From: Leptospirales bacterium
GTDB taxonomy: Bacteria > Spirochaetota > Leptospiria > Turneriellales > JAOUFE01
Length of the DNA stretch: 64,000 bases
Direction of reading: 5' to 3'
NCBI GenBank assembly: GCA_040326155.1
Contig: JBEQLE010000010.1
Location: 9,454-73,453 of the forward strand
A model generated the notes under the pieces. It ran no database searches. It saw only the letters and a list, made by a program, of their open reading frames with translations, and had not been told where the DNA came from. Positions 1-64,000 of this stretch are shown piece by piece; within the stretch, counting starts at the first letter, position 1, and each line of letters starts with the position of its first letter. The position numbers and the translations under genes were made by a program.

Positions 1-397
1 TATGAATATTAATATCTTTATGGATTATCTTTTTTTCATGTATGCTTTCTATTCCGTCGGTTATTGATATTGCCAGTGATAAAAACTTTTTAATGGATAG
101 GTCTTCTTTCGCTAATAAATTCCCTAGAGAGTCTCCGCCAACTGACTCCATTACGATGACAGGTTTACCATCGTATTCAATCAATTTAATTGGTTTAATT
201 ACGTTTGGCGCATCAATAGTATCCAGAATTTTAAATTCTGTTTTAATATTCGCAATTTGATCTGGTGACGGATATTCACCGGCCAGACTTTTTAGAATGA
301 TTTCTACATTATCAGATTCTCGTCGACCACTGTAGATAATCGTTCTTTTATTCTGGTGCAGTATTCCATCTAAATTGTACCCTGATACTTTAATCAT
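1..397 (-). CDS. Ser/Thr protein kinase, N-terminal part, running off the window edge; probably a multidomain kinase-ATPase-sensor protein
   Basis: Not in the ORF track. Manual translation from ATG at 397 with RBS AAGGAA: MIKVSGYNLDGILHQNKRTIIYSGRRESDNVEIILKSLAGEYPSPDQIANIKTEFKIL...PVIVMESVGGDSL...IESIHEKKIIHKDINIH. Shows the subdomain II Lys, the alphaC Glu and the start of the HKD catalytic loop. Confidence 0.85.
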   Translation of the reverse strand, partial: MIKVSGYNLDGILHQNKRTIIYSGRRESDNVEIILKSLAGEYPSPDQIANIKTEFKILDTIDAPNVIKPIKLIEYDGKPVIVMESVGGDSLGNLLAKEDLSIKKFLSLAISITDGIESIHEKKIIHKDINIH

Positions 398-523
398 AAT
401 TTCCTTTGTAGATTATTATACAATTAAACTACAATTCCCTATATGATGTTCGATAAGTCAATAATTTAAAACATTCTATAGTCATGCGATAATTTTTAAA
501 TAAGTTTTTTTGTAATAAAAATC

Positions 524-551
524 TTGACTCGTACTTTCAGTGTTATAGGGT
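524..551 (+). promoter_or_regulatory. Putative sigma70-type promoter of precursor 1
   Basis: TTGACT-16 nt-TAGGGT upstream of RBS GGAGG; equivalent motif at 1185-1212. Confidence 0.5.
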
Positions 552-583
552 AGCATTACTCAAGTATGAGATGGAGGTAAATT

Positions 584-853
584 ATGGATTTACAACATGA
601 GAAAAATAGAGTTTTAACTCATTTAATTCTGGACAAGGGATTTCGGGACAGCTTGAAAAACAGTACGAGTGACGGCGTAAAAGACGTTATAAATGGCGCC
701 AATGTCGATCCCCCTTTGAAGGCCAGTGACCTTGATGACGGCTTTTTAACAAAATTGAAAACAGCCGTAGATACCAAGGATTTGGGAAGCCAACCAATTG
801 ATAGTATCGAATCTTTAAAAGGTGGAGTAGAACCTGCTCCTGCTTCCTGGTAA
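584..853 (+). CDS. Putative RiPP precursor peptide 1 (C-terminal PAPASW)
   Basis: 89 aa, RBS GGAGG, paralogous to 1247..1534, leader motif NRVLTHLILDKGFRDSL, upstream of three B12-radical SAM genes. Confidence 0.8.
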   Translation: MDLQHEKNRVLTHLILDKGFRDSLKNSTSDGVKDVINGANVDPPLKASDLDDGFLTKLKTAVDTKDLGSQPIDSIESLKGGVEPAPASW

Positions 854-887
854 TTTCACCAGAATTTTAAAGACTTTTGATGGTTAT

Positions 888-909
888 CGACCTGGCTTAG
901 TCCAGGTCG
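888..909 (+). terminator. Stem-loop downstream of precursor 1
   Basis: CGACCTGG-CTTAGT-CCAGGTCG perfect 8-bp stem without a U-tract; may be a stabilising or processing hairpin. Confidence 0.5.
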
Positions 910-928
910 CTATATTAGATGTCGGCGA

Positions 929-1069
929 GAATTCTATGATTTTATAGGGTTAATTGCCTTTGGTCATCAATAGTACCCAGAATTTCAAATTCTCTTCTTC
1001 CGCTGTAAACAGCGTTCATTTATTTTGTTGCAAAATTCCAGTTAAACTGCACCCTGATACATTAACCAT
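929..1069 (-). pseudogene. Degenerate duplicate of the 5' end of the Ser/Thr kinase gene
   Basis: Translates MVNVSGCSLTGILQQNK* versus MIKVSGYNLDGILHQNKR in the intact copy; then a frameshift and internal deletion before similarity resumes (GAATTTGAAATTCTGGGTACTATTGATG versus GAATTTAAAATTCTGGATACTATTGATG). Confidence 0.8.
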
Positions 1070-1184
1070 AATTACACTTGCAGATTTACTCTACTACTAA
1101 ACTACAATTGTCCCATGATGTTTAATGGGTTAATTATTAAACATCCGATATATTGATTTTAAAATGATTTTTTTAATAAAAATG

Positions 1185-1212
1185 TTGACCACCACTGTAG
1201 GTGATATACGGT
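1185..1212 (+). promoter_or_regulatory. Putative sigma70-type promoter of precursor 2
   Basis: TTGACC-16 nt-TACGGT, positionally equivalent to 524-551. Confidence 0.5.
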
Positions 1213-1246
1213 AGTATTAATAAAATTAAAAGATTGGAGGGAAATA

Positions 1247-1534
1247 ATGGAAACAAATGATCTACAAGGTTCACAAAACAGAATTTTAACTCACATGGTG
1301 CTAGATAAGGCTTTCTATGAAAGTTTGAAAGGCAAGACGATTGTGGAAATGAGAAACGTTGTAAATGACGCTCAGATCGATCCCAATTTACAGGCCGCCC
1401 AACTTGGTGACGATTTCTTTACAAGATTAGGTACAGCCGTCAATGATAATGGGGATTTGGAAACTAAACCAATTCAGGACATCTTAATCTTAAAAACTGA
1501 GGTGATGGGGCAGCCTGCACCAGCTTCCTGGTAA
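1247..1534 (+). CDS. Putative RiPP precursor peptide 2 (C-terminal PAPASW)
   Basis: 95 aa, RBS GGAGG, leader motif NRILTHMVLDKAFYESL, same last six residues as precursor 1. Confidence 0.8.
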   Translation: METNDLQGSQNRILTHMVLDKAFYESLKGKTIVEMRNVVNDAQIDPNLQAAQLGDDFFTRLGTAVNDNGDLETKPIQDILILKTEVMGQPAPASW

Positions 1535-1568
1535 TTTCACTAGAATTTTAAAGACTTTTGAAATTAGT

Positions 1569-1584
1569 CCTGGTTAAGTCCAGG
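1569..1584 (+). terminator. Stem-loop downstream of precursor 2 (paralog of 888-909)
   Basis: CCTGG-TTAAGT-CCAGG. Confidence 0.4.
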
Positions 1585-1659
1585 TCATAAAATCCGAGAA
1601 CAAAGCAATTATATGCTTCATGCATTATTTTGGCTTTGTCTGGACAAATCACAAGATAT

Positions 1660-1690
1660 AGGGCATCATCATAGCGGGTGATGCCTTTTC
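1660..1690 (+). terminator. Terminator/attenuator-like hairpin before the first radical SAM gene
   Basis: AGGGCATCATC-ATAGCG-GGTGATGCCTT stem with G-U pairs, running into a short T tract. Confidence 0.5.
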
Positions 1691-1706
1691 AACAGGGTAG
1701 TAGAAT

Positions 1707-3569
1707 ATGAAAACTGTACTTATAGCAACTCACCAGGTTTCTTTTGATCTTCCGGTATCGTTATATTGTAGCATGGGTGTTCTGACCCTGGCTACTGCTC
1801 TAAAAAAGCGTAACCTGCCATGCGAAGTTCTTGATTTATTTGAACATAATGATTTACATGAAAGCAATTATGATGAAGCTATAGATGCAGTTGTTGAAAA
1901 AATTCTTTTATCGAAACCGGACGTTATAGGCTTTTCAACGATGAGCGATAATTTAATCATCGCTCTGGAGCTGGCAAAACGGATAAAGCAAGCTCGTCCC
2001 GCAGTTCATACTATTTTGGGCGGCCCGGGAAGCGCCTTTTGCGCACAAGACATCCTTTTAAACTTTCCCCATACCGACCTGGTCATCCGAGGAGAGGCGG
2101 ACGATGTTTTCCCCGAATATATCGAGTCTCTGAATCAAGGGCAGACCAATAACGATTTACGCGGATTGGTATTTCGCAACGAACAAAAAATAATCGATAA
2201 CGGATGGCCGGACCCGATAAAAGATATGGACTCTCTTCCGATATCGGATTATAATTTAATTAATGGATTAGGTATAAAACCTGGTGATCACAGGTATGGC
2301 GGTTTCGGTGTTGTTACGATCGAAATTGGCCGCGGTTGCCCCTATTCCTGTTCTTTTTGTTCTACTTCCACCTATTTTAATCGGGAATTCAGGGTAAAAT
2401 CTACGGACCGCATAATCGAAGAGATGTTATTGATTGAAAAAAAACTGGGGCCAGTCCGGATACTATTCAATCATGATACTTTTACAGTAGATCGAGAGTA
2501 TGTATTAGAACTATGCGATAAAATTATAAAAAATATCCCCAACCCGGACTGGTTATGCTTTTCCAGACTGGATACGCTTGATAAAGAGATGTATACAAAA
2601 ATGGGAGAAGCCGGTTGTACCGATATCTTTGTAGGACTTGAAAGCGCTACAAAGAAAATGCAAAAGACGCTCAATAAAAAACTGGATGTCAATGAATTTG
2701 ATATGTTACTGGACATTGCCAAGAATACGAAAATTGGAATTGTCCTTGCATTTATTGTCGGTTTTCCCGAAGAAGAAAAACAAGACATTAAAGAAATGCT
2801 CTCGTTTTTACTCAAAGTAAAATATTTAACTCGGGACCAATCCACCATTATCTTTGCCGCATTAACCCCTATGATCGGGACTCCTATATATAAAACATGG
2901 AAAAACAAATTAGCGTATGATAAGTATGGTAGCAGAGGCACCACGGATATACCCTTTAAATGGACTTCCTTTAGAGAGACGATTCAGGCATATCCTGAAA
3001 TTTTTTCTGTATTTTTTCATTTGGACACCGGTGGCGCTAAAAGATTGAATGATGTAAAATATCAGTCCATAGTCGCAACACTGGATATAATATTAAATGC
3101 ATCAATTTTAATAGCTTATGAATGGTTAGAGAAAGGTGTTGCCGAGGCTTTGGTTCAACATATCGATGAAATTAATTTTCCTGAACCGACACGGGCGGGA
3201 TTCTTCGACTCTCCGGCTTTGGCGGAATCGATTCGAAAGGTAATTTACACAGCTATGCAGAATGAACCGTTAGCGCAGGCAATGTTTGACGCTGTGGCTA
3301 AATATGAGATAGCCAAATACGAAGTGCAGTTAATAAAAAACAGCAGCCATTCTATAGTTATTGAGGTTATTGTCGATCCGATTCCTTTGGCCGAGCAAAT
3401 TGAAAATCGCATGGGAATGAAAAAAATTGCTGAAAATTTAACTGTGAACAATCAACCAATGCATTATATGGTAATTCGTGATGAAGAGAATCAAAAGATT
3501 AAAGCTACGAAAGTTTCTTCTGACATGGTCAAAATTCTTGACTCAGATGCAAAGGCAGTGGAGACTTAA
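1707..3569 (+). CDS. Cobalamin-dependent radical SAM protein 1 (putative RiPP maturase)
   Basis: N-terminal B12-binding domain (KPDVIGFS, ILGGPG, IRGEAD), GRGCPYSCSFC CxxxCxxC motif, GLES, FIVGFPEE, long C-terminal extension. Confidence 0.92.
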   Translation: MKTVLIATHQVSFDLPVSLYCSMGVLTLATALKKRNLPCEVLDLFEHNDLHESNYDEAIDAVVEKILLSKPDVIGFSTMSDNLIIALELAKRIKQARPAVHTILGGPGSAFCAQDILLNFPHTDLVIRGEADDVFPEYIESLNQGQTNNDLRGLVFRNEQKIIDNGWPDPIKDMDSLPISDYNLINGLGIKPGDHRYGGFGVVTIEIGRGCPYSCSFCSTSTYFNREFRVKSTDRIIEEMLLIEKKLGPVRILFNHDTFTVDREYVLELCDKIIKNIPNPDWLCFSRLDTLDKEMYTKMGEAGCTDIFVGLESATKKMQKTLNKKLDVNEFDMLLDIAKNTKIGIVLAFIVGFPEEEKQDIKEMLSFLLKVKYLTRDQSTIIFAALTPMIGTPIYKTWKNKLAYDKYGSRGTTDIPFKWTSFRETIQAYPEIFSVFFHLDTGGAKRLNDVKYQSIVATLDIILNASILIAYEWLEKGVAEALVQHIDEINFPEPTRAGFFDSPALAESIRKVIYTAMQNEPLAQAMFDAVAKYEIAKYEVQLIKNSSHSIVIEVIVDPIPLAEQIENRMGMKKIAENLTVNNQPMHYMVIRDEENQKIKATKVSSDMVKILDSDAKAVET

Positions 3570-3587
3570 AAGTCTCGGTCTCTAAAT

Positions 3588-5429
3588 ATGAAAGTTACCC
3601 TGGTTGCGACGCATCAGATAACGAAAACGCATCCAACTCCGCTCTATAGCGCATTGGGAGTGCTTGCACTCGCTGCGGCAGTAAAACAGCGGCAATATGA
3701 ATGTGAAGTTATTGATCTGGTTCGCTATAATAAGGTGGCGGAACATTTGTTTGAACCGATGGCAGATGAAATTGCTGAAAAACTTTTAGAAACAAAACCC
3801 GATATTATTGGGTTTTCCACCATTACGGATAATTTAATTATTGCTCTTGAACTTGCTAAAAGAGTAAAAAAAATGTCACCGGGTATATGCATCATAATGG
3901 GTGGGCCGGGAGTTTCCTATTGTTCTCAAGATGTATTAGAGAACTTTCCCGCTGTGAACTATATAATACGCGGGGAAGCGGATTATGCCTTTCCGGATTT
4001 TCTTTCAGCCTATGAAGCTAAGGACGAGAATCCCCAGATTAAAGGTCTCGTTTACCACAATGGCGATACCATGGTCGATTTGGGATGGCCAGACCCGGTT
4101 GAAGATCTGGATCAACTGCCTATTCCGGCATATGAATTTTGCACAGACATCGAATTTGAAACTTCATGGTATGACCATCGATATGGCTTTCTTATTGAAG
4201 CCGGTAGAGGCTGTCCGTACAATTGCAGTTTTTGTTCCTCTTCGTTTTATTTTAAACGGAAGTACAGAGTAAAATCGATTGAAAGATTAGTTAAGGAAAT
4301 TCATTATTTAAGAGGAAAGATTAAAAATAAAAGAGCTCGGTTCATTCATGATTTACTGACATTTAAACAAGATTATATGGAGAAGTTGTGCGAAGCTCTG
4401 ACTTTGGAGTTTCCAGATCTCAAATGGGGCTGCGATTCTCGCCTTGATACGATTGACCCTCCGTTAATAGAAAAAATGGTTAAATCGGGGTGTGACTTTA
4501 TATTTCTTGGCATTGAAGCTGCAACACCCAGAATGCAAAAAAACATCGGAAAAAGGCTCGATTTGAGTCGTATTGATACTGTATTGGAAAGTTTTAAAAA
4601 ATGGAAGATTAAATTTATTTTTTCATTCGTAGTGGGGTTGCCTGAAGAGGATGAGTCGGATATCAGGGCGATCTTTAAGTTGGCATTTAAAACAAGAGCT
4701 GCATGTGGAAATAATTGTACCGTACAACTGCATCCTTTAATACCCGAACTGGGCTCCAGTCTGTTTCCTGAAGATTTAAATGATATCGTATACGATGTAA
4801 ATCATAGAATGGTGGAAAATGCGCTGCCATTTCACTGGACCGAACTTCGAAAAATCGTACAAAAACACCCAGGTATATTTCCGAGTTTTTACAGACTTAA
4901 AAAAACGTTAGGTAATTATTCCTCACCTGAAACTGACCCGTCAAAATTTGCCCACTTTACGCTGATTCTTCAAGAAGGAATGATAAATTCTCTGCTTTTT
5001 GCTTATCGCGTGCTGGGGGACGAACAACTGGCAAAAGTAATTTTTGAGTGTATGGATGAATTCACTTTTGCAGATATGGATACAAGAGAAGAAGCGGAAT
5101 TTAACGACATATTTACTTTGATACGAACAAGAACCGCCAATTTGATTGGAGAAAATGAGGAAAACAAAAGACTCGTCGAAGTATTTAAATCTCTGGCAAC
5201 ATTTGAAATGGCAGTTTATAAAATCAGGCAAAAAGAATCCTCCGAATATATTGAACAAATTGATGTTTCCTATTCCGAAGAGGAAATGCTGTTTTTAGCC
5301 TCAAATCCAGATGCTCATGAAGATGTATCTCCCAGACAGAGGCGCTTAATGATACTTTGGGACAAAGGTGAAAGTAACATTAAGTGTGTGGAAGTGTCTC
5401 TAGACATGCAAAATTTAGCAAACATTTAA
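3588..5429 (+). CDS. Cobalamin-dependent radical SAM protein 2 (putative RiPP maturase)
   Basis: KPDIIGFS, IMGGPG, IRGEAD, GRGCPYNCSFC; full-length paralog of its neighbours. Confidence 0.92.
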   Translation: MKVTLVATHQITKTHPTPLYSALGVLALAAAVKQRQYECEVIDLVRYNKVAEHLFEPMADEIAEKLLETKPDIIGFSTITDNLIIALELAKRVKKMSPGICIIMGGPGVSYCSQDVLENFPAVNYIIRGEADYAFPDFLSAYEAKDENPQIKGLVYHNGDTMVDLGWPDPVEDLDQLPIPAYEFCTDIEFETSWYDHRYGFLIEAGRGCPYNCSFCSSSFYFKRKYRVKSIERLVKEIHYLRGKIKNKRARFIHDLLTFKQDYMEKLCEALTLEFPDLKWGCDSRLDTIDPPLIEKMVKSGCDFIFLGIEAATPRMQKNIGKRLDLSRIDTVLESFKKWKIKFIFSFVVGLPEEDESDIRAIFKLAFKTRAACGNNCTVQLHPLIPELGSSLFPEDLNDIVYDVNHRMVENALPFHWTELRKIVQKHPGIFPSFYRLKKTLGNYSSPETDPSKFAHFTLILQEGMINSLLFAYRVLGDEQLAKVIFECMDEFTFADMDTREEAEFNDIFTLIRTRTANLIGENEENKRLVEVFKSLATFEMAVYKIRQKESSEYIEQIDVSYSEEEMLFLASNPDAHEDVSPRQRRLMILWDKGESNIKCVEVSLDMQNLANI

Positions 5430-5433
5430 CAAA

Positions 5434-7275
5434 ATGAAAACCCTGCTTATTGCCACTCACCAGATCTCTTTTTCGCAGCCGCAATCTTTATACAATTGTC
5501 TTGGTGTGTTAACTCTGGCCGCTTGCTTGAAAAAGCGCAACCTGAATTGTGAAGTTTTAGACCTGTTTGAATATAACGACCTTTATAATCGAGATTGCAG
5601 TGAAGTATTGGATTCCATTGCTCAAAAAATTATAGCCGCAAAGCCCGACATTCTTGGTTTTTCGGCGATGATCAATAATCTACCCATTGCCCTGGAGTTG
5701 GCCGCTCGTGTTAAGAAAATTCGACCCGATGTGTTTACTGTTTTTGGAGGACCGGGCGCAGCTTTTTGTGCCAAAGAAGTTCTGTTAAATTTTAAACAAG
5801 TGGATGTCATTTTTCGAGGCGAGGCCGATGTGGTCTTTCCCGGTTATATTGAAAATTTAGCAAATAATAATAACAGCAACAACTCGGTTCCAGGGTTGAT
5901 TTTTCGAAACGGAGCAGAAATCGTAGATAACGGCTGGCCCGAACCGATTGCAAATCTGGATGAGCTTCCCGTTCCAGATTATCATTTTGACAGTGAATCT
6001 TATAAGAGTCAGACAACAAAGCAATTTGGCGATTACAATGGTGTCTCCATAGAAGTCGGCCGCGGTTGTCCATATACGTGTACGTTTTGTTCCACTTCCG
6101 AGTATTTTAAACGAAAGTATCGGTTAAAGACCGTTGATCGAATTATTGAAGAAATATTATTAATACATAGAAGACTTGGTCGGGCCAGAATTATTTTTAA
6201 CCACGATCTTCTCACTTTAAAGCGAAAGTTTGTTTTCGAATTATGCGAACAAATTGAAGCGCGCGTTCCAGGGTTAATCTGGAAGTGCCACGCCAGGTTG
6301 GATACTCTGGACTCAGAAATGCTTACCAAAATGAACGAAGCCGGCTGTAATGAAATTTTTCTGGGTCTTGAAAATGCCACAGAGAAAATGCAAAAAATTG
6401 TGAAAAAGAAGCTGGACCTGGATAAATTTGACGTGCCGCTGGAGAGCGCCGCCTCCTTAGATATGAAGTTCAGTCTCTCTTTTATTGTAGGTTTCCCGGA
6501 AGAAGAGGAGGAAGACATTCGCGCTATCTTTGCCTACTCTTTAAAAGCAAAACAGATGTGCCGCGAAAAAGTCCAAATTAAAATTCATACACTGGCTCCG
6601 CTGGTTGGCTCGGCTTTGTATGAACAATGGAAAGATAGACTGGTGTACGACGCCTATGGAAGTATTTCGACTACCGATATTCCGCATTCCTGGAGCTCTT
6701 TAAGAAACACCATTCAAGGTCACCCCGAGATATTTTCCATATATTTTCATTTAGACATTGGACAATCGCGAAGAATAAATTCGTCCAAATATGGCTATTT
6801 AGGTTTAATTATTGAGAAATTGATGATTTATAGTATGTCGTTGGCCCATGAATGGCTCGGCGATAGCATTGCCGAAATTTTTGTAAATAATATTGATGAA
6901 ATTATTTTACCGCAAGCCGCATCGGCAAAAGACTCAGAATATCATGCTCTGGCGCAGTCTGTCAGAAAACTACTCACAAAGGCTTTGCAATACGATTCGG
7001 TAGCACAGAGCATGTACGATGCTGTGGCCCAATATGAAATTGCCGTTCTCGATATAATGAGCAATAGAACGAATGGCTACATGAAAGTTATTGAAGTCTA
7101 TTATGACCCGGAGGAATTAATAGAACGAATCCATAAATGGCAGACTATGAAACAAGTTGCTGAAAATCTAAACAAAAGAGATGAACCGCTTTGCTTAATG
7201 ATTTTATGGGACGATAAGGAAAATAAACTGAAACGAACGGAAATTTCACCGGATTTCGCTCACCTAGTCAGTTAA
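5434..7275 (+). CDS. Cobalamin-dependent radical SAM protein 3 (putative RiPP maturase)
   Basis: KPDILGFS, VFGGPG, FRGEAD, GRGCPYTCTFC; visibly closest to protein 1. Confidence 0.92.
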   Translation: MKTLLIATHQISFSQPQSLYNCLGVLTLAACLKKRNLNCEVLDLFEYNDLYNRDCSEVLDSIAQKIIAAKPDILGFSAMINNLPIALELAARVKKIRPDVFTVFGGPGAAFCAKEVLLNFKQVDVIFRGEADVVFPGYIENLANNNNSNNSVPGLIFRNGAEIVDNGWPEPIANLDELPVPDYHFDSESYKSQTTKQFGDYNGVSIEVGRGCPYTCTFCSTSEYFKRKYRLKTVDRIIEEILLIHRRLGRARIIFNHDLLTLKRKFVFELCEQIEARVPGLIWKCHARLDTLDSEMLTKMNEAGCNEIFLGLENATEKMQKIVKKKLDLDKFDVPLESAASLDMKFSLSFIVGFPEEEEEDIRAIFAYSLKAKQMCREKVQIKIHTLAPLVGSALYEQWKDRLVYDAYGSISTTDIPHSWSSLRNTIQGHPEIFSIYFHLDIGQSRRINSSKYGYLGLIIEKLMIYSMSLAHEWLGDSIAEIFVNNIDEIILPQAASAKDSEYHALAQSVRKLLTKALQYDSVAQSMYDAVAQYEIAVLDIMSNRTNGYMKVIEVYYDPEELIERIHKWQTMKQVAENLNKRDEPLCLMILWDDKENKLKRTEISPDFAHLVS

Positions 7276-7326
7276 TACACTTTCTGCCTGAAAGGATTGT
7301 TTACGGTATGTTCTAAGATTTAAGTA

Positions 7327-8250
7327 TTGCCTGTGAAGCAGTATCAATTATTTAAAGATAAAGCCATATTGGCTGTAAAAGGTTTTATGATGGGTACCGC
7401 CGACGTTGTACCCGGAGTTTCCGGTGGAACCATCGCTTTAATTAGTGGAATTTATGAACACCTCATTACCGCCCTTAGTTCCGTAAAAATTTCCCATGCA
7501 AAAGATCTATTTTTCCTGATTTTTACACGGCCCGGTTCCGAGAAAAGAGTCGCCGCAATTCATTCCTTAACAAGAATACCCTGGAATTTTCTACTTCCAC
7601 TTATGTTCGGTATCCTATCGGGCGCCATGGTCTTTTTCCGTATTATGCCCTACCTGTTAGAAACTCATCCTTTGTATACTTACTCCTTTTTCTTCGGCCT
7701 CATTTTATTTTCACTTACGATACCGTATAAACATATGCATAAACATCTTTATGATTTTGCAATTTTAATCTTTTTTGCCTTTGTCACATTTATGGTAACC
7801 GTTTTTATTGGCGAGCAGGAAGGCACTACAAATCTATTTTACATATTTTTTTCCGGCGCTCTGGCCATTTGCGCCATGATTCTGCCCGGTATTTCCGGCG
7901 CTTACATACTTTTAATATTAGGGGAATACCATATTATAACAGACTCCCTTGAATTCCCGTTTGATCTGCCCATTGTACTTACTTTTATTGCCGGCATGGT
8001 GATCGGTTTGCTCTCTTTTGTTCGTTTGTTAAAGTCTCTATTGTATCATCATCACTCTCGAACTATGGCCGCCTTGACCGGAGCGATGGTCGGTAGCATG
8101 TATAAACTTCTACCTTTTCCTCATATAAAAGGTTCGATAGGTACCTCCGATTACGCTATATTTGCTGCTATGGCCCTGTTGGGAATGTTATTTATTTTTG
8201 CCATGGAGCGGGCTGCTCTCGCAGTGAAAGATCCGGAACCGCCGATTTAA
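7327..8250 (+). CDS. DUF368 family membrane protein (putative undecaprenyl phosphate translocase)
   Basis: GFMMGTADVVPGVSGGTIA and AMILPGISGAY repeats, many TM helices. Confidence 0.9.
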   Translation: MPVKQYQLFKDKAILAVKGFMMGTADVVPGVSGGTIALISGIYEHLITALSSVKISHAKDLFFLIFTRPGSEKRVAAIHSLTRIPWNFLLPLMFGILSGAMVFFRIMPYLLETHPLYTYSFFFGLILFSLTIPYKHMHKHLYDFAILIFFAFVTFMVTVFIGEQEGTTNLFYIFFSGALAICAMILPGISGAYILLILGEYHIITDSLEFPFDLPIVLTFIAGMVIGLLSFVRLLKSLLYHHHSRTMAALTGAMVGSMYKLLPFPHIKGSIGTSDYAIFAAMALLGMLFIFAMERAALAVKDPEPPI

Positions 8251-8296
8251 TCCCAATTTTGGTTGTCGTCCGATAACCAAAACAGACTTTTGTTCC

Positions 8297-9856
8297 ATGT
8301 CTTTTGATCTTTCATCTTATCAAGAAAAATACTCTGAACTGTTGCGTGACTACGATCATATTCAAGTGAACCTTGTCGATTATCCAAAAACTCCTTATAA
8401 TTTGGCGATTGCCACTGCGAGAACCTGCTATAGTTCGAAGGGTTTAATTTATCCTGACGACCTTGAAAAAAATGATAAATCAAGAGAGCTTCGCGACCGA
8501 ATTGCGCGTTCTACTCTCGAAGCCGGCCATGTTACAACTCGCCAGCACGCCCATTTTGTTTTCGCTATTTCCGGGGTTTCCCGAAACGTCATCTGGCAGT
8601 TTTTACACTCTCATCCCTATTATAATTCGGAACAGGTTTCGCAAAGGTATGTTCCCATAAAAGGCGGTGACTGGTTTTCTCTTCCCCCGTCTCTAAGAAC
8701 TGCCGAGGGAAACGCCCACATGGACTTTTGCATAAAGAGTTACCGCGAGCTTATTGAGGCTCTAACCGGCCCCGTCTCTGAGGTCTATTTTGATATATTT
8801 CGCAGCCGTAAGGTTAACCCTGAAAAGTACGCTAAAGATATCGAGAAAAAGTCGATGGAAGTGGCCCGGTATATTATGCCGCTTTCCACGACCGCTTATT
8901 TATACCACACCATAAGCGCGCTTACATTTTACCGCTACGCGAAAATGTTGGAGCGAAACCTGTTACCCGAAGCTACGGTACTGATTTTAAAAATGGCCGC
9001 AGAGCTTGAAAAGGTTGATCCTCTTTTGGTTTCTGAAATTCCGGAATCTCTGGAAAAAATTTCGAAAGAGTATGATCCTGCCATTGCCTCACGAAAAAAC
9101 CGTGAATTCGATGAACGTCTGAACAAAGAAAACCTTCGCTCGATGTTAATTTCTCACACCGGTGATATTGCAAACAAAATTCCCGAGATAGCAAATCTTA
9201 TGCGTGGTGGTTTTTCAGGCAATGCGGTCACATTACCCGAACTTCTGGACGCAGAAAAAAACAGTTATCTGTCGGATCCTCTATACCCGGTAACGCTCGA
9301 TGAAGATTCCCGTGTGTTGAATCATATGCATTTTACATTCATGAAAAAACTTTCCCACACCGCCGACTCCCAGGAACAACGCCACCGTACCCTTCCCGGT
9401 TCTCGTCCGGACCTTGCGGCCCAGGTCTCTCTTGAGAACGATTATATTATACCCGAAATTATAAAAGGCAACCCTGTTTTGTTATCTTTATACAATAATA
9501 TTATAGAAAAAAGTTTCGATGTTATTCGAGCAACTCACAAAAAAGGCATTCCACTTCACGATGTAACAAGCCTGCTGCCAAATGCTTTTCCCGTTCGTTT
9601 TTACGAGTCCGGTGACTACCTGAACTTTTTTCACAAGTGGAAGTCGAGACTCTGTTACAACGCCCAGGAAGAGATTTTTTATTCGACGCTCGATGAACTG
9701 AACCAGGTCGAAGCCGCCGTACCCGAACTTCGAGGTTTTATCGGCCCGCCTTGCGCCCTGCGTAAAACCACCAAACCGCGCTGCCCCGAAGGCGACCGCT
9801 ACTGCGGCGTCAAAGTCTGGAAACTTTCCCCGTCTGAATATAGCCGGGTTATATAG
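8297..9856 (+). CDS. thyX: FAD-dependent thymidylate synthase with tandem ThyX domains
   Basis: GHVTTRQHAHFVFAISGVSR, SEQVSQRY, EVARYIMP; second domain QEQRHRT, LLPNA, RLCYNAQEEI. Confidence 0.85.
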   Translation: MSFDLSSYQEKYSELLRDYDHIQVNLVDYPKTPYNLAIATARTCYSSKGLIYPDDLEKNDKSRELRDRIARSTLEAGHVTTRQHAHFVFAISGVSRNVIWQFLHSHPYYNSEQVSQRYVPIKGGDWFSLPPSLRTAEGNAHMDFCIKSYRELIEALTGPVSEVYFDIFRSRKVNPEKYAKDIEKKSMEVARYIMPLSTTAYLYHTISALTFYRYAKMLERNLLPEATVLILKMAAELEKVDPLLVSEIPESLEKISKEYDPAIASRKNREFDERLNKENLRSMLISHTGDIANKIPEIANLMRGGFSGNAVTLPELLDAEKNSYLSDPLYPVTLDEDSRVLNHMHFTFMKKLSHTADSQEQRHRTLPGSRPDLAAQVSLENDYIIPEIIKGNPVLLSLYNNIIEKSFDVIRATHKKGIPLHDVTSLLPNAFPVRFYESGDYLNFFHKWKSRLCYNAQEEIFYSTLDELNQVEAAVPELRGFIGPPCALRKTTKPRCPEGDRYCGVKVWKLSPSEYSRVI

Positions 9857-9886
9857 TCAACAAGGTAACCATTGGTTTGTCAGTGT

Positions 9887-10975
9887 TTATTTTCTAAGAA
9901 TCTTTTTCAAGGTTTCAATCAAGACACTGTTTTCGTCAGTTGAGCCGATGGAAATTCGCAGCATATTGTCGAGTTTTGAATTTGCAAAATGGCGAACCAG
10001 AATTTTCTCTTGTTTTAAAGCTTCCAGAAGGTTTACCGCAGTGGTTTTTTTCGGGGCTTCAGCCAATACAAAATTTGCCTGGGATGGCAATACGGTAAAA
10101 CCGAGATTTTCCAGGGAAGCCTGCATTTTTTTTCTCTCGGAAATTACCGCTTTCGTTGTTTTATGGAGCCAGGTTTCATCGCTTAGAGCGACCATGCCAA
10201 TTTCAAGAGCAACAAAATCTTCATTGTAAGAGTCTTTACCCGCCCGTATTCCACTCATAATGTAGGGGTTAGCCGACAGAAGGTATCCGGTTCTTAAAGC
10301 TGCCAGCGCGTGACTTTTCGAGAAAGTGCGGGTGACCACGCAGTTATCGTATTTGCTTAGTTTATGAATGAAGCTGTTTTTGTGTCCATCCGGGCTTTGT
10401 TCGACAAAGTCATTATAAGCCTCGTCAATGACCCAGAGCGCTTTCGAATTTTCAATAGCTCGTTCCAGTTTTTCAACCGAAGTAAATTCCCCTGTCGGGG
10501 CGTTCGGGTTCGGGAAAAAAATCATTTTAGCGTCGGTTTGCGCCAGAGCTTCGAGATCGACCATGTGACCATTTTTGGCTGGAATATATTCGAGCACGCC
10601 ATTTGCCGCCGAAACCAGGGTGTCATAAAGGCTATAGGTAAACTCGGGGGTAGCCACTCGATCGCCTGCGTCGAGAATAATTCGGCACAGCAGCGCCAGA
10701 GCTTCGTCGGAACCATTTGTAACTACGACTTGTTCCGGTTCTACATTATAATGGAGGGCCAGGGCGCTGCGCAACGGTTCTCCCATCGCATTGGGATATT
10801 TTCGAAAAGCCTCCGTGCACATTGCCAGCTCTTTCAGTTTTTGTTCGACTTTCGGTGACGGACTAAACGGATTTTCGTTCGTGTTTAGTTTTATCCAGTC
10901 GTCGCTTTCGGGTTGTTCCCCCGGAATGTATTCTTTAAATTTTTTAAAAATATGATTTCGATAGTCTGTTGCCAT
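9887..10975 (-). CDS. hisC: Histidinol-phosphate aminotransferase
   Basis: KLNTNENP, NGSDE, PNAPTG, IDEAY, RTFSK (PLP lysine). Confidence 0.93.
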   Translation of the reverse strand: MATDYRNHIFKKFKEYIPGEQPESDDWIKLNTNENPFSPSPKVEQKLKELAMCTEAFRKYPNAMGEPLRSALALHYNVEPEQVVVTNGSDEALALLCRIILDAGDRVATPEFTYSLYDTLVSAANGVLEYIPAKNGHMVDLEALAQTDAKMIFFPNPNAPTGEFTSVEKLERAIENSKALWVIDEAYNDFVEQSPDGHKNSFIHKLSKYDNCVVTRTFSKSHALAALRTGYLLSANPYIMSGIRAGKDSYNEDFVALEIGMVALSDETWLHKTTKAVISERKKMQASLENLGFTVLPSQANFVLAEAPKKTTAVNLLEALKQEKILVRHFANSKLDNMLRISIGSTDENSVLIETLKKILRK

Positions 10976-10994
10976 AGCATCCCCGAATAAGTTT

Positions 10995-11465
10995 TTATGT
11001 ATTCATGGAATTGTAATCATAATGCCAAGTCATTTTTGCGACCATTTTGATAAGTTTTTCATTCCACATGTAGCCCTGGTCTGTTTTTTCCAGTTTCTCG
11101 CCGAGGTCCATTTTAGCCTGTCGCGTAATTCTTGCCCAGCTCTTTAATCTTTTTAAACCAAGGTATATGCGTTCTTGTTCGTCGCATGTTAAAAATGCAC
11201 TGTCCGTGGTAATTTTTTCACCGGTTTCCAGAATAAAATTTTCTCGGTTTATATGTAGCACATTGACCAATGGTCCCTCAACCTGAACATAAACCTTTTC
11301 TGTCATTTCTTTAAACTCGTTTTCAATAAAAACCCCTTTGTGGTCGTATTGTAAATGCTGTTTAAAAAAAAGGAGTATTTGTTGATTTTCAATTTTCTGA
11401 GTATTGTTGAACCATTCACCGGATGAGTCTATACGTATTTTGCTATTAACCTCCCGAGGAGGCAT
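10995..11465 (-). CDS. Hypothetical protein, possibly DUF1285-like
   Basis: 156 aa ORF in operon position; IRIDSSGEWF resembles the DUF1285 N-terminus. Confidence 0.55.
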   Translation of the reverse strand: MPPREVNSKIRIDSSGEWFNNTQKIENQQILLFFKQHLQYDHKGVFIENEFKEMTEKVYVQVEGPLVNVLHINRENFILETGEKITTDSAFLTCDEQERIYLGLKRLKSWARITRQAKMDLGEKLEKTDQGYMWNEKLIKMVAKMTWHYDYNSMNT

Positions 11466-13021
11466 TAGACCCTTTCCATAATGGTATTCAATTCCAAAGC
11501 GCTTCGACGAATTTCACGCGACAGAGTTTCGAGCCTTTCAGAGTTGTGCTCAATGACCTGAGCCTTCTTATTCATATCTTTCATCTCAATAAGTATATTA
11601 TCTTTTGTCTCAATTTGCTTGTCGGTTAAATCACTAATACTACTCGCCATACCCTTAAGGTCAGTAATGAGGTCTTTGCCATTGGTGGCTTTTTCACTAC
11701 TTTCTTTGGCAAGCGTACTGATTTCATGCAAGAAGTCTTCCACTTCTGACATATTATCTGCAATTTGTAGAAAAGAGTGAGCAAGTCTGTTCACTAGATC
11801 ACTACTGATGTCCACTTTTTCGATCTCTTCAGCGACGAGTTCAGAAATGGTAGAGGCTGAGTCTGTGGTTCGCTCGGCCAGTTTACTAATTTCTTCAGCA
11901 ACAACGGCAAAACCACGACCATATTGCCCGGCGCGCGCTGCCTCAATAGAGGCATTCAAGGAGAGCATATTCACTTTCTCAGCAATTTGCTGAATGGTAA
12001 TGTTCATATTCTCAATTTTATCCGTGCTGGACTTTACTTCTGATACGGCAAAAAGTGTTTCCCGAACAGTGGTAACCCCGAAGTTTGCTTCTTTGGAAGT
12101 TTCTTGAACTTTTGATTCATACCGAATCGATTTATCGGTCAGTTTTGCCAAAGAGTCGTTGACCTCATTTAAACTATTCGCAGCTTTTCCCACCATTTCT
12201 TTCTGGGTCTTTGCCGAAAGTGCTATATCTTCCGTATGAACACCTGCTGAAGTAAGCGAGTTCATACCTTTGTTAATGGTTTTAACGGTTCCTGTGGCAT
12301 TATACCTCAGGTCAACACTCATCTGGTGTAGAAACTCGGATGATTTCGATAAGGAATCGGTAAGCTGAGTCGACTGAATAATACGTTGCATTTTTTCAAC
12401 CTGAACTCTACGTTTTTCAGCTTCTTTACCAGATATCTCAAGTGAAGTATCCATAATTGATCTTAAAATAGACAGAACGATGGAGGAGAGTAAAATTGAA
12501 AATGTTATAATGGCCATACCGGCTTTTGCAGCTTGAAGAGGTTGCTCTGTTAATACGGGGATGGCTCGGTAATAGTAAAATATTAAGGCGCCAAGAAATA
12601 ACGCGGCAATTGTAAAAATAAACCTTTTCCAGGCAAACAGAGCGGCAAAGATCAATACGGAGATCATTAAATAAGGATATGTTGTAAAACCGACAATTTC
12701 TTCGCTACCCAGTTTTGTAATCAGCCCTACAATGACTACCGCTGTAAGAACAAACAATAAAATATGGGATCCCAGGTAAAAATAACCCATAACCAGAAGG
12801 ACTAAAGCTACAATGGCGGCCGTACCGACAGCAAAAATTGCTGGAGCTGCAATCTCCAATCGTTCTGGTATTTCAACTGCATACCAAAGATATAAAAACA
12901 ACTGGGCCAGAGACAGAACTATCGTAAAAATCAGAAATACACGGGCTTTACGTATGGAAACATAATCCCGGCCTTCATACTTATATAATATTTTATCGCG
13001 GAATGCGGCTAGTACTTCCAT
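11465..13021 (-). CDS. Methyl-accepting chemotaxis protein
   Basis: Multi-TM N-terminus; signalling hairpin [32 protein letters not shown]. Confidence 0.93.
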
Positions 13022-13166
13022 ACTTTTCCATTATCGGTTCTTTTGCTTAGATACTTCATTGAATCTTGTCCTTGTCTACCTATTTATTGCAAATAAACTA
13101 ACTACTATGTAAACACATTTTTTGAATAATCATTGCCATCAGGTCGTAAGAGGTAGAAACGGGGGG

Positions 13167-14084
13167 ATGCTGCGGACCATCATGGTACGTCTTTTTTCAC
13201 TGGTTTTTTTGTTTGTGTTTTTAACCTTTATCGGACTGGCGATGCAAAAAAGCCGGGCAGGTTCGGCAGCTCTGGTTTTGTCGGGCCAGAGAGCGGACGG
13301 AGCCGAAATTGAAAAGCTTCGTCAAGATCTCGGTGAAAACGACAGTTTTGGACGAACATTCTTATACTCTTTAAAAAAAGTAGCTACTTTCAACTTTGGC
13401 AACACCATCCGAGACCAACCGGTTATGCCAATGGTTTGGCAGGGTTTTCGGCATACTTTTGTGCTGGCCTTCTGGGCGGCTATTTTTGCCCTGTTTTACG
13501 GACTTTTCATGGGAATTTCAGGAAGAATTTACCTGAAGTTGAAAGCCAGGGCGATGAAATTAAATTATTTCTTGCTATCGGTCCCCATTTTTATTGTATC
13601 TTTATTATTACTCTGGGTGTTTTCATTGACTTTTTCTGTTTTTCCACCAGGAGGAACGGCAGGTCATTTTTGGTTTGTTTTGCCGGCGCTTGCTCTGGGT
13701 ATTAAATCTGGCGCACGCCTTGCCCTGTTTACCGATGAATTTATCGATCGAGAAGCAAAAAAGCCGTATGTATTGACGGCAAGGGCTTCGGGCATACCAT
13801 CCTGGAAAATATACTCATTTTTTGTGGTAAAAAATATGCTATTACCGCTTTTATCTTTCTGGTTGCTTGAATTCGGCTCTTACCTGGCCGGAGCCGCCAT
13901 TGTGGAAACTATTTTCAGCGTTCCGGGAATCGGGAGTTTATTGCTTCGCGCCCTGATGCAATACGACTTGAACTTGATTTTAGGGGCTCTGGTGTTTATT
14001 GCGGTTTTAATTTTTACAATTACTATTATTCAGGAAATTCTTGATAAAATTTATGCAAAATATACCTCTGAACAAGCGATATAA
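13167..14084 (+). CDS. ABC transporter permease (DppB/OppB family)
   Basis: YVLTARASG EAA-like loop, AIVETIFSVPGIG; start uncertain. Confidence 0.88.
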   Translation: MLRTIMVRLFSLVFLFVFLTFIGLAMQKSRAGSAALVLSGQRADGAEIEKLRQDLGENDSFGRTFLYSLKKVATFNFGNTIRDQPVMPMVWQGFRHTFVLAFWAAIFALFYGLFMGISGRIYLKLKARAMKLNYFLLSVPIFIVSLLLLWVFSLTFSVFPPGGTAGHFWFVLPALALGIKSGARLALFTDEFIDREAKKPYVLTARASGIPSWKIYSFFVVKNMLLPLLSFWLLEFGSYLAGAAIVETIFSVPGIGSLLLRALMQYDLNLILGALVFIAVLIFTITIIQEILDKIYAKYTSEQAI

Positions 14085-14850
14085 AAAACAGGTCTGGGCG
14101 ATATCCTTTTTTGGATTTTTTGCCATAGCATCTGTTTTTATAAGCTCACCCGATGTGAACGCCTCTTTAGCGTATGTTTCGCCTTATTTTAAAGGCCTGG
14201 GAGATTTCTCAGTTTTCGGGTTCTCCCCGCTGGGCGAGTCCGTTGCCTCTTTACTTGTATGGGGTTTCTGGCAAACTATTTTTATCGCCTTTTCTGGACG
14301 GTTTCTAGCTATTGTACTGGTATTTGTGGGGTCTGCGGCAGCTTCGGTAGGCGGTAAAAGCGCTCATTTCGTTATAACCAGAATTTGTGAAGCTTTTATG
14401 ACACTTCCTTCTTTGTTAATCGCTCTGTCGTTGGGCTTTATATTGGGTGAGGGAGCCTATGTAATGATTCTTGTTATTGGAATTTCCGAATGGGCTTTTA
14501 ACCAGAAATGGATGCTGGGCAGGTTGCATGAATATGAGCGACACGATTATATTATGGCCAGCCGTCTCCTGGGAGCAGGGCCATTGCATCTTTTTTTCAG
14601 ACAGCATTTTCCTTTAATGCGGGCTGACCTCGGGGTTTTGTTTTTTTTATATTTACCAGGCAGTCTGTTAACCGTCGCAGCTCTCGAATTTCTAGGTCTA
14701 TCGACAGGCGCTGGTATTCCCGGTCTGGGTTATCAGGTTGCTTTAAATAAAGACGTGGTGTTTTTATATCCCCACACAATATTGCCCTCGGGTGTTTTAA
14801 TTGTGCTTACCGTATTTGTGACAAACCACATGAGGAACAAGAGTGCTTGA
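14053..14850 (+). CDS. ABC transporter permease (DppC/OppC family)
   Basis: DYIMASRLLGAG, AALEFLGL; start uncertain. Confidence 0.85.
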   Translation: MQNIPLNKRYKKQVWAISFFGFFAIASVFISSPDVNASLAYVSPYFKGLGDFSVFGFSPLGESVASLLVWGFWQTIFIAFSGRFLAIVLVFVGSAAASVGGKSAHFVITRICEAFMTLPSLLIALSLGFILGEGAYVMILVIGISEWAFNQKWMLGRLHEYERHDYIMASRLLGAGPLHLFFRQHFPLMRADLGVLFFLYLPGSLLTVAALEFLGLSTGAGIPGLGYQVALNKDVVFLYPHTILPSGVLIVLTVFVTNHMRNKSA

Positions 14851-15670
14851 AAGAGTAAGTGAACGAATAGGCATCGTTACAGGTTCAGGAAAGTTGCCGG
14901 GTATTGCAGTCTCCGAAGCGTTATTGGGCAGTGTTCCTTTTAAAGTGTATACAACAGACGATTCTGTGAAATTACCGAGCGTAACCTATGACATCGAATC
15001 GGTAAAAATAGAAAAATTCGGACGCCTGTTAAAACTTTTAAAAAAAGATAAAATTACACAACTGGTTATTCTCGGAAAAATGTATAAAGATGTTTTACTA
15101 AGAGACATCGGATTCGATCTAAAAGCTCTCTCGGTAATTCGTAAAATGAAAAACAAATCGGACCATACCCTTTACACCGCAATCGCAACAGAAATAGAAA
15201 AAGCGGGCATTGAAATTTTGCCGCAAACATCGTTGTTAAAAACTCTGGTAGCACAAGAAAAGTTTTATACAAAAGGAAAACTGTCAAAAGAGCAACAGTC
15301 CGACATCGACTTTGGCCTCGTCCAGGCTGTAAAGCTTAGTGAACTCGACATTGGCCAGACGGTTGTAGTCTCCAGAGGTATAGTACTCGCAGTTGAAGCC
15401 CTGGAGGGAACCGACGCAACAATTCGCAGAGGCGGGAGCCTTGCAAAACAGGGTTCGGCAGTGGTATGCAAAGCGACTCGCACAACCCAGGACATCCGTT
15501 TCGATATACCAACCATAGGCCTTACAACACTGAAAACCATGCAAAAATATAATTGCACCGTACTAGCCGTCGAGGCGGGCCGAACTCTACTGGTCGACCA
15601 ACAAAAAATGGTTGAGACCGCTGAAAAATCTGGAATAATCATTGTCGCTAAATCAATTCTACGAAGGTAA
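14843..15670 (+). CDS. lpxI: UDP-2,3-diacylglucosamine diphosphatase LpxI
   Basis: GSGKLP, DIGQTVVV, AVEALEGTD, QDIRFDIPTIG. Confidence 0.92.
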   Translation: MLERVSERIGIVTGSGKLPGIAVSEALLGSVPFKVYTTDDSVKLPSVTYDIESVKIEKFGRLLKLLKKDKITQLVILGKMYKDVLLRDIGFDLKALSVIRKMKNKSDHTLYTAIATEIEKAGIEILPQTSLLKTLVAQEKFYTKGKLSKEQQSDIDFGLVQAVKLSELDIGQTVVVSRGIVLAVEALEGTDATIRRGGSLAKQGSAVVCKATRTTQDIRFDIPTIGLTTLKTMQKYNCTVLAVEAGRTLLVDQQKMVETAEKSGIIIVAKSILRR

Positions 15671-15758
15671 ACTGCTTGGGGGGGAGGTAGCGTAATAACG
15701 TCGATTCTCTGTTGTATTACGACGAACTTCAAAATAAAAACCATTTCCAGTAAAATAC

Positions 15759-15780
15759 GCGGGGGGAAACTTTCCCCCGC
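15759..15780. repeat. G-run/C-run hairpin (dispersed family member)
   Basis: GCGGGGGGAAACTTTCCCCCGC. Confidence 0.5.
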
Positions 15781-15856
15781 CTGCTATTTCTTAAAATGTA
15801 AAAAAAGACCAACAAATTGTTAAATAATCGTTTACAGGCACGTCCTAGTTATCAGC

Positions 15857-16156
15857 ATGTTTGAAGAACTTACAAAAGAAGGTTCCCTTATGGAAGAAAC
15901 CAGCATTCGTCCTGCTTATGTAGAAGCATACCAGTATACATTATCAAATAAAAAACTGTTATCCACAGATTCTCTGTGTGGGTGTTACCATTGTTTAAAG
16001 GTTTTTAACCCTTCGGCGATAACACAATGGATATCAGACGCGGTAGATGGCACAGCGGTTTGCCCTCATTGTGGAATTGACTCCGTTTTAGGAAAAAATT
16101 CAGGATTTCCCATTGAATCGGAATTTTTGCAAAAAATGCACAACCACTGGCTATAA
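15857..16156 (+). CDS. Small Cys-rich, probably Zn-binding hypothetical protein
   Basis: CGCYHC and CPHCGIDSV motifs. Confidence 0.75.
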   Translation: MFEELTKEGSLMEETSIRPAYVEAYQYTLSNKKLLSTDSLCGCYHCLKVFNPSAITQWISDAVDGTAVCPHCGIDSVLGKNSGFPIESEFLQKMHNHWL

Positions 16157-16301
16157 CTCGACTTAGAATAATTCTTACTCCAATTTCTCTGTTGAACTTT
16201 CCCGAATAAAAACTACTATCTGGTACATGGGTTTGAAAAAACTCTTGATGCGATGTCTTTAAAATAGACTTCATCGGCTTCGTGTAAAGGGAGTAAGTTT
16301 T

Positions 16302-17204
16302 ATGAGTACTGATGGCGGAACAAAAGCAATTATTTATGCATTCTCAGCAAATCTTGGTATCGGAATTACCAAAACCATAGCAGCCGTTATAACGGGCTCA
16401 GGTTCGATGATCGCAGAGGCTATTCACTCCTATGCCGATTGCACCAACCAGCTGTTGCTGTTTTTAGGTCTGAGGCAGGCTGATCGTCCTGCTACGGCAA
16501 AAAATCCATTGGGTCATGGTAAAGCAATTTACTTCTGGTCGTTTATTGTCGCCATTTTGCTTTTTAGTATGGGTGGGATGTTTTCACTATATCAAGGCAT
16601 CCAAAAATTATTTCATCCCCACGAGATGAGCAGCCCCTTCATAGCCCTGGGTGTTCTTGCCGTTTCCATAGTTCTCGAAGGCCTTGCACTTCGCGGTGTC
16701 ATGAAGGCCATCGAACCAGACCGTAAGGAAAGATCTTACTGGAGATGGTTTAAAGAGTCCCGGCAAAGCCAGTTTATTGTAATTTTTGCAGAGGACTTCG
16801 CCGCTCTGCTTGGTCTGATTTTTGCTTTTTTTGCAGTTCTGGCGGCCTACCTGACAGGCAACCCGATGTATGACAGCATTGGAACCATCGCCATCGGAAC
16901 TCTGTTAATTCTAGTCGCTGCTCTGGTTGGAGTCGAGGTAAAAAGCCTTCTAATCGGTGAATCGGCCTCAAAAGAAGAAGAAAAAGCGATTACCAAATTA
17001 ATCAATGCAGACTCCGCAGTAAAAAAAGTTCTGCATCTAATTACCATTGAACACGGCCCCAGTATGGTCGTTGCCATTAAAGTCCACATGGAACCATCGA
17101 CTTCTAAAAAAATGATCGATAATATTAACCGCCTGGAAAAAGAGTTAAAGAAGTTAAACCCCCGTATACGTCAGACATTTTTTGAGCCAGATTTTAAAAA
17201 ATAA
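16302..17204 (+). CDS. Cation diffusion facilitator family transporter
   Basis: SGSMIAEAIHSYAD, EDFAAL, six TM helices plus C-terminal domain. Confidence 0.92.
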   Translation: MSTDGGTKAIIYAFSANLGIGITKTIAAVITGSGSMIAEAIHSYADCTNQLLLFLGLRQADRPATAKNPLGHGKAIYFWSFIVAILLFSMGGMFSLYQGIQKLFHPHEMSSPFIALGVLAVSIVLEGLALRGVMKAIEPDRKERSYWRWFKESRQSQFIVIFAEDFAALLGLIFAFFAVLAAYLTGNPMYDSIGTIAIGTLLILVAALVGVEVKSLLIGESASKEEEKAITKLINADSAVKKVLHLITIEHGPSMVVAIKVHMEPSTSKKMIDNINRLEKELKKLNPRIRQTFFEPDFKK

Positions 17205-17327
17205 TATTAACCCAGATTTTGCGGGCCCGGTTCTACGCTCCCATTTTTATATTATTGTGGGAATCGCGATACAAGCGCGTAGGCATGAGCAGGAAAAGAT
17301 TTGTTGAGTGCAGAAATCTAGGCAATG

Positions 17328-18806
17328 TTATAGATTTATCGATTTATTCCATTCTGCCATTGCAACCGTGATCGTACTTTCTAACCAATCGTGAAAACGT
17401 TTCAATGTATTATCCTGTGTTTCTGCATAATTAAACTGGAATAAGTCAGGTGAACCAGGCTGTACATTGACCAGTTCGGTTGCAGTGGGTTCGTCCTTTG
17501 GAATACGCTGAGATGTGAAGGAAGTAGCCGCCATAATACCATTATTACTTTGGCCATAGCCATGAAAACTAATGATAAATTCAAACCTTTTCTCTGTTTG
17601 AATTATTAGTCTGATATAAGATTTATAATTGTCAAAATTGGCAAAGTAATCAAATTTATTTGCTATTTGAATAATTTCATAATGATAATAGTGGCTTTTC
17701 AAATCATCGTTTAAAGCTGAGAATGTGTTTGCAAAGAATTTTTTTCCTGGTAATGATATATCCTGTAATTGTTTATCGATCACATTACCTATCTTATCCA
17801 GTTCACCAACCGCATTGTTGTGTAACGCCTTTGCTATAATATAAACATCATTTAATTTGTCACGTTGTGCTTTATATTTATTTTTTAAAGCTGTAATAGC
17901 AGTACTGATAATTTGCTCAGAATGTTTTGATTGTTCTACTTGTTTTTGAATTTCCATAGCAGAAAGAATAGCATCTCTTTGCCTTTTTACAAAAAGTTTT
18001 ATCAGGAATTCTAATTTACCTTCGTCTGCGGACTCAAGAGCCTCAATATACTCCCGTCTTTCCTGGTCCCGAATGACCAATGGGAAAAGACCCTTTCTTA
18101 AAAATACTAGAGTTGCTAATGCACGAGCTACACGACCGTTCCCATCTTGAAATGGATGAATTTGTGTGAAGCGGTGGTGCAACCATGCTGATAGAATTTC
18201 TGGAGGCACTTCATCTTCAAGCTCTGCATACCATTTTACCAAATTTTCCATTTCATCACGAACCAATTCGGGTGGGCAATAAAAATGCATTTCTCCATCT
18301 GGTCTTCTAGGATTATTTTCTTGTTTTTTATACTCACCTTTTAATAATTTAACCGGAACTTTTTTTCCGTCACTAGTTAGAGCAATTGTTGTCTCCTGAT
18401 TTTTAGTAAATTCTGCATGAATAGATCGTATAAAATGTTCATTTAATGGCTGTTCTCCTTTAACGTATGAGAAGAGTCCCTCAACAATATTATATTGATC
18501 ATCAATTAGAATTTTAACATTTTCAGCCTCATCTTTGAGCAAACCTCCTTTATGGGAAATTAGTGATGAATCAATACCTTGCTCTATTAATAATTCAGTA
18601 ACTCCTCGATCCCAGGTATATAAGCGTTCAATGATGCCGGTTTCAATGGCCCATTCTCGTTGTAATTTTTTAATAAATTCCTGATATTCGTTTGATTGCT
18701 CAAGTTCACCTTTCTTTTCATTCCAGATATCACATAGAGCTTGAAGTTCAGTAGACTTTAAATTAAATACATTTTTAGCTAATTTACTTACATTGTTATA
18801 TTTCAT
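17328..18806 (-). CDS. Fic family protein
   Basis: Canonical HPFQDGNGRVAR motif; N-terminal AIETGIIER; start uncertain. Confidence 0.9.
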   Translation of the reverse strand: MKYNNVSKLAKNVFNLKSTELQALCDIWNEKKGELEQSNEYQEFIKKLQREWAIETGIIERLYTWDRGVTELLIEQGIDSSLISHKGGLLKDEAENVKILIDDQYNIVEGLFSYVKGEQPLNEHFIRSIHAEFTKNQETTIALTSDGKKVPVKLLKGEYKKQENNPRRPDGEMHFYCPPELVRDEMENLVKWYAELEDEVPPEILSAWLHHRFTQIHPFQDGNGRVARALATLVFLRKGLFPLVIRDQERREYIEALESADEGKLEFLIKLFVKRQRDAILSAMEIQKQVEQSKHSEQIISTAITALKNKYKAQRDKLNDVYIIAKALHNNAVGELDKIGNVIDKQLQDISLPGKKFFANTFSALNDDLKSHYYHYEIIQIANKFDYFANFDNYKSYIRLIIQTEKRFEFIISFHGYGQSNNGIMAATSFTSQRIPKDEPTATELVNVQPGSPDLFQFNYAETQDNTLKRFHDWLESTITVAMAEWNKSINL

Positions 18807-19205
18807 AAAGTACAACTACATTGGGTTAGGTTAACCTATATACATATAATTCGCCGAACAGTAAATTTTTACCTTATCGCACTTAACTCTGCCTCCACCC
18901 AACAATCGCAAAAAATAATTGAATTTTCTTGTGAACTAAAACCGATATCAAACTACTTTCCGATGGGGTTGCCCCTTCTTATAAACCAAAAATCACCAAA
19001 CTTTATGGTGAGGGTTAACTTAGAAAACATTTTCATTCGGGACGTTTGCAGATGGTATTTTTAATAGAAAATTATCATGAGATGATAACCAATTAGATCC
19101 ATATTCAATTGTATAATTATGCCAGGGGGTTTATCTGTGTTGGAAGTTAGTTGACACTTGGTTGTAACATTACTTACTAGTCAAAATCAACAATATGGAG
19201 TGACT

Positions 19206-19790
19206 ATGAAAAAAATTATAATTGGTATTGTGTTTTCGTTTTTAATTTTTAACTTATATTCAATACCGCCAAGAGATAACAAAACCGGGAGTGTAATTGG
19301 AATTCAAGTGTCAGTAAGTGGACTATTTGCTCCTCAAGTTTTCAATGGAATTGTCTTTGTAAAATTAAAAAATGGCAACGATTTTACCAGCGGTGAAAAA
19401 GTCGTATTATCAAAATCTAGAAGTGGTTTTAATATCTATCTCTATAACGTAGAACCTGGAACTTATGTTGCCGTTGGAGGTTCGTACACAAGCGGGGGCG
19501 GGCACGATAGTGTTGTATTTTTCTCAACAGAAATGGTTGCAAAAACAAAAATTGTAGTAAAGAGCAACTCTATAACATACATGGGAAAATATACAGTCTC
19601 AACTGGAAAACATGTAAAAGACAAAGGCGATAAAGTACAGCGGCATTACGGAACCAACGTGGATTCAGCCTACCCACCTTATGTAGGTAAAATAAAAAGA
19701 AGCAGTAACACAGAAAAAGATAAAGAGGCTTTTATGAAATCAACCATTCGCCTGTTGAAAAAGAGCGAGTGGAGTGATCTTGTAGGTTAA
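19206..19790 (+). CDS. Secreted hypothetical protein
   Basis: RBS GGAG, signal peptide MKKIIIGIVFSFLIFNLYS. Confidence 0.75.
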   Translation: MKKIIIGIVFSFLIFNLYSIPPRDNKTGSVIGIQVSVSGLFAPQVFNGIVFVKLKNGNDFTSGEKVVLSKSRSGFNIYLYNVEPGTYVAVGGSYTSGGGHDSVVFFSTEMVAKTKIVVKSNSITYMGKYTVSTGKHVKDKGDKVQRHYGTNVDSAYPPYVGKIKRSSNTEKDKEAFMKSTIRLLKKSEWSDLVG

Positions 19791-19809
19791 TAATAATTTA
19801 CTAGATGAA

Positions 19810-19848
19810 TTGATCTATCGGGTCATGATATACAACCTGGTAGATCAA
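19810..19848. terminator. Hairpin between convergent genes
   Basis: TTGATCTATCGGGT...ACCTGGTAGATCAA imperfect inverted repeat. Confidence 0.45.
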
Positions 19849-19903
19849 GCTTTAACAGTATATATCCCATTTTACTTTAATTAGAACAAATAACTCTGTA
19901 ATA

Positions 19904-21250
19904 TTAATTTCCAATAATTTCGCCAACGCAGATTTTGACGTCTGAGAAAAACTTTTCGTCTTTTGCGGGTTGAAGTTCGAGGTTTTGCGGTTCGCCGGCC
20001 CAGATTTGTTGGTTGACTTTTAATGCTGAAAGAGCTTTTCTTCGTTCGCGAAAATGGGTGGGTAGGCGCATTTTTCCTGTCAGGGAGAGTTCACCTGCGG
20101 CGGCCCATTTTTTAGGTATTTCTTTGTTGCGATAACTTGAAGCCATGGCCAGAAGCAGGGCCAGGTCGCCCGCTGAATCTTTTAAAAAAGTTCCGCCGTG
20201 AATGCGGACGAAAATATCGCTTTGTGACATCTTGTAACCTAGAAATTTTTCGAGTATGGCGGCGATCATGTGAATGCGGCTGATATCGATATTTTCGCCT
20301 ATGCGTCTGCCGTTGGAAAAACTGGCGGGAGTTGCCAACACCTGAACTTCGACGGGCATAATTCTGGTGCCGTCCACCTGGGGAAATAAGATGCTGCCGA
20401 CGCCCCCGGTATCTTCGAGGTGAATGAGGCTTTTTTCTCGGGGTACTTCAAGCAAGCCCTCTCTGGTCATTTCGAAGACGGCGATTTCACCGGTGGAGCC
20501 GTAGCGGTTTTTTACGGAGCGAATAAATCGGTATTGGCCGAAATTTTGATTTTCAAAATAGAGAACCACATCGACGGCGTGTTCTAAAACTTTGGGGCCG
20601 GCAATTTGACCGTCTTTTGTAATGTGTCCGGTCAGCACAACGGGAATATTATTGGACCTGGCGAGTTCGACAAAGGCTGCGGCGGAAGTTCGTATCTGGG
20701 TTACCGAACCGTTAATATATTTTTCGTTTTCAGAGGTTACCGTTTGAATGGAATCTACCAGTAAAATTTCAGGTTTCACCTGGTGGATGGCCGAAAGAAT
20801 GCGTTCGATTTTTGTTTCTTGCAGCAGGGTAACGTTTTCGTATAGAGCCCCGGTTCGGTTGGCTCTGTCCATAATCTGCCCGGCGCCTTCTTCCCCCGAG
20901 ACGTATAATACTTTTTTATTGCTTTTTCCGAAAGCCAGAAGCAGGGTGGATTTTCCTATGCCGGGTTCTCCGCCAAGTAAAACTACAGAACCGCGAACGA
21001 GACCTCCACCAAGAACATTGTCCATTTCGCGAATTCCAGTTGGTATGCGAATTAACTCGTCTTTAAAACTTTTGGTTATGGAGTAAAAATTTAAATTTTC
21101 CCGGTGGGCTGTTTTTTCGACTTCACCTTGCGTGGTTTCATCAAAAGTATTCCAGGCTTTGCAGGAGGGGCATTGTCCCATCCAGGCAATAAAGGTTTCT
21201 TCGCATTTGGAACAACGGTATACTGTTTTTTTATCTTTTGCTTTAGCCAT
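19904..21250 (-). CDS. radA: DNA repair protein RadA/Sms
   Basis: C4 zinc finger, GGEPGIGKSTL Walker A, KNRYG motif, Lon-like C-terminus. Confidence 0.96.
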   Translation of the reverse strand: MAKAKDKKTVYRCSKCEETFIAWMGQCPSCKAWNTFDETTQGEVEKTAHRENLNFYSITKSFKDELIRIPTGIREMDNVLGGGLVRGSVVLLGGEPGIGKSTLLLAFGKSNKKVLYVSGEEGAGQIMDRANRTGALYENVTLLQETKIERILSAIHQVKPEILLVDSIQTVTSENEKYINGSVTQIRTSAAAFVELARSNNIPVVLTGHITKDGQIAGPKVLEHAVDVVLYFENQNFGQYRFIRSVKNRYGSTGEIAVFEMTREGLLEVPREKSLIHLEDTGGVGSILFPQVDGTRIMPVEVQVLATPASFSNGRRIGENIDISRIHMIAAILEKFLGYKMSQSDIFVRIHGGTFLKDSAGDLALLLAMASSYRNKEIPKKWAAAGELSLTGKMRLPTHFRERRKALSALKVNQQIWAGEPQNLELQPAKDEKFFSDVKICVGEIIGN

Positions 21251-21264
21251 ACAATAACCTGTTT

Positions 21265-24066
21265 TTACATTTCTGAATCCATATTTAAAAAGACGACATG
21301 TTTTATATAGAGATCGATGCGCAGTTTTAACTGGCTCTCCAGTTTATGTAATTTATCTTTAACTCGATTATTTTCACTTTTTTTCTTATTTATTGTTCTT
21401 TGTATGGCGCCTGACATTCTCTCTTCCCCGTACCAGTGCGCTTTTCCCTGTTGAATTTCAAGTTTTTCTTTCAGCTCACTTTCAGAGTTTTTATGTGAGT
21501 TTCGAATATTTTGCTTCCAGAAATTTATACCGTATTTAGTTTTCGATAAAAGTTTTTCAATGTCATGTTCAATTTCGGAATGAACTCCCTGAATTGCTTT
21601 TTCCAGATTTTTTACACCTTCTTTGAAGGTAGTCGAAGCAGGCTCACAGGAAATAATGGAATTTGCATAATTGGGAACCTCGCCCGGTTGGTCGTTTTGG
21701 TCGTCGATAAATATATTATAGCGCCGATTATAAACCCGATCAAGATGAATTTTTACTTCAAAATAATAAGCTATTCCCTTCTCTTTCGCCTGCAAAGTTT
21801 CTGCGTTATAATACACGGATGGTTCCACTTTTTCAACTAGTTGTTTTAACGCTCGGTCAACAAAAGGGTGGCCAATGGTTAAATAGTCGAGATGACCTTT
21901 TTTATTCGATGTTTCCAGATAGAATGTGCCGGTACGAAATTCCCCATCCTGGGCAAAAGTAATATCACCGCCTCGGTTTTTTAGTTTTTCGTTTGTAAGT
22001 TCATTCACACCTAGAGAAATCTCTTCAATAATTTCTTCAGTTTCAAACCCAGACTCTTTAGTTTCGAGCACGGCCTGGAAAGCCTGCATGTTAAAATCCA
22101 GCACTTCGGTTGAAATCAGGTTTTCAATTTTATGCAGATTATCGCGAGCCGCTTGCAGAGAAGTTTTCAGTTCAGCGTCATTCTCTTTTTTCGATTTTCT
22201 GCCGTCTAATAGATTTTGCAACGATTTTTCAATGGAGCTGTCATCTTCGGTCATGCCCAGGAGTATATCGGAGCTTCCAAAAGCATTCTCGAAAAGTTGT
22301 ATCTTCTTTTCCAGAATTTCAAGAATTTTTTCGGCTATGGTATCTTTGGTTGCAAAGTTAATAATATACACATCATTTTTTTGTCCAAACCTGTGAATAC
22401 GTCCTATTCGTTGTTCGACTTTTAGAGGACTCCAGGGCAAATCGTAATTGATGAGCGCCGAAGCAACTTGCAGGTTGCGTCCTTCACCGCCTGCTTCTGT
22501 ACAAATAAGTATATCGGTTTTCGTAAAGAAATCTTCTATCATTTGTTCTTTGTCGAGCGCAGTCAGCCCCCCGTGAAACAGGGTGACTTGAAAATAGTCT
22601 CGAATATACTCGTGTATATATTCCATCGTTCGTCGAAACTGGGTGAAAATAATTACTTTTTCGTGACCCTCTTTTTTAAGTTTAATTAGAATATCGCGCA
22701 GGGAGGCAAGTTTATAATCGGTTTCAATTTTTTCGCCCAGAGAAATAAGCCGGGTAATGGACATAATTTCTTCCCGAATTTCAGCCGGGTCAAATATCGA
22801 TTCAAGGTCGAAATCACCTTCCTCTTCTTCATCGAGTTCATCATCTTCGTCCGGGATTTCAAATAATCTGCTTTTCGTTTGTTTATCTTTCGGAAGTCGA
22901 TAGTACATTTTTTCTAAACGAACTTTTCTTTTTTTTAGAGCATGTAATAAAGCATGGCTGGATGAGTCTAAGAGCTTTTGGAAAACTATGGCCACAAAAG
23001 CCCGCACATGTTGGTGAGAATCCATGGCCCGGTTATACTCTTTTTTTACATATTCGGTTACCTGGTCGTAAAAAGCTCTCTCAAGCGGGGGCAGGGTGAG
23101 TTTAATGGTTTTTGCAAACCGTTTTGTAAACCCCCCAATATCAACTTTACGGCGACGAATAACCACCGGTGATAGTTTTTTACGTAAGGCGTTCGTGTTG
23201 TCATCGGTATAGGATGATAAAAAAGTATGCATAGGTCCAAGAATATCGGGGTCTATCAGTTGAATTAAATAGTATATTTCTTCGAGCTTTCCACGAAAAG
23301 GGGTCGCCGAGAGTAAAATAAGGGCGCGAGCAGTGGGGGATATTTGTTCAGCAAACTGGTAAGCTTTCGTTGCTTTCGTCTGGTCTTTTCGCAGTCGGTG
23401 GGCCTCATCAAATACGATAATATCGAAGTTTTTTTCGAGAAAAGGTCCCCATCTGTCTTTGTCGCGCAACAGATCAATGGAAACTATAATTCGTTTTTCA
23501 TTTTCGACAATATTGGGATTCTTTCTTAAAACTGGTCCATTTACAATTACAAAGTTTTCGTTAAACTTATGCTTCATCTCGCTTTGCCATTGGTAAACCA
23601 GGGGCGCAGGTACGGCAATTAATACCGTTTCGCAATTTTGTTTTAGAATCAACTCTTTAATAATTAACCCGGCCTCGACGGTTTTACCCAGGCCGACTTC
23701 GTCTGCAATTAACACTCTTGGTTGAACTGACTCCACGACATGCAACGCCGCTTGTACCTGGTGAGGTAAAAGCATTGTTTTCGATGCAACCAGAGAACTC
23801 AGGGGGTTGGCAAAGTGCTTTTCAAGTATACCCCAGAGTTTGGCATAAAAGGATAGATAGTTTGTAAATTCTGGTTCGTTTTCGGACGGGGTCTTTGGTA
23901 TTGTAGAAATTTCAGGTGGGTGTACGTGTATAGCCCGGTTGATATTCCGGTTTCCAGTTTTTACAAGTTTTCCATTTGCGAAAAACCATCGTGGTTCCGG
24001 CGGGACACTGGTTTGAGCCGCACTGCTTCGTTTAAAGTTCAGGTAACCCTGGGCTGTACTCTCCAT
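21265..24066 (-). CDS. SNF2-family helicase (RapA/YqhH-like)
   Basis: IADEVGLGKT, DEAH, SATP, GGEGRNLQ, EQRIGRIHRFGQ. Confidence 0.9.
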   Translation of the reverse strand: MESTAQGYLNFKRSSAAQTSVPPEPRWFFANGKLVKTGNRNINRAIHVHPPEISTIPKTPSENEPEFTNYLSFYAKLWGILEKHFANPLSSLVASKTMLLPHQVQAALHVVESVQPRVLIADEVGLGKTVEAGLIIKELILKQNCETVLIAVPAPLVYQWQSEMKHKFNENFVIVNGPVLRKNPNIVENEKRIIVSIDLLRDKDRWGPFLEKNFDIIVFDEAHRLRKDQTKATKAYQFAEQISPTARALILLSATPFRGKLEEIYYLIQLIDPDILGPMHTFLSSYTDDNTNALRKKLSPVVIRRRKVDIGGFTKRFAKTIKLTLPPLERAFYDQVTEYVKKEYNRAMDSHQHVRAFVAIVFQKLLDSSSHALLHALKKRKVRLEKMYYRLPKDKQTKSRLFEIPDEDDELDEEEEGDFDLESIFDPAEIREEIMSITRLISLGEKIETDYKLASLRDILIKLKKEGHEKVIIFTQFRRTMEYIHEYIRDYFQVTLFHGGLTALDKEQMIEDFFTKTDILICTEAGGEGRNLQVASALINYDLPWSPLKVEQRIGRIHRFGQKNDVYIINFATKDTIAEKILEILEKKIQLFENAFGSSDILLGMTEDDSSIEKSLQNLLDGRKSKKENDAELKTSLQAARDNLHKIENLISTEVLDFNMQAFQAVLETKESGFETEEIIEEISLGVNELTNEKLKNRGGDITFAQDGEFRTGTFYLETSNKKGHLDYLTIGHPFVDRALKQLVEKVEPSVYYNAETLQAKEKGIAYYFEVKIHLDRVYNRRYNIFIDDQNDQPGEVPNYANSIISCEPASTTFKEGVKNLEKAIQGVHSEIEHDIEKLLSKTKYGINFWKQNIRNSHKNSESELKEKLEIQQGKAHWYGEERMSGAIQRTINKKKSENNRVKDKLHKLESQLKLRIDLYIKHVVFLNMDSEM

Positions 24067-24110
24067 TGTTGAAGAGACATAATGAAATAGATTTATGCGT
24101 TGTAAATTAT

Positions 24111-25970
24111 TTAGCTGTGAGAGGCGAGAAATTGTTCTACTTTTGTTTTTTCCCCTAAAAGTGTGGCCACCTCTTCGGCCAAGCTGTCGACTTTGTCGGG
24201 GTCTTGCTTTTCTGCATTCGAAAGTTCGTCAGTTTTTTGCTTAATTGCTTTGTTGATTCTTTCTCTTTTTTGCAGCATTATCAGTCTACTTAGTTTTTTT
24301 GAGTACTCTTTATCGATATAAGCCGCATCGTCACTCTCTTCGAGTTCTTCGAATACGGTTTCCATTGAAAACAGGATATCGGATAACAGGCGGACCATCC
24401 CCTCGTCCGATAACAGGGTCATTACTTTATTCAGGTCTTCCCACTTCCAGAATTCTCCACTTCGTAACCTGTCACGAAAAAATACATACAGCAAGTAAGA
24501 CTCTTTTCCACTCCATTCGACTTCATCAAGCAGTACTTTATTGTTCCAGCAGGCTGAGTGGCGAAGTAACAAGCTTAAAATCTCTTTTTCAAGGCTGCCG
24601 ACGGGATAGTCTTGTTCAATTTCTTCTTCATCGAACTCTACGCGTTTACGTTTCAATTTAATATGAGCAGATCCATTTTTGCTAAAATCGTTTCGAATTA
24701 AATCGATAGAAATCGCCAGTTTGACCGAAGCTTCTTTCAGGTATTCATCTTTTTCCCACTCCGCAGATAAATTGCCCACATATTCAAAAAATGCATCGAT
24801 GGCTTCCCTTTTTTGATCCAGCTGTGAAATATTATATTTATGGGTGAAAAAATACCAGAGTACAAAGGAAACTTCGGTTCGGGATGCGTCTAGCAGCGAA
24901 AGGATTTCCGTAAGATCTAGTTTTTGACTAATATCAAACGGGTCGAGGCTCTGGTTTGCGCCGCTTAATATTACAATGCGGGGATTCAATTTTTTATCCC
25001 GAGCAATTACGAGCGACCGGTATGCTGCTTCGATTCCGGCAGGGTCTCCGTCGAAAAATATAATCAGGTTATCTGTATATCTTTTTAATAGTTTTGCCTG
25101 TTCCGATGTAAAAGCGGTTCCGAGCGGGGCGACTGCGTTTTTAATTCCGGATTGGTGTAAACCCATTACATCAAGATAACCTTCCACAAGTATGGCCTGG
25201 CCCGATTTTCGGATATCGTCTTTTGCGGTGTAAAAATTATACAAGGTGGCTTTTTTATGAAACAGTGGGGACTCAGGTGAATTGACATATTTTCCCGCTT
25301 CAATTTTACGTATTATGCGACCGCCAAAAGCGATGGTCTCTCCTTTGTTTCCCAGAATAGGAAAGATCAGGCGTCCGCGAAATCTATTGTAGGTTTCGTC
25401 ATTACTTGATTTTGCAAGTAGTCCGAGTTCGAAGAGGGCTTTTTCAGCTTCTTGTTTTTTCTTGCCTTCGTAATTGTTTAAAAGTGAACCTTCTAAAAAA
25501 CGGTAAGTGGGCGGAGCATACCCAAGCTGAAAATGGGCAGCCGTTGCGGGTTCTATTTTTCGTAATTTTATATATTCGGAAGCTTCAGAGTCTTTTAGTT
25601 GCGATTTATAGACTTCTTTTACTGCGCCCTGGACAGCGATCAGAGTTTTTTTCCAGTTTTGAATTTTCTCTGCGCCGGGTTTTTGGGCTCCCTGTAGCGG
25701 TATGCCAGAATAGTCTGAGAGTATTTTTAGAGATTCTTTGAAGTCGACTTTTTCATATTCTTGAACAAAGGTGATGAGGTTTCCACCTTTGCCACACCCG
25801 AAGCATTTAAAAATTCCTTTTTCGGGAGAGATGCTAAAGGAGGGAGATTTTTCATTGTGAAAAGGACATAGTGCCCAGTAATTGCTTCCTTTCTGCTTAA
25901 GCGTAAGATACCGCTGAAGAAACGATTCAATCGGGATAGCCTGGATCAGACGATCCGCGTCGCTTGCCAT
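24111..25970 (-). CDS. dnaG: DNA primase
   Basis: CPFHNEKSPSF zinc finger, KYVNSPES, VEGYLDV and FDGDPAG TOPRIM motifs. Confidence 0.96.
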   Translation of the reverse strand: MASDADRLIQAIPIESFLQRYLTLKQKGSNYWALCPFHNEKSPSFSISPEKGIFKCFGCGKGGNLITFVQEYEKVDFKESLKILSDYSGIPLQGAQKPGAEKIQNWKKTLIAVQGAVKEVYKSQLKDSEASEYIKLRKIEPATAAHFQLGYAPPTYRFLEGSLLNNYEGKKKQEAEKALFELGLLAKSSNDETYNRFRGRLIFPILGNKGETIAFGGRIIRKIEAGKYVNSPESPLFHKKATLYNFYTAKDDIRKSGQAILVEGYLDVMGLHQSGIKNAVAPLGTAFTSEQAKLLKRYTDNLIIFFDGDPAGIEAAYRSLVIARDKKLNPRIVILSGANQSLDPFDISQKLDLTEILSLLDASRTEVSFVLWYFFTHKYNISQLDQKREAIDAFFEYVGNLSAEWEKDEYLKEASVKLAISIDLIRNDFSKNGSAHIKLKRKRVEFDEEEIEQDYPVGSLEKEILSLLLRHSACWNNKVLLDEVEWSGKESYLLYVFFRDRLRSGEFWKWEDLNKVMTLLSDEGMVRLLSDILFSMETVFEELEESDDAAYIDKEYSKKLSRLIMLQKRERINKAIKQKTDELSNAEKQDPDKVDSLAEEVATLLGEKTKVEQFLASHS

Positions 25971-26010
25971 ATTCTTAGAAGCAAGCTTTGATTTGTGGGG
26001 TCAAATGTTA

Positions 26011-26241
26011 TTAATCTCCGTAGAGCATTTTTTTGCGCTGGCGCTTTCTAATAGCGGCTTCTTGCGCTCTTTTTTTAGTCACGGAAGGTTTTTCATAGAA
26101 CTCTCGTTTTTTTAGTTCCGTTAAAATACCTGCATTAGTCACTTCTCTCTTGAAACGTTTTAATGCAATTTCCACCGGCTCTTCGTCTTTTACACGAGTT
26201 CCGTTGTTAAAATAATCGTATGCTGTAAATTCTCTTTCCAT
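26011..26241 (-). CDS. rpsU: 30S ribosomal protein S21
   Basis: ALKRFKR, KKREFYEKPS; upstream of dnaG; ATG at 26241. Confidence 0.93.
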   Translation of the reverse strand: MEREFTAYDYFNNGTRVKDEEPVEIALKRFKREVTNAGILTELKKREFYEKPSVTKKRAQEAAIRKRQRKKMLYGD

Positions 26242-26372
26242 AATATATAAAACCCTTTGATTAAGGAACAATTTACAACCGAATACTCGCTGTCAACTTT
26301 TTTATAGTGTTTCTACTCTGGCGCGAAAATTCTTTATTCTTTACAAAAAGGCAAATCGTAGTTAACTGGATT

Positions 26373-27089
26373 GTGAAATATTTTTTAACCGCAGGGGTAC
26401 TAGCCGTTTTCATTTTGTTCGGCGGGTACTATCTGTTCAACAATGGATTATTGTGGTTTGTTTACCCCGATAAAGAAATTTACCCGATTATGGGCGTCGA
26501 CGTTTCTCACCATCAAGGGAAAATCGATTGGGAAGAACTCGCCCGCCAGGGAGTACGATTCGCATTTATAAAGTCCACGGAAGGCGGCGACTTTAAAGAT
26601 TCAAGATTTAAAGAAAACATACGAAATGCAAAAAAAGCAAACATACCAGTTGGAGCCTACCACTTTTTTACCTTTTGTCGACCCGGTTTAGAACAGGCGA
26701 AAAATTTTATTGAAACGGTTCCAAAAGATACAATTGACCTGGCCCCGGTAATTGACCTGGAATTTGGCGGAAATTGCTCGGCCACTCCTTCGCAGAGTGA
26801 ACTGAATAAGCAATTAAGTTTATATGTGGACGCCATCGTCCGGCATTATAATCGCAACCCCATTTTTTACATCACCACAGAATTTCTGGAGGCCTACCCT
26901 CTGAAAAAATTTCAAAATATAGATTTGTGGATGCGCAATATTTACCGACCTCCTGAATCACACAATAAACGTGGTTGCACATTTTGGCAGTACCACAGCC
27001 GAGGCAGGCTTAAAGGAGTCAGCGAATTCATAGACCTCAACGTATATTGCGGCGATCAAGTATCTTTTGAAAAATTCCTCGACCAATAA
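26373..27089 (+). CDS. GH25 family lysozyme/muramidase
   Basis: GVDVSHHQG, KSTEG, GAYHFF, IDLEF, WQY, DLN; N-terminal anchor; start uncertain. Confidence 0.9.
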   Translation: MKYFLTAGVLAVFILFGGYYLFNNGLLWFVYPDKEIYPIMGVDVSHHQGKIDWEELARQGVRFAFIKSTEGGDFKDSRFKENIRNAKKANIPVGAYHFFTFCRPGLEQAKNFIETVPKDTIDLAPVIDLEFGGNCSATPSQSELNKQLSLYVDAIVRHYNRNPIFYITTEFLEAYPLKKFQNIDLWMRNIYRPPESHNKRGCTFWQYHSRGRLKGVSEFIDLNVYCGDQVSFEKFLDQ

Positions 27090-27095
27090 TATAAA

Positions 27096-27632
27096 TTACT
27101 CGGCCAGTTCTGGGTGCATTTTGTCGAGAATAAAGTCCTTGAATTCAGCTATTTTTTCTTTCGTTTCAAAAAGTTCTTTTTTAACCAAAATGGCCTGTAA
27201 CGCGCTTGTGTAGAGAAAAAAGTAATCTTCGTTTTCGCGAAATTTTTCAATTAAAGAGTATTTGAACTCCGTCGAGCTGTACTCATTTTTATCCGTTATT
27301 GATTCAGCCGTAAATGTCAAACTTTGTTTCCCGATCATGCTCTTGTTTTTTCCTTCCGCCAGCATCTTTCGAACTGCTCTTTTGGATCGCCAATAAACAT
27401 ACTTGTTATAGCGAAAAAATAAAAAGGAACAAACAATGGAATATATGATTATAATTGTAATGTCAGATTTCACAATTCCACTTCTAATAAAGAAAAGCAC
27501 AACCAATGAATACATAGCAACTAATGCTATTCTCTGTTTAAAAATGGAAGATTTCATTACTTCGGAATTTTCCAGTTGGAATTGGTTAAAATTGATAATA
27601 TCTTCTACTGTTTGCTCGAATTCGAATTTCAT
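27096..27632 (-). CDS. YcxB family membrane protein
   Basis: Two TM helices then a YcxB-like C-terminal domain (EFKYSLIEK...YFFLY...AILVKK). Confidence 0.75.
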
Positions 27633-27799
27633 TTACTTTCCTTATTCAAAATCATTTGGGTCCATATTCTGCTTTTTCGTATCCATTCGTAAAGAAGTAT
27701 TTTCGGCACCCGCTAAAGCAGTTCAGGCAGTCTGGAACTAAAGTTGAGTTTTTTTACAAAAACCGGGAATTGAAAAAAACTTTTCGTCTCAAAGCTAAT

Positions 27800-28399
27800 A
27801 TGAACAGTGATTCAATGTCTGAAGTAAATAAGTTTAATTTTGAAAAAATTGAAAAAGCGGCCGGTGAATTTATTAATGGAATTGGCGAAAATGATGCCCG
27901 GGAGGGGTTGCAAAAAACTCCTGAAAGAATAGCTCGTTCCATGGAGTATCTAACATCGGGTTATCACGATAGCATCGAAGATATTGTGAATGGAGCAATT
28001 TACCATGACCCGAATAACGGTATGGTTATTGTTCAGGATATTGAACTTTACAGTCTTTGTGAGCACCACATGTTACCATTTTTCGGCAAGGCATTTATTG
28101 CCTATTTGCCTAATGAAAAGATTATTGGCATCAGTAAAATACCAAGAATAGTCGACATGTTTTCCCGTCGCCTGCAGGTCCAGGAGCGATTAACCGATCA
28201 AATCGCCGAAGCGATTGAAAGTATTTTACAACCCAAAGGGGTTGCCGTCGTTATTCAGGCCCAGCATTTTTGTATGATGATGCGTGGCGTTGAAAAACAA
28301 AACTCTTTTTTAACAACAAGCAGCATGCTCGGTGCATTTCAGACATCCCAGCCTACCCGTATGGAATTTTTAAGTTTAATACAGAAAAAAATGAATTGA
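27800..28399 (+). CDS. folE: GTP cyclohydrolase I
   Basis: [41 protein letters not shown]; start at 27800 or 27815. Confidence 0.96.
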
Positions 28400-28436
28400 G
28401 GCTCTAAAAGAACTTTTACTCGATTTATTTGATATT

Positions 28437-29141
28437 TTATAACGATTCTTTAAAAGAAGCTTGAATAATTTTTGTCCAGAGTTCATACCCTTTTTGATTC
28501 AAGTGTAATCCATCGGGCAAGAACAACTCTTTACGAAAAGTACCATCTTTATTCAGCATTGATGACGCCGTGTCGATGTAGAATACATTCTCTGTTTTAC
28601 TCACCCACTCTTCTATAAGAGCATTTGCTTTTTTCATCTTTTCCCATGAAATTTTACGCGCGGGCGATGGCTTCACCGAGATAAAAAATATTTTTATGGA
28701 TGAACCAGGGGGAGTGAATTCCCTGATCTTTTTTACCAGAACTGTAAAATTGTTGAGTGTATCCTTCGCTGATAAATTTAAGCGCGCAGAATACAGATCA
28801 TTATCTCCCGCATAAACTACGATTGCCATGGGTTTTATTTTTCCCAGAAGCCGGGGGACAAAATAAGTGAGATCAGGTAATATGGAACCGCCAAAGCCTG
28901 CGTTAAATACCGGCAGAGGTTTAAAATCTTTTTTTAAATTCGACCACTTTCGAATTGAAGAGCTGCCATAAAAAAAGATACCATTTTTCGGAAATTCGCG
29001 TAATCGATCTTCAATTGATTTAATTTGAAATTCCCAATGTTTGGGATTATGCTTTCGAAGGGAATTCGAAAATAAAGTTACAATAACAGTAAGGGCCGCT
29101 ACGAAACTTAATAAAAATTTTCGATTGATGTATTTTTTCAT
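28437..29141 (-). CDS. GDSL/SGNH hydrolase
   Basis: FYGSSS, NAGFGGS, YAGDND, DGLH blocks. Confidence 0.88.
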   Translation of the reverse strand: MKKYINRKFLLSFVAALTVIVTLFSNSLRKHNPKHWEFQIKSIEDRLREFPKNGIFFYGSSSIRKWSNLKKDFKPLPVFNAGFGGSILPDLTYFVPRLLGKIKPMAIVVYAGDNDLYSARLNLSAKDTLNNFTVLVKKIREFTPPGSSIKIFFISVKPSPARKISWEKMKKANALIEEWVSKTENVFYIDTASSMLNKDGTFRKELFLPDGLHLNQKGYELWTKIIQASFKESL

Positions 29142-29171
29142 GAACGTTATTTTCGGCAATCCGGCTATAAT

Positions 29172-31634
29172 CTATCTTAACGTAAAACCAGCTGAATTCA
29201 ATGAAGAGATTAGACTCTCCTGGAGAGTTTTAATTTCATCATGCTCAAGTGTTCTGGTTCTGTTTCGCCAGGTCATGCGAATGGACACCGCTTTTTTGCC
29301 ATCGGGAATGGAATCCCCTTCATAAGTATTTAAGTAATCAATCGATTCCATATAGGTTTTATCGTCATTCGAAATTACCGGTTCCGAAGTTACGGCCAGT
29401 ATGTCCGCAAACGGTTGACGCTTATCCATAAGAACGGTGAGTTCGAAATCTGAATGGGGGTATTTAACGACGGGCTTGTACCCTGAGTCTGTAGTATTTC
29501 GAATTTCATTCAGATCTTCGATGAACATTTCAAAATAAAATACGGGTTTCTCGATAGAGTACTTTTTAGTATAAGCCGGGTGAATTTGTCCCCACTTGCA
29601 AATTGTATTACCTTTATTTTTATTTAGAATCTGGCCAGATCGTCCGGGGTGAAAAGAGTCTTCTGAGAGTTTTTCCCGCGATTGCTCGTAGTACGTGAGA
29701 CCAACTTTTACTAAAAGATCAGCCAGCATAGAAGACAGGGAGGTCATGACGACGTTTGGCTCTTCGGTCGATGTAATAGCCCCCGAAATAAATGATCTTT
29801 CGTTCGGCAAAGCCTCTTCTTCTTTACTGCCTTCGTTGGGAATAAAAATGCGCTCGATTTCATAGAAGCGAAGGTCCGGTCTCTCTTTATAGTTTTGTGC
29901 TATATTATGTAAAAGGCCCGGCATTGGCGAAATTCTCATGTACTCCAGATCTTTATTGACGGAGTTTTGTAGTCGAATTGCCTTTTTCGCGTATCTTTTA
30001 TCCAGATCAACATCGGATTGCGAATGAAAAGCATAGTTATATACTTCGGTAAAATGGTAGGCCCCGGACATTAACTCACGCAGGTCATGCTCAAGCGTAC
30101 GTACCAGGTTTTTAGATTTTGGAACTTCACAGCTTACGTATATGGGCTGCGGGTTCACATTTCGGTAACCCATCACGCGACCAATCTCTTCAATAAGATC
30201 TTCGGCCAGGGTAATATCAAAATAAGAGCGATAGACGGGAACTGTAATTGTAATATCGTCCTTGTCTGTTTTGCACTGCATGCCAAGCGAGTTTAAAATT
30301 TTAGTTATTTTTTCGGTGTTGGCGTCAATGTCGCCAAGGCGCTCTCGAATATAGGAGATTTTAGTTTCAATTACATTTTGTTTTGGTTTTTCTGTTTCAA
30401 CAAGATCAACGCTGCCAAGTTTTAAGTCGGGGCAGGTTTCTTTCAAAAGCTCGGCAAACCGATAAATAGACTTTACGGCATTTTCCGGGTCTTGTCCTTT
30501 TTCAAACCTTTGTGAGGCTTCGGTACGAACAGAAGTCTTAGAGATGGTCGCTCGAATGTCACTTCGGTGAAACGTCGCAGATTCTAGAAATACATTTTTA
30601 GTTTTCTCGTTTACTTCGGTATGTTCTCCGCCCATAACACCGGCAAGGGCGACTGGTTTTTCCCCATCACGTATAAGAACAATGCCTTCGGGCAGAATTA
30701 ACTCTTTAGAATCGAGTAAGGTAAGTTTTTCTGAAGCTTTCGAGTAAGAGACTTCAATATGGTCTTGAATAAACTCACGATCAAAAGCATGGTTGGGTTG
30801 AGCCGTTTCCAGCATCACAAAGTTCGAGACATCGACCACGTTGTTTATGGGACGCATTCCTGCGGCAAGCAGACGAGCCTGCATTTTCAAAGACGAAGGA
30901 GCAATGCAAACCCCTGAGAGCAAAGCCGATGAATACGCTATCGCTGAATTGTCTTTAATTTCGACAGAGGGTTTTTTTAAAGCCTTGTCAATTGACGGGT
31001 CTTCTGGAAAAGTTTCTTTAGAGGCTTTCAAAGGGTTGGCCTTTAAAGGTTTATCTAAAAGAGCGGCAAGTTCCCGGGCGATTCCAAAGTGGCCCCAAAG
31101 GTCGGGACGATGAGTAACCGATTTATTATCGATTTCAATAATATAATCGTCCAAATGAAGTAGTTGGCGAAGGTTTTTCCCAAGTGGAAAATCGTCGGGA
31201 AGCGTAAGCAAACCCGCATCTGGGTCTTCACCGGGCGCAATGACCATATCGTTTAATAATAATTCCGTAGAAGAGCAAAGCATTCCAGAGCTGTCAACTC
31301 CGCGAAGTTTAGCTTCTTTAATAACCATTCCGCCAGGTAATGTTGCACCGATTTTTGCAACTGGGTATTTTTTACCTGCTATAACATTGGGTGCTCCACA
31401 GACAATCTGGTAACTGTTTTTACCGTCACTGACTTTACAGACTTTAAGTTTGTCGGCGTCGGGGTGTGGTTGAACGTCTTCGACGAGTCCCACGACAATG
31501 TTTTCCAGATGGGGGCGAAAAGGTTCATACCCTTCCACCTCGCAGGTTTTCATTGTAAGTATATCGGAAAGTTCCTTAATCGGGATGTCCGTAAGGTCGA
31601 TATAATCGTTTATCCAATTATATGAGATATTCAT
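29172..31634 (-). CDS. pheT: Phenylalanine--tRNA ligase beta subunit
   Basis: HPDADKL, IVCGAPN, HRPD, INNVVD, RFEKG, FDX-ACB C-terminus. Confidence 0.97.
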   Translation of the reverse strand: MNISYNWINDYIDLTDIPIKELSDILTMKTCEVEGYEPFRPHLENIVVGLVEDVQPHPDADKLKVCKVSDGKNSYQIVCGAPNVIAGKKYPVAKIGATLPGGMVIKEAKLRGVDSSGMLCSSTELLLNDMVIAPGEDPDAGLLTLPDDFPLGKNLRQLLHLDDYIIEIDNKSVTHRPDLWGHFGIARELAALLDKPLKANPLKASKETFPEDPSIDKALKKPSVEIKDNSAIAYSSALLSGVCIAPSSLKMQARLLAAGMRPINNVVDVSNFVMLETAQPNHAFDREFIQDHIEVSYSKASEKLTLLDSKELILPEGIVLIRDGEKPVALAGVMGGEHTEVNEKTKNVFLESATFHRSDIRATISKTSVRTEASQRFEKGQDPENAVKSIYRFAELLKETCPDLKLGSVDLVETEKPKQNVIETKISYIRERLGDIDANTEKITKILNSLGMQCKTDKDDITITVPVYRSYFDITLAEDLIEEIGRVMGYRNVNPQPIYVSCEVPKSKNLVRTLEHDLRELMSGAYHFTEVYNYAFHSQSDVDLDKRYAKKAIRLQNSVNKDLEYMRISPMPGLLHNIAQNYKERPDLRFYEIERIFIPNEGSKEEEALPNERSFISGAITSTEEPNVVMTSLSSMLADLLVKVGLTYYEQSREKLSEDSFHPGRSGQILNKNKGNTICKWGQIHPAYTKKYSIEKPVFYFEMFIEDLNEIRNTTDSGYKPVVKYPHSDFELTVLMDKRQPFADILAVTSEPVISNDDKTYMESIDYLNTYEGDSIPDGKKAVSIRMTWRNRTRTLEHDEIKTLQESLISSLNSAGFTLR

Positions 31635-31644
31635 GAAAACTCCG

Positions 31645-32724
31645 TTAATATTTTTTAAATTGGCTTAAGAACGCCGGAAAGGCTCCCTGAAATAGACGAA
31701 TATCCTCAATTCCATGGTGCATCATAACTAAACGATTCAACCCTAACCCAAAAGCGGCGCCTTGCCATTTTTCGGGGTCAAGACCGCCGAATTTCAGTAC
31801 ATTCGGGTGAACAAGTCCGCATGGCAACACTTCGGACCAACCCGAGTTTTTACAAACAGGGCATCCTTTCCCGGAACAGATAAGGCATTTCATGTCGAGC
31901 TCGAAAGCCGGTTCGACAAATGGAAAATAGCCCGGACGCAACCGTACTTCCACTTTACGTTCAAAAATTTCTTCCAGAAGGGTGTTCATCAGGTGCAGAA
32001 GGTTTGATATGCTGACAGTTTTATCGATCACCATGCCTTCCATCTGGTAAAAAGTGTGTTCGTGAGAAGCGTCAAGTTCTTCGTAACGAAAAACCCTTCC
32101 CGGCACAATAATACGCATGGGAGGGGATAGTTTTGCCATGCCCCGAATCTGGACTGTAGAAGTATGAGTTCGTAACAGGTGGTCTTGTTCCGTGTAAATA
32201 GTATCCTGCATTTCACGCGCAGGATGGTCTTCGGTAAAATTCAGAGCAACAAAATTATTGTAATCGGTTTCTACCTGGGGACCATCAATAATGCTAAAAC
32301 CCATGGAGGTAAAAATACCTTCCAGGCGCTTTTGCATAGAAGAAATGGGGTGAATATATCCTCTCTGATCTCCCGGATTTCCAGGAAAAAACCCATTCGG
32401 AAAACGGGGTGGCAGCGAAGTTGTGTCAAACCACTCTTCTTCTTCCAGACTTTTGTAATATTCCTGTTCGAGCCTTTCAGTGTGTTCGGTAAAATAGTTT
32501 TCAAATTTAGTCTTTAACTCGTTGGCATGTTTCCCAATTTCAGCCCGTTCGGTATTTGAAACTTTCCCGAGTTGTTTTAATATTTGGGTGAGTTTACCTT
32601 TTTTCCCAGAAAACTCAATACGAGCATCTTCCAGATCTTTTTGTGCTTTTGCTTCATTTAGACGAGCAACAAGCAGTTCGTCTAATTCCGTAAGTTCTTT
32701 TATAATGGCATCTGCCGCAGACAT
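31645..32724 (-). CDS. pheS: Phenylalanine--tRNA ligase alpha subunit
   Basis: HPAREMQDT, LLRTHTS, FYQMEG, YFPFVEP, AFGLG. Confidence 0.97.
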   Translation of the reverse strand: MSAADAIIKELTELDELLVARLNEAKAQKDLEDARIEFSGKKGKLTQILKQLGKVSNTERAEIGKHANELKTKFENYFTEHTERLEQEYYKSLEEEEWFDTTSLPPRFPNGFFPGNPGDQRGYIHPISSMQKRLEGIFTSMGFSIIDGPQVETDYNNFVALNFTEDHPAREMQDTIYTEQDHLLRTHTSTVQIRGMAKLSPPMRIIVPGRVFRYEELDASHEHTFYQMEGMVIDKTVSISNLLHLMNTLLEEIFERKVEVRLRPGYFPFVEPAFELDMKCLICSGKGCPVCKNSGWSEVLPCGLVHPNVLKFGGLDPEKWQGAAFGLGLNRLVMMHHGIEDIRLFQGAFPAFLSQFKKY

Positions 32725-32808
32725 ACGGCAAAAACGTTTTCAAAAACTCATTGTCAAACGAAATCGAGGTAGATCGACCTCCGAGTTTAAGGAATACAAT
32801 TAAAGATC

Positions 32809-35800
32809 TTAATATTTTTTCATGTCGTGTATTTGGATTTTATATTGTAGAGAATCGGGATCATTTAACCGTCGCAGGTTTATGCCGGTCGGGGTCCGGT
32901 CGCAGGCGTTTTGGTATTCGCAGTAGCGGCATGGCCCGAGCCACGTATTTGACTGAGCGGACGATTTCATTGGAGCCGAAAAAAAATACCCTTTTTGTAA
33001 CAGCCCGTTCAGGGCGTCCGTCGCGCCTTGAAATTCATCGACCAGAGAGCCATTTACAGCCTCAGCGCTTGAGTACGATTTTTCCAGAAAAAGCATCTCC
33101 AGACCGGGCGGTTTATCTACGACAAATGCATAAGCCCCCCCGATGGAAAAGTCTTCCTTCGGTTTTACCTTTTCTTTCAGTAAAGAGTCGCAACCGGCAA
33201 GGGCTTTTATATACACCGGCAGTTGGGCGTAAATAAGCGACTGAATATTTCCCGCATCGGTAAGAGACTTTTTGAATCGACCGGTTTTATAATCAATAAC
33301 AACCAGAGTATTTGTTTGCGGCGAATAGTCGACACGATCAATTCTACCAGACAGTACAAAAGGGCCGAAATCCAGCTCTTTAAAGGGTAGCTCCGTAGCA
33401 ACAGGGCCAAATTCACTTAAAGGATGTTTTTCCATTTGACAGGTTTTAAAGAAATTTTCAAAGTATGTAATAAAAATGGATCGAAGATTGAATTTTTGCG
33501 CTTCGAACAAAAGTCTTGTATGTCTGCGCTGCCCGGTGGACAACGATTTCATAGCTTCCGAAAAGCACTCTTCCAGTACATTATCCAGTTCCGGTTTTTG
33601 AATACCTGTTGAAATTTCTCTATAGGTCGCACGGGGAAAACGCTCTTGCATTTTATCGATAAAGATTTTTGCCGCAATATGAAAAGCATTACCCCTCTCT
33701 CTGGAGTCTAGCGGTTGGTCCGTCTCAGAATTATCAATATCTTCGACTGACAATATTTTTTGAAACCAGAACCGTTGAGGGCAGGAGGAGAGAATTTCCA
33801 GTGCTCCCGCTGAACCCACAATTTGAGAATTTTGCGTTTCACCGGTTTTACCAAAATTCGTTTCATATTCGGGACCGGGCGTCAGCCTCATTTTAATATT
33901 CAGAAATTCCTGAAACTCTGAATTAAAATCATCCAGAAAAATTTCAGACCCGGCTGTGTAATCGGAAATCATTTCGGATACTTCATCATTCGCCGTTTTA
34001 GATTCAAAACACGATTGTAAAATTTCAATACATACCGGGGAGGGAGTCGCATCGGTTTCACCGGAATACGAGAGCATAACGCCGAGCGAAGTCATTTTTA
34101 AAGATTCAAATAACAGCTCTTTTTGCTGCATATAGTTTCGTTGCAAAATATATTTTCGCGCTACGGCAACATCGGTAACCAGCCCTGAATTTCTATAATG
34201 AAGCGGAAAAGACGAAGCGTTCAAGCCGGTAATAAAAAGATAAGATACGGGAGAGTGAAGTCCCTCCTGAATATCGCGCGCAGAGATGGCCCCCTCTTTT
34301 TGGTCAATTTTAACATCCGAAACATTTTCAAGAGGTTTTGAAATTTGAACCATCTCCTCTTCAAGTACTTTAAAAAATGAACCGGAACTGATTCCCTCCG
34401 GAAACAGACCGTCCAGACTTACAAAATTGTTTAATAATTTACCAAGTTTTTCGAGGCTTATTTCTCCATCGGTATATGTGCTGCTTTTAATGTATTTCAA
34501 GGCAAGATCGGATAGTCGTTCTGCATATTCCGAAGGCAGAAGTTTAGATGGAAGATTCACTTTATCTTCGTTTATTTTTCCGAGAGCTTTAATCGCATAC
34601 TGAAGCAGGGGTTTTTCATCTTCTTTCGTTTTAACATTTTGCAGCTCTTTTTTAAATTCAGTAAAACTAAGTTCTTTGCCGGGCTCCACAGTTGTTTTTA
34701 CGATAAAATCCATAAAGCGTACCATCGGCTCGTCAATATGAGAAGCCATAATATTTTCTTTATTAAATACAGGGTTATTTAATATATCCGTAAAATCTTC
34801 CGGTAAAACTTTTCGACGATCAGGTTTTAACATTTTCAGCAGAGAAAAAAACAGCGAAAACACAGGGTCACTTAGAGCTAAAACACCTTCGGGGCAATCG
34901 AGTTTCAGACCGAAACGGGAAAGACAAAACTGCAACGCCATCGCTTGTTCGGGCCTGGCGTATAAAATCAAGATCTCGGAGGCTGGAATTCCTTTAGAAC
35001 GAAGATCGTTAATCGACCGTGCAACCATTTCAGCCTCATTGGTTACCGTATCTGTTTTTCGAGCCTTTAGCTGTTTCTCATTTTCAGAGCTGGCGAAAAA
35101 GATACTCTCCTTGTTGGAAGTTTCTGAAAACACCATTTTTCCATGGACAGACTTGTCAGGTATTGTTTTAATTCTACGGATGGATGTGGCATTCGGCTGA
35201 ATTGAGTTTTGCAGAAATTCATCCAGGTCCGCCTCGGCGTTCGATTCAGGGTGTGTAAAAACCGTCCATTCCGCATGGTGTACTTTCGACAATAGTTCCA
35301 GCATCAGTTTTTCCACCACAGATATGTGGGTCGGGTAGAGGTAAATTATATTCAGGTCGGTTTTTTGTACGGACGAACTCTCTTTTTCAAAATCACGGAT
35401 GAACTGTTGTAAACTAATAAAACCCCTGGATTGAATAACCCGATCGAGTTCGTTAAAAATGAAAGAGATATCTTCGTATGGTTCATGAATAGAATCACTT
35501 TGCGCATCAGGACTGGAAGGCAGGTCATCTGTTTTCCAGTCAGGACTGGAAAGCAGCTCATCTGTTTTTTCAAACCAGTGGAAGGTGTGCCAGAGGTTGA
35601 GTAGCTCTTTAGCAAAACCCGCAAGGGGAACAATCTCGCGCAGGCTCTTCAGACGCTTTAAAATATTTTCGTTCGAGAGCAGTTCAAAAAGTATCGCTTT
35701 ATATGCAGATTCTTTTAATAGAACTTTTTCACTCCCGGGAATTTCGTAGAATACTTTTCTGAACCATAGTCGAGGCGTAAAAAGCGATGTATGAAAAATG

Positions 35801-35958
35801 GTCTTTCGCGACTCAGAAATGGCCTCATGAATTAAGATTCTATAACGCATCATATCGATCGTGTTCGGACAAAGCACTATAGTCTCTTTGTGGGCCCCGA
35901 GCAAGTCGCCGATTTGTTCCGGAAACGAGGGATTACTTGTTTTGGTCTTCTTCGGCAT
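32809..35958 (-). CDS. AddB/RexB-like PD-(D/E)XK nuclease family protein
   Basis: C-terminal CPQRF, RGNAFH, GRIDRVD, IDYKTG, CRYCEYQNAC (Fe-S staple). Confidence 0.8.
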   Translation of the reverse strand: MPKKTKTSNPSFPEQIGDLLGAHKETIVLCPNTIDMMRYRILIHEAISESRKTIFHTSLFTPRLWFRKVFYEIPGSEKVLLKESAYKAILFELLSNENILKRLKSLREIVPLAGFAKELLNLWHTFHWFEKTDELLSSPDWKTDDLPSSPDAQSDSIHEPYEDISFIFNELDRVIQSRGFISLQQFIRDFEKESSSVQKTDLNIIYLYPTHISVVEKLMLELLSKVHHAEWTVFTHPESNAEADLDEFLQNSIQPNATSIRRIKTIPDKSVHGKMVFSETSNKESIFFASSENEKQLKARKTDTVTNEAEMVARSINDLRSKGIPASEILILYARPEQAMALQFCLSRFGLKLDCPEGVLALSDPVFSLFFSLLKMLKPDRRKVLPEDFTDILNNPVFNKENIMASHIDEPMVRFMDFIVKTTVEPGKELSFTEFKKELQNVKTKEDEKPLLQYAIKALGKINEDKVNLPSKLLPSEYAERLSDLALKYIKSSTYTDGEISLEKLGKLLNNFVSLDGLFPEGISSGSFFKVLEEEMVQISKPLENVSDVKIDQKEGAISARDIQEGLHSPVSYLFITGLNASSFPLHYRNSGLVTDVAVARKYILQRNYMQQKELLFESLKMTSLGVMLSYSGETDATPSPVCIEILQSCFESKTANDEVSEMISDYTAGSEIFLDDFNSEFQEFLNIKMRLTPGPEYETNFGKTGETQNSQIVGSAGALEILSSCPQRFWFQKILSVEDIDNSETDQPLDSRERGNAFHIAAKIFIDKMQERFPRATYREISTGIQKPELDNVLEECFSEAMKSLSTGQRRHTRLLFEAQKFNLRSIFITYFENFFKTCQMEKHPLSEFGPVATELPFKELDFGPFVLSGRIDRVDYSPQTNTLVVIDYKTGRFKKSLTDAGNIQSLIYAQLPVYIKALAGCDSLLKEKVKPKEDFSIGGAYAFVVDKPPGLEMLFLEKSYSSAEAVNGSLVDEFQGATDALNGLLQKGYFFSAPMKSSAQSNTWLGPCRYCEYQNACDRTPTGINLRRLNDPDSLQYKIQIHDMKKY

Positions 35959-36748
35959 TGTTAATAAATTTCGATGGACTTCCGGGAAACAGGCGGGGAC
36001 GGGAATATTGGTACAAAACCGGAAACTCAGCTCGCCATTTGAGAATTTCGGCGAGGTGAACCTGGTAGTCTTTGCCGGTCTGGGCGCTGCCCAGGTTGAG
36101 TAAAATGTCTCCTTTGGGGTGAATGACCATTGAGTTTCCTGCCATAATTGTCTTCCCGCTTTTACCGATTGTGTTTACCAGGATAATATAACATTGATTT
36201 TCAATTGCTCTTGCTTTGGCAAGCGCTATCATATGATCTTTTCTCTCTTGAGGCCATTGGGCCATTATAATAATGGCATCCACTTCTTTTTTGGCATACT
36301 TTCGAAAGAGTTCGGGAAAACGTAGGTCGTAACAAATTGCCAGTCCAATATAGAGCTCTTTATACTTAATAATAGAAGTTTTTTTACCTGCATGTAAGAA
36401 TTCATTCTCCCGAAACGTCGGTATAAGGTGAACTTTATCATACATGGATATAATATCGCCCTGGTCGTCGATAAAAAAAGCGCGATTTGTATATTTCTTT
36501 TTTTCTTTCCAGAATAAAGAGCCACAAAACGCTGTGCTGTGTTTGCGACACTGATTAGAAATTGTATGTATAAAATCTTTATTTTTTTTCGAGATAGAAG
36601 ACAGTTCTTTATATTGAAAACCACTCGTAAAAACTTCCGGTGATACAATTAAGTCGTACAACGAACTTTTTTCAAAGACTTCCAGAACTTGCTGAAAATT
36701 GTTTTCAATATCATCGTGTAGGTTGAACTGGTTTAAATACAGGCGCAT
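35933..36748 (-). CDS. Carbon-nitrogen hydrolase (nitrilase/omega-amidase family)
   Basis: E-K-C triad: PEVF, YDKVHL, ICYDLRFPE; ARAIENQ. Confidence 0.92.
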   Translation of the reverse strand: MRLYLNQFNLHDDIENNFQQVLEVFEKSSLYDLIVSPEVFTSGFQYKELSSISKKNKDFIHTISNQCRKHSTAFCGSLFWKEKKKYTNRAFFIDDQGDIISMYDKVHLIPTFRENEFLHAGKKTSIIKYKELYIGLAICYDLRFPELFRKYAKKEVDAIIIMAQWPQERKDHMIALAKARAIENQCYIILVNTIGKSGKTIMAGNSMVIHPKGDILLNLGSAQTGKDYQVHLAEILKWRAEFPVLYQYSRPRLFPGSPSKFINNAEEDQNK

Positions 36749-36788
36749 GGTAGGTATAAAGTACTAATAAATAGAAAAACGGTGTCAA

Positions 36789-37277
36789 CTAATTACCTTT
36801 AATCTTTTGCATTAAAATGGAAGCCTGAGCGGCGATTCCCTCCGCCCTTCCTGTAAAACCCAGTTTTTCGGTGGTGGTTGCTTTAATACTGATAGCGCTT
36901 TGTGCCACCTGGAACCAATCGGAGATTTTTTGAATTATCTCATCGCGGTGGGGGGCTATTTTCGGGGCTTCGCAAAGAATAACAGCGTCAAGGTTTCCCA
37001 GCTCATATCCCTTGCGGGCGGCTTCTTCAATGGCAAAAAGTAGAAATTCAGAGCTGTCCCTGTTTTTGTTTTCTGGCAGAGTATCGGGAAAGTGAACACC
37101 TATGTCGCCTGAAGCGACAGACCCTAAAACAGCGTCGGTAATGGCGTGTAATAACACATCAGCGTCAGAGTGACCCGCCAGAGAAAAAGGGGCCGAAATT
37201 TTCACTCCTCCGAGTATTACGAAATCTCCCGGGATGGTCGCATGCACGTCGAAGCCGGAACCTATACGAAAATTCAT
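36789..37277 (-). CDS. ispF: 2-C-methyl-D-erythritol 2,4-cyclodiphosphate synthase
   Basis: GFDVH, GHSDADV, GDIGVHFPD, KATTTEKLGF. Confidence 0.97.
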   Translation of the reverse strand: MNFRIGSGFDVHATIPGDFVILGGVKISAPFSLAGHSDADVLLHAITDAVLGSVASGDIGVHFPDTLPENKNRDSSEFLLFAIEEAARKGYELGNLDAVILCEAPKIAPHRDEIIQKISDWFQVAQSAISIKATTTEKLGFTGRAEGIAAQASILMQKIKGN

Positions 37278-37993
37278 TGAATATCCTCCGGGTATGTTAT
37301 TTTAATATTCTCGGAGTCGCCCGTAAAAGTAAAAACATTATATCCCATTGCTTTCATGAACGAACCCTCGTCAGTAAAGTCTACAAAATTTTCCTTCGAT
37401 GTTGACTTTTGACGCAGTGCGGTAGCTAAAGAAGGCCCATATAATAACTGTGGCGTTTGGATACGAAATAGTTCAGACCGGTCCACATAATTTTCTAATC
37501 TGTTTTCTGTGGCTCGGCATATAGAATCATTTACCGGTATAACGGGTAAAAAAACGGGTTTTTCAGGCGATAGTTGCAATAACGACTTTTGAATACCTGT
37601 TAAAAAGTCAGGGCTTACATATGGACGATTCGCATCGTGAACCAGAATATGAATGTTTTGATCGAACTTTTCTATTGCGTACTGTGCTCCCAAAACAAAA
37701 CTTTCATGGCGGGAATTTCCACCTGAAACCACCGAGCATTCACTTTCGGGGAATTTTGTTTGAAGCAGGTTGAGTGAGTTATGAAGAAGGGGCAGGTCTA
37801 AATATTGGGGATTGACCACCAGAACGACTTTTTCCAGCGAAAATTCACTCAGAAATTTTTCGAGCGTGACATGAAATACAGGAAGATTGGCACCCGGTAA
37901 AGGGTGAAACTGCTTTGGAACCGAACCCCCGAAACGGGAGCCGGTTCCACTCATCAGCAGTAGTAATACGTTTTTATTAACTTTTTGTGGCAA
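37274..37993 (-). CDS. ispD: 2-C-methyl-D-erythritol 4-phosphate cytidylyltransferase
   Basis: SGTGSRFG...[23 protein letters not shown]. Confidence 0.9.
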
Positions 37994-38957
37994 CTTTGGT
38001 AAAAATCATTTTGCCGGCGTTCGTCTGAATAACGCTGGTAACATCGACTCTTAATTTCTTGCCGAGAAGTTTTCGGGCATTTTCAATGACAACCATAGTT
38101 CCATCTTCAAGGTATCCGATACCCTGGTTGTCATCTTTACCTTCTTTAACAACTTGAACTTCCATCTCTTCGCCCGGCAATACTACCGGTTTCAAGGCGT
38201 TTGCTAGATTATTAATATTTAGAACATCGACTTCTTGCAATTCAGCAACCTTGTTCAGGTTAAAGTCGTTTGTAATGAGTTTTCCACCCATTTCCCGAGC
38301 CAGTTTTACCAGCTTGGCATCCACTTCGCGCGTGTCAGTATAATCGACATAAGAGATGCGGACTTCAAGGTCGTCTCTTTTTTGAAGTGCGTTTAGCATT
38401 TCTAATCCCCGACGACCTCTGTTTCGTTTAATGGCATCGGCTGAATCTGAAATCAGCTGAATTTCCCGTAAAACAAAGTTAGGAACAATCAAAGGCCCTT
38501 CAATAAAGCCAGTGGAAGCCAGGTCGATAATTCTACCATCAATTACGATACTTGTATCGAGAATTTTAACGGTAAGATCACCTGCGTGAGTTTCAGAGAC
38601 CTCAGGTTTGCCTGAAATGCCTACTCCTGTTAATCCACCGTCTCTCTGGAATCGGTAAAAGGTGTAACTAACCAGTGTGAGCATTGTACCAAGCACAATG
38701 TTGCTGACATAAATTGGATATTTCGCTAAAAACGGGGTTAATAACCCAAATCCAACTATGGCAACAATAAGCCCTACAACAACAGATGTAACGCTCCCTC
38801 GGTTTGATTTGTTTTTAATTAAATCAATTATAAACGGTGTAACGACGATTATTACTATAGCTATTCCAGCTGCAATAAAACCAATCGGCGCTTCCGTAGT
38901 TAATGCTGTTAGCGCAGCGATGCCTGCTGCGATAAGGTATACATACAATTTGGACAT
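37977..38957 (-). CDS. PIN/TRAM domain membrane protein (YacL-like)
   Basis: TM N-terminus, [35 protein letters not shown]. Confidence 0.93.
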
Positions 38958-39011
38958 AATCTTCCTCCTATTAATAAGTTTTGACAGACTTATTTCAGGA
39001 AGATTTATCGT

Positions 39012-39491
39012 TTATCCCGATAACACTTCGGAGATTTGGTTGCTTGCCTCTTCAACTTCTACATTTTGTGCCAAGGCAACTTCGTTAATGATAAGGCTAT
39101 AAGCCGATTCATAAAGTTTTCTCTCCATAATCGAGAGTTCCTTGTCTCTAGCCCGCTTGTATAAATTTCTACAAACTTCAGAAACCGAAAGAACAGAGCC
39201 TGACTTTACTTTCAGCAGGTTATTTTGATACCGGATTTTCCAGTCCTCTTCCGTTTCTTCATACTCTTCCCTGAGTAGTTTCAGGATTTTAGCTACTTCT
39301 TTCTTTTTAATAATATGGCGCAAGCCGATTTCGACCGCCGTTGGCGTCGGAATCATTACCTTCATTTTGGTGTTGATCAGTTCTACTACGTAGTATTCCT
39401 TTTTTTCATTCAGCACGGTTTTCTTGGTAATCTCAACAATAGTACCAACTCCGTGCATAGGATAAACGACATAATCTCCTTTTTTAAACAT
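39012..39491 (-). CDS. carD: CarD family transcriptional regulator
   Basis: [15 protein letters not shown], conserved Trp in DWKIRY. Confidence 0.93.
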
Positions 39492-39787
39492 AATCTGCCA
39501 GTATAATTTCGCTCTGCTGTCTTTTCGGGTTAGATTTTCTTTTAGAACCGAAAAGTAATAAAAAAACAGAGATAGATTTGTATTTCACTTGCAATAGACA
39601 TAGTGTCAAAGGTTTTTTTACGAGTAACCACCATAGAGTGTATCTGATGTAAATATACAAAAAAAACACATTTTGATCTAATTACTTGTTGTTTTACCGG
39701 TAAAGCAAACGTCAAATAGTAAGACGATAACATGGGACATTCACTATTTGTTTTTGAATATCCTGTGAAATAGCCTCCTACATTACA

Positions 39788-39814
39788 AGGCCGCTCTTAG
39801 CGGCCCTTTTTTTT
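39788..39814 (+). terminator. Intrinsic terminator-like hairpin
   Basis: GGCCGCT-CTT-AGCGGCC followed by C and T8 on the + strand. Confidence 0.7.
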
Positions 39815-39828
39815 CTATATTCCAAACA

Positions 39829-42800
39829 TTATAAAGCGCCAGGGGTTGCAGGTGCGGCTTTCCAGCCGGTTAAACTCTTGTTTAAAGAAAAACCGTTCGG
39901 GACATCTGATATATTTATTCCCAGTTTTTGTATTTCAGCATCATTAAAGCCGGAAATAGGATTTAACGAGTTCCATGACATAAATTGATGCGCCCCAACA
40001 TTGGCGTAAAGCCTGAGCATCCCCCCTTTCATCAACGAACTGGTAATATGCCCATCTTTATTTGTATAATAAACGATCTCCCTCCATTGGTCTTTCGTTT
40101 TAAGAAGTAAAATTCCATCGCTCCATGTAAGAGGGGAAAATCTCGAAACAAAAGAGGTTGATCCATAATATAAATTTGAGTAAACTGATAATTCAGCAGC
40201 CGATTCCGGGTCCATATAGATTAAAAGGATTTGCCCGGCAACAACTGCAACATCGGGAAATACAAAAATCGTATATGCACCATATCCCTGCATATATTGA
40301 ATAGAAATTCCATTCAGTGTACCATCTTGACTGACTGTAATTTCAAGCCATTGCGGACCCGAGGTGGGTTTTAACATGATCTCGTTAAATTCTACTTTAG
40401 CGGTTTCTATAGAAGAAAACCCGTTAAATGTAACGCCCCCGGTCGGCAGGGGGAAAGCAGAACCGTTGCAAAGTCGCTCCGTATGCGAAAACGTTAAACC
40501 CGCGTCAGATGAAACAAAAAGTCCCGCCGAAGAGGCTATCCATAAAGAGTTTAATCGAGCAAAAAGCTTTTCGGGGAAAACTTTTTTTCCGTTATAAACA
40601 CCATTATAAATAGGCAGGGGAACCTCAGTAGCCAACCCGGCTTCTATAATTGCAATATTGTCTTGTGAGGCGACATATACCCGAGCAGGGGTCGTAGCAA
40701 TTCTAAACCTGGCCTGGTCCGGGTTGGAAACCCCTGAAAATTTGTAAAAATCTGCTCCGTTATTGTCTGAAAAAAATAGTCCTGCCCCGGTAGCGGCAAT
40801 AACCTTTGTGTCCGTAATTGCGACATCCCACACGGGTCCAGTCACGCCGGCAGCAACGTTAAAAGAAACTCCATCATCGTTCGAGTAGTACATGGACTGG
40901 CCCGTTCCGGCGATAACCGTGTTGTTTTTGGCAGCCAGAGAAAACATAGGTTCGGAAATTACTTTTACAAACCCCGAACCGGAGTTGCGGTACAATCCAA
41001 AGTTCCCGCTGGTATATCGACTGGTCGTTGTAAAAGCGAGGTGGCGAACTTTGAAAGGTGAGGCTACTTCTTTTACAAAATTTCCAGGCGAGGTCGAAGT
41101 GTAAATTCCATCGGAAGTTGCCAGGTAGACGCTCCCCGCATGGAATGAAATATCGTGTACACGAATCGGCCAGGGGGCGAGCGTTACGCGCGTAAAGTTG
41201 GCTCCGGAGTCGCTGGAGTAATATAAAGCTGCATCGCCTGCCATGTAAATTTCATTTAATAAAGATGTTATGGCAAAAGTGCGACCTTGTTTCGCGGTAT
41301 TTGCAGAAATGGAATACAAGTTCTGGGAATTATTTGCTCCTGAAAGCTGAAAAACAAGTTCATTGGAAAAGTCACCGGAATAAACCTGGTCTATTGCGGG
41401 CGTTCCAGAACCCGAAACAGTGTAATCACTTTTATCGACACAAGCAGAAACATCGGCAGAAAACTGAACCGTAATATTTCCACTCTGTTTTTTCGTCACC
41501 GTGCCAAATTCAAGCGGTGTGGCAAAAAGCTCGTCCATACCTGGCGTCGCATAAATAGGTAAAAGGGAACTGCATAAAGCTGCGCAAGGAGTAGTCGAAG
41601 CTCGCCAGTGTCCGTTTTTTCCCATTTTCACCTGTGATCGTATTGCCGCACCGTTTGTTTCCAGGGAGTAATAAACGGGGGCCATTTTGCCGGTCGAATC
41701 GATGAGTTTCATGGTGGGGTCATACAAAGAGAGTCGTGGGTCGCCAGGAAACGGCGTAAAATCTTTAGACGAGGGAATTTTAGCGCTTTGTACAAAAGAG
41801 CGCCCCGGTCCAAAAGTTTCATTCAGAATATCGGCGTCGCGAGTATAAATTATAAAAAGCTCGCCCGGGGCCAGGTTAAACGGTCCTCCATAACTCGAAG
41901 TGTAGAGGTCGGGTATTGTGTAAGTATTTCGAAACCCCTGTGACCTCCAGGCGATGGTCCAGTTTGTAACATCGATATTTTTGCCAGAAAGGTTTTTAAG
42001 CTCTATAAATTTCTGGCCAGAATCGTTACTGCCGTTGACCTCACCATACCATCCAACCTCGGTAATTTGCACGTCGCCAGATTTAGCGGCAGAGCCGAAT
42101 GTTGTCGAAAAAACATATTTCATCGTCGTGGATTTTTGCCATGCCAGTTTCCATTGATTCAATAAACTTCGTGAGACATTCGAGTTGTGTATAAGTAACA
42201 GATTTTCATCATTATTATGAACGGCATTTTGTGACCAGTTGAAAGAGCCGGTAATGGCAACCCCCGAATCGGTATCGGCGTCAATGAGCATTGTTTTGCA
42301 ATGCATTTTCGAACCAGAGCGAAATGAATTACTTGAGACGACATTCGTACCCGAATCGGGAACATAGTTTTCGTTTCCATCAATTCGTATTCTCATATAA
42401 CGTGGCATCAGAACCGAAGCTCGGTAAAGTCGAGAGGCCTCCTGGGAAATTCCCGAAACAAAATTAGAGTCGTGTATTCCATAAACTTTTACACCCCGGC
42501 GGGAGGCTTCTATTAAAGCCGACGAAATTTCATCATGTGAAAAAGCGAATACCATATAGCGGATAGAATTTTCAGCTTTGCCAATAGCCTCGACTACTTT
42601 TTGCACAGTTTGCGCAGAATCGGTTGGCGAAAAATAGAGCGAAACTTTCGACCCCGAAACCATCGTCGTTTTATCTATAAAAGGGGACGATTTCAGGCGT
42701 GCAAAAAACCCGGCCCGCATTCGAAAAAACTCTTCTTCATACCAGCTCGCCAGGGCCGTACTCTTTATGATAATAAAATTATTGTCGTTATAATAAAAGC

Positions 42801-43236
42801 CCGACTGCGTAAAATTTCCAGTGCCGGTCAAAACCGTTTTAGAATCGATCACAATAAATTTGTTGTGTTGGATGCCGGTAGTGTTTCCGACGACCAGATC
42901 AACATCGTCCAGCAACAAAGCCTGGTAACCATTCGAGTCGCTTTCGTCCAGATCGCCCACCAGTTTAACTTCAACACCAGATTGCCTCGCCCTGAGCAAA
43001 GCCTCACGAACCCTCTCCGAGTCAAAATTATACATTGTCATAAAAATCGTTTTCTCGGCCTTCCCGATAAAAAGGACAATACGATCTTCAGCGTCACTTT
43101 GTTCCCCAGGGCGCGAATAAAAAACATCGAAAGAACCGGGCTGCGCAGGCGCTTGAACCTGGCACGAGAGGAAAACAGGGAACGTCAGGAACAACAAAAA
43201 CACCAGACACAAACCAAATAATATATTTTTAACCAT
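39829..43236 (-). CDS. Lipoprotein with two phospholipase D/Nuc domains, lamin-tail-like domains and Asp-box repeats
   Basis: Lipobox-like FLSC; HKD motifs HNKFIVID and HCKTMLID with GxxN; ITEVGW..FIELKN; repeated YS.D.G..F. Confidence 0.8.
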   Translation of the reverse strand: MVKNILFGLCLVFLLFLTFPVFLSCQVQAPAQPGSFDVFYSRPGEQSDAEDRIVLFIGKAEKTIFMTMYNFDSERVREALLRARQSGVEVKLVGDLDESDSNGYQALLLDDVDLVVGNTTGIQHNKFIVIDSKTVLTGTGNFTQSGFYYNDNNFIIIKSTALASWYEEEFFRMRAGFFARLKSSPFIDKTTMVSGSKVSLYFSPTDSAQTVQKVVEAIGKAENSIRYMVFAFSHDEISSALIEASRRGVKVYGIHDSNFVSGISQEASRLYRASVLMPRYMRIRIDGNENYVPDSGTNVVSSNSFRSGSKMHCKTMLIDADTDSGVAITGSFNWSQNAVHNNDENLLLIHNSNVSRSLLNQWKLAWQKSTTMKYVFSTTFGSAAKSGDVQITEVGWYGEVNGSNDSGQKFIELKNLSGKNIDVTNWTIAWRSQGFRNTYTIPDLYTSSYGGPFNLAPGELFIIYTRDADILNETFGPGRSFVQSAKIPSSKDFTPFPGDPRLSLYDPTMKLIDSTGKMAPVYYSLETNGAAIRSQVKMGKNGHWRASTTPCAALCSSLLPIYATPGMDELFATPLEFGTVTKKQSGNITVQFSADVSACVDKSDYTVSGSGTPAIDQVYSGDFSNELVFQLSGANNSQNLYSISANTAKQGRTFAITSLLNEIYMAGDAALYYSSDSGANFTRVTLAPWPIRVHDISFHAGSVYLATSDGIYTSTSPGNFVKEVASPFKVRHLAFTTTSRYTSGNFGLYRNSGSGFVKVISEPMFSLAAKNNTVIAGTGQSMYYSNDDGVSFNVAAGVTGPVWDVAITDTKVIAATGAGLFFSDNNGADFYKFSGVSNPDQARFRIATTPARVYVASQDNIAIIEAGLATEVPLPIYNGVYNGKKVFPEKLFARLNSLWIASSAGLFVSSDAGLTFSHTERLCNGSAFPLPTGGVTFNGFSSIETAKVEFNEIMLKPTSGPQWLEITVSQDGTLNGISIQYMQGYGAYTIFVFPDVAVVAGQILLIYMDPESAAELSVYSNLYYGSTSFVSRFSPLTWSDGILLLKTKDQWREIVYYTNKDGHITSSLMKGGMLRLYANVGAHQFMSWNSLNPISGFNDAEIQKLGINISDVPNGFSLNKSLTGWKAAPATPGAL

Positions 43237-43330
43237 AGTCCGAACCAGTTAAAAGACGAAAGGAAGTCAAATAAAAAGTACCCCTTTTTTAACCCTGGAA
43301 AATATTATGTCACATTAATTTTTCTTTAAA

Positions 43331-43348
43331 GGGGAGAAGTCTCTCCCC
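43331..43348. repeat. G-run/C-run hairpin (dispersed family member)
   Basis: GGGGAGA-AGTC-TCTCCCC. Confidence 0.5.
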
Positions 43349-43359
43349 TCGTTTTGGCA

Positions 43360-43397
43360 ATTACATAAGGTCACAACATGTTGTGACCTTATGTAAT
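43360..43397. repeat. Perfect 38-bp palindrome
   Basis: ATTACATAAGGTCACAACA|TGTTGTGACCTTATGTAAT, no spacer. Confidence 0.95.
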
Positions 43398-43445
43398 GCC
43401 GCCACTACCCCACACATATTAACGAGAGTCGTGGATGAGGATTTG

Positions 43446-43803
43446 TTAATCTGCACCTTTCATACGAACTTTGTTGTTGTCAACAATCCATAAATGCTTT
43501 TCAATCCTTTCCGATGACATCAGAGGGATGACCTTTTTTAACAATAATGATATCGATTTGATATCTTGGTTATTTGGGCGCAAAACAATAATTCCATTGT
43601 ATTTGTCAGGGGGATAATGTGTAATATTCGAAAAATCTAAATCCAGTGTAATTAAGATTCTATTTTCTTTGGTAGCTAATTCTTAGACTGTCGTCATCAA
43701 TACCCTGGATATTTTCATCAAAAACAGAATGTGCATCAAAGCCAGCTTGTAATAAATCTTGTTGTACTTGAATCGGTAAATTTTCATCGAGCTTTAACTT
43801 CAT
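43446..43803 (-). pseudogene. DUF5615 PIN-like (VapC45-like) toxin, frameshifted
   Basis: MKLKLDENLP...GFDAHSV...GIDDDSL, frame change near 43684, then ELATKENRILITLDLDFSNITHYPP..GIIVLR..KVRMKGAD*. Span is 358 nt (not a multiple of 3); ATGA overlap with the DUF433 gene. Confidence 0.88.
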
Positions 43804-44024
43804 GAAAATGCAACTACTCGTTCGTTGGCCAAATCTGCCGCATATTTCATCACTGCATTAATATCTTGCTCTGTAACGGAAGGGTAGTTTTTAATAATTT
43901 CGGGTTTTTCAATGCCCTCGGCTAAATTATCCAAAATGGTCGTTACCATTACTCTAGTCCCGGAAACGCATGGTTTTCCATGACAAATGTCCGGGTCTAC
44001 TTTGATGTGGTTGTGCCAGTCCAT
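43800..44024 (-). CDS. DUF433 family antitoxin
   Basis: IKVDPDICHGKPCVSGTRVMV...YPSVTEQDINA. Confidence 0.92.
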   Translation of the reverse strand: MDWHNHIKVDPDICHGKPCVSGTRVMVTTILDNLAEGIEKPEIIKNYPSVTEQDINAVMKYAADLANERVVAFS

Positions 44025-44033
44025 ACATGTTAA

Positions 44034-44060
44034 ATTATAACATGATTTATGAGTTGTCAA
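44034..44060 (-). promoter_or_regulatory. Sigma70 promoter of the DUF433/DUF5615 operon
   Basis: TTGACA-15 nt-TATAAT with extended -10 TGn, ending about 10 nt before the ATG (near-leaderless). Confidence 0.65.
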
Positions 44061-44218
44061 TTAAAATAATCAATCAAATGGGTCTGAACGCGCAGCCAGA
44101 AATCTCCCGGCGGTCAGCCGGGCAAAAAATATAAATATTGTATTAATAAAAACTTCAAATATGAAGACATATAATAATGCAAAACGTCGGGGGTAGCCCG
44201 AGACCTTGGCTTGGGCGA

Positions 44219-44236
44219 GGGGGTAGGCTTACCCCC
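44219..44236. repeat. G-run/C-run hairpin (dispersed family member)
   Basis: GGGGGTA-GGCT-TACCCCC. Confidence 0.5.
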
Positions 44237-44252
44237 ATTAAAATCGATTAAT

Positions 44253-44993
44253 TTATTCGCCGCAAACGTATTCAACACGCATGGTGTCTGAGTCGTTGAG
44301 TTTTTGACTGATGGGGTAGCCATCTTCGCTATATTGGTAAACGATCTCTTGCGTGTCGACTTCACCTTTTTTCCATTTTTTTCCGTTCACTTCATACTTT
44401 AGATTTTGTTGATAGGTTTCAACAATTTTAATTACATTATTTTTAGCATGCGCAACGGCAAAGCCATGCAACAGTTGAAGCGGGTTACCGGCGTAGACTT
44501 GAATCATGAAGTTCGGTTTGTCGTCGTAAACATATTCATTTACACTGTATAAATTGCCATTGTAGTCATAAATAGTGGCTTTTACCGGTAGGTCATTTTC
44601 GTACTCATAGGTTCTTTTACCCATGGGACTTGATTCTGTAACGATGCGCCCTTTTTTATCTAATTCAAATTGAATTGTACCTAATTTGGTTTCAATGGAG
44701 GTTAATTGATAGGTATTGTTGTGTTCAAACTTCATTGTACCTAAGTAAGTATTCGATACCTTATCTAATTTGCCATATTCTCTGTAGGCATAATGGGAAT
44801 AACCAAAGTCTTTGCTGCCGTCTTTCATGCTTATGTGAGAAGAGATCAGTTTTCCATTCTTATATGCAAAGTCGGTGACTCTTATAGCGTCGCCGATAGA
44901 ATATTCGAGTTTTGCAGGCTTGCACTTTTTTGTTTTGCAGGCGCCAACTGAGAGCGCTAGTAAGGGAAGAAAAATCCATAAGGTTTTTTTCAT
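44253..44993 (-). CDS. Hypothetical lipoprotein with YD-like beta repeats
   Basis: RBS AGGAG, lipobox VGAC, repeated Y.Y...G motifs. Confidence 0.75.
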   Translation of the reverse strand: MKKTLWIFLPLLALSVGACKTKKCKPAKLEYSIGDAIRVTDFAYKNGKLISSHISMKDGSKDFGYSHYAYREYGKLDKVSNTYLGTMKFEHNNTYQLTSIETKLGTIQFELDKKGRIVTESSPMGKRTYEYENDLPVKATIYDYNGNLYSVNEYVYDDKPNFMIQVYAGNPLQLLHGFAVAHAKNNVIKIVETYQQNLKYEVNGKKWKKGEVDTQEIVYQYSEDGYPISQKLNDSDTMRVEYVCGE

Positions 44994-45211
44994 TTGTTTC
45001 TCCTGGAGGTTGTAATTATTAAACTTAGAATTGAATGCAAAAGGAGTACTATGAGAGGTGTTGTCAAATAAAGTTTGTTTTCTCTTTTGCCCGAAAAAAA
45101 CTTCAAACGAGAATCGAACGTAGCGGCACAAAAAAACCGAAGGGGGAAGGCTTTCACCCTCCAAATAAAAAATTGACTTACAGGTTGTGTCGCTTATTAT
45201 TTTTATCTGAC

Positions 45212-46120
45212 ATGGGTGCATCCAAAAAAAATAAATACCTGAGACGTGATCGAGTGTTGAGGGCGATCACCGAAGATGGGCAATTTCGAGCCGTAATTAT
45301 TAAGGCCACCGATCTGGCGAACACTGCATGTAAAAAACATGAATTGAACCCGTTGGCTTCGCTTGTCTTGAGTGAACTTTTTGTTGCTTCTCTTTTAGCG
45401 ACTGTATCTTTAAAAGGTGAAGAGCGCATTAGTTTGCGAATTGATGTGGACGGCCCGGTTAAGTATGGCGTCGTCGAGGCAAATGCGGCTGGTGAAGTTC
45501 GAGGGTATCTCGGAAATAATGAGTTGGTACCTGAATCGGATGACCCGATTATTATGAAAAAAATAGCCATAGGTAAAGGCAAATTAAGTGTTTCGAAAAC
45601 ACTGCATTCCAATTACCAACCGGTAACCAGCGTCGTGGAGTTGACCGAATCGGTTATTGCGAAAGATCTCGCCCGCTATTTTGCCCTTTCGGAGCAAGTT
45701 CCAACTGCGGTTAAAATCGGGGTCCGGCTGAACGAAAATTTTACAATTCAATCGGCGTTTGGCCTTTTGCTTCAAGCCCTGCCCGATGCCGACGAAGAGA
45801 CTATACTTGAACTTGAAAATGATATAGTCGATCATCCCGATCTCGGTGCTTTGTTTGAAGAAGAAGAAAACCTCGATCTGGTTTTGAATCATTTTTTGAA
45901 AAATCAAAAATGGGTGGAACTGGCTAAAACGCCTGTAGACTTTTTCTGCCGGTGCGGCAAAGATCGTTTTTTACGCGGCCTTCAACTTCTCTCGATGAAA
46001 GACCTTATAGAACTCGCAAGCAAAGAGCAAGAGCTTGTTTGTCAATATTGCAATGAAAAATACATCGTCTCTATAAAAGAGATTCAAGATCTGATTGAAA
46101 ACAAAAATAAGTCATTATAG
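45212..46120 (+). CDS. hslO: Hsp33 redox-regulated chaperone
   Basis: DGPVK, GEVRGY, YFALSEQVPT, CRC...CQYC zinc centre. Confidence 0.93.
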   Translation: MGASKKNKYLRRDRVLRAITEDGQFRAVIIKATDLANTACKKHELNPLASLVLSELFVASLLATVSLKGEERISLRIDVDGPVKYGVVEANAAGEVRGYLGNNELVPESDDPIIMKKIAIGKGKLSVSKTLHSNYQPVTSVVELTESVIAKDLARYFALSEQVPTAVKIGVRLNENFTIQSAFGLLLQALPDADEETILELENDIVDHPDLGALFEEEENLDLVLNHFLKNQKWVELAKTPVDFFCRCGKDRFLRGLQLLSMKDLIELASKEQELVCQYCNEKYIVSIKEIQDLIENKNKSL

Positions 46121-46384
46121 ATCGCTTTTAAAGTCGGAATTTACAAGTTGAACCAGAGCCTGTACGGCCTCTTTCTCTTTTTCACCTTCGGCTGAAATTT
46201 TCAATACTGCCCCTTTTACCGGGGCAAGCATCAATAGACCCATAATGCTTTTTCCATTTACTTGTTCGCCGTCTTTTTCAACTTGAATTTCGCAGGGGTA
46301 TTTTGCAGCTGTCTGCACAAAAACGGAGGCAGGTCTGGCATGCATTCCAGTATCTACATTTACGGTTACAGTTTCAATTGTCAT
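46115..46384 (-). CDS. ptsH: Phosphocarrier protein HPr
   Basis: GMHARPA (His15), NGKSIMG (Ser46). Confidence 0.94.
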   Translation of the reverse strand: MTIETVTVNVDTGMHARPASVFVQTAAKYPCEIQVEKDGEQVNGKSIMGLLMLAPVKGAVLKISAEGEKEKEAVQALVQLVNSDFKSDL

Positions 46385-47339
46385 TGTCTGCCTCTTTGGC
46401 TTTACCTGGTTCGGACGGTTTCATTTTTTCCATTAACATCCGGTTGAACTCTCGGGCGGGATGATACCCCATGCCTTTTAAGCGGAAATTTTTTGCTGCA
46501 GTTTCAATTAAAAGAGGTATATTTCGACCCGGTTTTACCGGTATCAATAGACAGGGTATTTCCACACCTAGAATTTCACTCGTTTTTTCATCGAGTCCGG
46601 TTCGATCGTATTCGTGTTGGTCTTTCCACTCTTCCAGAGCAACGATCAATTCAATTCGAATATCTTTTCTTACACTACCTGCTCCATAAAGATCTTTTAT
46701 ATTAATAATTCCCAGCCCGCGAATTTCCATATAGTATGCAATATTTTCTGAAACGCTTCCATGAAGATGGAACTCCCCTCGTTTATAAAGGTGAACCGCA
46801 TCGTCAGCAATTAACCGGTGACCAAGTTCAATAAGTTCAAGCGCTGTTTCACTTTTACCTACCCCGGTTTTTCCGGTAATTAAAACCCCTATTCCAAAAA
46901 CCTCAAGCAGGACTCCATGTGAAACGGTTCTAGGCGAAGTTCGTAAATCGATTACATCGTTTAAAATTGCGCTTAAACGCATGGTAGAGTAAGGCGCAAA
47001 AAAAACAGGAATTTTTTTATCTATCGCCACCTGTAAAAATAAGTCAGGAGGATTCAATTTATGACTGAAAATAATGCAGGGAATATCGTAAGAGAAAAAC
47101 TTTTCAGCGCATTCTTTGCAGTCTGTTTCAGAAAGAGATTCAAGAAACGAGGTTTCACCACGCCCGAAAATCTGAACGCGATCTGCTGCAAAGTTTTCAA
47201 AGAAACCTGTCAACGCTAACCCGGGCCGGTTTATGCCGACCCCGGTTATTATACGGTGGTAATCGGCCCCTTCATACAAAGGACCGAGTTCAAGTTGGTA
47301 AGATTCGTCAAGTAGTTCAATTACCTGAAGAGTCGGCAT
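46374..47339 (-). CDS. hprK: HPr kinase/phosphorylase
   Basis: NRPGLALTG, GKTGVGKSETALEL, LIADD, EIRGLGII. Confidence 0.96.
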   Translation of the reverse strand: MPTLQVIELLDESYQLELGPLYEGADYHRIITGVGINRPGLALTGFFENFAADRVQIFGRGETSFLESLSETDCKECAEKFFSYDIPCIIFSHKLNPPDLFLQVAIDKKIPVFFAPYSTMRLSAILNDVIDLRTSPRTVSHGVLLEVFGIGVLITGKTGVGKSETALELIELGHRLIADDAVHLYKRGEFHLHGSVSENIAYYMEIRGLGIINIKDLYGAGSVRKDIRIELIVALEEWKDQHEYDRTGLDEKTSEILGVEIPCLLIPVKPGRNIPLLIETAAKNFRLKGMGYHPAREFNRMLMEKMKPSEPGKAKEADNDN

Positions 47340-47342
47340 TCT

Positions 47343-48089
47343 TTATACCGGTTTTTTCAAGGCCAAATCACCAGTTTTTTCATAAAAAAGAATATTCATT
47401 CTGCGAGACTCTTCGTTAACAAACGCAAAATACTCCAGATTATTTTCTCTCAATAAGTCTATTGCTTCGGGAATGGTCAAAATTGATAAAGGGTACAATG
47501 AAAATGAGATTTCATTGATGTTGGCCTCTCGAAAAGAGACTACTTTTTCATTATATTGACCCAACTCTTTGGTGGGAGAAATAAGAGAGTAATTACCATC
47601 AGGTCGTGGCAAAACAAGTGAATATCGTTTTTCTTCAATATGATGAAACATATGGAATCGAAACTTTTCATTTTGCAACTGTAAGATCGCTTCCGTATCC
47701 GTCATTGGTTTTGGCGGAGCTTCATAAACATGAATGGTTACTTGCTCTTCCGGAGCAACTGGAGTAAAAGATGGAATAACATCTGCCGCACTTCGCGAAG
47801 AAGTTCGACCATCCATTTTTTTATGATATTTATCAACCTGTGTATTTAGAGTTTCTGTCGCAAGGTCGATAGAGGCATACAAATCCTTATCTTGTTTTGC
47901 AACATGAAATACAGTTGAATCGGCATGCACCGTAAGCTCGCATACCTGGTGTTGTCGAACCAGGTTAAAGCGCACATCCACGGCTTCAATATGATGAAAC
48001 CGGTCTTGTAATTTGGTTAATTTTTCGGAACAATACTGTTTAATTGCTTCAGTTGGTTCCAGGTTTTTAAAGTAATAAGCTATATCCAT
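47343..48089 (-). CDS. hpf: Ribosome hibernation promoting factor, long form with two C-terminal domains
   Basis: KNLEPTEAIKQY, DLYASIDLA, then PKPMTDTEAILQL and a second LSILTIPEAIDLL module; located between rpoN and hprK. Confidence 0.85.
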   Translation of the reverse strand: MDIAYYFKNLEPTEAIKQYCSEKLTKLQDRFHHIEAVDVRFNLVRQHQVCELTVHADSTVFHVAKQDKDLYASIDLATETLNTQVDKYHKKMDGRTSSRSAADVIPSFTPVAPEEQVTIHVYEAPPKPMTDTEAILQLQNEKFRFHMFHHIEEKRYSLVLPRPDGNYSLISPTKELGQYNEKVVSFREANINEISFSLYPLSILTIPEAIDLLRENNLEYFAFVNEESRRMNILFYEKTGDLALKKPV

Positions 48090-48120
48090 ATTATCCTTCT
48101 TGTTCAAATATTAGTACGAT

Positions 48121-49491
48121 TTATATGATAGTTGAATCATTAGAAAAGGTCGTAACATTTGCCTTTCTTTCAATTTGACTCGGGATGTGTAGTAATTTTC
48201 TATATTTTGCCACAGTCCTTCTCTTAATATTAAATCCTTCTGATTCCAAGATAATAGAAATTTTCATATCTGACAAAGGAAAGTTACGATTTTCCGAATC
48301 AATAATTTGAATAATGGCTTTTTTTAAGTCGGCCACGCCAAGAAGTATGCCTTCTTTTGATTTCATTTTTCGTGGAAAAAATATTTTTAATTGGAATATA
48401 CCAAATTTTGTCTGACAATATTTTTTTCGTACAATTCTCGAAATTGTTGAAATATGCAGCTCGACCATCGAGGCAATATCTTCGAGGCTCATAGGAACAA
48501 TGGAATCTGGTCCTTTTTTGAAAAATTCTTGTTGCTTTTCGAGTATGGCAGTTCCGACTTTTAAAAGGGAATTATTTCTAAAATCGAGGCTTTTAATAAT
48601 ATTCTGGGCGTTCTCGTACATTTTAGTCCACTCTTCGGTCCACTCTTTTTCAGGAATTTGTTCAAAAAGCTCCCGATTCACGAGTAGTTCAGGAATATCC
48701 TTATTGTTCACCTGAATTTCAACCTGCTTGCCACGCTCCGTATATATTAAATCAGGTAGAACTATAATGCTTTTGTCGTCATAGTTGGCAGCCGGGTACA
48801 AATTCAGCGTAGCAATTTTCTTTAGCTTATCTTTCATCACCTCTACGCTTATAGCCAGCCCTTCGGCGATTGCATCTATTGTTTTTTTATCCAGACCTTC
48901 TATGCTCTCAGCGTTGTTTTGTATAATGGCAATAAGATCAAGCAGAGTTAAATCGCCAGGATAAACATTTTTTGCTTGCCACTCCAGACTTTGCCAGATA
49001 TTTTCAGCGCCTACCCCGGTTGGTTCCAGGCTTTCTATTATTTTTAGCGCACTTTTTAATTCCATTATAGAGTAACTGCCCGAAACAGCAATTTTATCAT
49101 GTGGTCGGGCGGTAAAACCCCTCTCATCAATTTCGGACAAGATGCTTTCTATTAAGGATGATATTCGCGGGGCAATTTGCAAAACAGCTATTTGTCGTTG
49201 CAGTAATATACTTAAACCGGGTTTGTCTGAAATAAAATTTTCAATGGAAAACTCAGAGTCAGAACTTATATCTGAACTACCTGGCAAATATTCTGGTGTA
49301 TAATCTTGATAACGTATGTCTTCATCGCCGGCGCCTTCTTTTTCTTCCAGAAATGGATTCTCTTTCAACTCTTTTTGTAGCTGTATATCCAGTTCTGTCC
49401 GATTCAAAGCCAGAATCTCAATCGATTTTCTTAATTTAAGTGAAATACCACGACGGGTACCGGTCTTAGGTCCAAGACGAATTTTACTCAT
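48121..49491 (-). CDS. rpoN: RNA polymerase sigma-54 factor
   Basis: ENPFLE, LHISTISR HTH, RRTVAKYR RpoN box. Confidence 0.95.
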   Translation of the reverse strand: MSKIRLGPKTGTRRGISLKLRKSIEILALNRTELDIQLQKELKENPFLEEKEGAGDEDIRYQDYTPEYLPGSSDISSDSEFSIENFISDKPGLSILLQRQIAVLQIAPRISSLIESILSEIDERGFTARPHDKIAVSGSYSIMELKSALKIIESLEPTGVGAENIWQSLEWQAKNVYPGDLTLLDLIAIIQNNAESIEGLDKKTIDAIAEGLAISVEVMKDKLKKIATLNLYPAANYDDKSIIVLPDLIYTERGKQVEIQVNNKDIPELLVNRELFEQIPEKEWTEEWTKMYENAQNIIKSLDFRNNSLLKVGTAILEKQQEFFKKGPDSIVPMSLEDIASMVELHISTISRIVRKKYCQTKFGIFQLKIFFPRKMKSKEGILLGVADLKKAIIQIIDSENRNFPLSDMKISIILESEGFNIKRRTVAKYRKLLHIPSQIERKANVTTFSNDSTII

Positions 49492-50309
49492 TAGAGCTTA
49501 AAATCTTCCCCCAGATAAATTTCCTTGGCTTTTTTATCTCGAATCAGTTTATCAGCAGTTCCTTCAATCAACACTTCCCCGTCAAACATGATGTAAGCGC
49601 GGTCGGTAATAGACAAAGTTTCACGTACATTATGGTCGGTAATTAAAATACCAAGATTTTTTTCTTTTAAGTGCGTAATAATTCTTTGAATTTCTCTTAC
49701 TGCAATCGGGTCAACTCCCGCAAACGGCTCATCCAGTAGTATAAACTTCGGATCGGAAGCAAGAGTCCGGGCTATTTCAGCTCTTCTGCGCTCTCCGCCC
49801 GATAAAGTCATACCAAATTGCCCTTGAACATGGGTTATGTCGAACTCTTTCAATAGATGATCAGTACGTGTTTTGATTTCGGTTTTATCTAGTTTTCGCA
49901 GTTCAAAAATAGATTCAATATTTTGACGAACGGTTAATTTACGAAATATGGATGGTTCTTGCGCCAGATAACCAATACCCTCTCGGGCTCTTTTATACAT
50001 TGGCAATTCGGTAATTTCATGCGCTCCCAGAAAAATTTTTCCCTCGGTTTGTTTCACCAGACCCATCGTCATATAAAATGATGTAGTTTTACCAGCCCCA
50101 TTTGGACCAAGTAAACCGACAACCTCACCCTGGGCAATTTGAAAAGAGACGCCTTTTACAACCATTCGTTTACCGTATCTTTTTTTTAAACCTTCCACCC
50201 GAAGAATTAAATTCGACTCAAAGGCATATCCATCTGCTTTTGTTTTCTTCGCCGTAGATTTTCGAGTCACATTCTTTAGCTTCTTCGCTATTGTGGTTTT
50301 TATAGCCAT
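49491..50309 (-). CDS. lptB: LPS export ABC transporter ATP-binding protein
   Basis: GPNGAGKTT, YLAQEPSIFR, LSGGERRR, LDEPFAGVDP, TDHNVRETL. Confidence 0.95.
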   Translation of the reverse strand: MAIKTTIAKKLKNVTRKSTAKKTKADGYAFESNLILRVEGLKKRYGKRMVVKGVSFQIAQGEVVGLLGPNGAGKTTSFYMTMGLVKQTEGKIFLGAHEITELPMYKRAREGIGYLAQEPSIFRKLTVRQNIESIFELRKLDKTEIKTRTDHLLKEFDITHVQGQFGMTLSGGERRRAEIARTLASDPKFILLDEPFAGVDPIAVREIQRIITHLKEKNLGILITDHNVRETLSITDRAYIMFDGEVLIEGTADKLIRDKKAKEIYLGEDFKL

Positions 50310-50464
50310 AAATAAATACTTTTAACCGGCAATCAACTTGTCAAGGCGTTCTATAAAGGAAAAAGTTTCTATGATGCGCTTCTTATAAGTTAAGTTTTGG
50401 GTGATTTCCCTTTCAAAAAGGTTGACACCTCCATTGAGTCCAAATATCAAGTGTCAAATTCAAT

Positions 50465-51439
50465 ATGAACAAACCGACTTTAAAATACCGTTCCCAAAAA
50501 TATATCGGAAAAATCGATAACGAAATTCAGAATATCCTGGGAGATGAGATTTTTTTAATTACCAAATTGAAAGAATATATCGTCGAAAGTGGGGGAAAAA
50601 GGGTCCGGTCTATTTTGGCGTGCCTTCTAGCCGAGCTTTATGGTGAACTTGAAGACGACATTTTTGCCCTGGCCGGAGTTGTAGAAATAATACACGCGGC
50701 GAGTTTGCTACACGACGATGTATTAGACAACTCGTCGACACGACGTGGTAAGCCCAGCGGTAAAGAGATTTTTGGTCCTAAAGAAGTTATTCTAGGCGGC
50801 GACTATATGCTTGCCTGCGCTATACGTAAGTTAAACTATTATGAAAACCCGGCTTTAATGGATGTATTTACCAGAGTAATTCGTGACTTGTCGATTTCTG
50901 AGTTAATACAAATGGAGTATGCAAATAATCCCGACATTACCTTAGATCTGTATTATAAAATTATTTACGGGAAAACAGCCTCTCTATTTCAAACAGCCTG
51001 TGAAGCAGTCGCTATTTACACACAAAAATCTGAAGACGAGAAACATACGATTGGTGAATTTGGAAAAAACCTGGGTTTGCTTTTTCAGATTCGTGATGAT
51101 TACCTCGACTACTTTAACAATACGTTATTAAACAAACCGGCCTTTCAGGATTTTGAAAATGGATATTATACCTACCCGGTTTTAGTCGTTCGAGAACAAG
51201 GGGGGGCAGAAGTTTCAAAACGTATCGATAATTTATTTAATTCGAAAATTTCCAATAGAAAAGATAAAACCGTCCAAAAGGAAATTTTACAAGTTCTAAA
51301 TGAACATCATGCTCAGGAACTTTCACGCAAGAAAATAAATGAACTTTTCGATTTAATACAGAAACAACTAAGCGGTTATCCTGAATCTGATTACAAAGAT
51401 AAAATTACAAGTCAGATCGAAAACCTGATGGATTTTTAA
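50465..51439 (+). CDS. Polyprenyl diphosphate synthase
   Basis: GGKRVR, LHDDVLD..RRG, GKTA, FQIRDDYLD. Confidence 0.93.
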   Translation: MNKPTLKYRSQKYIGKIDNEIQNILGDEIFLITKLKEYIVESGGKRVRSILACLLAELYGELEDDIFALAGVVEIIHAASLLHDDVLDNSSTRRGKPSGKEIFGPKEVILGGDYMLACAIRKLNYYENPALMDVFTRVIRDLSISELIQMEYANNPDITLDLYYKIIYGKTASLFQTACEAVAIYTQKSEDEKHTIGEFGKNLGLLFQIRDDYLDYFNNTLLNKPAFQDFENGYYTYPVLVVREQGGAEVSKRIDNLFNSKISNRKDKTVQKEILQVLNEHHAQELSRKKINELFDLIQKQLSGYPESDYKDKITSQIENLMDF

Positions 51440-53595
51440 TCCGTTATCTCTTCGTGGGCGCGAATCAGTCTCATGTATATTCCGGGGTTCTCCTGGATAA
51501 ACTCAGTCAAATCGGTTCTTTCGATTAAATAGAGTTCCGAAGCCGTGTGTACCTTTACTGAAAATGCAGCCGGAGAATTTCTTTGTAAACTGACAATATC
51601 GCCGATAAGCTCACCTTTCTCATAACTGTGAACAACATTGTCGGCAATAGAAGCTTCCACTTTTCCACTTACTAAAATATAAGCTGAATCCATGGTTTTA
51701 CCTTGTTCTTGCAGTGTTGTGTTTGGCTCCAGCTGAACCATATTCATCACGCCCTCAATTCGAGTTTTCTGGTGTGAGGTCATAGAACCAAATATACGAG
51801 ATTTCGACAGAACATCCCATGAGTTCGATTTTCGAGCTTCAATTAATTTGCGCAGTTCTACTTCTAGTGTTGTTCCGGTAATAAAATTCAAAAAGGCATT
51901 TCGTTCGATGGTAAGAGCATACACATCCGTTTCTGCTTCAACATCCGCTGAGCGCATTTCTCCTGTAATAACCGAAGCCTCACCGAAATATTCATAATTT
52001 CCGTAGGTTTTTTTAATATCAGACTCAATTCCCTTGACTGTAACATTACCTGAAACAATAATAAAAAACTTATCACCGGGGGTGTCTTTTTCAATAATAA
52101 GGTCACCGCGTTTGAATTTCTCTTCTTGAATAATATTCAGAAATTCCCGGGCTTTGGTAATATTGAAATCTCGGAACAAGTCAACATGGTTTAACACATC
52201 TAGAACCTGTGTCGCAATTGCGAACTTCGGTGGAGTTATTTCCGGATATAAAGTGTTTTCAATTCCAAAAGTAGCCAGAGTTAAATTTGTATCTTCTGGA
52301 AAATCTTTCTGTGAAATATGGTATACCGTTATTTTCTTTTGAACCTCTTCAGGCAAAGTAGAAAGGTAAGACACGGGTGTATGCAATGGCGGTATTCCCG
52401 CTTCATGATAAATTATTTTATAATCCCAGGGAAAATTCATTAAAAAATCATAGCGACTTTCCGGGAATATGTTTTTATCATTCATTATATTGATATTTGT
52501 GGGGTCGTTCAAGTGGTCAGAGGTGTATAAAAACGACTGGTTCTGGTAGTGCATGCGAAACCCGATTGTGGGAATCGAGTGCAGTGTATAATGATAAATA
52601 AATTTTGCCCCTTCAATAAACATTGGTTTTCCAATGGTGACAGGTTCAAAATTAAAAAGTCCATACAACTGTTTTCTCGAAAGTTTGGTCATCGCGGTAT
52701 ATTTTCGAATAAAACTGTCCATAATTGTAACTGTGGTATGAATCGTTACCGGAAACTCTTCCAGAATTTTCTGGAATGTGCCAGCATCATGGTCAGCGTG
52801 AGTGTGAGTTAAAATAATATGGTCAATGAGTTTTGTATTTACATTCGATTTACCTAACCACTCCGTTGAATTCACGGGTGGGTCGATCATAATTCCACGT
52901 CCGTTAATCCAGATTATAAAACCGGATGTATTTTGCGTTGGATCAAAACCATGCGATGGGCCAAGACAGGTAATTCCAAACTCAGGCGGTTCAAAAGGTT
53001 CGGGTAGTCTTTCCCCGATATCGTAAATGGTATTATACCCAATTGTCAGTGGAACCTCTGCCAAAAGAACATCGTTTTCATACAGATGAAAACCTTTTTT
53101 TTCGTCCCGTACTATACGAATACTATCTAAAACAATTTCATTATCTTCAAATACACGAAACTCTACCAGGTCTTCGATGACCCGGTTGCCACGAAAAAAG
53201 TTCATCTCAGCTATCATATCAGGATAACCAGGAGTTTCTTTTCCGTGAATAAATTCATTCGTTAAATCGACATCTTCGGGTCCGAAAACTGACTCTTGCA
53301 AGACAACCATCAACTGCTCTTTTTGTTCGGCGGTACCCAGAATAATTGTCTTATCTTGTCGTAAAAAGTGATTAAAATATATAGGGAACTCCAGTTCAGC
53401 GACGGCAATTCCTTTTTCAATATTAAACATCTCTTCAGGTATTACAAAAATTTTAGGGACATTGCAAGGCATTGTCATTGTATCTTTAATCGTTTCAGGA
53501 GGGGCTCCAAATTGAATAACTCCCTGAGAGGTCTCTATCAGGTAACCTCCGCGTGGTAAATTATGAATGCCTGATTTCATTGTTGTTTCTTCCAT
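51436..53595 (-). CDS. Metallo-beta-lactamase-fold protein with two cNMP-binding domains (putative cyclic nucleotide phosphodiesterase)
   Basis: THTHADHDAG, HSIP, SDH; cNMP motifs YFGE..RSADV and LIGD. Confidence 0.85.
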   Translation of the reverse strand: MEETTMKSGIHNLPRGGYLIETSQGVIQFGAPPETIKDTMTMPCNVPKIFVIPEEMFNIEKGIAVAELEFPIYFNHFLRQDKTIILGTAEQKEQLMVVLQESVFGPEDVDLTNEFIHGKETPGYPDMIAEMNFFRGNRVIEDLVEFRVFEDNEIVLDSIRIVRDEKKGFHLYENDVLLAEVPLTIGYNTIYDIGERLPEPFEPPEFGITCLGPSHGFDPTQNTSGFIIWINGRGIMIDPPVNSTEWLGKSNVNTKLIDHIILTHTHADHDAGTFQKILEEFPVTIHTTVTIMDSFIRKYTAMTKLSRKQLYGLFNFEPVTIGKPMFIEGAKFIYHYTLHSIPTIGFRMHYQNQSFLYTSDHLNDPTNINIMNDKNIFPESRYDFLMNFPWDYKIIYHEAGIPPLHTPVSYLSTLPEEVQKKITVYHISQKDFPEDTNLTLATFGIENTLYPEITPPKFAIATQVLDVLNHVDLFRDFNITKAREFLNIIQEEKFKRGDLIIEKDTPGDKFFIIVSGNVTVKGIESDIKKTYGNYEYFGEASVITGEMRSADVEAETDVYALTIERNAFLNFITGTTLEVELRKLIEARKSNSWDVLSKSRIFGSMTSHQKTRIEGVMNMVQLEPNTTLQEQGKTMDSAYILVSGKVEASIADNVVHSYEKGELIGDIVSLQRNSPAAFSVKVHTASELYLIERTDLTEFIQENPGIYMRLIRAHEEITD

Positions 53596-53613
53596 ATTAT
53601 TTCCTTCACATCG

Positions 53614-54024
53614 TTAACAAAATTCTAGTTTACTTTGATTAATTTTTCTATAATAGCAACTCAACCTGAAGTGTCCATTTTTTTCTTTTGTATGGCAGGC
53701 TCCGCTCGATCGTAATCGAACAATATATAATATTGAGTTTTGTTCACAATTCACTCTGGTTTCTACTAAATCGAGATATTCCCCGGAAGTTTTTCCTTTT
53801 ACCCAGAGTTCATTTCGAGAGGTACTCCAAAACGTAGCGACTTTGTTTTCCAGCGCATAATCCAGTGACTCACGATTAACATAACCTAACATTAATATTT
53901 CTTTCGTTTTTTCCTCTTGCGCGACAGCAGGAATTATATCACCAGAATTTTCTATAGCCTTTTTCAGCTTTGAAAAATCCAAATGTATATCGGTACCTTC
54001 TTCTATAAGACTTCCCGCGCTCAC
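53614..54024 (-). CDS. hisI: Phosphoribosyl-AMP cyclohydrolase
   Basis: IPAVAQ, FWSTSRNELWVKGKTSG, NCEQNS, ACHT, SCYY. Confidence 0.88.
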   Translation of the reverse strand: MSAGSLIEEGTDIHLDFSKLKKAIENSGDIIPAVAQEEKTKEILMLGYVNRESLDYALENKVATFWSTSRNELWVKGKTSGEYLDLVETRVNCEQNSILYIVRLRSSGACHTKEKNGHFRLSCYYRKINQSKLEFC

Positions 54025-54503
54025 AAAGTTATCTCCACAGCAATTTCACTACAATCGTCCAAATGGGGACACATTCGACATGCGTCAAATATCTTTTGTG
54101 GAAAATTATTTTTTTCGACTATGCGCATTCCAAGTTTTTGAAAAAAAACTGGTGAGTACGTCAGTGCGAAAACTGTAAATTTACCCCTTTTGAGTTTTTT
54201 AATTTCCTTAAATATATAATCGACAATTTGAGCCCCAAAACCTTGATTTTGCGCCGTTTCTCTTACGGCCAGAGCTCTAATCTCATACATCTTATTTTCG
54301 TATGGAACCAAAGTCGCTGTGGCAACAACTTTTCTCTCTTTCTCGATAATCCAGGTTGTAACAATATCGGATGAAATTTCTTGTCTGGTACGCGGTAAAA
54401 GAATTTGCTTTACTGCAAATGGTTGAATAATTTGATAAATTGCATCAACATCAGATTCCAGGGCTTTTCGTATGACAGCCTCATGCTTTGAGGTTTCTGA
54501 CAT
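54021..54503 (-). CDS. GNAT N-acetyltransferase (short ArgA-like)
   Basis: ILLPRT, EIRALAV, QNQGFG, FALTY, FPQKIF..C..CP..C.E. Confidence 0.85.
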   Translation of the reverse strand: MSETSKHEAVIRKALESDVDAIYQIIQPFAVKQILLPRTRQEISSDIVTTWIIEKERKVVATATLVPYENKMYEIRALAVRETAQNQGFGAQIVDYIFKEIKKLKRGKFTVFALTYSPVFFQKLGMRIVEKNNFPQKIFDACRMCPHLDDCSEIAVEITL

Positions 54504-54506
54504 AGT

Positions 54507-55049
54507 TTATTTTTTGTACATTATTGCGCCTTGAAACTCAGAAAAGCTTTTCACTTTACTGAGCATAGACCAATTGCGACCATCGGCTCCCGAAACCGGA
54601 CCCACATAAACTTTGACTTTTTGTCCATTTTCGGTTAAAAACACAGGCAAGCCCGCGTTTACAAGAGAAGCGCCGTGAAGTTGGGCTTTTTCCATAGAAG
54701 AATAAATTTTAGCCATAATTAAATACTCAGATTTGTCAGATTCAAGTTCTTCAGCAAGTCTGTTCTCGGTATTTTCTGCCGGTGTGTTTACGCTCTGGTC
54801 GGGATGAATATCGGCCACGATATTAGCTTCAACGTTATTAGTAAGACTTCGCAATTCGTCGCCTTGCACAACCTTATGGTCGTTTATAAAAATGCCGGTA
54901 TAAACTCCCGCAATAAAAGCGACCGAGATTACAGAAGCTAAAAATATAATTTTCGATTTAAAACTGGAACGACCCGGGGAAGCTTTTTCACTTACGCCGG
55001 TATCGCGCTGGTTTGATCGATAGTGTTTTCCAAAATCAAAGTCTTGCAT
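54507..55049 (-). CDS. Membrane-anchored protein with a possible SPOR-like C-terminal domain
   Basis: Single TM helix; KVYVGP motif. Confidence 0.55.
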   Translation of the reverse strand: MQDFDFGKHYRSNQRDTGVSEKASPGRSSFKSKIIFLASVISVAFIAGVYTGIFINDHKVVQGDELRSLTNNVEANIVADIHPDQSVNTPAENTENRLAEELESDKSEYLIMAKIYSSMEKAQLHGASLVNAGLPVFLTENGQKVKVYVGPVSGADGRNWSMLSKVKSFSEFQGAIMYKK

Positions 55050-55088
55050 TCATTTAATATGTCGGGAATTTTCGAAAAAATATAAGCA

Positions 55089-55116
55089 AAAAAAGCCGAC
55101 ATAAGTCGGCTTTTTT
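55089..55116 (-). terminator. Intrinsic (bidirectional) terminator of groESL
   Basis: AAAAAAGCCGAC-ATAA-GTCGGCTTTTTT. Confidence 0.88.
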
Positions 55117-55141
55117 ATAAATGTTAAAAATGTGGGAATGT

Positions 55142-56797
55142 TTAGAAATCCATTCCGCCCATTCCGCCCATTCCACCCATACCGCCCATTCCTCCGGGAG
55201 GCATAGCAGGCATATCGTCTTTCTTTTCAGGTCTATCGACAATAATACACTCAGTGGTAAGAACCAAACCGGCAATTGAGGCTGCATTTTGTAACGCAGA
55301 ACGCGATACTTTTGCAGGGTCAATAATACCAGCTTCGATCATATCTTCCCATTCAAGTTTGTACGCGTTAAAACCTATATTACCTTTTTCAGTTTTAGCT
55401 CTTTGTACAATAAGAGAACCTTCCAGTCCAGAATTGTTTGCAATCTGACGAGTAGGCTCTTCAAGAGCTCGTAAAATTATATTTCTACCGGTTTCCTGAT
55501 CACCTGTAATTTTTAAATTTTTAACAGATTCAATACATTTAATCAAGGCTAAACCGCCTCCAGGAACAATACCTTCTTCAACCGCAGAACGAGTTGCTGA
55601 AAGAGCATCTTCTACTCTAGCTTTCTTCTCTTTCATTTCGACTTCAGTAGCAGCGCCGACATTAATGACAGCAACGCCACCGGCAAGTTTTGCCAAACGT
55701 TCTTGAAGTTTTTCACGATCGTAATCGGATGTAGTATCTTCAATTTGCTTTTTAATCTGATTAATTCTTGCTTTAAGATCAGCTTCTTTACCAGCGCCTT
55801 TAATTATGGTTGTATTATCTTTATCAACAATAATTTTTTCTGCGCTTCCCAGCATATCAATTGTAGCGTTCTCAAGTTTCAGGCCAACATCTTCAGATAT
55901 TACCTGAGCTCCTGCTAAAATAGCAATATCTTCAAGCATTGCTTTTCTGCGATCGCCAAAACCGGGAGCTTTAACAGCCACAGCGCTAATGGCTTTTCGA
56001 AGGGTGTTATAAACAACAGTAGCTAGTGCTTCACCTTCCAGGTCTTCAGCGATAATTAAAAGTGATTTACCAGCTTGAGCAACCTGATTTAAAATAGGAG
56101 CAAGATCTTTGACTGCGCTGATTTTCTTATCAAAAATCATAATCATTGGATTTTCAAGAGTAGCAGTCATGTTGTCTGCGTCCGTTACCATATAAGAAGA
56201 AAGGTATCCGCGATCAAACTGCATTCCTTCGACAACATCAAGAGTTGTGTCGATTGACTTAGCTTCTTCTACTTGAATAACACCGTCTTTACCGACTTTT
56301 TCCATTGCTTCAGCAATAAGTTCGCCAATTTCAACATCAGAGTTAGCCGAGATGGTGGCTACCTGAGCAATCTGTTTTTTAGAGTCAATCGTAATGGACA
56401 TGTTTGCAAGCTCTTTTGTTGCAGCTTCTACAGATTTATCGATGCCTCTTTTTAAGTCCATCGGATTAGCACCGGCAGTTACGTTTTTAATGCCTTCTTT
56501 TGCAATAATTTGAGCAAGAATGGTAGCAGTTGTTGTACCGTCCCCTGCAACATCGTTAGTTTTGGTTGCAACTTCTTTAATAAGTTGAGCACCCATATTT
56601 TCATTAGGATCTTCAAGATCAATTTCTTTTGCAACAGTAACGCCGTCTTTTGTGATCGTCGGTGATCCAAATTTTTTATCGATAACCACATTACGACCTC
56701 TTGGTCCTAATGTCACCTTAACTGCATTTGCCAGTTTATTAATACCGCTCATTAAGTGCGAGCGTGCTGTTTCGTTGTATTCCAACATTTTAGACAT
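55142..56797 (-). CDS. groL: Chaperonin GroEL
   Basis: [26 protein letters not shown]-terminal GGM repeats. Confidence 0.99.
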
Positions 56798-56814
56798 ATT
56801 TACTCTCCTTTTGC

Positions 56815-57108
56815 TTAGCTAAGAATCGCTAAGATATCAGATTCACGAACGATAAGATACTCTTTACCGCTTTCTTTTATTTCCGTGCCTGAATATTTTC
56901 CATATAGAACTTTTTGACCTACCGCCACTTCCATGGGGATAGTCTTTCCATCCTCGGTTACTTTGCCAGAACCAATAGCCACAACTGTGCCTTCAAATGG
57001 TTTTTCTTTAGCCGTATCCGGAATATAAAGATTTCCTATTTTCTCTTCTTTTTCAGCGAGCGGTTCGATTAGAACTCGGTCTGCCAATGGTTTTATTGCC
57101 ATATCCAT
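56815..57108 (-). CDS. groS: Co-chaperonin GroES
   Basis: [29 protein letters not shown]. Confidence 0.98.
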
Positions 57109-57145
57109 TACCTCTTGTTTAATTTTTAAAACATATTAGAAAGTG

Positions 57146-57172
57146 TTAGCACTCTCTGTGTCTGAGTGCCAA
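57146..57172 (-). promoter_or_regulatory. CIRCE element (HrcA operator)
   Basis: TTGGCACTC-N9-GAGTGCTAA on the minus strand, one mismatch to consensus, just upstream of groES. Confidence 0.95.
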
Positions 57173-57204
57173 CAAATGCAAGTAGAGATAACTTGACAAC
57201 TGTT

Positions 57205-57684
57205 TTATGGTAAAATGGTGTGGTTTTGTCTTAAATAGTCTAAAAAGTGGTCCATACTATGATTAATAATGCTAAATACATTATTAAAACCGTCTATTTC
57301 TCCTCCGTATGGGTCCGGTACATCAGAGCCGCTTGAATCCACATCGAAAGTTCGCAGGGTGAATATTTTTGATTTATCAATGCCAAATTCAGTTATCAAT
57401 GAAATTTCATTTTCACGATCCATGGCGATAAAATAGTCAAACTCACTCTGGTCTGATCTATGGACAGCTCGCGCTTTTTGGCCCTCGATTGTAATCGAGT
57501 TATTTCGAGCAACTTGTATGGAACCAGAGTGCGGCTTTTCGCCTATATGCCAACCGGAAGTTCCTGCGGAATCTATATGAATGAGATCGTCCCAGTTTTC
57601 ATCTTTCACTTTCTTTTCAAATATTCCCTGGGCCAGGGGCGAACGGCAAATATTACCCAGACAAACAAATAGTACTCGAATCAT
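57205..57684 (-). CDS. Low molecular weight protein-tyrosine phosphatase
   Basis: VCLGNICRSP, DSAGT, DVPDPY. Confidence 0.95.
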   Translation of the reverse strand: MIRVLFVCLGNICRSPLAQGIFEKKVKDENWDDLIHIDSAGTSGWHIGEKPHSGSIQVARNNSITIEGQKARAVHRSDQSEFDYFIAMDRENEISLITEFGIDKSKIFTLRTFDVDSSGSDVPDPYGGEIDGFNNVFSIINHSMDHFLDYLRQNHTILP

Positions 57685-57775
57685 TTTAATGAACCTCCAA
57701 AATCTATATTATAATACAAAATAGTGTGTAACAGCTCGGGTTAAATTTTTTAGGTAGCTACTTGTTTTCATGAGT

Positions 57776-59557
57776 TTATTGTATATCAATAATAATGAGA
57801 GTAACGTCGTCGTTAAATTCAGAATCACTTGTTTGTTTCAGTATTGTATCTATAATTTTATTTCGTATGTTTTTTCCGCTAAGAGTAAGATTTTCTCGAA
57901 GTATATTTCGAAGTTCCGATTCATCGATCATTTCCATACTGTTTTCACCAACCAACTCCAGCAACCCATCGGTGTAGATAAACATACGGTCACCAGAATG
58001 TATCTCGATATCAATTTGTTCAAAGTATGGATCTGGCCAGACACCGAGCAAGGGGCCTTTCGCATTTAAATGAATAAACGCATCTTCTGATTTTTTGTAA
58101 TAAACACCTTCTGTGTGTCCGGCATTTGCATAGGAGACTTTGTTATTCTCAACATCTATAATAGCATAAAAGGCTGTTAAAAAATTCCCCCCCAACCGTC
58201 CCTGTAAAGACGTATTTATTTCATTGAAAAACCGGGCAGGTTCGTGCAGAGACTCAAATGGAATTGTCGAGAGCATGGTATTTACCATTACTGAAATTAG
58301 TGCAGCCGAAAGTCCATGTCCGGAGACATCAACAACCAGGACTCCATACTTGTCGTGACCAAGATCAAAAAATCGATAAAAGTCCCCTCCTACCTGGTGG
58401 TATGGTATGTATTTTGTATGTATGCTTAACCGGGGATGAGTTGGTGTTGACTGTGGGAGTATTTTCTCCATCAACTGAGCGGCGCTCTTCTCTTCTTGCG
58501 TAGACTTTTTCATCTGTTTAAACATATTTGATGTTTTTAGAACCATGGACAATCGTTCGGCAATTCCTCGAACCGAACTTACATCGTCTCTGGTAAACAG
58601 GTAACCGTCGCTTTTTTCATTCACAACAATAAAGCCAAAAATATCATCCTGCCAGAGTAAAGGGGCACATATCATAGATGAACTTTCATAAGCCAGAACC
58701 GGTTGCCCTTTACAGCGGGCGTCAGCATGGATATTTTTTATCAAGACTGCCCGTTTTTCTGCGGAAGAGATTCCTATAATTCCTGATTCAAACGGGATAT
58801 TCTCGCCAAAAGTGACCTGGTTTGCAATAAAACCAGCGGAAGCGTTAATAAGTAAATTCCGGTTACCTTCATCGAAAATCATTACGGAGCCACCCTGGGC
58901 TTCTACAACATCGATTACTTGAGCGATCACCCACTGTATTAAACGGTCCGTTCCCCAACCTAATGCGACTTTACGCTCAAAGTCGGTGAGCAATGAAAGC
59001 TCTCTTATTTTAACCCGCAAGGAATCATGCGTTTTTGCATTATCAAGCGCGACAGCGGCAAGGTTACCTAAATGTTCCAGCAAGGTACGGTCAGCTTCAT
59101 TAAAAACAGAACCCCCGACTTTGTTTATAACTTCCAGTGTACCAATAATTGTATTTTTTAAATAAAGAGGAATGCATATAATAGACTTTGTAGTAAAACC
59201 GCTTTTTTTATCCCAGGTGGAATCAAAACGATGATCTTCATAAGCGTCTTCAATTAAGAGGCTTTTTTTCTCTTGAGCAACCCACCCGGCAATGCCTTCG
59301 CCGTTCTCCAGTTTTAAAAACTTTTTAATTATTTTGCCTTTTTCGCCAATGGCTACTTCACAAAAAAGACTATTATGTTTCTGGTCGATTAAAAAAAGAG
59401 AGCTGGCTTCTGCTTCGAGAAGATCTCGTGCGGAGATCATAATTATGGGCAATAAATGATCAATCTGTAAACTTGAATTTAACGTCGAAGCGATTGCCAG
59501 AAGTGATGTAAGTTTCTGGTTATCCCGCTGAATGTGTTCACTACTTGCAATATCCAT
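57776..59557 (-). CDS. GAF-GAF-SpoIIE (PP2C) phosphatase, RsbU-like
   Basis: Two GAF domains; VGGDFY, DVSGHG, ANAGH, YTDGL, DDVT. Confidence 0.92.
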   Translation of the reverse strand: MDIASSEHIQRDNQKLTSLLAIASTLNSSLQIDHLLPIIMISARDLLEAEASSLFLIDQKHNSLFCEVAIGEKGKIIKKFLKLENGEGIAGWVAQEKKSLLIEDAYEDHRFDSTWDKKSGFTTKSIICIPLYLKNTIIGTLEVINKVGGSVFNEADRTLLEHLGNLAAVALDNAKTHDSLRVKIRELSLLTDFERKVALGWGTDRLIQWVIAQVIDVVEAQGGSVMIFDEGNRNLLINASAGFIANQVTFGENIPFESGIIGISSAEKRAVLIKNIHADARCKGQPVLAYESSSMICAPLLWQDDIFGFIVVNEKSDGYLFTRDDVSSVRGIAERLSMVLKTSNMFKQMKKSTQEEKSAAQLMEKILPQSTPTHPRLSIHTKYIPYHQVGGDFYRFFDLGHDKYGVLVVDVSGHGLSAALISVMVNTMLSTIPFESLHEPARFFNEINTSLQGRLGGNFLTAFYAIIDVENNKVSYANAGHTEGVYYKKSEDAFIHLNAKGPLLGVWPDPYFEQIDIEIHSGDRMFIYTDGLLELVGENSMEMIDESELRNILRENLTLSGKNIRNKIIDTILKQTSDSEFNDDVTLIIIDIQ

Positions 59558-59637
59558 AATCCTTTAGGCAAGGAGTCGATTAATCGTTCACCTGTAAAGT
59601 AAATTCGGTATCACTGGAGATCACCGGCAAAGCAATA

Positions 59638-59964
59638 TCAACTTTTTGCTACTGTTTTGATGAAATGTTTAATTCCGGTAAGCATGTAATCATCAAGATC
59701 TGAAAATTCAATAGCGGCAAAGTGTTGTTTACCTTTTTTTTCATAACGGACGACAATTCCTTCGAGTTCAACAGGATCTTCATCCGGAATTTCCAACATA
59801 ATGTATACCCTGGAATAAGCATCTATAGGCTCTTCAAGCTGGCAATAAAAACCAGTTTCACTGATATTTATACCTGTGGCTTGAAAAAAGTTCTCTTTAT
59901 TTGGGGATATATCAACAAGTTGCCGAATAGGAAACCGGTGTGAACGTCTTTTATCTTGTGACAA
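59638..59964 (-). CDS. PilZ domain protein
   Basis: RRSHR (RxxxR) and NISETG motifs. Confidence 0.85.
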   Translation of the reverse strand: MSQDKRRSHRFPIRQLVDISPNKENFFQATGINISETGFYCQLEEPIDAYSRVYIMLEIPDEDPVELEGIVVRYEKKGKQHFAAIEFSDLDDYMLTGIKHFIKTVAKS

Positions 59965-59973
59965 GTGCTCTCC

Positions 59974-60453
59974 TTACCGTACACGAATCCAGGTTTGAGA
60001 GCGCCCGAGTAAAGAGATACCAACGTAGCCTCGTACTTCAAGCGATTTTCCACCATCATTTACAGTCATTTTACAACTATATATTTTACCGTTGTCAGGG
60101 TCTAGTATTTTTCCTTTCACCCAGTACCTTTCTGTGTCTTCTTCATCCTGGCTAAAACCCCATAATATCACCATACCAAGAATTTTTTTATCTTTGTATC
60201 TTCCCTTGCATTTATCGCAAACAGGGTCGGGGTCTTCATCGGGTTCCGGGTAGAGCTGAATAATTCTACCATAAAGAGCTCCCTCTTTCGATTTCCAGAT
60301 TTGAACTTTTGATGTTACGTCATGCGTTTTGTCATCAATTGTTTTCCATATACCTACAGGAGTTTCTTTTGTCTTCTGCTTATCTGCGGCCCACAATTGC
60401 CAAACTCCTGTTAAAAATAGGATAATCCCAATTGATATTATTGCTTTTTTCAT
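59974..60453 (-). CDS. DUF2147 domain secreted protein
   Basis: Signal peptide, GIWKTIDD, GKILDPDNGKIY, LEVRGYVG..LGRSQTW. Confidence 0.92.
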   Translation of the reverse strand: MKKAIISIGIILFLTGVWQLWAADKQKTKETPVGIWKTIDDKTHDVTSKVQIWKSKEGALYGRIIQLYPEPDEDPDPVCDKCKGRYKDKKILGMVILWGFSQDEEDTERYWVKGKILDPDNGKIYSCKMTVNDGGKSLEVRGYVGISLLGRSQTWIRVR

Positions 60454-60635
60454 TATATTCTATTCCTTGTTGTTTATTGAGCGGACTGGACTGTGTGTTA
60501 AATTCATTTGCGCTTATTGAACATATTGAAATTGAAATAATATGTCAACCGAATTCTTTTCAAGATAAAGTCAGGGGGGGCTTAGCGCGCCCCTCGCGCC
60601 AACCGCTTCGCGTTTTCTGCTACCCCACGCGTATA

Positions 60636-61232
60636 TTACAACATCCACCCATCTGAAAAACCCATTGACCGAGCGATCTGAACCAGGGGTTTCATTGTAT
60701 CGTCAAGACGTTCGTGAAAATACTCATAGCTCATTAATTGCAGGTTAGCGAGGTTTTTTATTCTCAGCAGATCCATATAGTCCTGTAGCCATTCACCCGT
60801 TTTGTTTTTTTTGCTACTTAGCATTGAACTTAAAGCGTCAAACTGTTGCCTGACAAAAAGATTCATGTAAGTTTTACAATCGGGCAGGCTGTTCGACTTA
60901 GCCTCGTGTACCGCCTTCGTCGTCGGAGTGATGTTCCAAAGCCGATCGTGGCAGACAAAATTCCAGGGCAAAAAGTGGTCTAACGCGAGGTTTTTCTTTG
61001 TAATAATTTCGTCCGAGTAGATACAGCGAATCTCTTTGTTTTGGTGAGAAGACTCTTCGATTACATTGAGCCACTGTTTCCTTACTTTTGTTAAATCTCT
61101 TTTCCCCGGTTTGAATAATTTTTTAGCAAGACTGGGAACGAGCGGATTTTTTTCTTCCAGAAAGCGCAATAGTCCCAGATAAACGCAATCATCCCCTATC
61201 GGACATAGAGGGACATCCGAAATGGCAGTCAC
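60636..61232 (-). CDS. HNH endonuclease domain protein, possibly 5'-truncated
   Basis: CIYS, LDHFLPW...LWNITP...KSNSLP; weak GTG start. Confidence 0.7.
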   Translation of the reverse strand: MTAISDVPLCPIGDDCVYLGLLRFLEEKNPLVPSLAKKLFKPGKRDLTKVRKQWLNVIEESSHQNKEIRCIYSDEIITKKNLALDHFLPWNFVCHDRLWNITPTTKAVHEAKSNSLPDCKTYMNLFVRQQFDALSSMLSSKKNKTGEWLQDYMDLLRIKNLANLQLMSYEYFHERLDDTMKPLVQIARSMGFSDGWML

Positions 61233-61552
61233 ACCGGCTTTTTAACAAAACCGCTTTCCTCAAAACTCTCAATAGCCATATCAATATCCATCCCGTTATC
61301 TTCATAATAAAAACGCGATACAATAGAAAGATTACCATTCTCCAAATTAAGCCTCTTATGACTAATCACAATGTTGATATTGTCAATATGAATCATGTCA
61401 CCGGCGTTTAAGTATTTACAATTATCGTGAACGACTTTCTTGTAAATGGCTTTTGTTTCCTCTAATTTGTCACCGTTTGAATTAGGTTTTGATTGTAGTA
61501 GGTAGACGGTTAATTCTATATTCATGTTTGCAGATACTCCGATTTTATTCAT
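61229..61552 (-). CDS. Hypothetical protein
   Basis: 107 aa ORF overlapping the start of the HNH gene. Confidence 0.55.
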   Translation of the reverse strand: MNKIGVSANMNIELTVYLLQSKPNSNGDKLEETKAIYKKVVHDNCKYLNAGDMIHIDNINIVISHKRLNLENGNLSIVSRFYYEDNGMDIDMAIESFEESGFVKKPV

Positions 61553-61720
61553 ATTGGTGATATGCCAAATCGTATGTAAAGTACTTTGTGATTATTTGAC
61601 TGAAGACAGCGTCTCAAAAATCAATTTTATGTGGCTATATGGGACCATGCTGGTTGGGGTTTAATTAAGGAAGGCGTAATATTATTTGCGTAATTCCGCT
61701 ACGGTCATAGATCATTTAGT

Positions 61721-62083
61721 TCAATTAGACCTAAGTACATTATTTCTTTCATCAACAAAGTAACTAATTTTTGAGATTGCACTAATGAAATTTCTATACC
61801 GTTGATTCTCATTCCAACCTTCTGTATTAATACCATATTTAATTTTTAGCCATCGCCCTGCACTCGCTATACTCCCTTCTACATTCAAATAGCCATCTAT
61901 TTTATGCACGCTATTTTCTTCCTTTAAGGTATCAAGAATAGTCATAGCATTATCACGATTTGATTTAGCAGTGCTTCTGTCCTTTGCTAGATTGAATAAT
62001 TGACCCATTGCTTCAGTTAGATTTATTTTATATCCATTCATAATAAAGCATAATATACTACCCAGTTGACAAGTAAAGGACAA
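61721..62083 (-). CDS. Hypothetical protein
   Basis: Up to 120 aa ORF in AT-rich DNA; start uncertain. Confidence 0.45.
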   Translation of the reverse strand: MSFTCQLGSILCFIMNGYKINLTEAMGQLFNLAKDRSTAKSNRDNAMTILDTLKEENSVHKIDGYLNVEGSIASAGRWLKIKYGINTEGWNENQRYRNFISAISKISYFVDERNNVLRSN

Positions 62084-62459
62084 TTGATTTAGTTTTTAAG
62101 AAAAAAGGGCCACTTACGTACGTAGTGGTTAAGGAAGTTTTGGCGGTTTCCCTATTTTGCTTGCTGCTTTAATTGTTTGCTTTTTAACTTCCTCCAATTC
62201 TATGCCAGTTAATTTCCTACCTTGCTTTTCTTTTATAACTTTTGCGTGATTAGCAAACATAAATTTTTCTATTTTTGTTGTGTACTTTTGTAAGTCTTAT
62301 GTATCACTTGTAAGCTACAATTAAAGCAATTTTTTTTTGATTTAGCTTACCTTTACGAAAATAATTGTCTATATAAGTTGACAAAGGTATATGATTTGTT
62401 ATTACTTGGTAATAGCAATTAAGTGTTGCATTAAATTTTCCGAAAATAAAGAGGTGAAT

Positions 62460-63314
62460 ATGGGCATTTCAAATTACAGAAAAAGCACAGGTGTAGACAG
62501 CTATTTAAAACAAAAAAATCTCGCCCAAGATGCAAAAATAGAAGGTGTAGTAATTCTATTCGACATAGTTAATTCATCTGGCTTAAAAGAATGTAAGCAG
62601 TTTCCAAACTGGATAGAGGACTATACACGGTTTATTGATTTAATTACAAAGCCATTCGCTGACTTAGGTATTGTATGGCATAAATTCCTTGGTGATGCTT
62701 TCATGTTTTTCATTCCAACAAGGCCCGACAAGAAGATCCATAAAGACTTAAAACACATGAGCTTTATTGAAACATATAACCTATGCAAGTTAGTACTCAC
62801 TAATTATTGGTCTGAATATAAAACGTATAGTGAAATAGCAGGGAGAGGCCATTGTAAGCATGATAATTTTCGTGAGATTACGTGTGCAATTGATTACGGC
62901 AAAGACATATTTAACTGGTATCAACTATTAGACGATCAAAGCGAAGATTTTGACCCAATAGGTAAAACTGTTGATCGATGTTTTCGTTATTCTAGTATTG
63001 CAGGAGCAAGCCAATTATTAGTTTCGGAATATTTTTATGAAGAATTGAAAAAGGAAAATAAGTCTAGCAGTATAGATGAATCATTTATTAAAGTTAGTCT
63101 AAAGAACGGTACTTTAAAAGGGTTTGACAATGTTCACAAAGTATATTATTCTGTACCCGATCAAGATATAATTGATTATTATACTAATGATGACAATGTA
63201 AAACTTATTGAACATTCTAAAGCTATGGATGTCAAGGTCAAATTAAAATTGTTGCGATTAAAAAATCAAAAAAATTCGTCTAATACTATGTATGAAGATA
63301 CTAAAAATGATTAA
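62460..63314 (+). CDS. Stand-alone class III nucleotidyl cyclase-like protein
   Basis: RBS GAGGTG; ILFDIVNSS, KFLGDAFM, AIDYG, IGKTVDRCFRYSSIAGASQLLVSE, LKGF. Confidence 0.8.
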   Translation: MGISNYRKSTGVDSYLKQKNLAQDAKIEGVVILFDIVNSSGLKECKQFPNWIEDYTRFIDLITKPFADLGIVWHKFLGDAFMFFIPTRPDKKIHKDLKHMSFIETYNLCKLVLTNYWSEYKTYSEIAGRGHCKHDNFREITCAIDYGKDIFNWYQLLDDQSEDFDPIGKTVDRCFRYSSIAGASQLLVSEYFYEELKKENKSSSIDESFIKVSLKNGTLKGFDNVHKVYYSVPDQDIIDYYTNDDNVKLIEHSKAMDVKVKLKLLRLKNQKNSSNTMYEDTKND

Positions 63315-63858
63315 TATTGACATCCACGAAGCAATTACGCTTTATTTGTTAAATAAAGACGTTAGATATTTATCGCAAACTAAGTGGAATAAGCTTATGT
63401 TCCTTATTGACGGTGCTTATGTTTGTTTAAACGACAAACAGCTCACAACATTTGAATATATCAAATTACCCTATGGCCCGGTGCCAGACAATTATTCAAA
63501 AATAATTAACAAAATGTATTATAACGATATAATTAATAAAAACACAGAGCAAAACTTGTTTGATTCAAAAATAATATTGGAAAAAAATGATCACTTTTCT
63601 GTAAATATGGATTTAGCTAACAATGTCATTGATAACTATGAATCATTGAAATACAACGTAAAAACTATACTGGATAGTGTAGTAAAATTATTTCATGATT
63701 GGACAGCATCCGATTTGTCAGATTTTTCACATGAATTAGATGCATGGAAATTACCAGAAATGTATACACCGATCGATTTGAATACTCTAAAGAGTGATAC
63801 TTTTTTAAATAGTGAATATGGCAATCCAAATCTTGGTAAGTTAGTAATTGAGGGTTAA
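63307..63858 (+). CDS. Panacea (DUF4065/SocA-like) antitoxin
   Basis: TKWNKLMFLID, EYIKLPYGPVP, TASDLSDFSH...W; overlaps the cyclase stop codon. Confidence 0.82.
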   Translation: MINIDIHEAITLYLLNKDVRYLSQTKWNKLMFLIDGAYVCLNDKQLTTFEYIKLPYGPVPDNYSKIINKMYYNDIINKNTEQNLFDSKIILEKNDHFSVNMDLANNVIDNYESLKYNVKTILDSVVKLFHDWTASDLSDFSHELDAWKLPEMYTPIDLNTLKSDTFLNSEYGNPNLGKLVIEG

Positions 63859-64000
63859 ACCGTAGTTCCGAATTATTTTAATTTTTTAGAATTTTTCTTT
63901 GTTTTAATAAGCCTTTTTGGCAATAAAATGAGTAAGATGATGTCTGCTCTGATTGCCACCACTGCCATCTCTGTTGGGGTTATTTTATCGCTCTTTATAG

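Follow-up and report, generated by a model that had tools for sequence, protein, structure and literature searches.

Paired PAPASW-tailed peptides and three class B radical SAM enzymes in a Leptospirales bacterium suggest a rare and undescribed type of enzyme-modified peptide

The window analysed here is a 64,000-nucleotide stretch of contig JBEQLE010000010.1 from a Leptospirales bacterium (assembly GCA_040326155.1), and all positions given below refer to it. Near its start lie two short putative precursor peptide genes and, downstream of them on the same strand, three genes for putative class B radical SAM enzymes. Precursor gene 1 (584..853, + strand) encodes 89 residues ending in ...GGVEPAPASW, and precursor gene 2 (1247..1534, + strand) encodes 95 residues ending in ...VMGQPAPASW. 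The PAPASW codons are located at positions 833-850 and 1514-1531, respectively. The enzyme genes, all on the + strand, occupy positions 1707..3569 (enzyme 1, 620 aa), 3588..5429 (enzyme 2, 613 aa), and 5434..7275 (enzyme 3, 613 aa), with gaps of 18 nt between the first two and 4 nt between the last two. The 5' end of a gene for a 1759-residue protein with Ser/Thr kinase, AAA_16, TPR, GAF, and SpoIIE phosphatase domains is located at 2..397 (- strand) and runs off the window. This kinase-type protein is transcribed divergently from the precursor operon and is a possible regulator. TPR proteins are also encoded divergently upstream at two related metagenome loci, L010 and L011, and have no significant similarity to the 1759-residue protein.

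Of the 91 residues that align between the two precursors, 46 are identical (51%, E 6e-29). The alignment of their genes contains three indels of 9, 3, and 6 nt, all of which are multiples of three, as fits coding sequence. When the complete 4.26-Mb assembly was scanned in all six frames, PAPASW occurred in these two ORFs alone. The last six codons differ by two synonymous and no non-synonymous changes (pS 0.40, 0 of 13 non-synonymous sites changed), whereas the rest of the gene has a pS of 0.51 and a pN of 0.31. Hand arithmetic from the pN and pS figures gives a chance of approximately 0.008 that the last six codons would contain no non-synonymous change. The tail is under constraint at the amino-acid level. 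The AF2 model of precursor 2, with a mean pLDDT of 83.6, contains helices within residues 3-87 and an unstructured tail formed by residues 88-95, and its pLDDT is 80-93 across residues 11-90. The precursor can be modelled as a helical domain followed by a floppy 8-residue tail. Neither precursor matches a family in Pfam or NCBIfam. A structure-level lead in the Atlas, from the precursor to a Nif11 cluster, had a TM of 0.50 and was marked as being under the bar.

Each precursor gene is flanked by its own copies of non-coding blocks. The block upstream of precursor 1 (480..583, + strand) contains an AT-rich stretch, TTGACT, the conserved GTGtTATAgGGTAG block, and, 8 nt ahead of the ATG, the ribosome-binding site GGAGG. 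The block upstream of precursor 2 (1140..1246, + strand) is its duplicate, with TTGACC and GGAGGG. When the two precursor units are aligned as DNA, the block is seen to be kept ahead of both genes. Judged by eye, the upstream block of precursor 1 is a candidate promoter; it was not listed by a consensus promoter scan. DNA alignment and RNA folding delimit a 3' untranslated block and hairpin of precursor 1 at 851..909 (+ strand). The block is 31 nt long with one mismatch to unit 2 and precedes the hairpin CGACCTGG-CTTAGT-CCAGGTCG (888-909), which lacks a T tract and is absent from the terminator-like list of the scan. The RNA fold of positions 835-925 has an energy of -28.4 kcal/mol (z -3.26). 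The 3' block and hairpin of precursor 2, identified in the DNA alignment, are located at 1532..1586 (+ strand), with CCTGG-TTAAGT-CCAGG at about 1567-1586, and the RNA fold after this gene is weaker (z -1.54). Since the conservation of the tail extends 31 nt into the 3' untranslated region, part of the conservation around the tail may act at the RNA level.

Enzyme 1 can be divided into a B12-binding domain (residues 22-138), a radical SAM domain (residues 205-368), and a C-terminal domain. All three enzymes match the Pfam B12-binding and Radical_SAM families above the curated cut-offs, retain GRGCPYxCxFC, which represents the CxxxCxxC motif, and carry a C-terminal domain of approximately 190 aa downstream of the radical SAM core that has no Pfam family match. 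CxxxCxxC and 44 further alignment columns are invariant in 32 family members, including the three enzymes. The two paralogs of enzyme 1 are 35% and 49% identical to it, enzymes 2 and 3 are 39% identical to each other, and enzyme 2 is the most divergent. A sequence-only reading of this DNA had described two short paralogs with diverged bodies and the same PAPASW end, and three tightly packed, same-strand paralogs of about 615 aa, each with a B12-binding domain, CxxxCxxC, and a C-terminal extension. The ORF coordinates, the domains, the unique PAPASW, and the in-frame indels confirm that this arrangement of peptides and enzymes is real and not a chance pattern.

The AF2 model of enzyme 3 (pLDDT 91.3, pTM 0.90) has its best PDB matches exclusively among class B enzymes: CysS (9n1d, Z 28.9, 515 residues aligned with an rmsd of 5.2, covering model residues 1-593) and MgmA (9ccb, Z 28.4, 379 residues aligned with an rmsd of 3.5). 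Further matches are AprD4 (Z 27.6), OxsB (Z 27.5), TsrM (6wtf, Z 26.2), and TokK (7kdx, Z 23.0). The domain content and predicted fold support the assignment of all three enzymes to the class B (cobalamin-type) radical SAM proteins, as had been proposed from the sequence. The same genome encodes CobS and CbiG, which are relevant to the supply of the cofactor.

All three enzymes match the NF050148 (ApyD) family best, with scores of 272-288 bits that are far below its cut-off of 750 bits, and this is also the best match for six other family members tested. For TIGR03975 (rSAM_ocin_1), which we take to be the PoyB/PoyC-type family, the cut-off is 281.85 bits and the scores are 123-140 bits, and the next family after ApyD reaches at most 140 bits. 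Hopanoid (HpnJ, HpnR), BchE, and lipid-type class B families are among the weaker matches. These comparisons support RiPP maturases, ApyD and then TIGR03975, as the nearest curated families of the enzymes. The kinship to RiPP maturases put forward earlier holds, whereas the closest characterised relative, ApyD, had not been named. The earlier reading recognised no described RiPP family that combines a PAPASW core with an enzyme set made only of B12-radical SAMs, and we likewise found none with such a peptide in the family libraries or the papers searched.

The enzyme clade is rare. Among 5.8 billion proteins, it comprises 29 further clusters at 90% identity, and a search of 460 other genomes from the phylum found no member. 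A word search with the PAPASW peptides gave no match beyond the query itself. In the tree, enzyme 1 falls together with P0004 and P0007 (support 100), enzyme 3 groups with P0003, P0005, and P0006, and enzyme 2 is the sister of P0029 (support 100), away from enzymes 1 and 3. The separate branches indicate that the paralogs are old. The window is the sole locus seen for the 17-member branch that contains enzymes 1 and 3, as well as for the branch of enzyme 2 and P0029. The longest contig listed is 25,040 bases for both P0003 and P0004 and 105,390 bases for both P0006 and P0007; therefore, the members of each pair are probably encoded on one contig.

The close enzyme family has three loci with readable upstream DNA, which are the window, L010, and L011. 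In each of them, a small same-strand ORF precedes the enzyme gene by 47-172 nt and has a Trp at the C-terminus or at most seven residues from it. The gene order of a small ORF followed by an enzyme is conserved in relatives. Thirteen such small ORFs were collected, 12 with Trp and one with Tyr at this position, and the preceding residue is Ser or Asp. In the wider family (30-34% identity), where 500 nt or more of upstream DNA can be seen at 138 loci, the upstream small ORFs make homologous groups across loci; 14 ORFs from 14 loci belong to the largest of these. A profile of the precursor-like ORFs other than the PAPASW pair, run against 44,450 ORFs of the genome, did not pick up the PAPASW peptides, and profile-profile comparisons gave E-values of 0.013-0.13 with probabilities of at most 3.4%. 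Related enzymes elsewhere are accompanied by small ORFs directly upstream, but the statistics do not support homology of these ORFs to the PAPASW peptides. Because the PAPASW peptides have no detectable relatives, the grouping of these ORFs into a precursor family across loci is based on their position, size, and terminal aromatic residue.

The non-syntenic region that contains the operon also encodes, 5.7 kb upstream, a cytoplasmic papain-family peptidase with no close ortholog among five relatives. Its presence would suit a scaffold peptide, in which the three enzymes build up Trp or the last few residues, and a methylated metabolite or cofactor derived from Trp is then released by cleavage. 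Parallels are provided by mycofactocin, PQQ, and the pearlins. Carrier-peptide pathways are known, as outlined in PMC9303977. Furthermore, in one alignment the invariant Ser before the Trp of PAPASW shares its column with the Ser of LGxKS from other groups, and the Trp alone would then remain beyond it. However, this cross-group alignment lacks statistical support, and in the group C small ORFs, the Trp is followed by two to six more residues. The peptidase gene is on the other strand, behind the gene of the 1759-residue kinase, and has no counterpart in L011. We regard a scaffold function as quite improbable.

The operon contains no protease or exporter, and no protease or transporter is encoded in L011. 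These absences fit a protein modified in place, in which the helical protein of about 90 residues would itself be the end product that carries the function, with modification of its tail and neither cleavage nor export. Such modification has parallels in Mmp10 and MgmA, which modify methyl-coenzyme M reductase, and MgmA is the second-best structural match of enzyme 3. The length and confident helical fold of the putative leader point in the same direction. In contrast, the body of the precursor evolves fast and the tail alone is fixed, which is the pattern of a leader plus core rather than of a function borne by the fold. A duplicated gene with a separate upstream block for either copy is also typical of precursor genes, and an end-product role is unlikely.

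Recognition of the precursor was modelled as a complex of enzyme 3 with precursor 2, which scored 0.42 (runs of 0.54, 0.42, and 0.38), whereas the best of three controls scored 0.00. The mark used for such predictions is reached by 116 of 157 solved complexes and two of 215 mismatched pairs, and at scores up to 0.60, it is reached by only 18 of the 157 solved complexes, together with both mismatches that passed. The runs share at least 36% of contacts with a partner pLDDT of at least 67, and the result reports no contacts. The prediction weakly supports binding of precursor 2 by enzyme 3. The C-terminus of all three enzymes coincides with the start of the PqqD-like recognition element (RRE) in their longer relatives. 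If the small ORFs were unrelated to the enzymes, the substrate of the latter might be a lipid, a tetrapyrrole, or a small molecule of another kind, as the weaker matches to HpnJ, HpnR, BchE, and the lipid-type families could suggest. However, those matches are far weaker than that to ApyD, the operon contains no lipid or tetrapyrrole genes, small same-strand ORFs recur in the close and wider families, and the complex prediction passed its controls, albeit weakly. It is very improbable that the peptides are not the substrates.

We propose, with a probability of roughly 55%, that the locus is a self-contained RiPP-like operon in which the three class B enzymes modify the C-terminal tail of the precursors, likely by C-methylation. 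Two paralogous genes, with separate upstream blocks and ribosome-binding sites, would give rise to proteins of about 90 residues, composed of a helical recognition ("leader") domain and a floppy tail of eight residues with a PAPASW-COOH end. The enzymes would bind the helical domain, and the tail would enter the active site. There, a 5'-deoxyadenosyl radical derived from [4Fe-4S]/SAM would strip an unactivated carbon of a hydrogen, with methylcobalamin as the methyl donor. The prime candidate site is the C-beta of the terminal Trp, by analogy with ApyD. We infer the enzyme-precursor binding, the modification site, and methylation, and the proposed chemistry is drawn from analogy throughout. 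Because the three enzymes belong to separate, old branches, they most likely target different positions or catalyse consecutive steps.

It is unlikely that the substrate is the same and the chemistry different, such that at least one enzyme makes a Trp cross-link or ring, for example to a Pro or Ala carbon, or catalyses a radical rearrangement. The matches of the enzymes include the cyclase BchE and the dehydratase AprD4, and no sequence feature tested separates methylases from other class B enzymes. Methylation is favoured by the margin of ApyD, a C-methyltransferase, over the next family, and by the structural matches to MgmA, a protein C-methylase, to TokK, named a methyltransferase, and to CysS, the best full-length match, which we take to be a methyltransferase. 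In addition, PAPASW contains a single aromatic residue. However, class B enzymes are chemically diverse, and the biphenomycin enzyme cross-links two aromatic side chains, as summarised in PMC12257519.

The predicted fold matches CysS, TokK, MgmA, and TsrM over all three domains, whereas the sequence identity to them is 14-21%. The substrates of CysS and TokK are small-molecule or carrier-bound, that of TsrM is free Trp, and that of MgmA is a large protein. In bottromycin biosynthesis, three class B radical SAM methyltransferases act on one short peptide, and the clusters also encode YcaO enzymes, hydrolases, a P450, an O-methyltransferase, and a precursor with a follower peptide. The operon described here shares the three paralogous enzymes and a short, Pro-containing putative core with bottromycin, whereas the YcaO, hydrolase, P450, O-methyltransferase, and follower peptide are absent. 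In proteusin-type systems, class B enzymes methylate unactivated carbons, leaders have about 80 residues, and several paralogous methylases per cluster are possible. The class B enzymes, long putative leader, and several paralogs are similar here, whereas the precursors match no NHLP or Nif11 model, and the putative core has 6-8 residues instead of tens.

A B12-radical SAM enzyme is also the key maturase of the clavusporins, where it introduces multiple C-methylations together with a DUF5825 partner (as outlined in PMC10849626), and of biphenomycin-type RiPPs, where an aromatic cross-link is formed and an MNIO, arginase, hydroxylase, and protease are needed (as outlined in PMC12257519). None of these partners is present here, and the precursor motifs are unrelated. 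ApyD introduces a beta-methyl group on the penultimate Tyr in the GYLYD C-terminus in aminopyruvatide biosynthesis and is described as RRE-containing in the summary given by PMC10635010, in contrast to the enzymes of the window, which end ahead of that element. The precursors here are unrelated to that of ApyD and end in Trp instead of Asp, three paralogs replace a single enzyme, and no MNIO (ApyHI), P450, or ApyS is encoded nearby. The B12-binding and radical SAM architecture is common to both systems and, according to the reading proposed here, so would be a ribosomal peptide target with an aromatic residue at or near its C-terminus.

The best explanation of the cluster is a RiPP-like system: two paralogous precursor peptides whose C-terminal tails are the substrate of three specialised radical SAM enzymes of class B (cobalamin-dependent). 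The five forward-strand open reading frames (ORFs) proposed in the sequence-only reading were all recovered in the ORF listing. Peptide genes 1 (584–853, 89 residues) and 2 (1247–1534, 95 residues) both encode the C-terminus PAPASW, and are followed by the genes for enzyme 1 (1707–3569, 620 residues), enzyme 2 (3588–5429, 613 residues), and enzyme 3 (5434–7275, 613 residues). The spacers between the enzyme genes are 18 and 4 nt long, and peptide gene 2 ends 172 nt before enzyme 1. The two peptides share 51% sequence identity (46/91, E = 6e-29), including the PAPASW terminus. When the entire 4.26-Mb assembly (171 contigs) was scanned in six frames, this hexapeptide occurred nowhere outside the two peptide ORFs.

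According to a DNA alignment of the two units, the peptide genes arose by tandem duplication together with their flanking sequence. Each gene is preceded by an AT-rich stretch containing TTGAC, by a further conserved block, and by a ribosome-binding site (GGAGG). The first 31 nt after the stop codon (within window 851–909 and 1532–1586) differ by one mismatch between the copies, are conserved more strongly than the coding region, and are followed by a GC hairpin without a T tract. This 3′ block and hairpin may form an element for RNA stability or processing. We infer the promoter and terminator roles of the flanking blocks, since a consensus promoter and terminator scan did not include them among its calls. 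No Rfam family or riboswitch was detected in window positions 1–8000, where the sole row was a snoRNA with an E-value of 0.61.

The divergence of the peptide genes (dS 0.83, dN 0.37) is distributed unevenly, and all three indels between them are multiples of three. The last six codons contain two synonymous and no non-synonymous differences (pS 0.40; 0 of 13 non-synonymous sites), whereas pN elsewhere is 0.31; rough arithmetic from these figures gives a probability of about 0.008 for such a pattern arising by chance. Because the tail has accumulated synonymous but no non-synonymous changes, its identity is kept by amino-acid selection and not by recent gene conversion, yet the conservation runs on into the 3′ untranslated region. 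The AlphaFold2 model of peptide 2, built from an alignment of 13 rows, is composed of helices between residues 3 and 87 and an unstructured tail formed by residues 88–95 (mean pLDDT 83.6, last block 60). It has no Foldseek match in the PDB (best E-value 5.4). A structural lead from the Atlas to a Nif11 cluster reached a TM-score of 0.50, which is below the bar of the tool.

The sequence-only reading assigned a B12-binding domain and a CxxxCxxC motif to each enzyme, and both assignments hold. The B12-binding domain (PF02310) scores 61.9, 67.3, and 63.9 bits in enzymes 1–3 against a cut-off of 32.1, and the radical SAM domain (PF04055) scores 62.9–69.8 bits, above the Pfam cut-offs. The three paralogs and 32 family members retain cysteines 211, 215, and 218 of the motif without exception. 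The AlphaFold2 model of enzyme 3 was built from a 32-row alignment and has a pLDDT of 91.3 and a pTM of 0.90. Its top matches in the PDB are all class B enzymes (Foldseek E-values 5e-20 to 1e-16): CysS (Z 28.9, 515 residues aligned from model residues 1–593, rmsd 5.2), MgmA (Z 28.4, 379 residues, rmsd 3.5), AprD4 (Z 27.6, 424 residues, rmsd 3.4), OxsB (Z 27.5, 449 residues, rmsd 3.8), TsrM (Z 26.2, 420 residues, rmsd 3.3), and TokK (Z 23.0, 532 residues, rmsd 6.4). The presence of CobS and CbiG in the same genome makes a cobalamin supply for the enzymes plausible.

The C-terminal segment of about 190 residues past the enzyme core matches no Pfam family, and in the predicted structure it aligns with the C-terminal domain of CysS. 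Longer relatives of the enzymes have 700–770 residues, and one of them (P0051) has a match to PqqD, the fold of the RiPP recognition element (RRE), at positions 650–691. In the profile alignment the window's enzymes stop approximately 20 residues into this region, and therefore they seem to lack a complete RRE. A Pfam search with E-values up to 10 found no PqqD match in their C-terminal domains. The terminus of the enzyme 3 model (residues 550–612) consists of a strand, two helices, two strands, and a helix.

The complex of enzyme 3 with peptide 2 was predicted in three runs together with three controls. The complex score is 0.42 (runs 0.54, 0.42, and 0.38), the best control reached 0.00, and no contacts were listed; the agreement of contacts among runs is at least 36% and the partner pLDDT at least 67. 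The mark used for this score was passed by 116 of 157 solved complexes and 2 of 215 mismatches, and marks of 0.60 or lower belong to 18 of the 157 solved complexes and to both passing mismatches. The prediction lends weak support to the binding of peptide 2 by enzyme 3. A non-peptide substrate of the enzymes is possible, and we rank it as the least likely of the rival explanations.

A small precursor gene beside the gene of a modifying enzyme is characteristic of RiPP systems, and a small same-strand ORF lies upstream of the enzyme in all three readable loci of the close family: the window, L010 (with a P0022-like enzyme), and L011 (with enzyme P0025). The small ORFs of L010 and L011 stop 47 and 87 nt short of the enzyme gene. 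The L011 ORF encodes 87 residues ending in ...SADYYFTDW, and that of L010 up to 139 residues ending in ...GIIIDSWLIGIDK. Further members came from profile and word searches that used these two ORFs as seeds; with the two peptides of the window added, there are 13 precursor-like sequences in three groups. Group A comprises the two PAPASW peptides, group B two sequences ending in ...FTDW or ...FTDY, and group C nine sequences, two of them named Thorarchaeota, ending in ...LGIKSRFKGIIIDSWLL and zero to three further residues, with a longer extension in L010. The last seven residues contain a tryptophan in 12 of the 13 sequences and a tyrosine in the remaining one, preceded by serine or aspartate.

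Groups B and C are related (hhalign local E-value 1.2e-5, probability 81%), whereas the comparison of group A with B, C, or both combined gave E-values of 0.013–0.13 and probabilities of at most 3.4%, which do not support a relation. The combined B and C profile did not retrieve the window's peptides from the 44,450 ORFs of the genome (best unrelated match E = 0.071), and a word search with precursor 2 returned the query itself as its single candidate. These results do not support homology between the PAPASW peptides and the precursor-like ORFs at related loci. Accordingly, P0124–P0126 entered the big profile search as new matches through the L010 and L011 sequences in its query. The seventh match of that search, the repetitive 873-residue P0127, looks spurious. 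The argument across loci therefore rests on the recurring architecture and not on established homology among the precursors.

Nine of the precursor-like proteins (L010:943–1362, P0124, P0125, and P0128–P0134) are 130–139 residues long and combine a strongly charged N-terminal part with an almost invariant C-terminal sequence, LGIKSR(F/Y)K(G/S)I(I/V)(I/V)(D/E)SWL. The source of two of them names them as proteins of Thorarchaeota MAGs, and the ORF at L010:943–1362 immediately precedes a family enzyme. Proteins of this type may belong to a peptide-tailoring system in Asgard archaea.

The wider enzyme family (30–34% identity) occurs mostly in Acidobacteriota and soil MAGs. Its upstream small ORFs form homologous sets across loci, the largest of which contains 14 ORFs from 14 loci among the 138 loci with visible upstream DNA. 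These sets support the idea that the whole superclade would tailor adjacent peptides. The wider-family enzymes in L012–L168 are longer and carry an RRE, and their small ORFs (for example L012:3117–3341, L021:762–947, and L054:7551–7817) share a motif resembling I.V.IP..LGLT..Q...L.K.F.NELV and terminate in hydrophobic stretches (IIIIIIF, VVVVVVVV). They look like a separate, larger candidate RiPP family.

Close relatives of the enzymes are rare. The next-best relative of enzyme 3 in the same genome is only 24% identical. Among 60 related genomes there is no close relative, and the sole other match with an E-value of 1e-30 or lower is partial and 27% identical (2 of 61 genomes including the window's own). 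When 400 genomes of the phylum were sampled, an enzyme with an E-value of 1e-60 or lower was present in 1 of 401, the window's own genome. A word-indexed search of 5.8 billion protein clusters identified 31 full-length relatives with E-values of at most 1.2e-132, two of which are the window's own, and the following match (E = 2.3e-71) spans the first two domains only. The number of other clusters, at least 29, is a lower bound because enzyme 2 of the window was itself absent from the results, the search missing members near 39% identity. For two of the enzyme clusters, the source gives the name of a Thorarchaeota MAG protein. The first pattern set used to scan the genome collection found no relative; among the best 80 of 596 relatives examined from the second, the top identity was 35% and none belonged to the close family. 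The metagenome scan revealed at least two close loci (L010 and L011) among its 80 best matches, and a tblastn search of plasmids gave distant relatives only, none exceeding 31% identity or 69% query coverage.

In a quick maximum-likelihood tree of 32 members and three outgroups, enzyme 3 belongs with P0003, P0005, and P0006, while P0004 and P0007 are the partners of enzyme 1 (support 100). Enzyme 2 and P0029 together form a distinct deep branch (support 100). The longest contig listed is 25,040 bases for both P0003 and P0004, and 105,390 bases for both P0006 and P0007. Together with the tree, these equal lengths indicate that the enzyme 1 and enzyme 3 pair is probably conserved in two other organisms. 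The three paralogs are old and presumably specialised.

The genes downstream of the operon encode a polyprenyl-phosphate transporter-like protein, an extended ThyX, and an aminotransferase, with housekeeping genes beyond them. The transporter–ThyX pair is syntenic in a relative from the same family, and the synteny breaks just upstream of the pair. The ThyX (8297–9856, forward strand) has an unusual length of 519 residues and two Thy1 stretches, is 55–58% identical to proteins in three same-family genomes, and looks like a fused double-domain flavin-dependent thymidylate synthase. Farther along the window, the reverse strand encodes a 494-residue Fic-domain protein (17328–18815), a 1134-residue protein with two PLD-like nuclease/phospholipase domains and a lamin-tail domain (39829–43236), and a 592-residue GAF-SpoIIE phosphatase (57776–59557).

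Upstream of the peptides, a divergent reverse-strand gene encodes a 1759-residue Ser/Thr kinase-AAA_16-TPR-GAF-SpoIIE phosphatase (window 2–397 onward; positions 4574–9850 of L173, the DNA with the window's upstream neighbours), the C-terminal half of which resembles the smaller GAF-SpoIIE phosphatase in its domains. Behind it, 5.7 kb upstream of the cluster, lies a reverse-strand gene for a 471-residue papain-family (C1) peptidase (L173:2908–4320), which apparently lacks a signal peptide and has no close ortholog in the five relatives searched. The kinase–peptidase stretch falls outside the synteny shared with the same-family genome. Divergent TPR proteins are also encoded upstream in L010 and L011; their similarity to the kinase protein of the window is not significant (best E-value 0.2).

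A leader protease, an exporter, or both are common in RiPP clusters, but are not obligatory, and neither was found in the operon or its 3′ flank. Possibly the product is a modified protein that is not cleaved, which we place second among the rivals. The third is a scaffold route to a small molecule. In an elaborate and improbable form of it, the PAPASW peptides would be carriers, and three old, specialised enzymes would assemble on their C-terminus a unit derived from tryptophan that is multiply C-alkylated or cyclised. The unit would then be freed, the orphan papain-type peptidase nearby being one candidate for this step, to become a new small metabolite or cofactor; the adjacent giant kinase-phosphatase would regulate the process, and Asgard archaea (Thorarchaeota-named MAGs) would have single-enzyme sister systems. 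If true, this would represent a new class of peptide-templated small-molecule biosynthesis common to bacteria and archaea.

Class B radical SAM enzymes catalyse reactions that rank among the most difficult in peptide tailoring, and to our knowledge few of them have known substrates. The cluster combines three such enzymes with an obvious and very short candidate substrate, so the site and chemistry of each enzyme could be read by co-expression and mass spectrometry. If the RiPP-like interpretation is correct, the system provides a new precursor family and an enzyme clade apparently without a complete RRE. B12-dependent tailoring of peptides would then reach a lineage in which we found no described case, as well as the related single-enzyme loci with peptides named after Thorarchaeota MAGs. 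The system could also provide the first B12-dependent modification of peptide-bound tryptophan in this clade; we know of no other, and found none in open-access papers and bioRxiv.

The best NCBIfam match of enzymes 1–3 is NF050148 (277.3, 272.1, and 288.3 bits), the family of the tyrosine C-beta-methyltransferase ApyD from aminopyruvatide biosynthesis, which scores well ahead of all other families. According to PMC10635010, ApyD is an RRE-containing B12-dependent radical SAM enzyme that converts the penultimate tyrosine of a GYLYD C-terminus to (2S,3R)-beta-methyltyrosine. Since this closest characterised relative methylates an aromatic residue near the C-terminus, and a terminal aromatic is the one feature that all candidate precursors share, C-methylation is most likely the chemistry of the window's enzymes, with the tryptophan C-beta as the first candidate site. 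Other radical chemistry is possible, and is the likeliest of the rivals.

By these tests the system does not qualify as an ApyD, proteusin, or bottromycin cluster. The scores of 272–288 bits are far below the 750-bit cut-off for ApyD equivalogs. Membership in TIGR03975 (rSAM_ocin_1), a subfamily of RiPP C-methyltransferases, is likewise rejected, with 139.6, 123.4, and 132.7 bits against a cut-off of 281.85, and BchE and HpnJ score comparably to TIGR03975 on the enzymes. Neither peptide matches any family in Pfam or NCBIfam, the proteusin-type NHLP and Nif11 leader models included, and Pfam gave nothing at E-values up to 10 either. The family libraries and the literature searched (open-access papers and bioRxiv) contain no description of the system, in agreement with the initial impression that no described RiPP family has this core with an enzyme set made only of B12-dependent radical SAM enzymes. 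ApyD clusters contain the MNIO proteins ApyHI, the methyltransferase ApyS, and often a P450, none of which is among the neighbours of the cluster. Furthermore, the ApyD precursor ends in aspartate, whereas the precursors of the window end in tryptophan.
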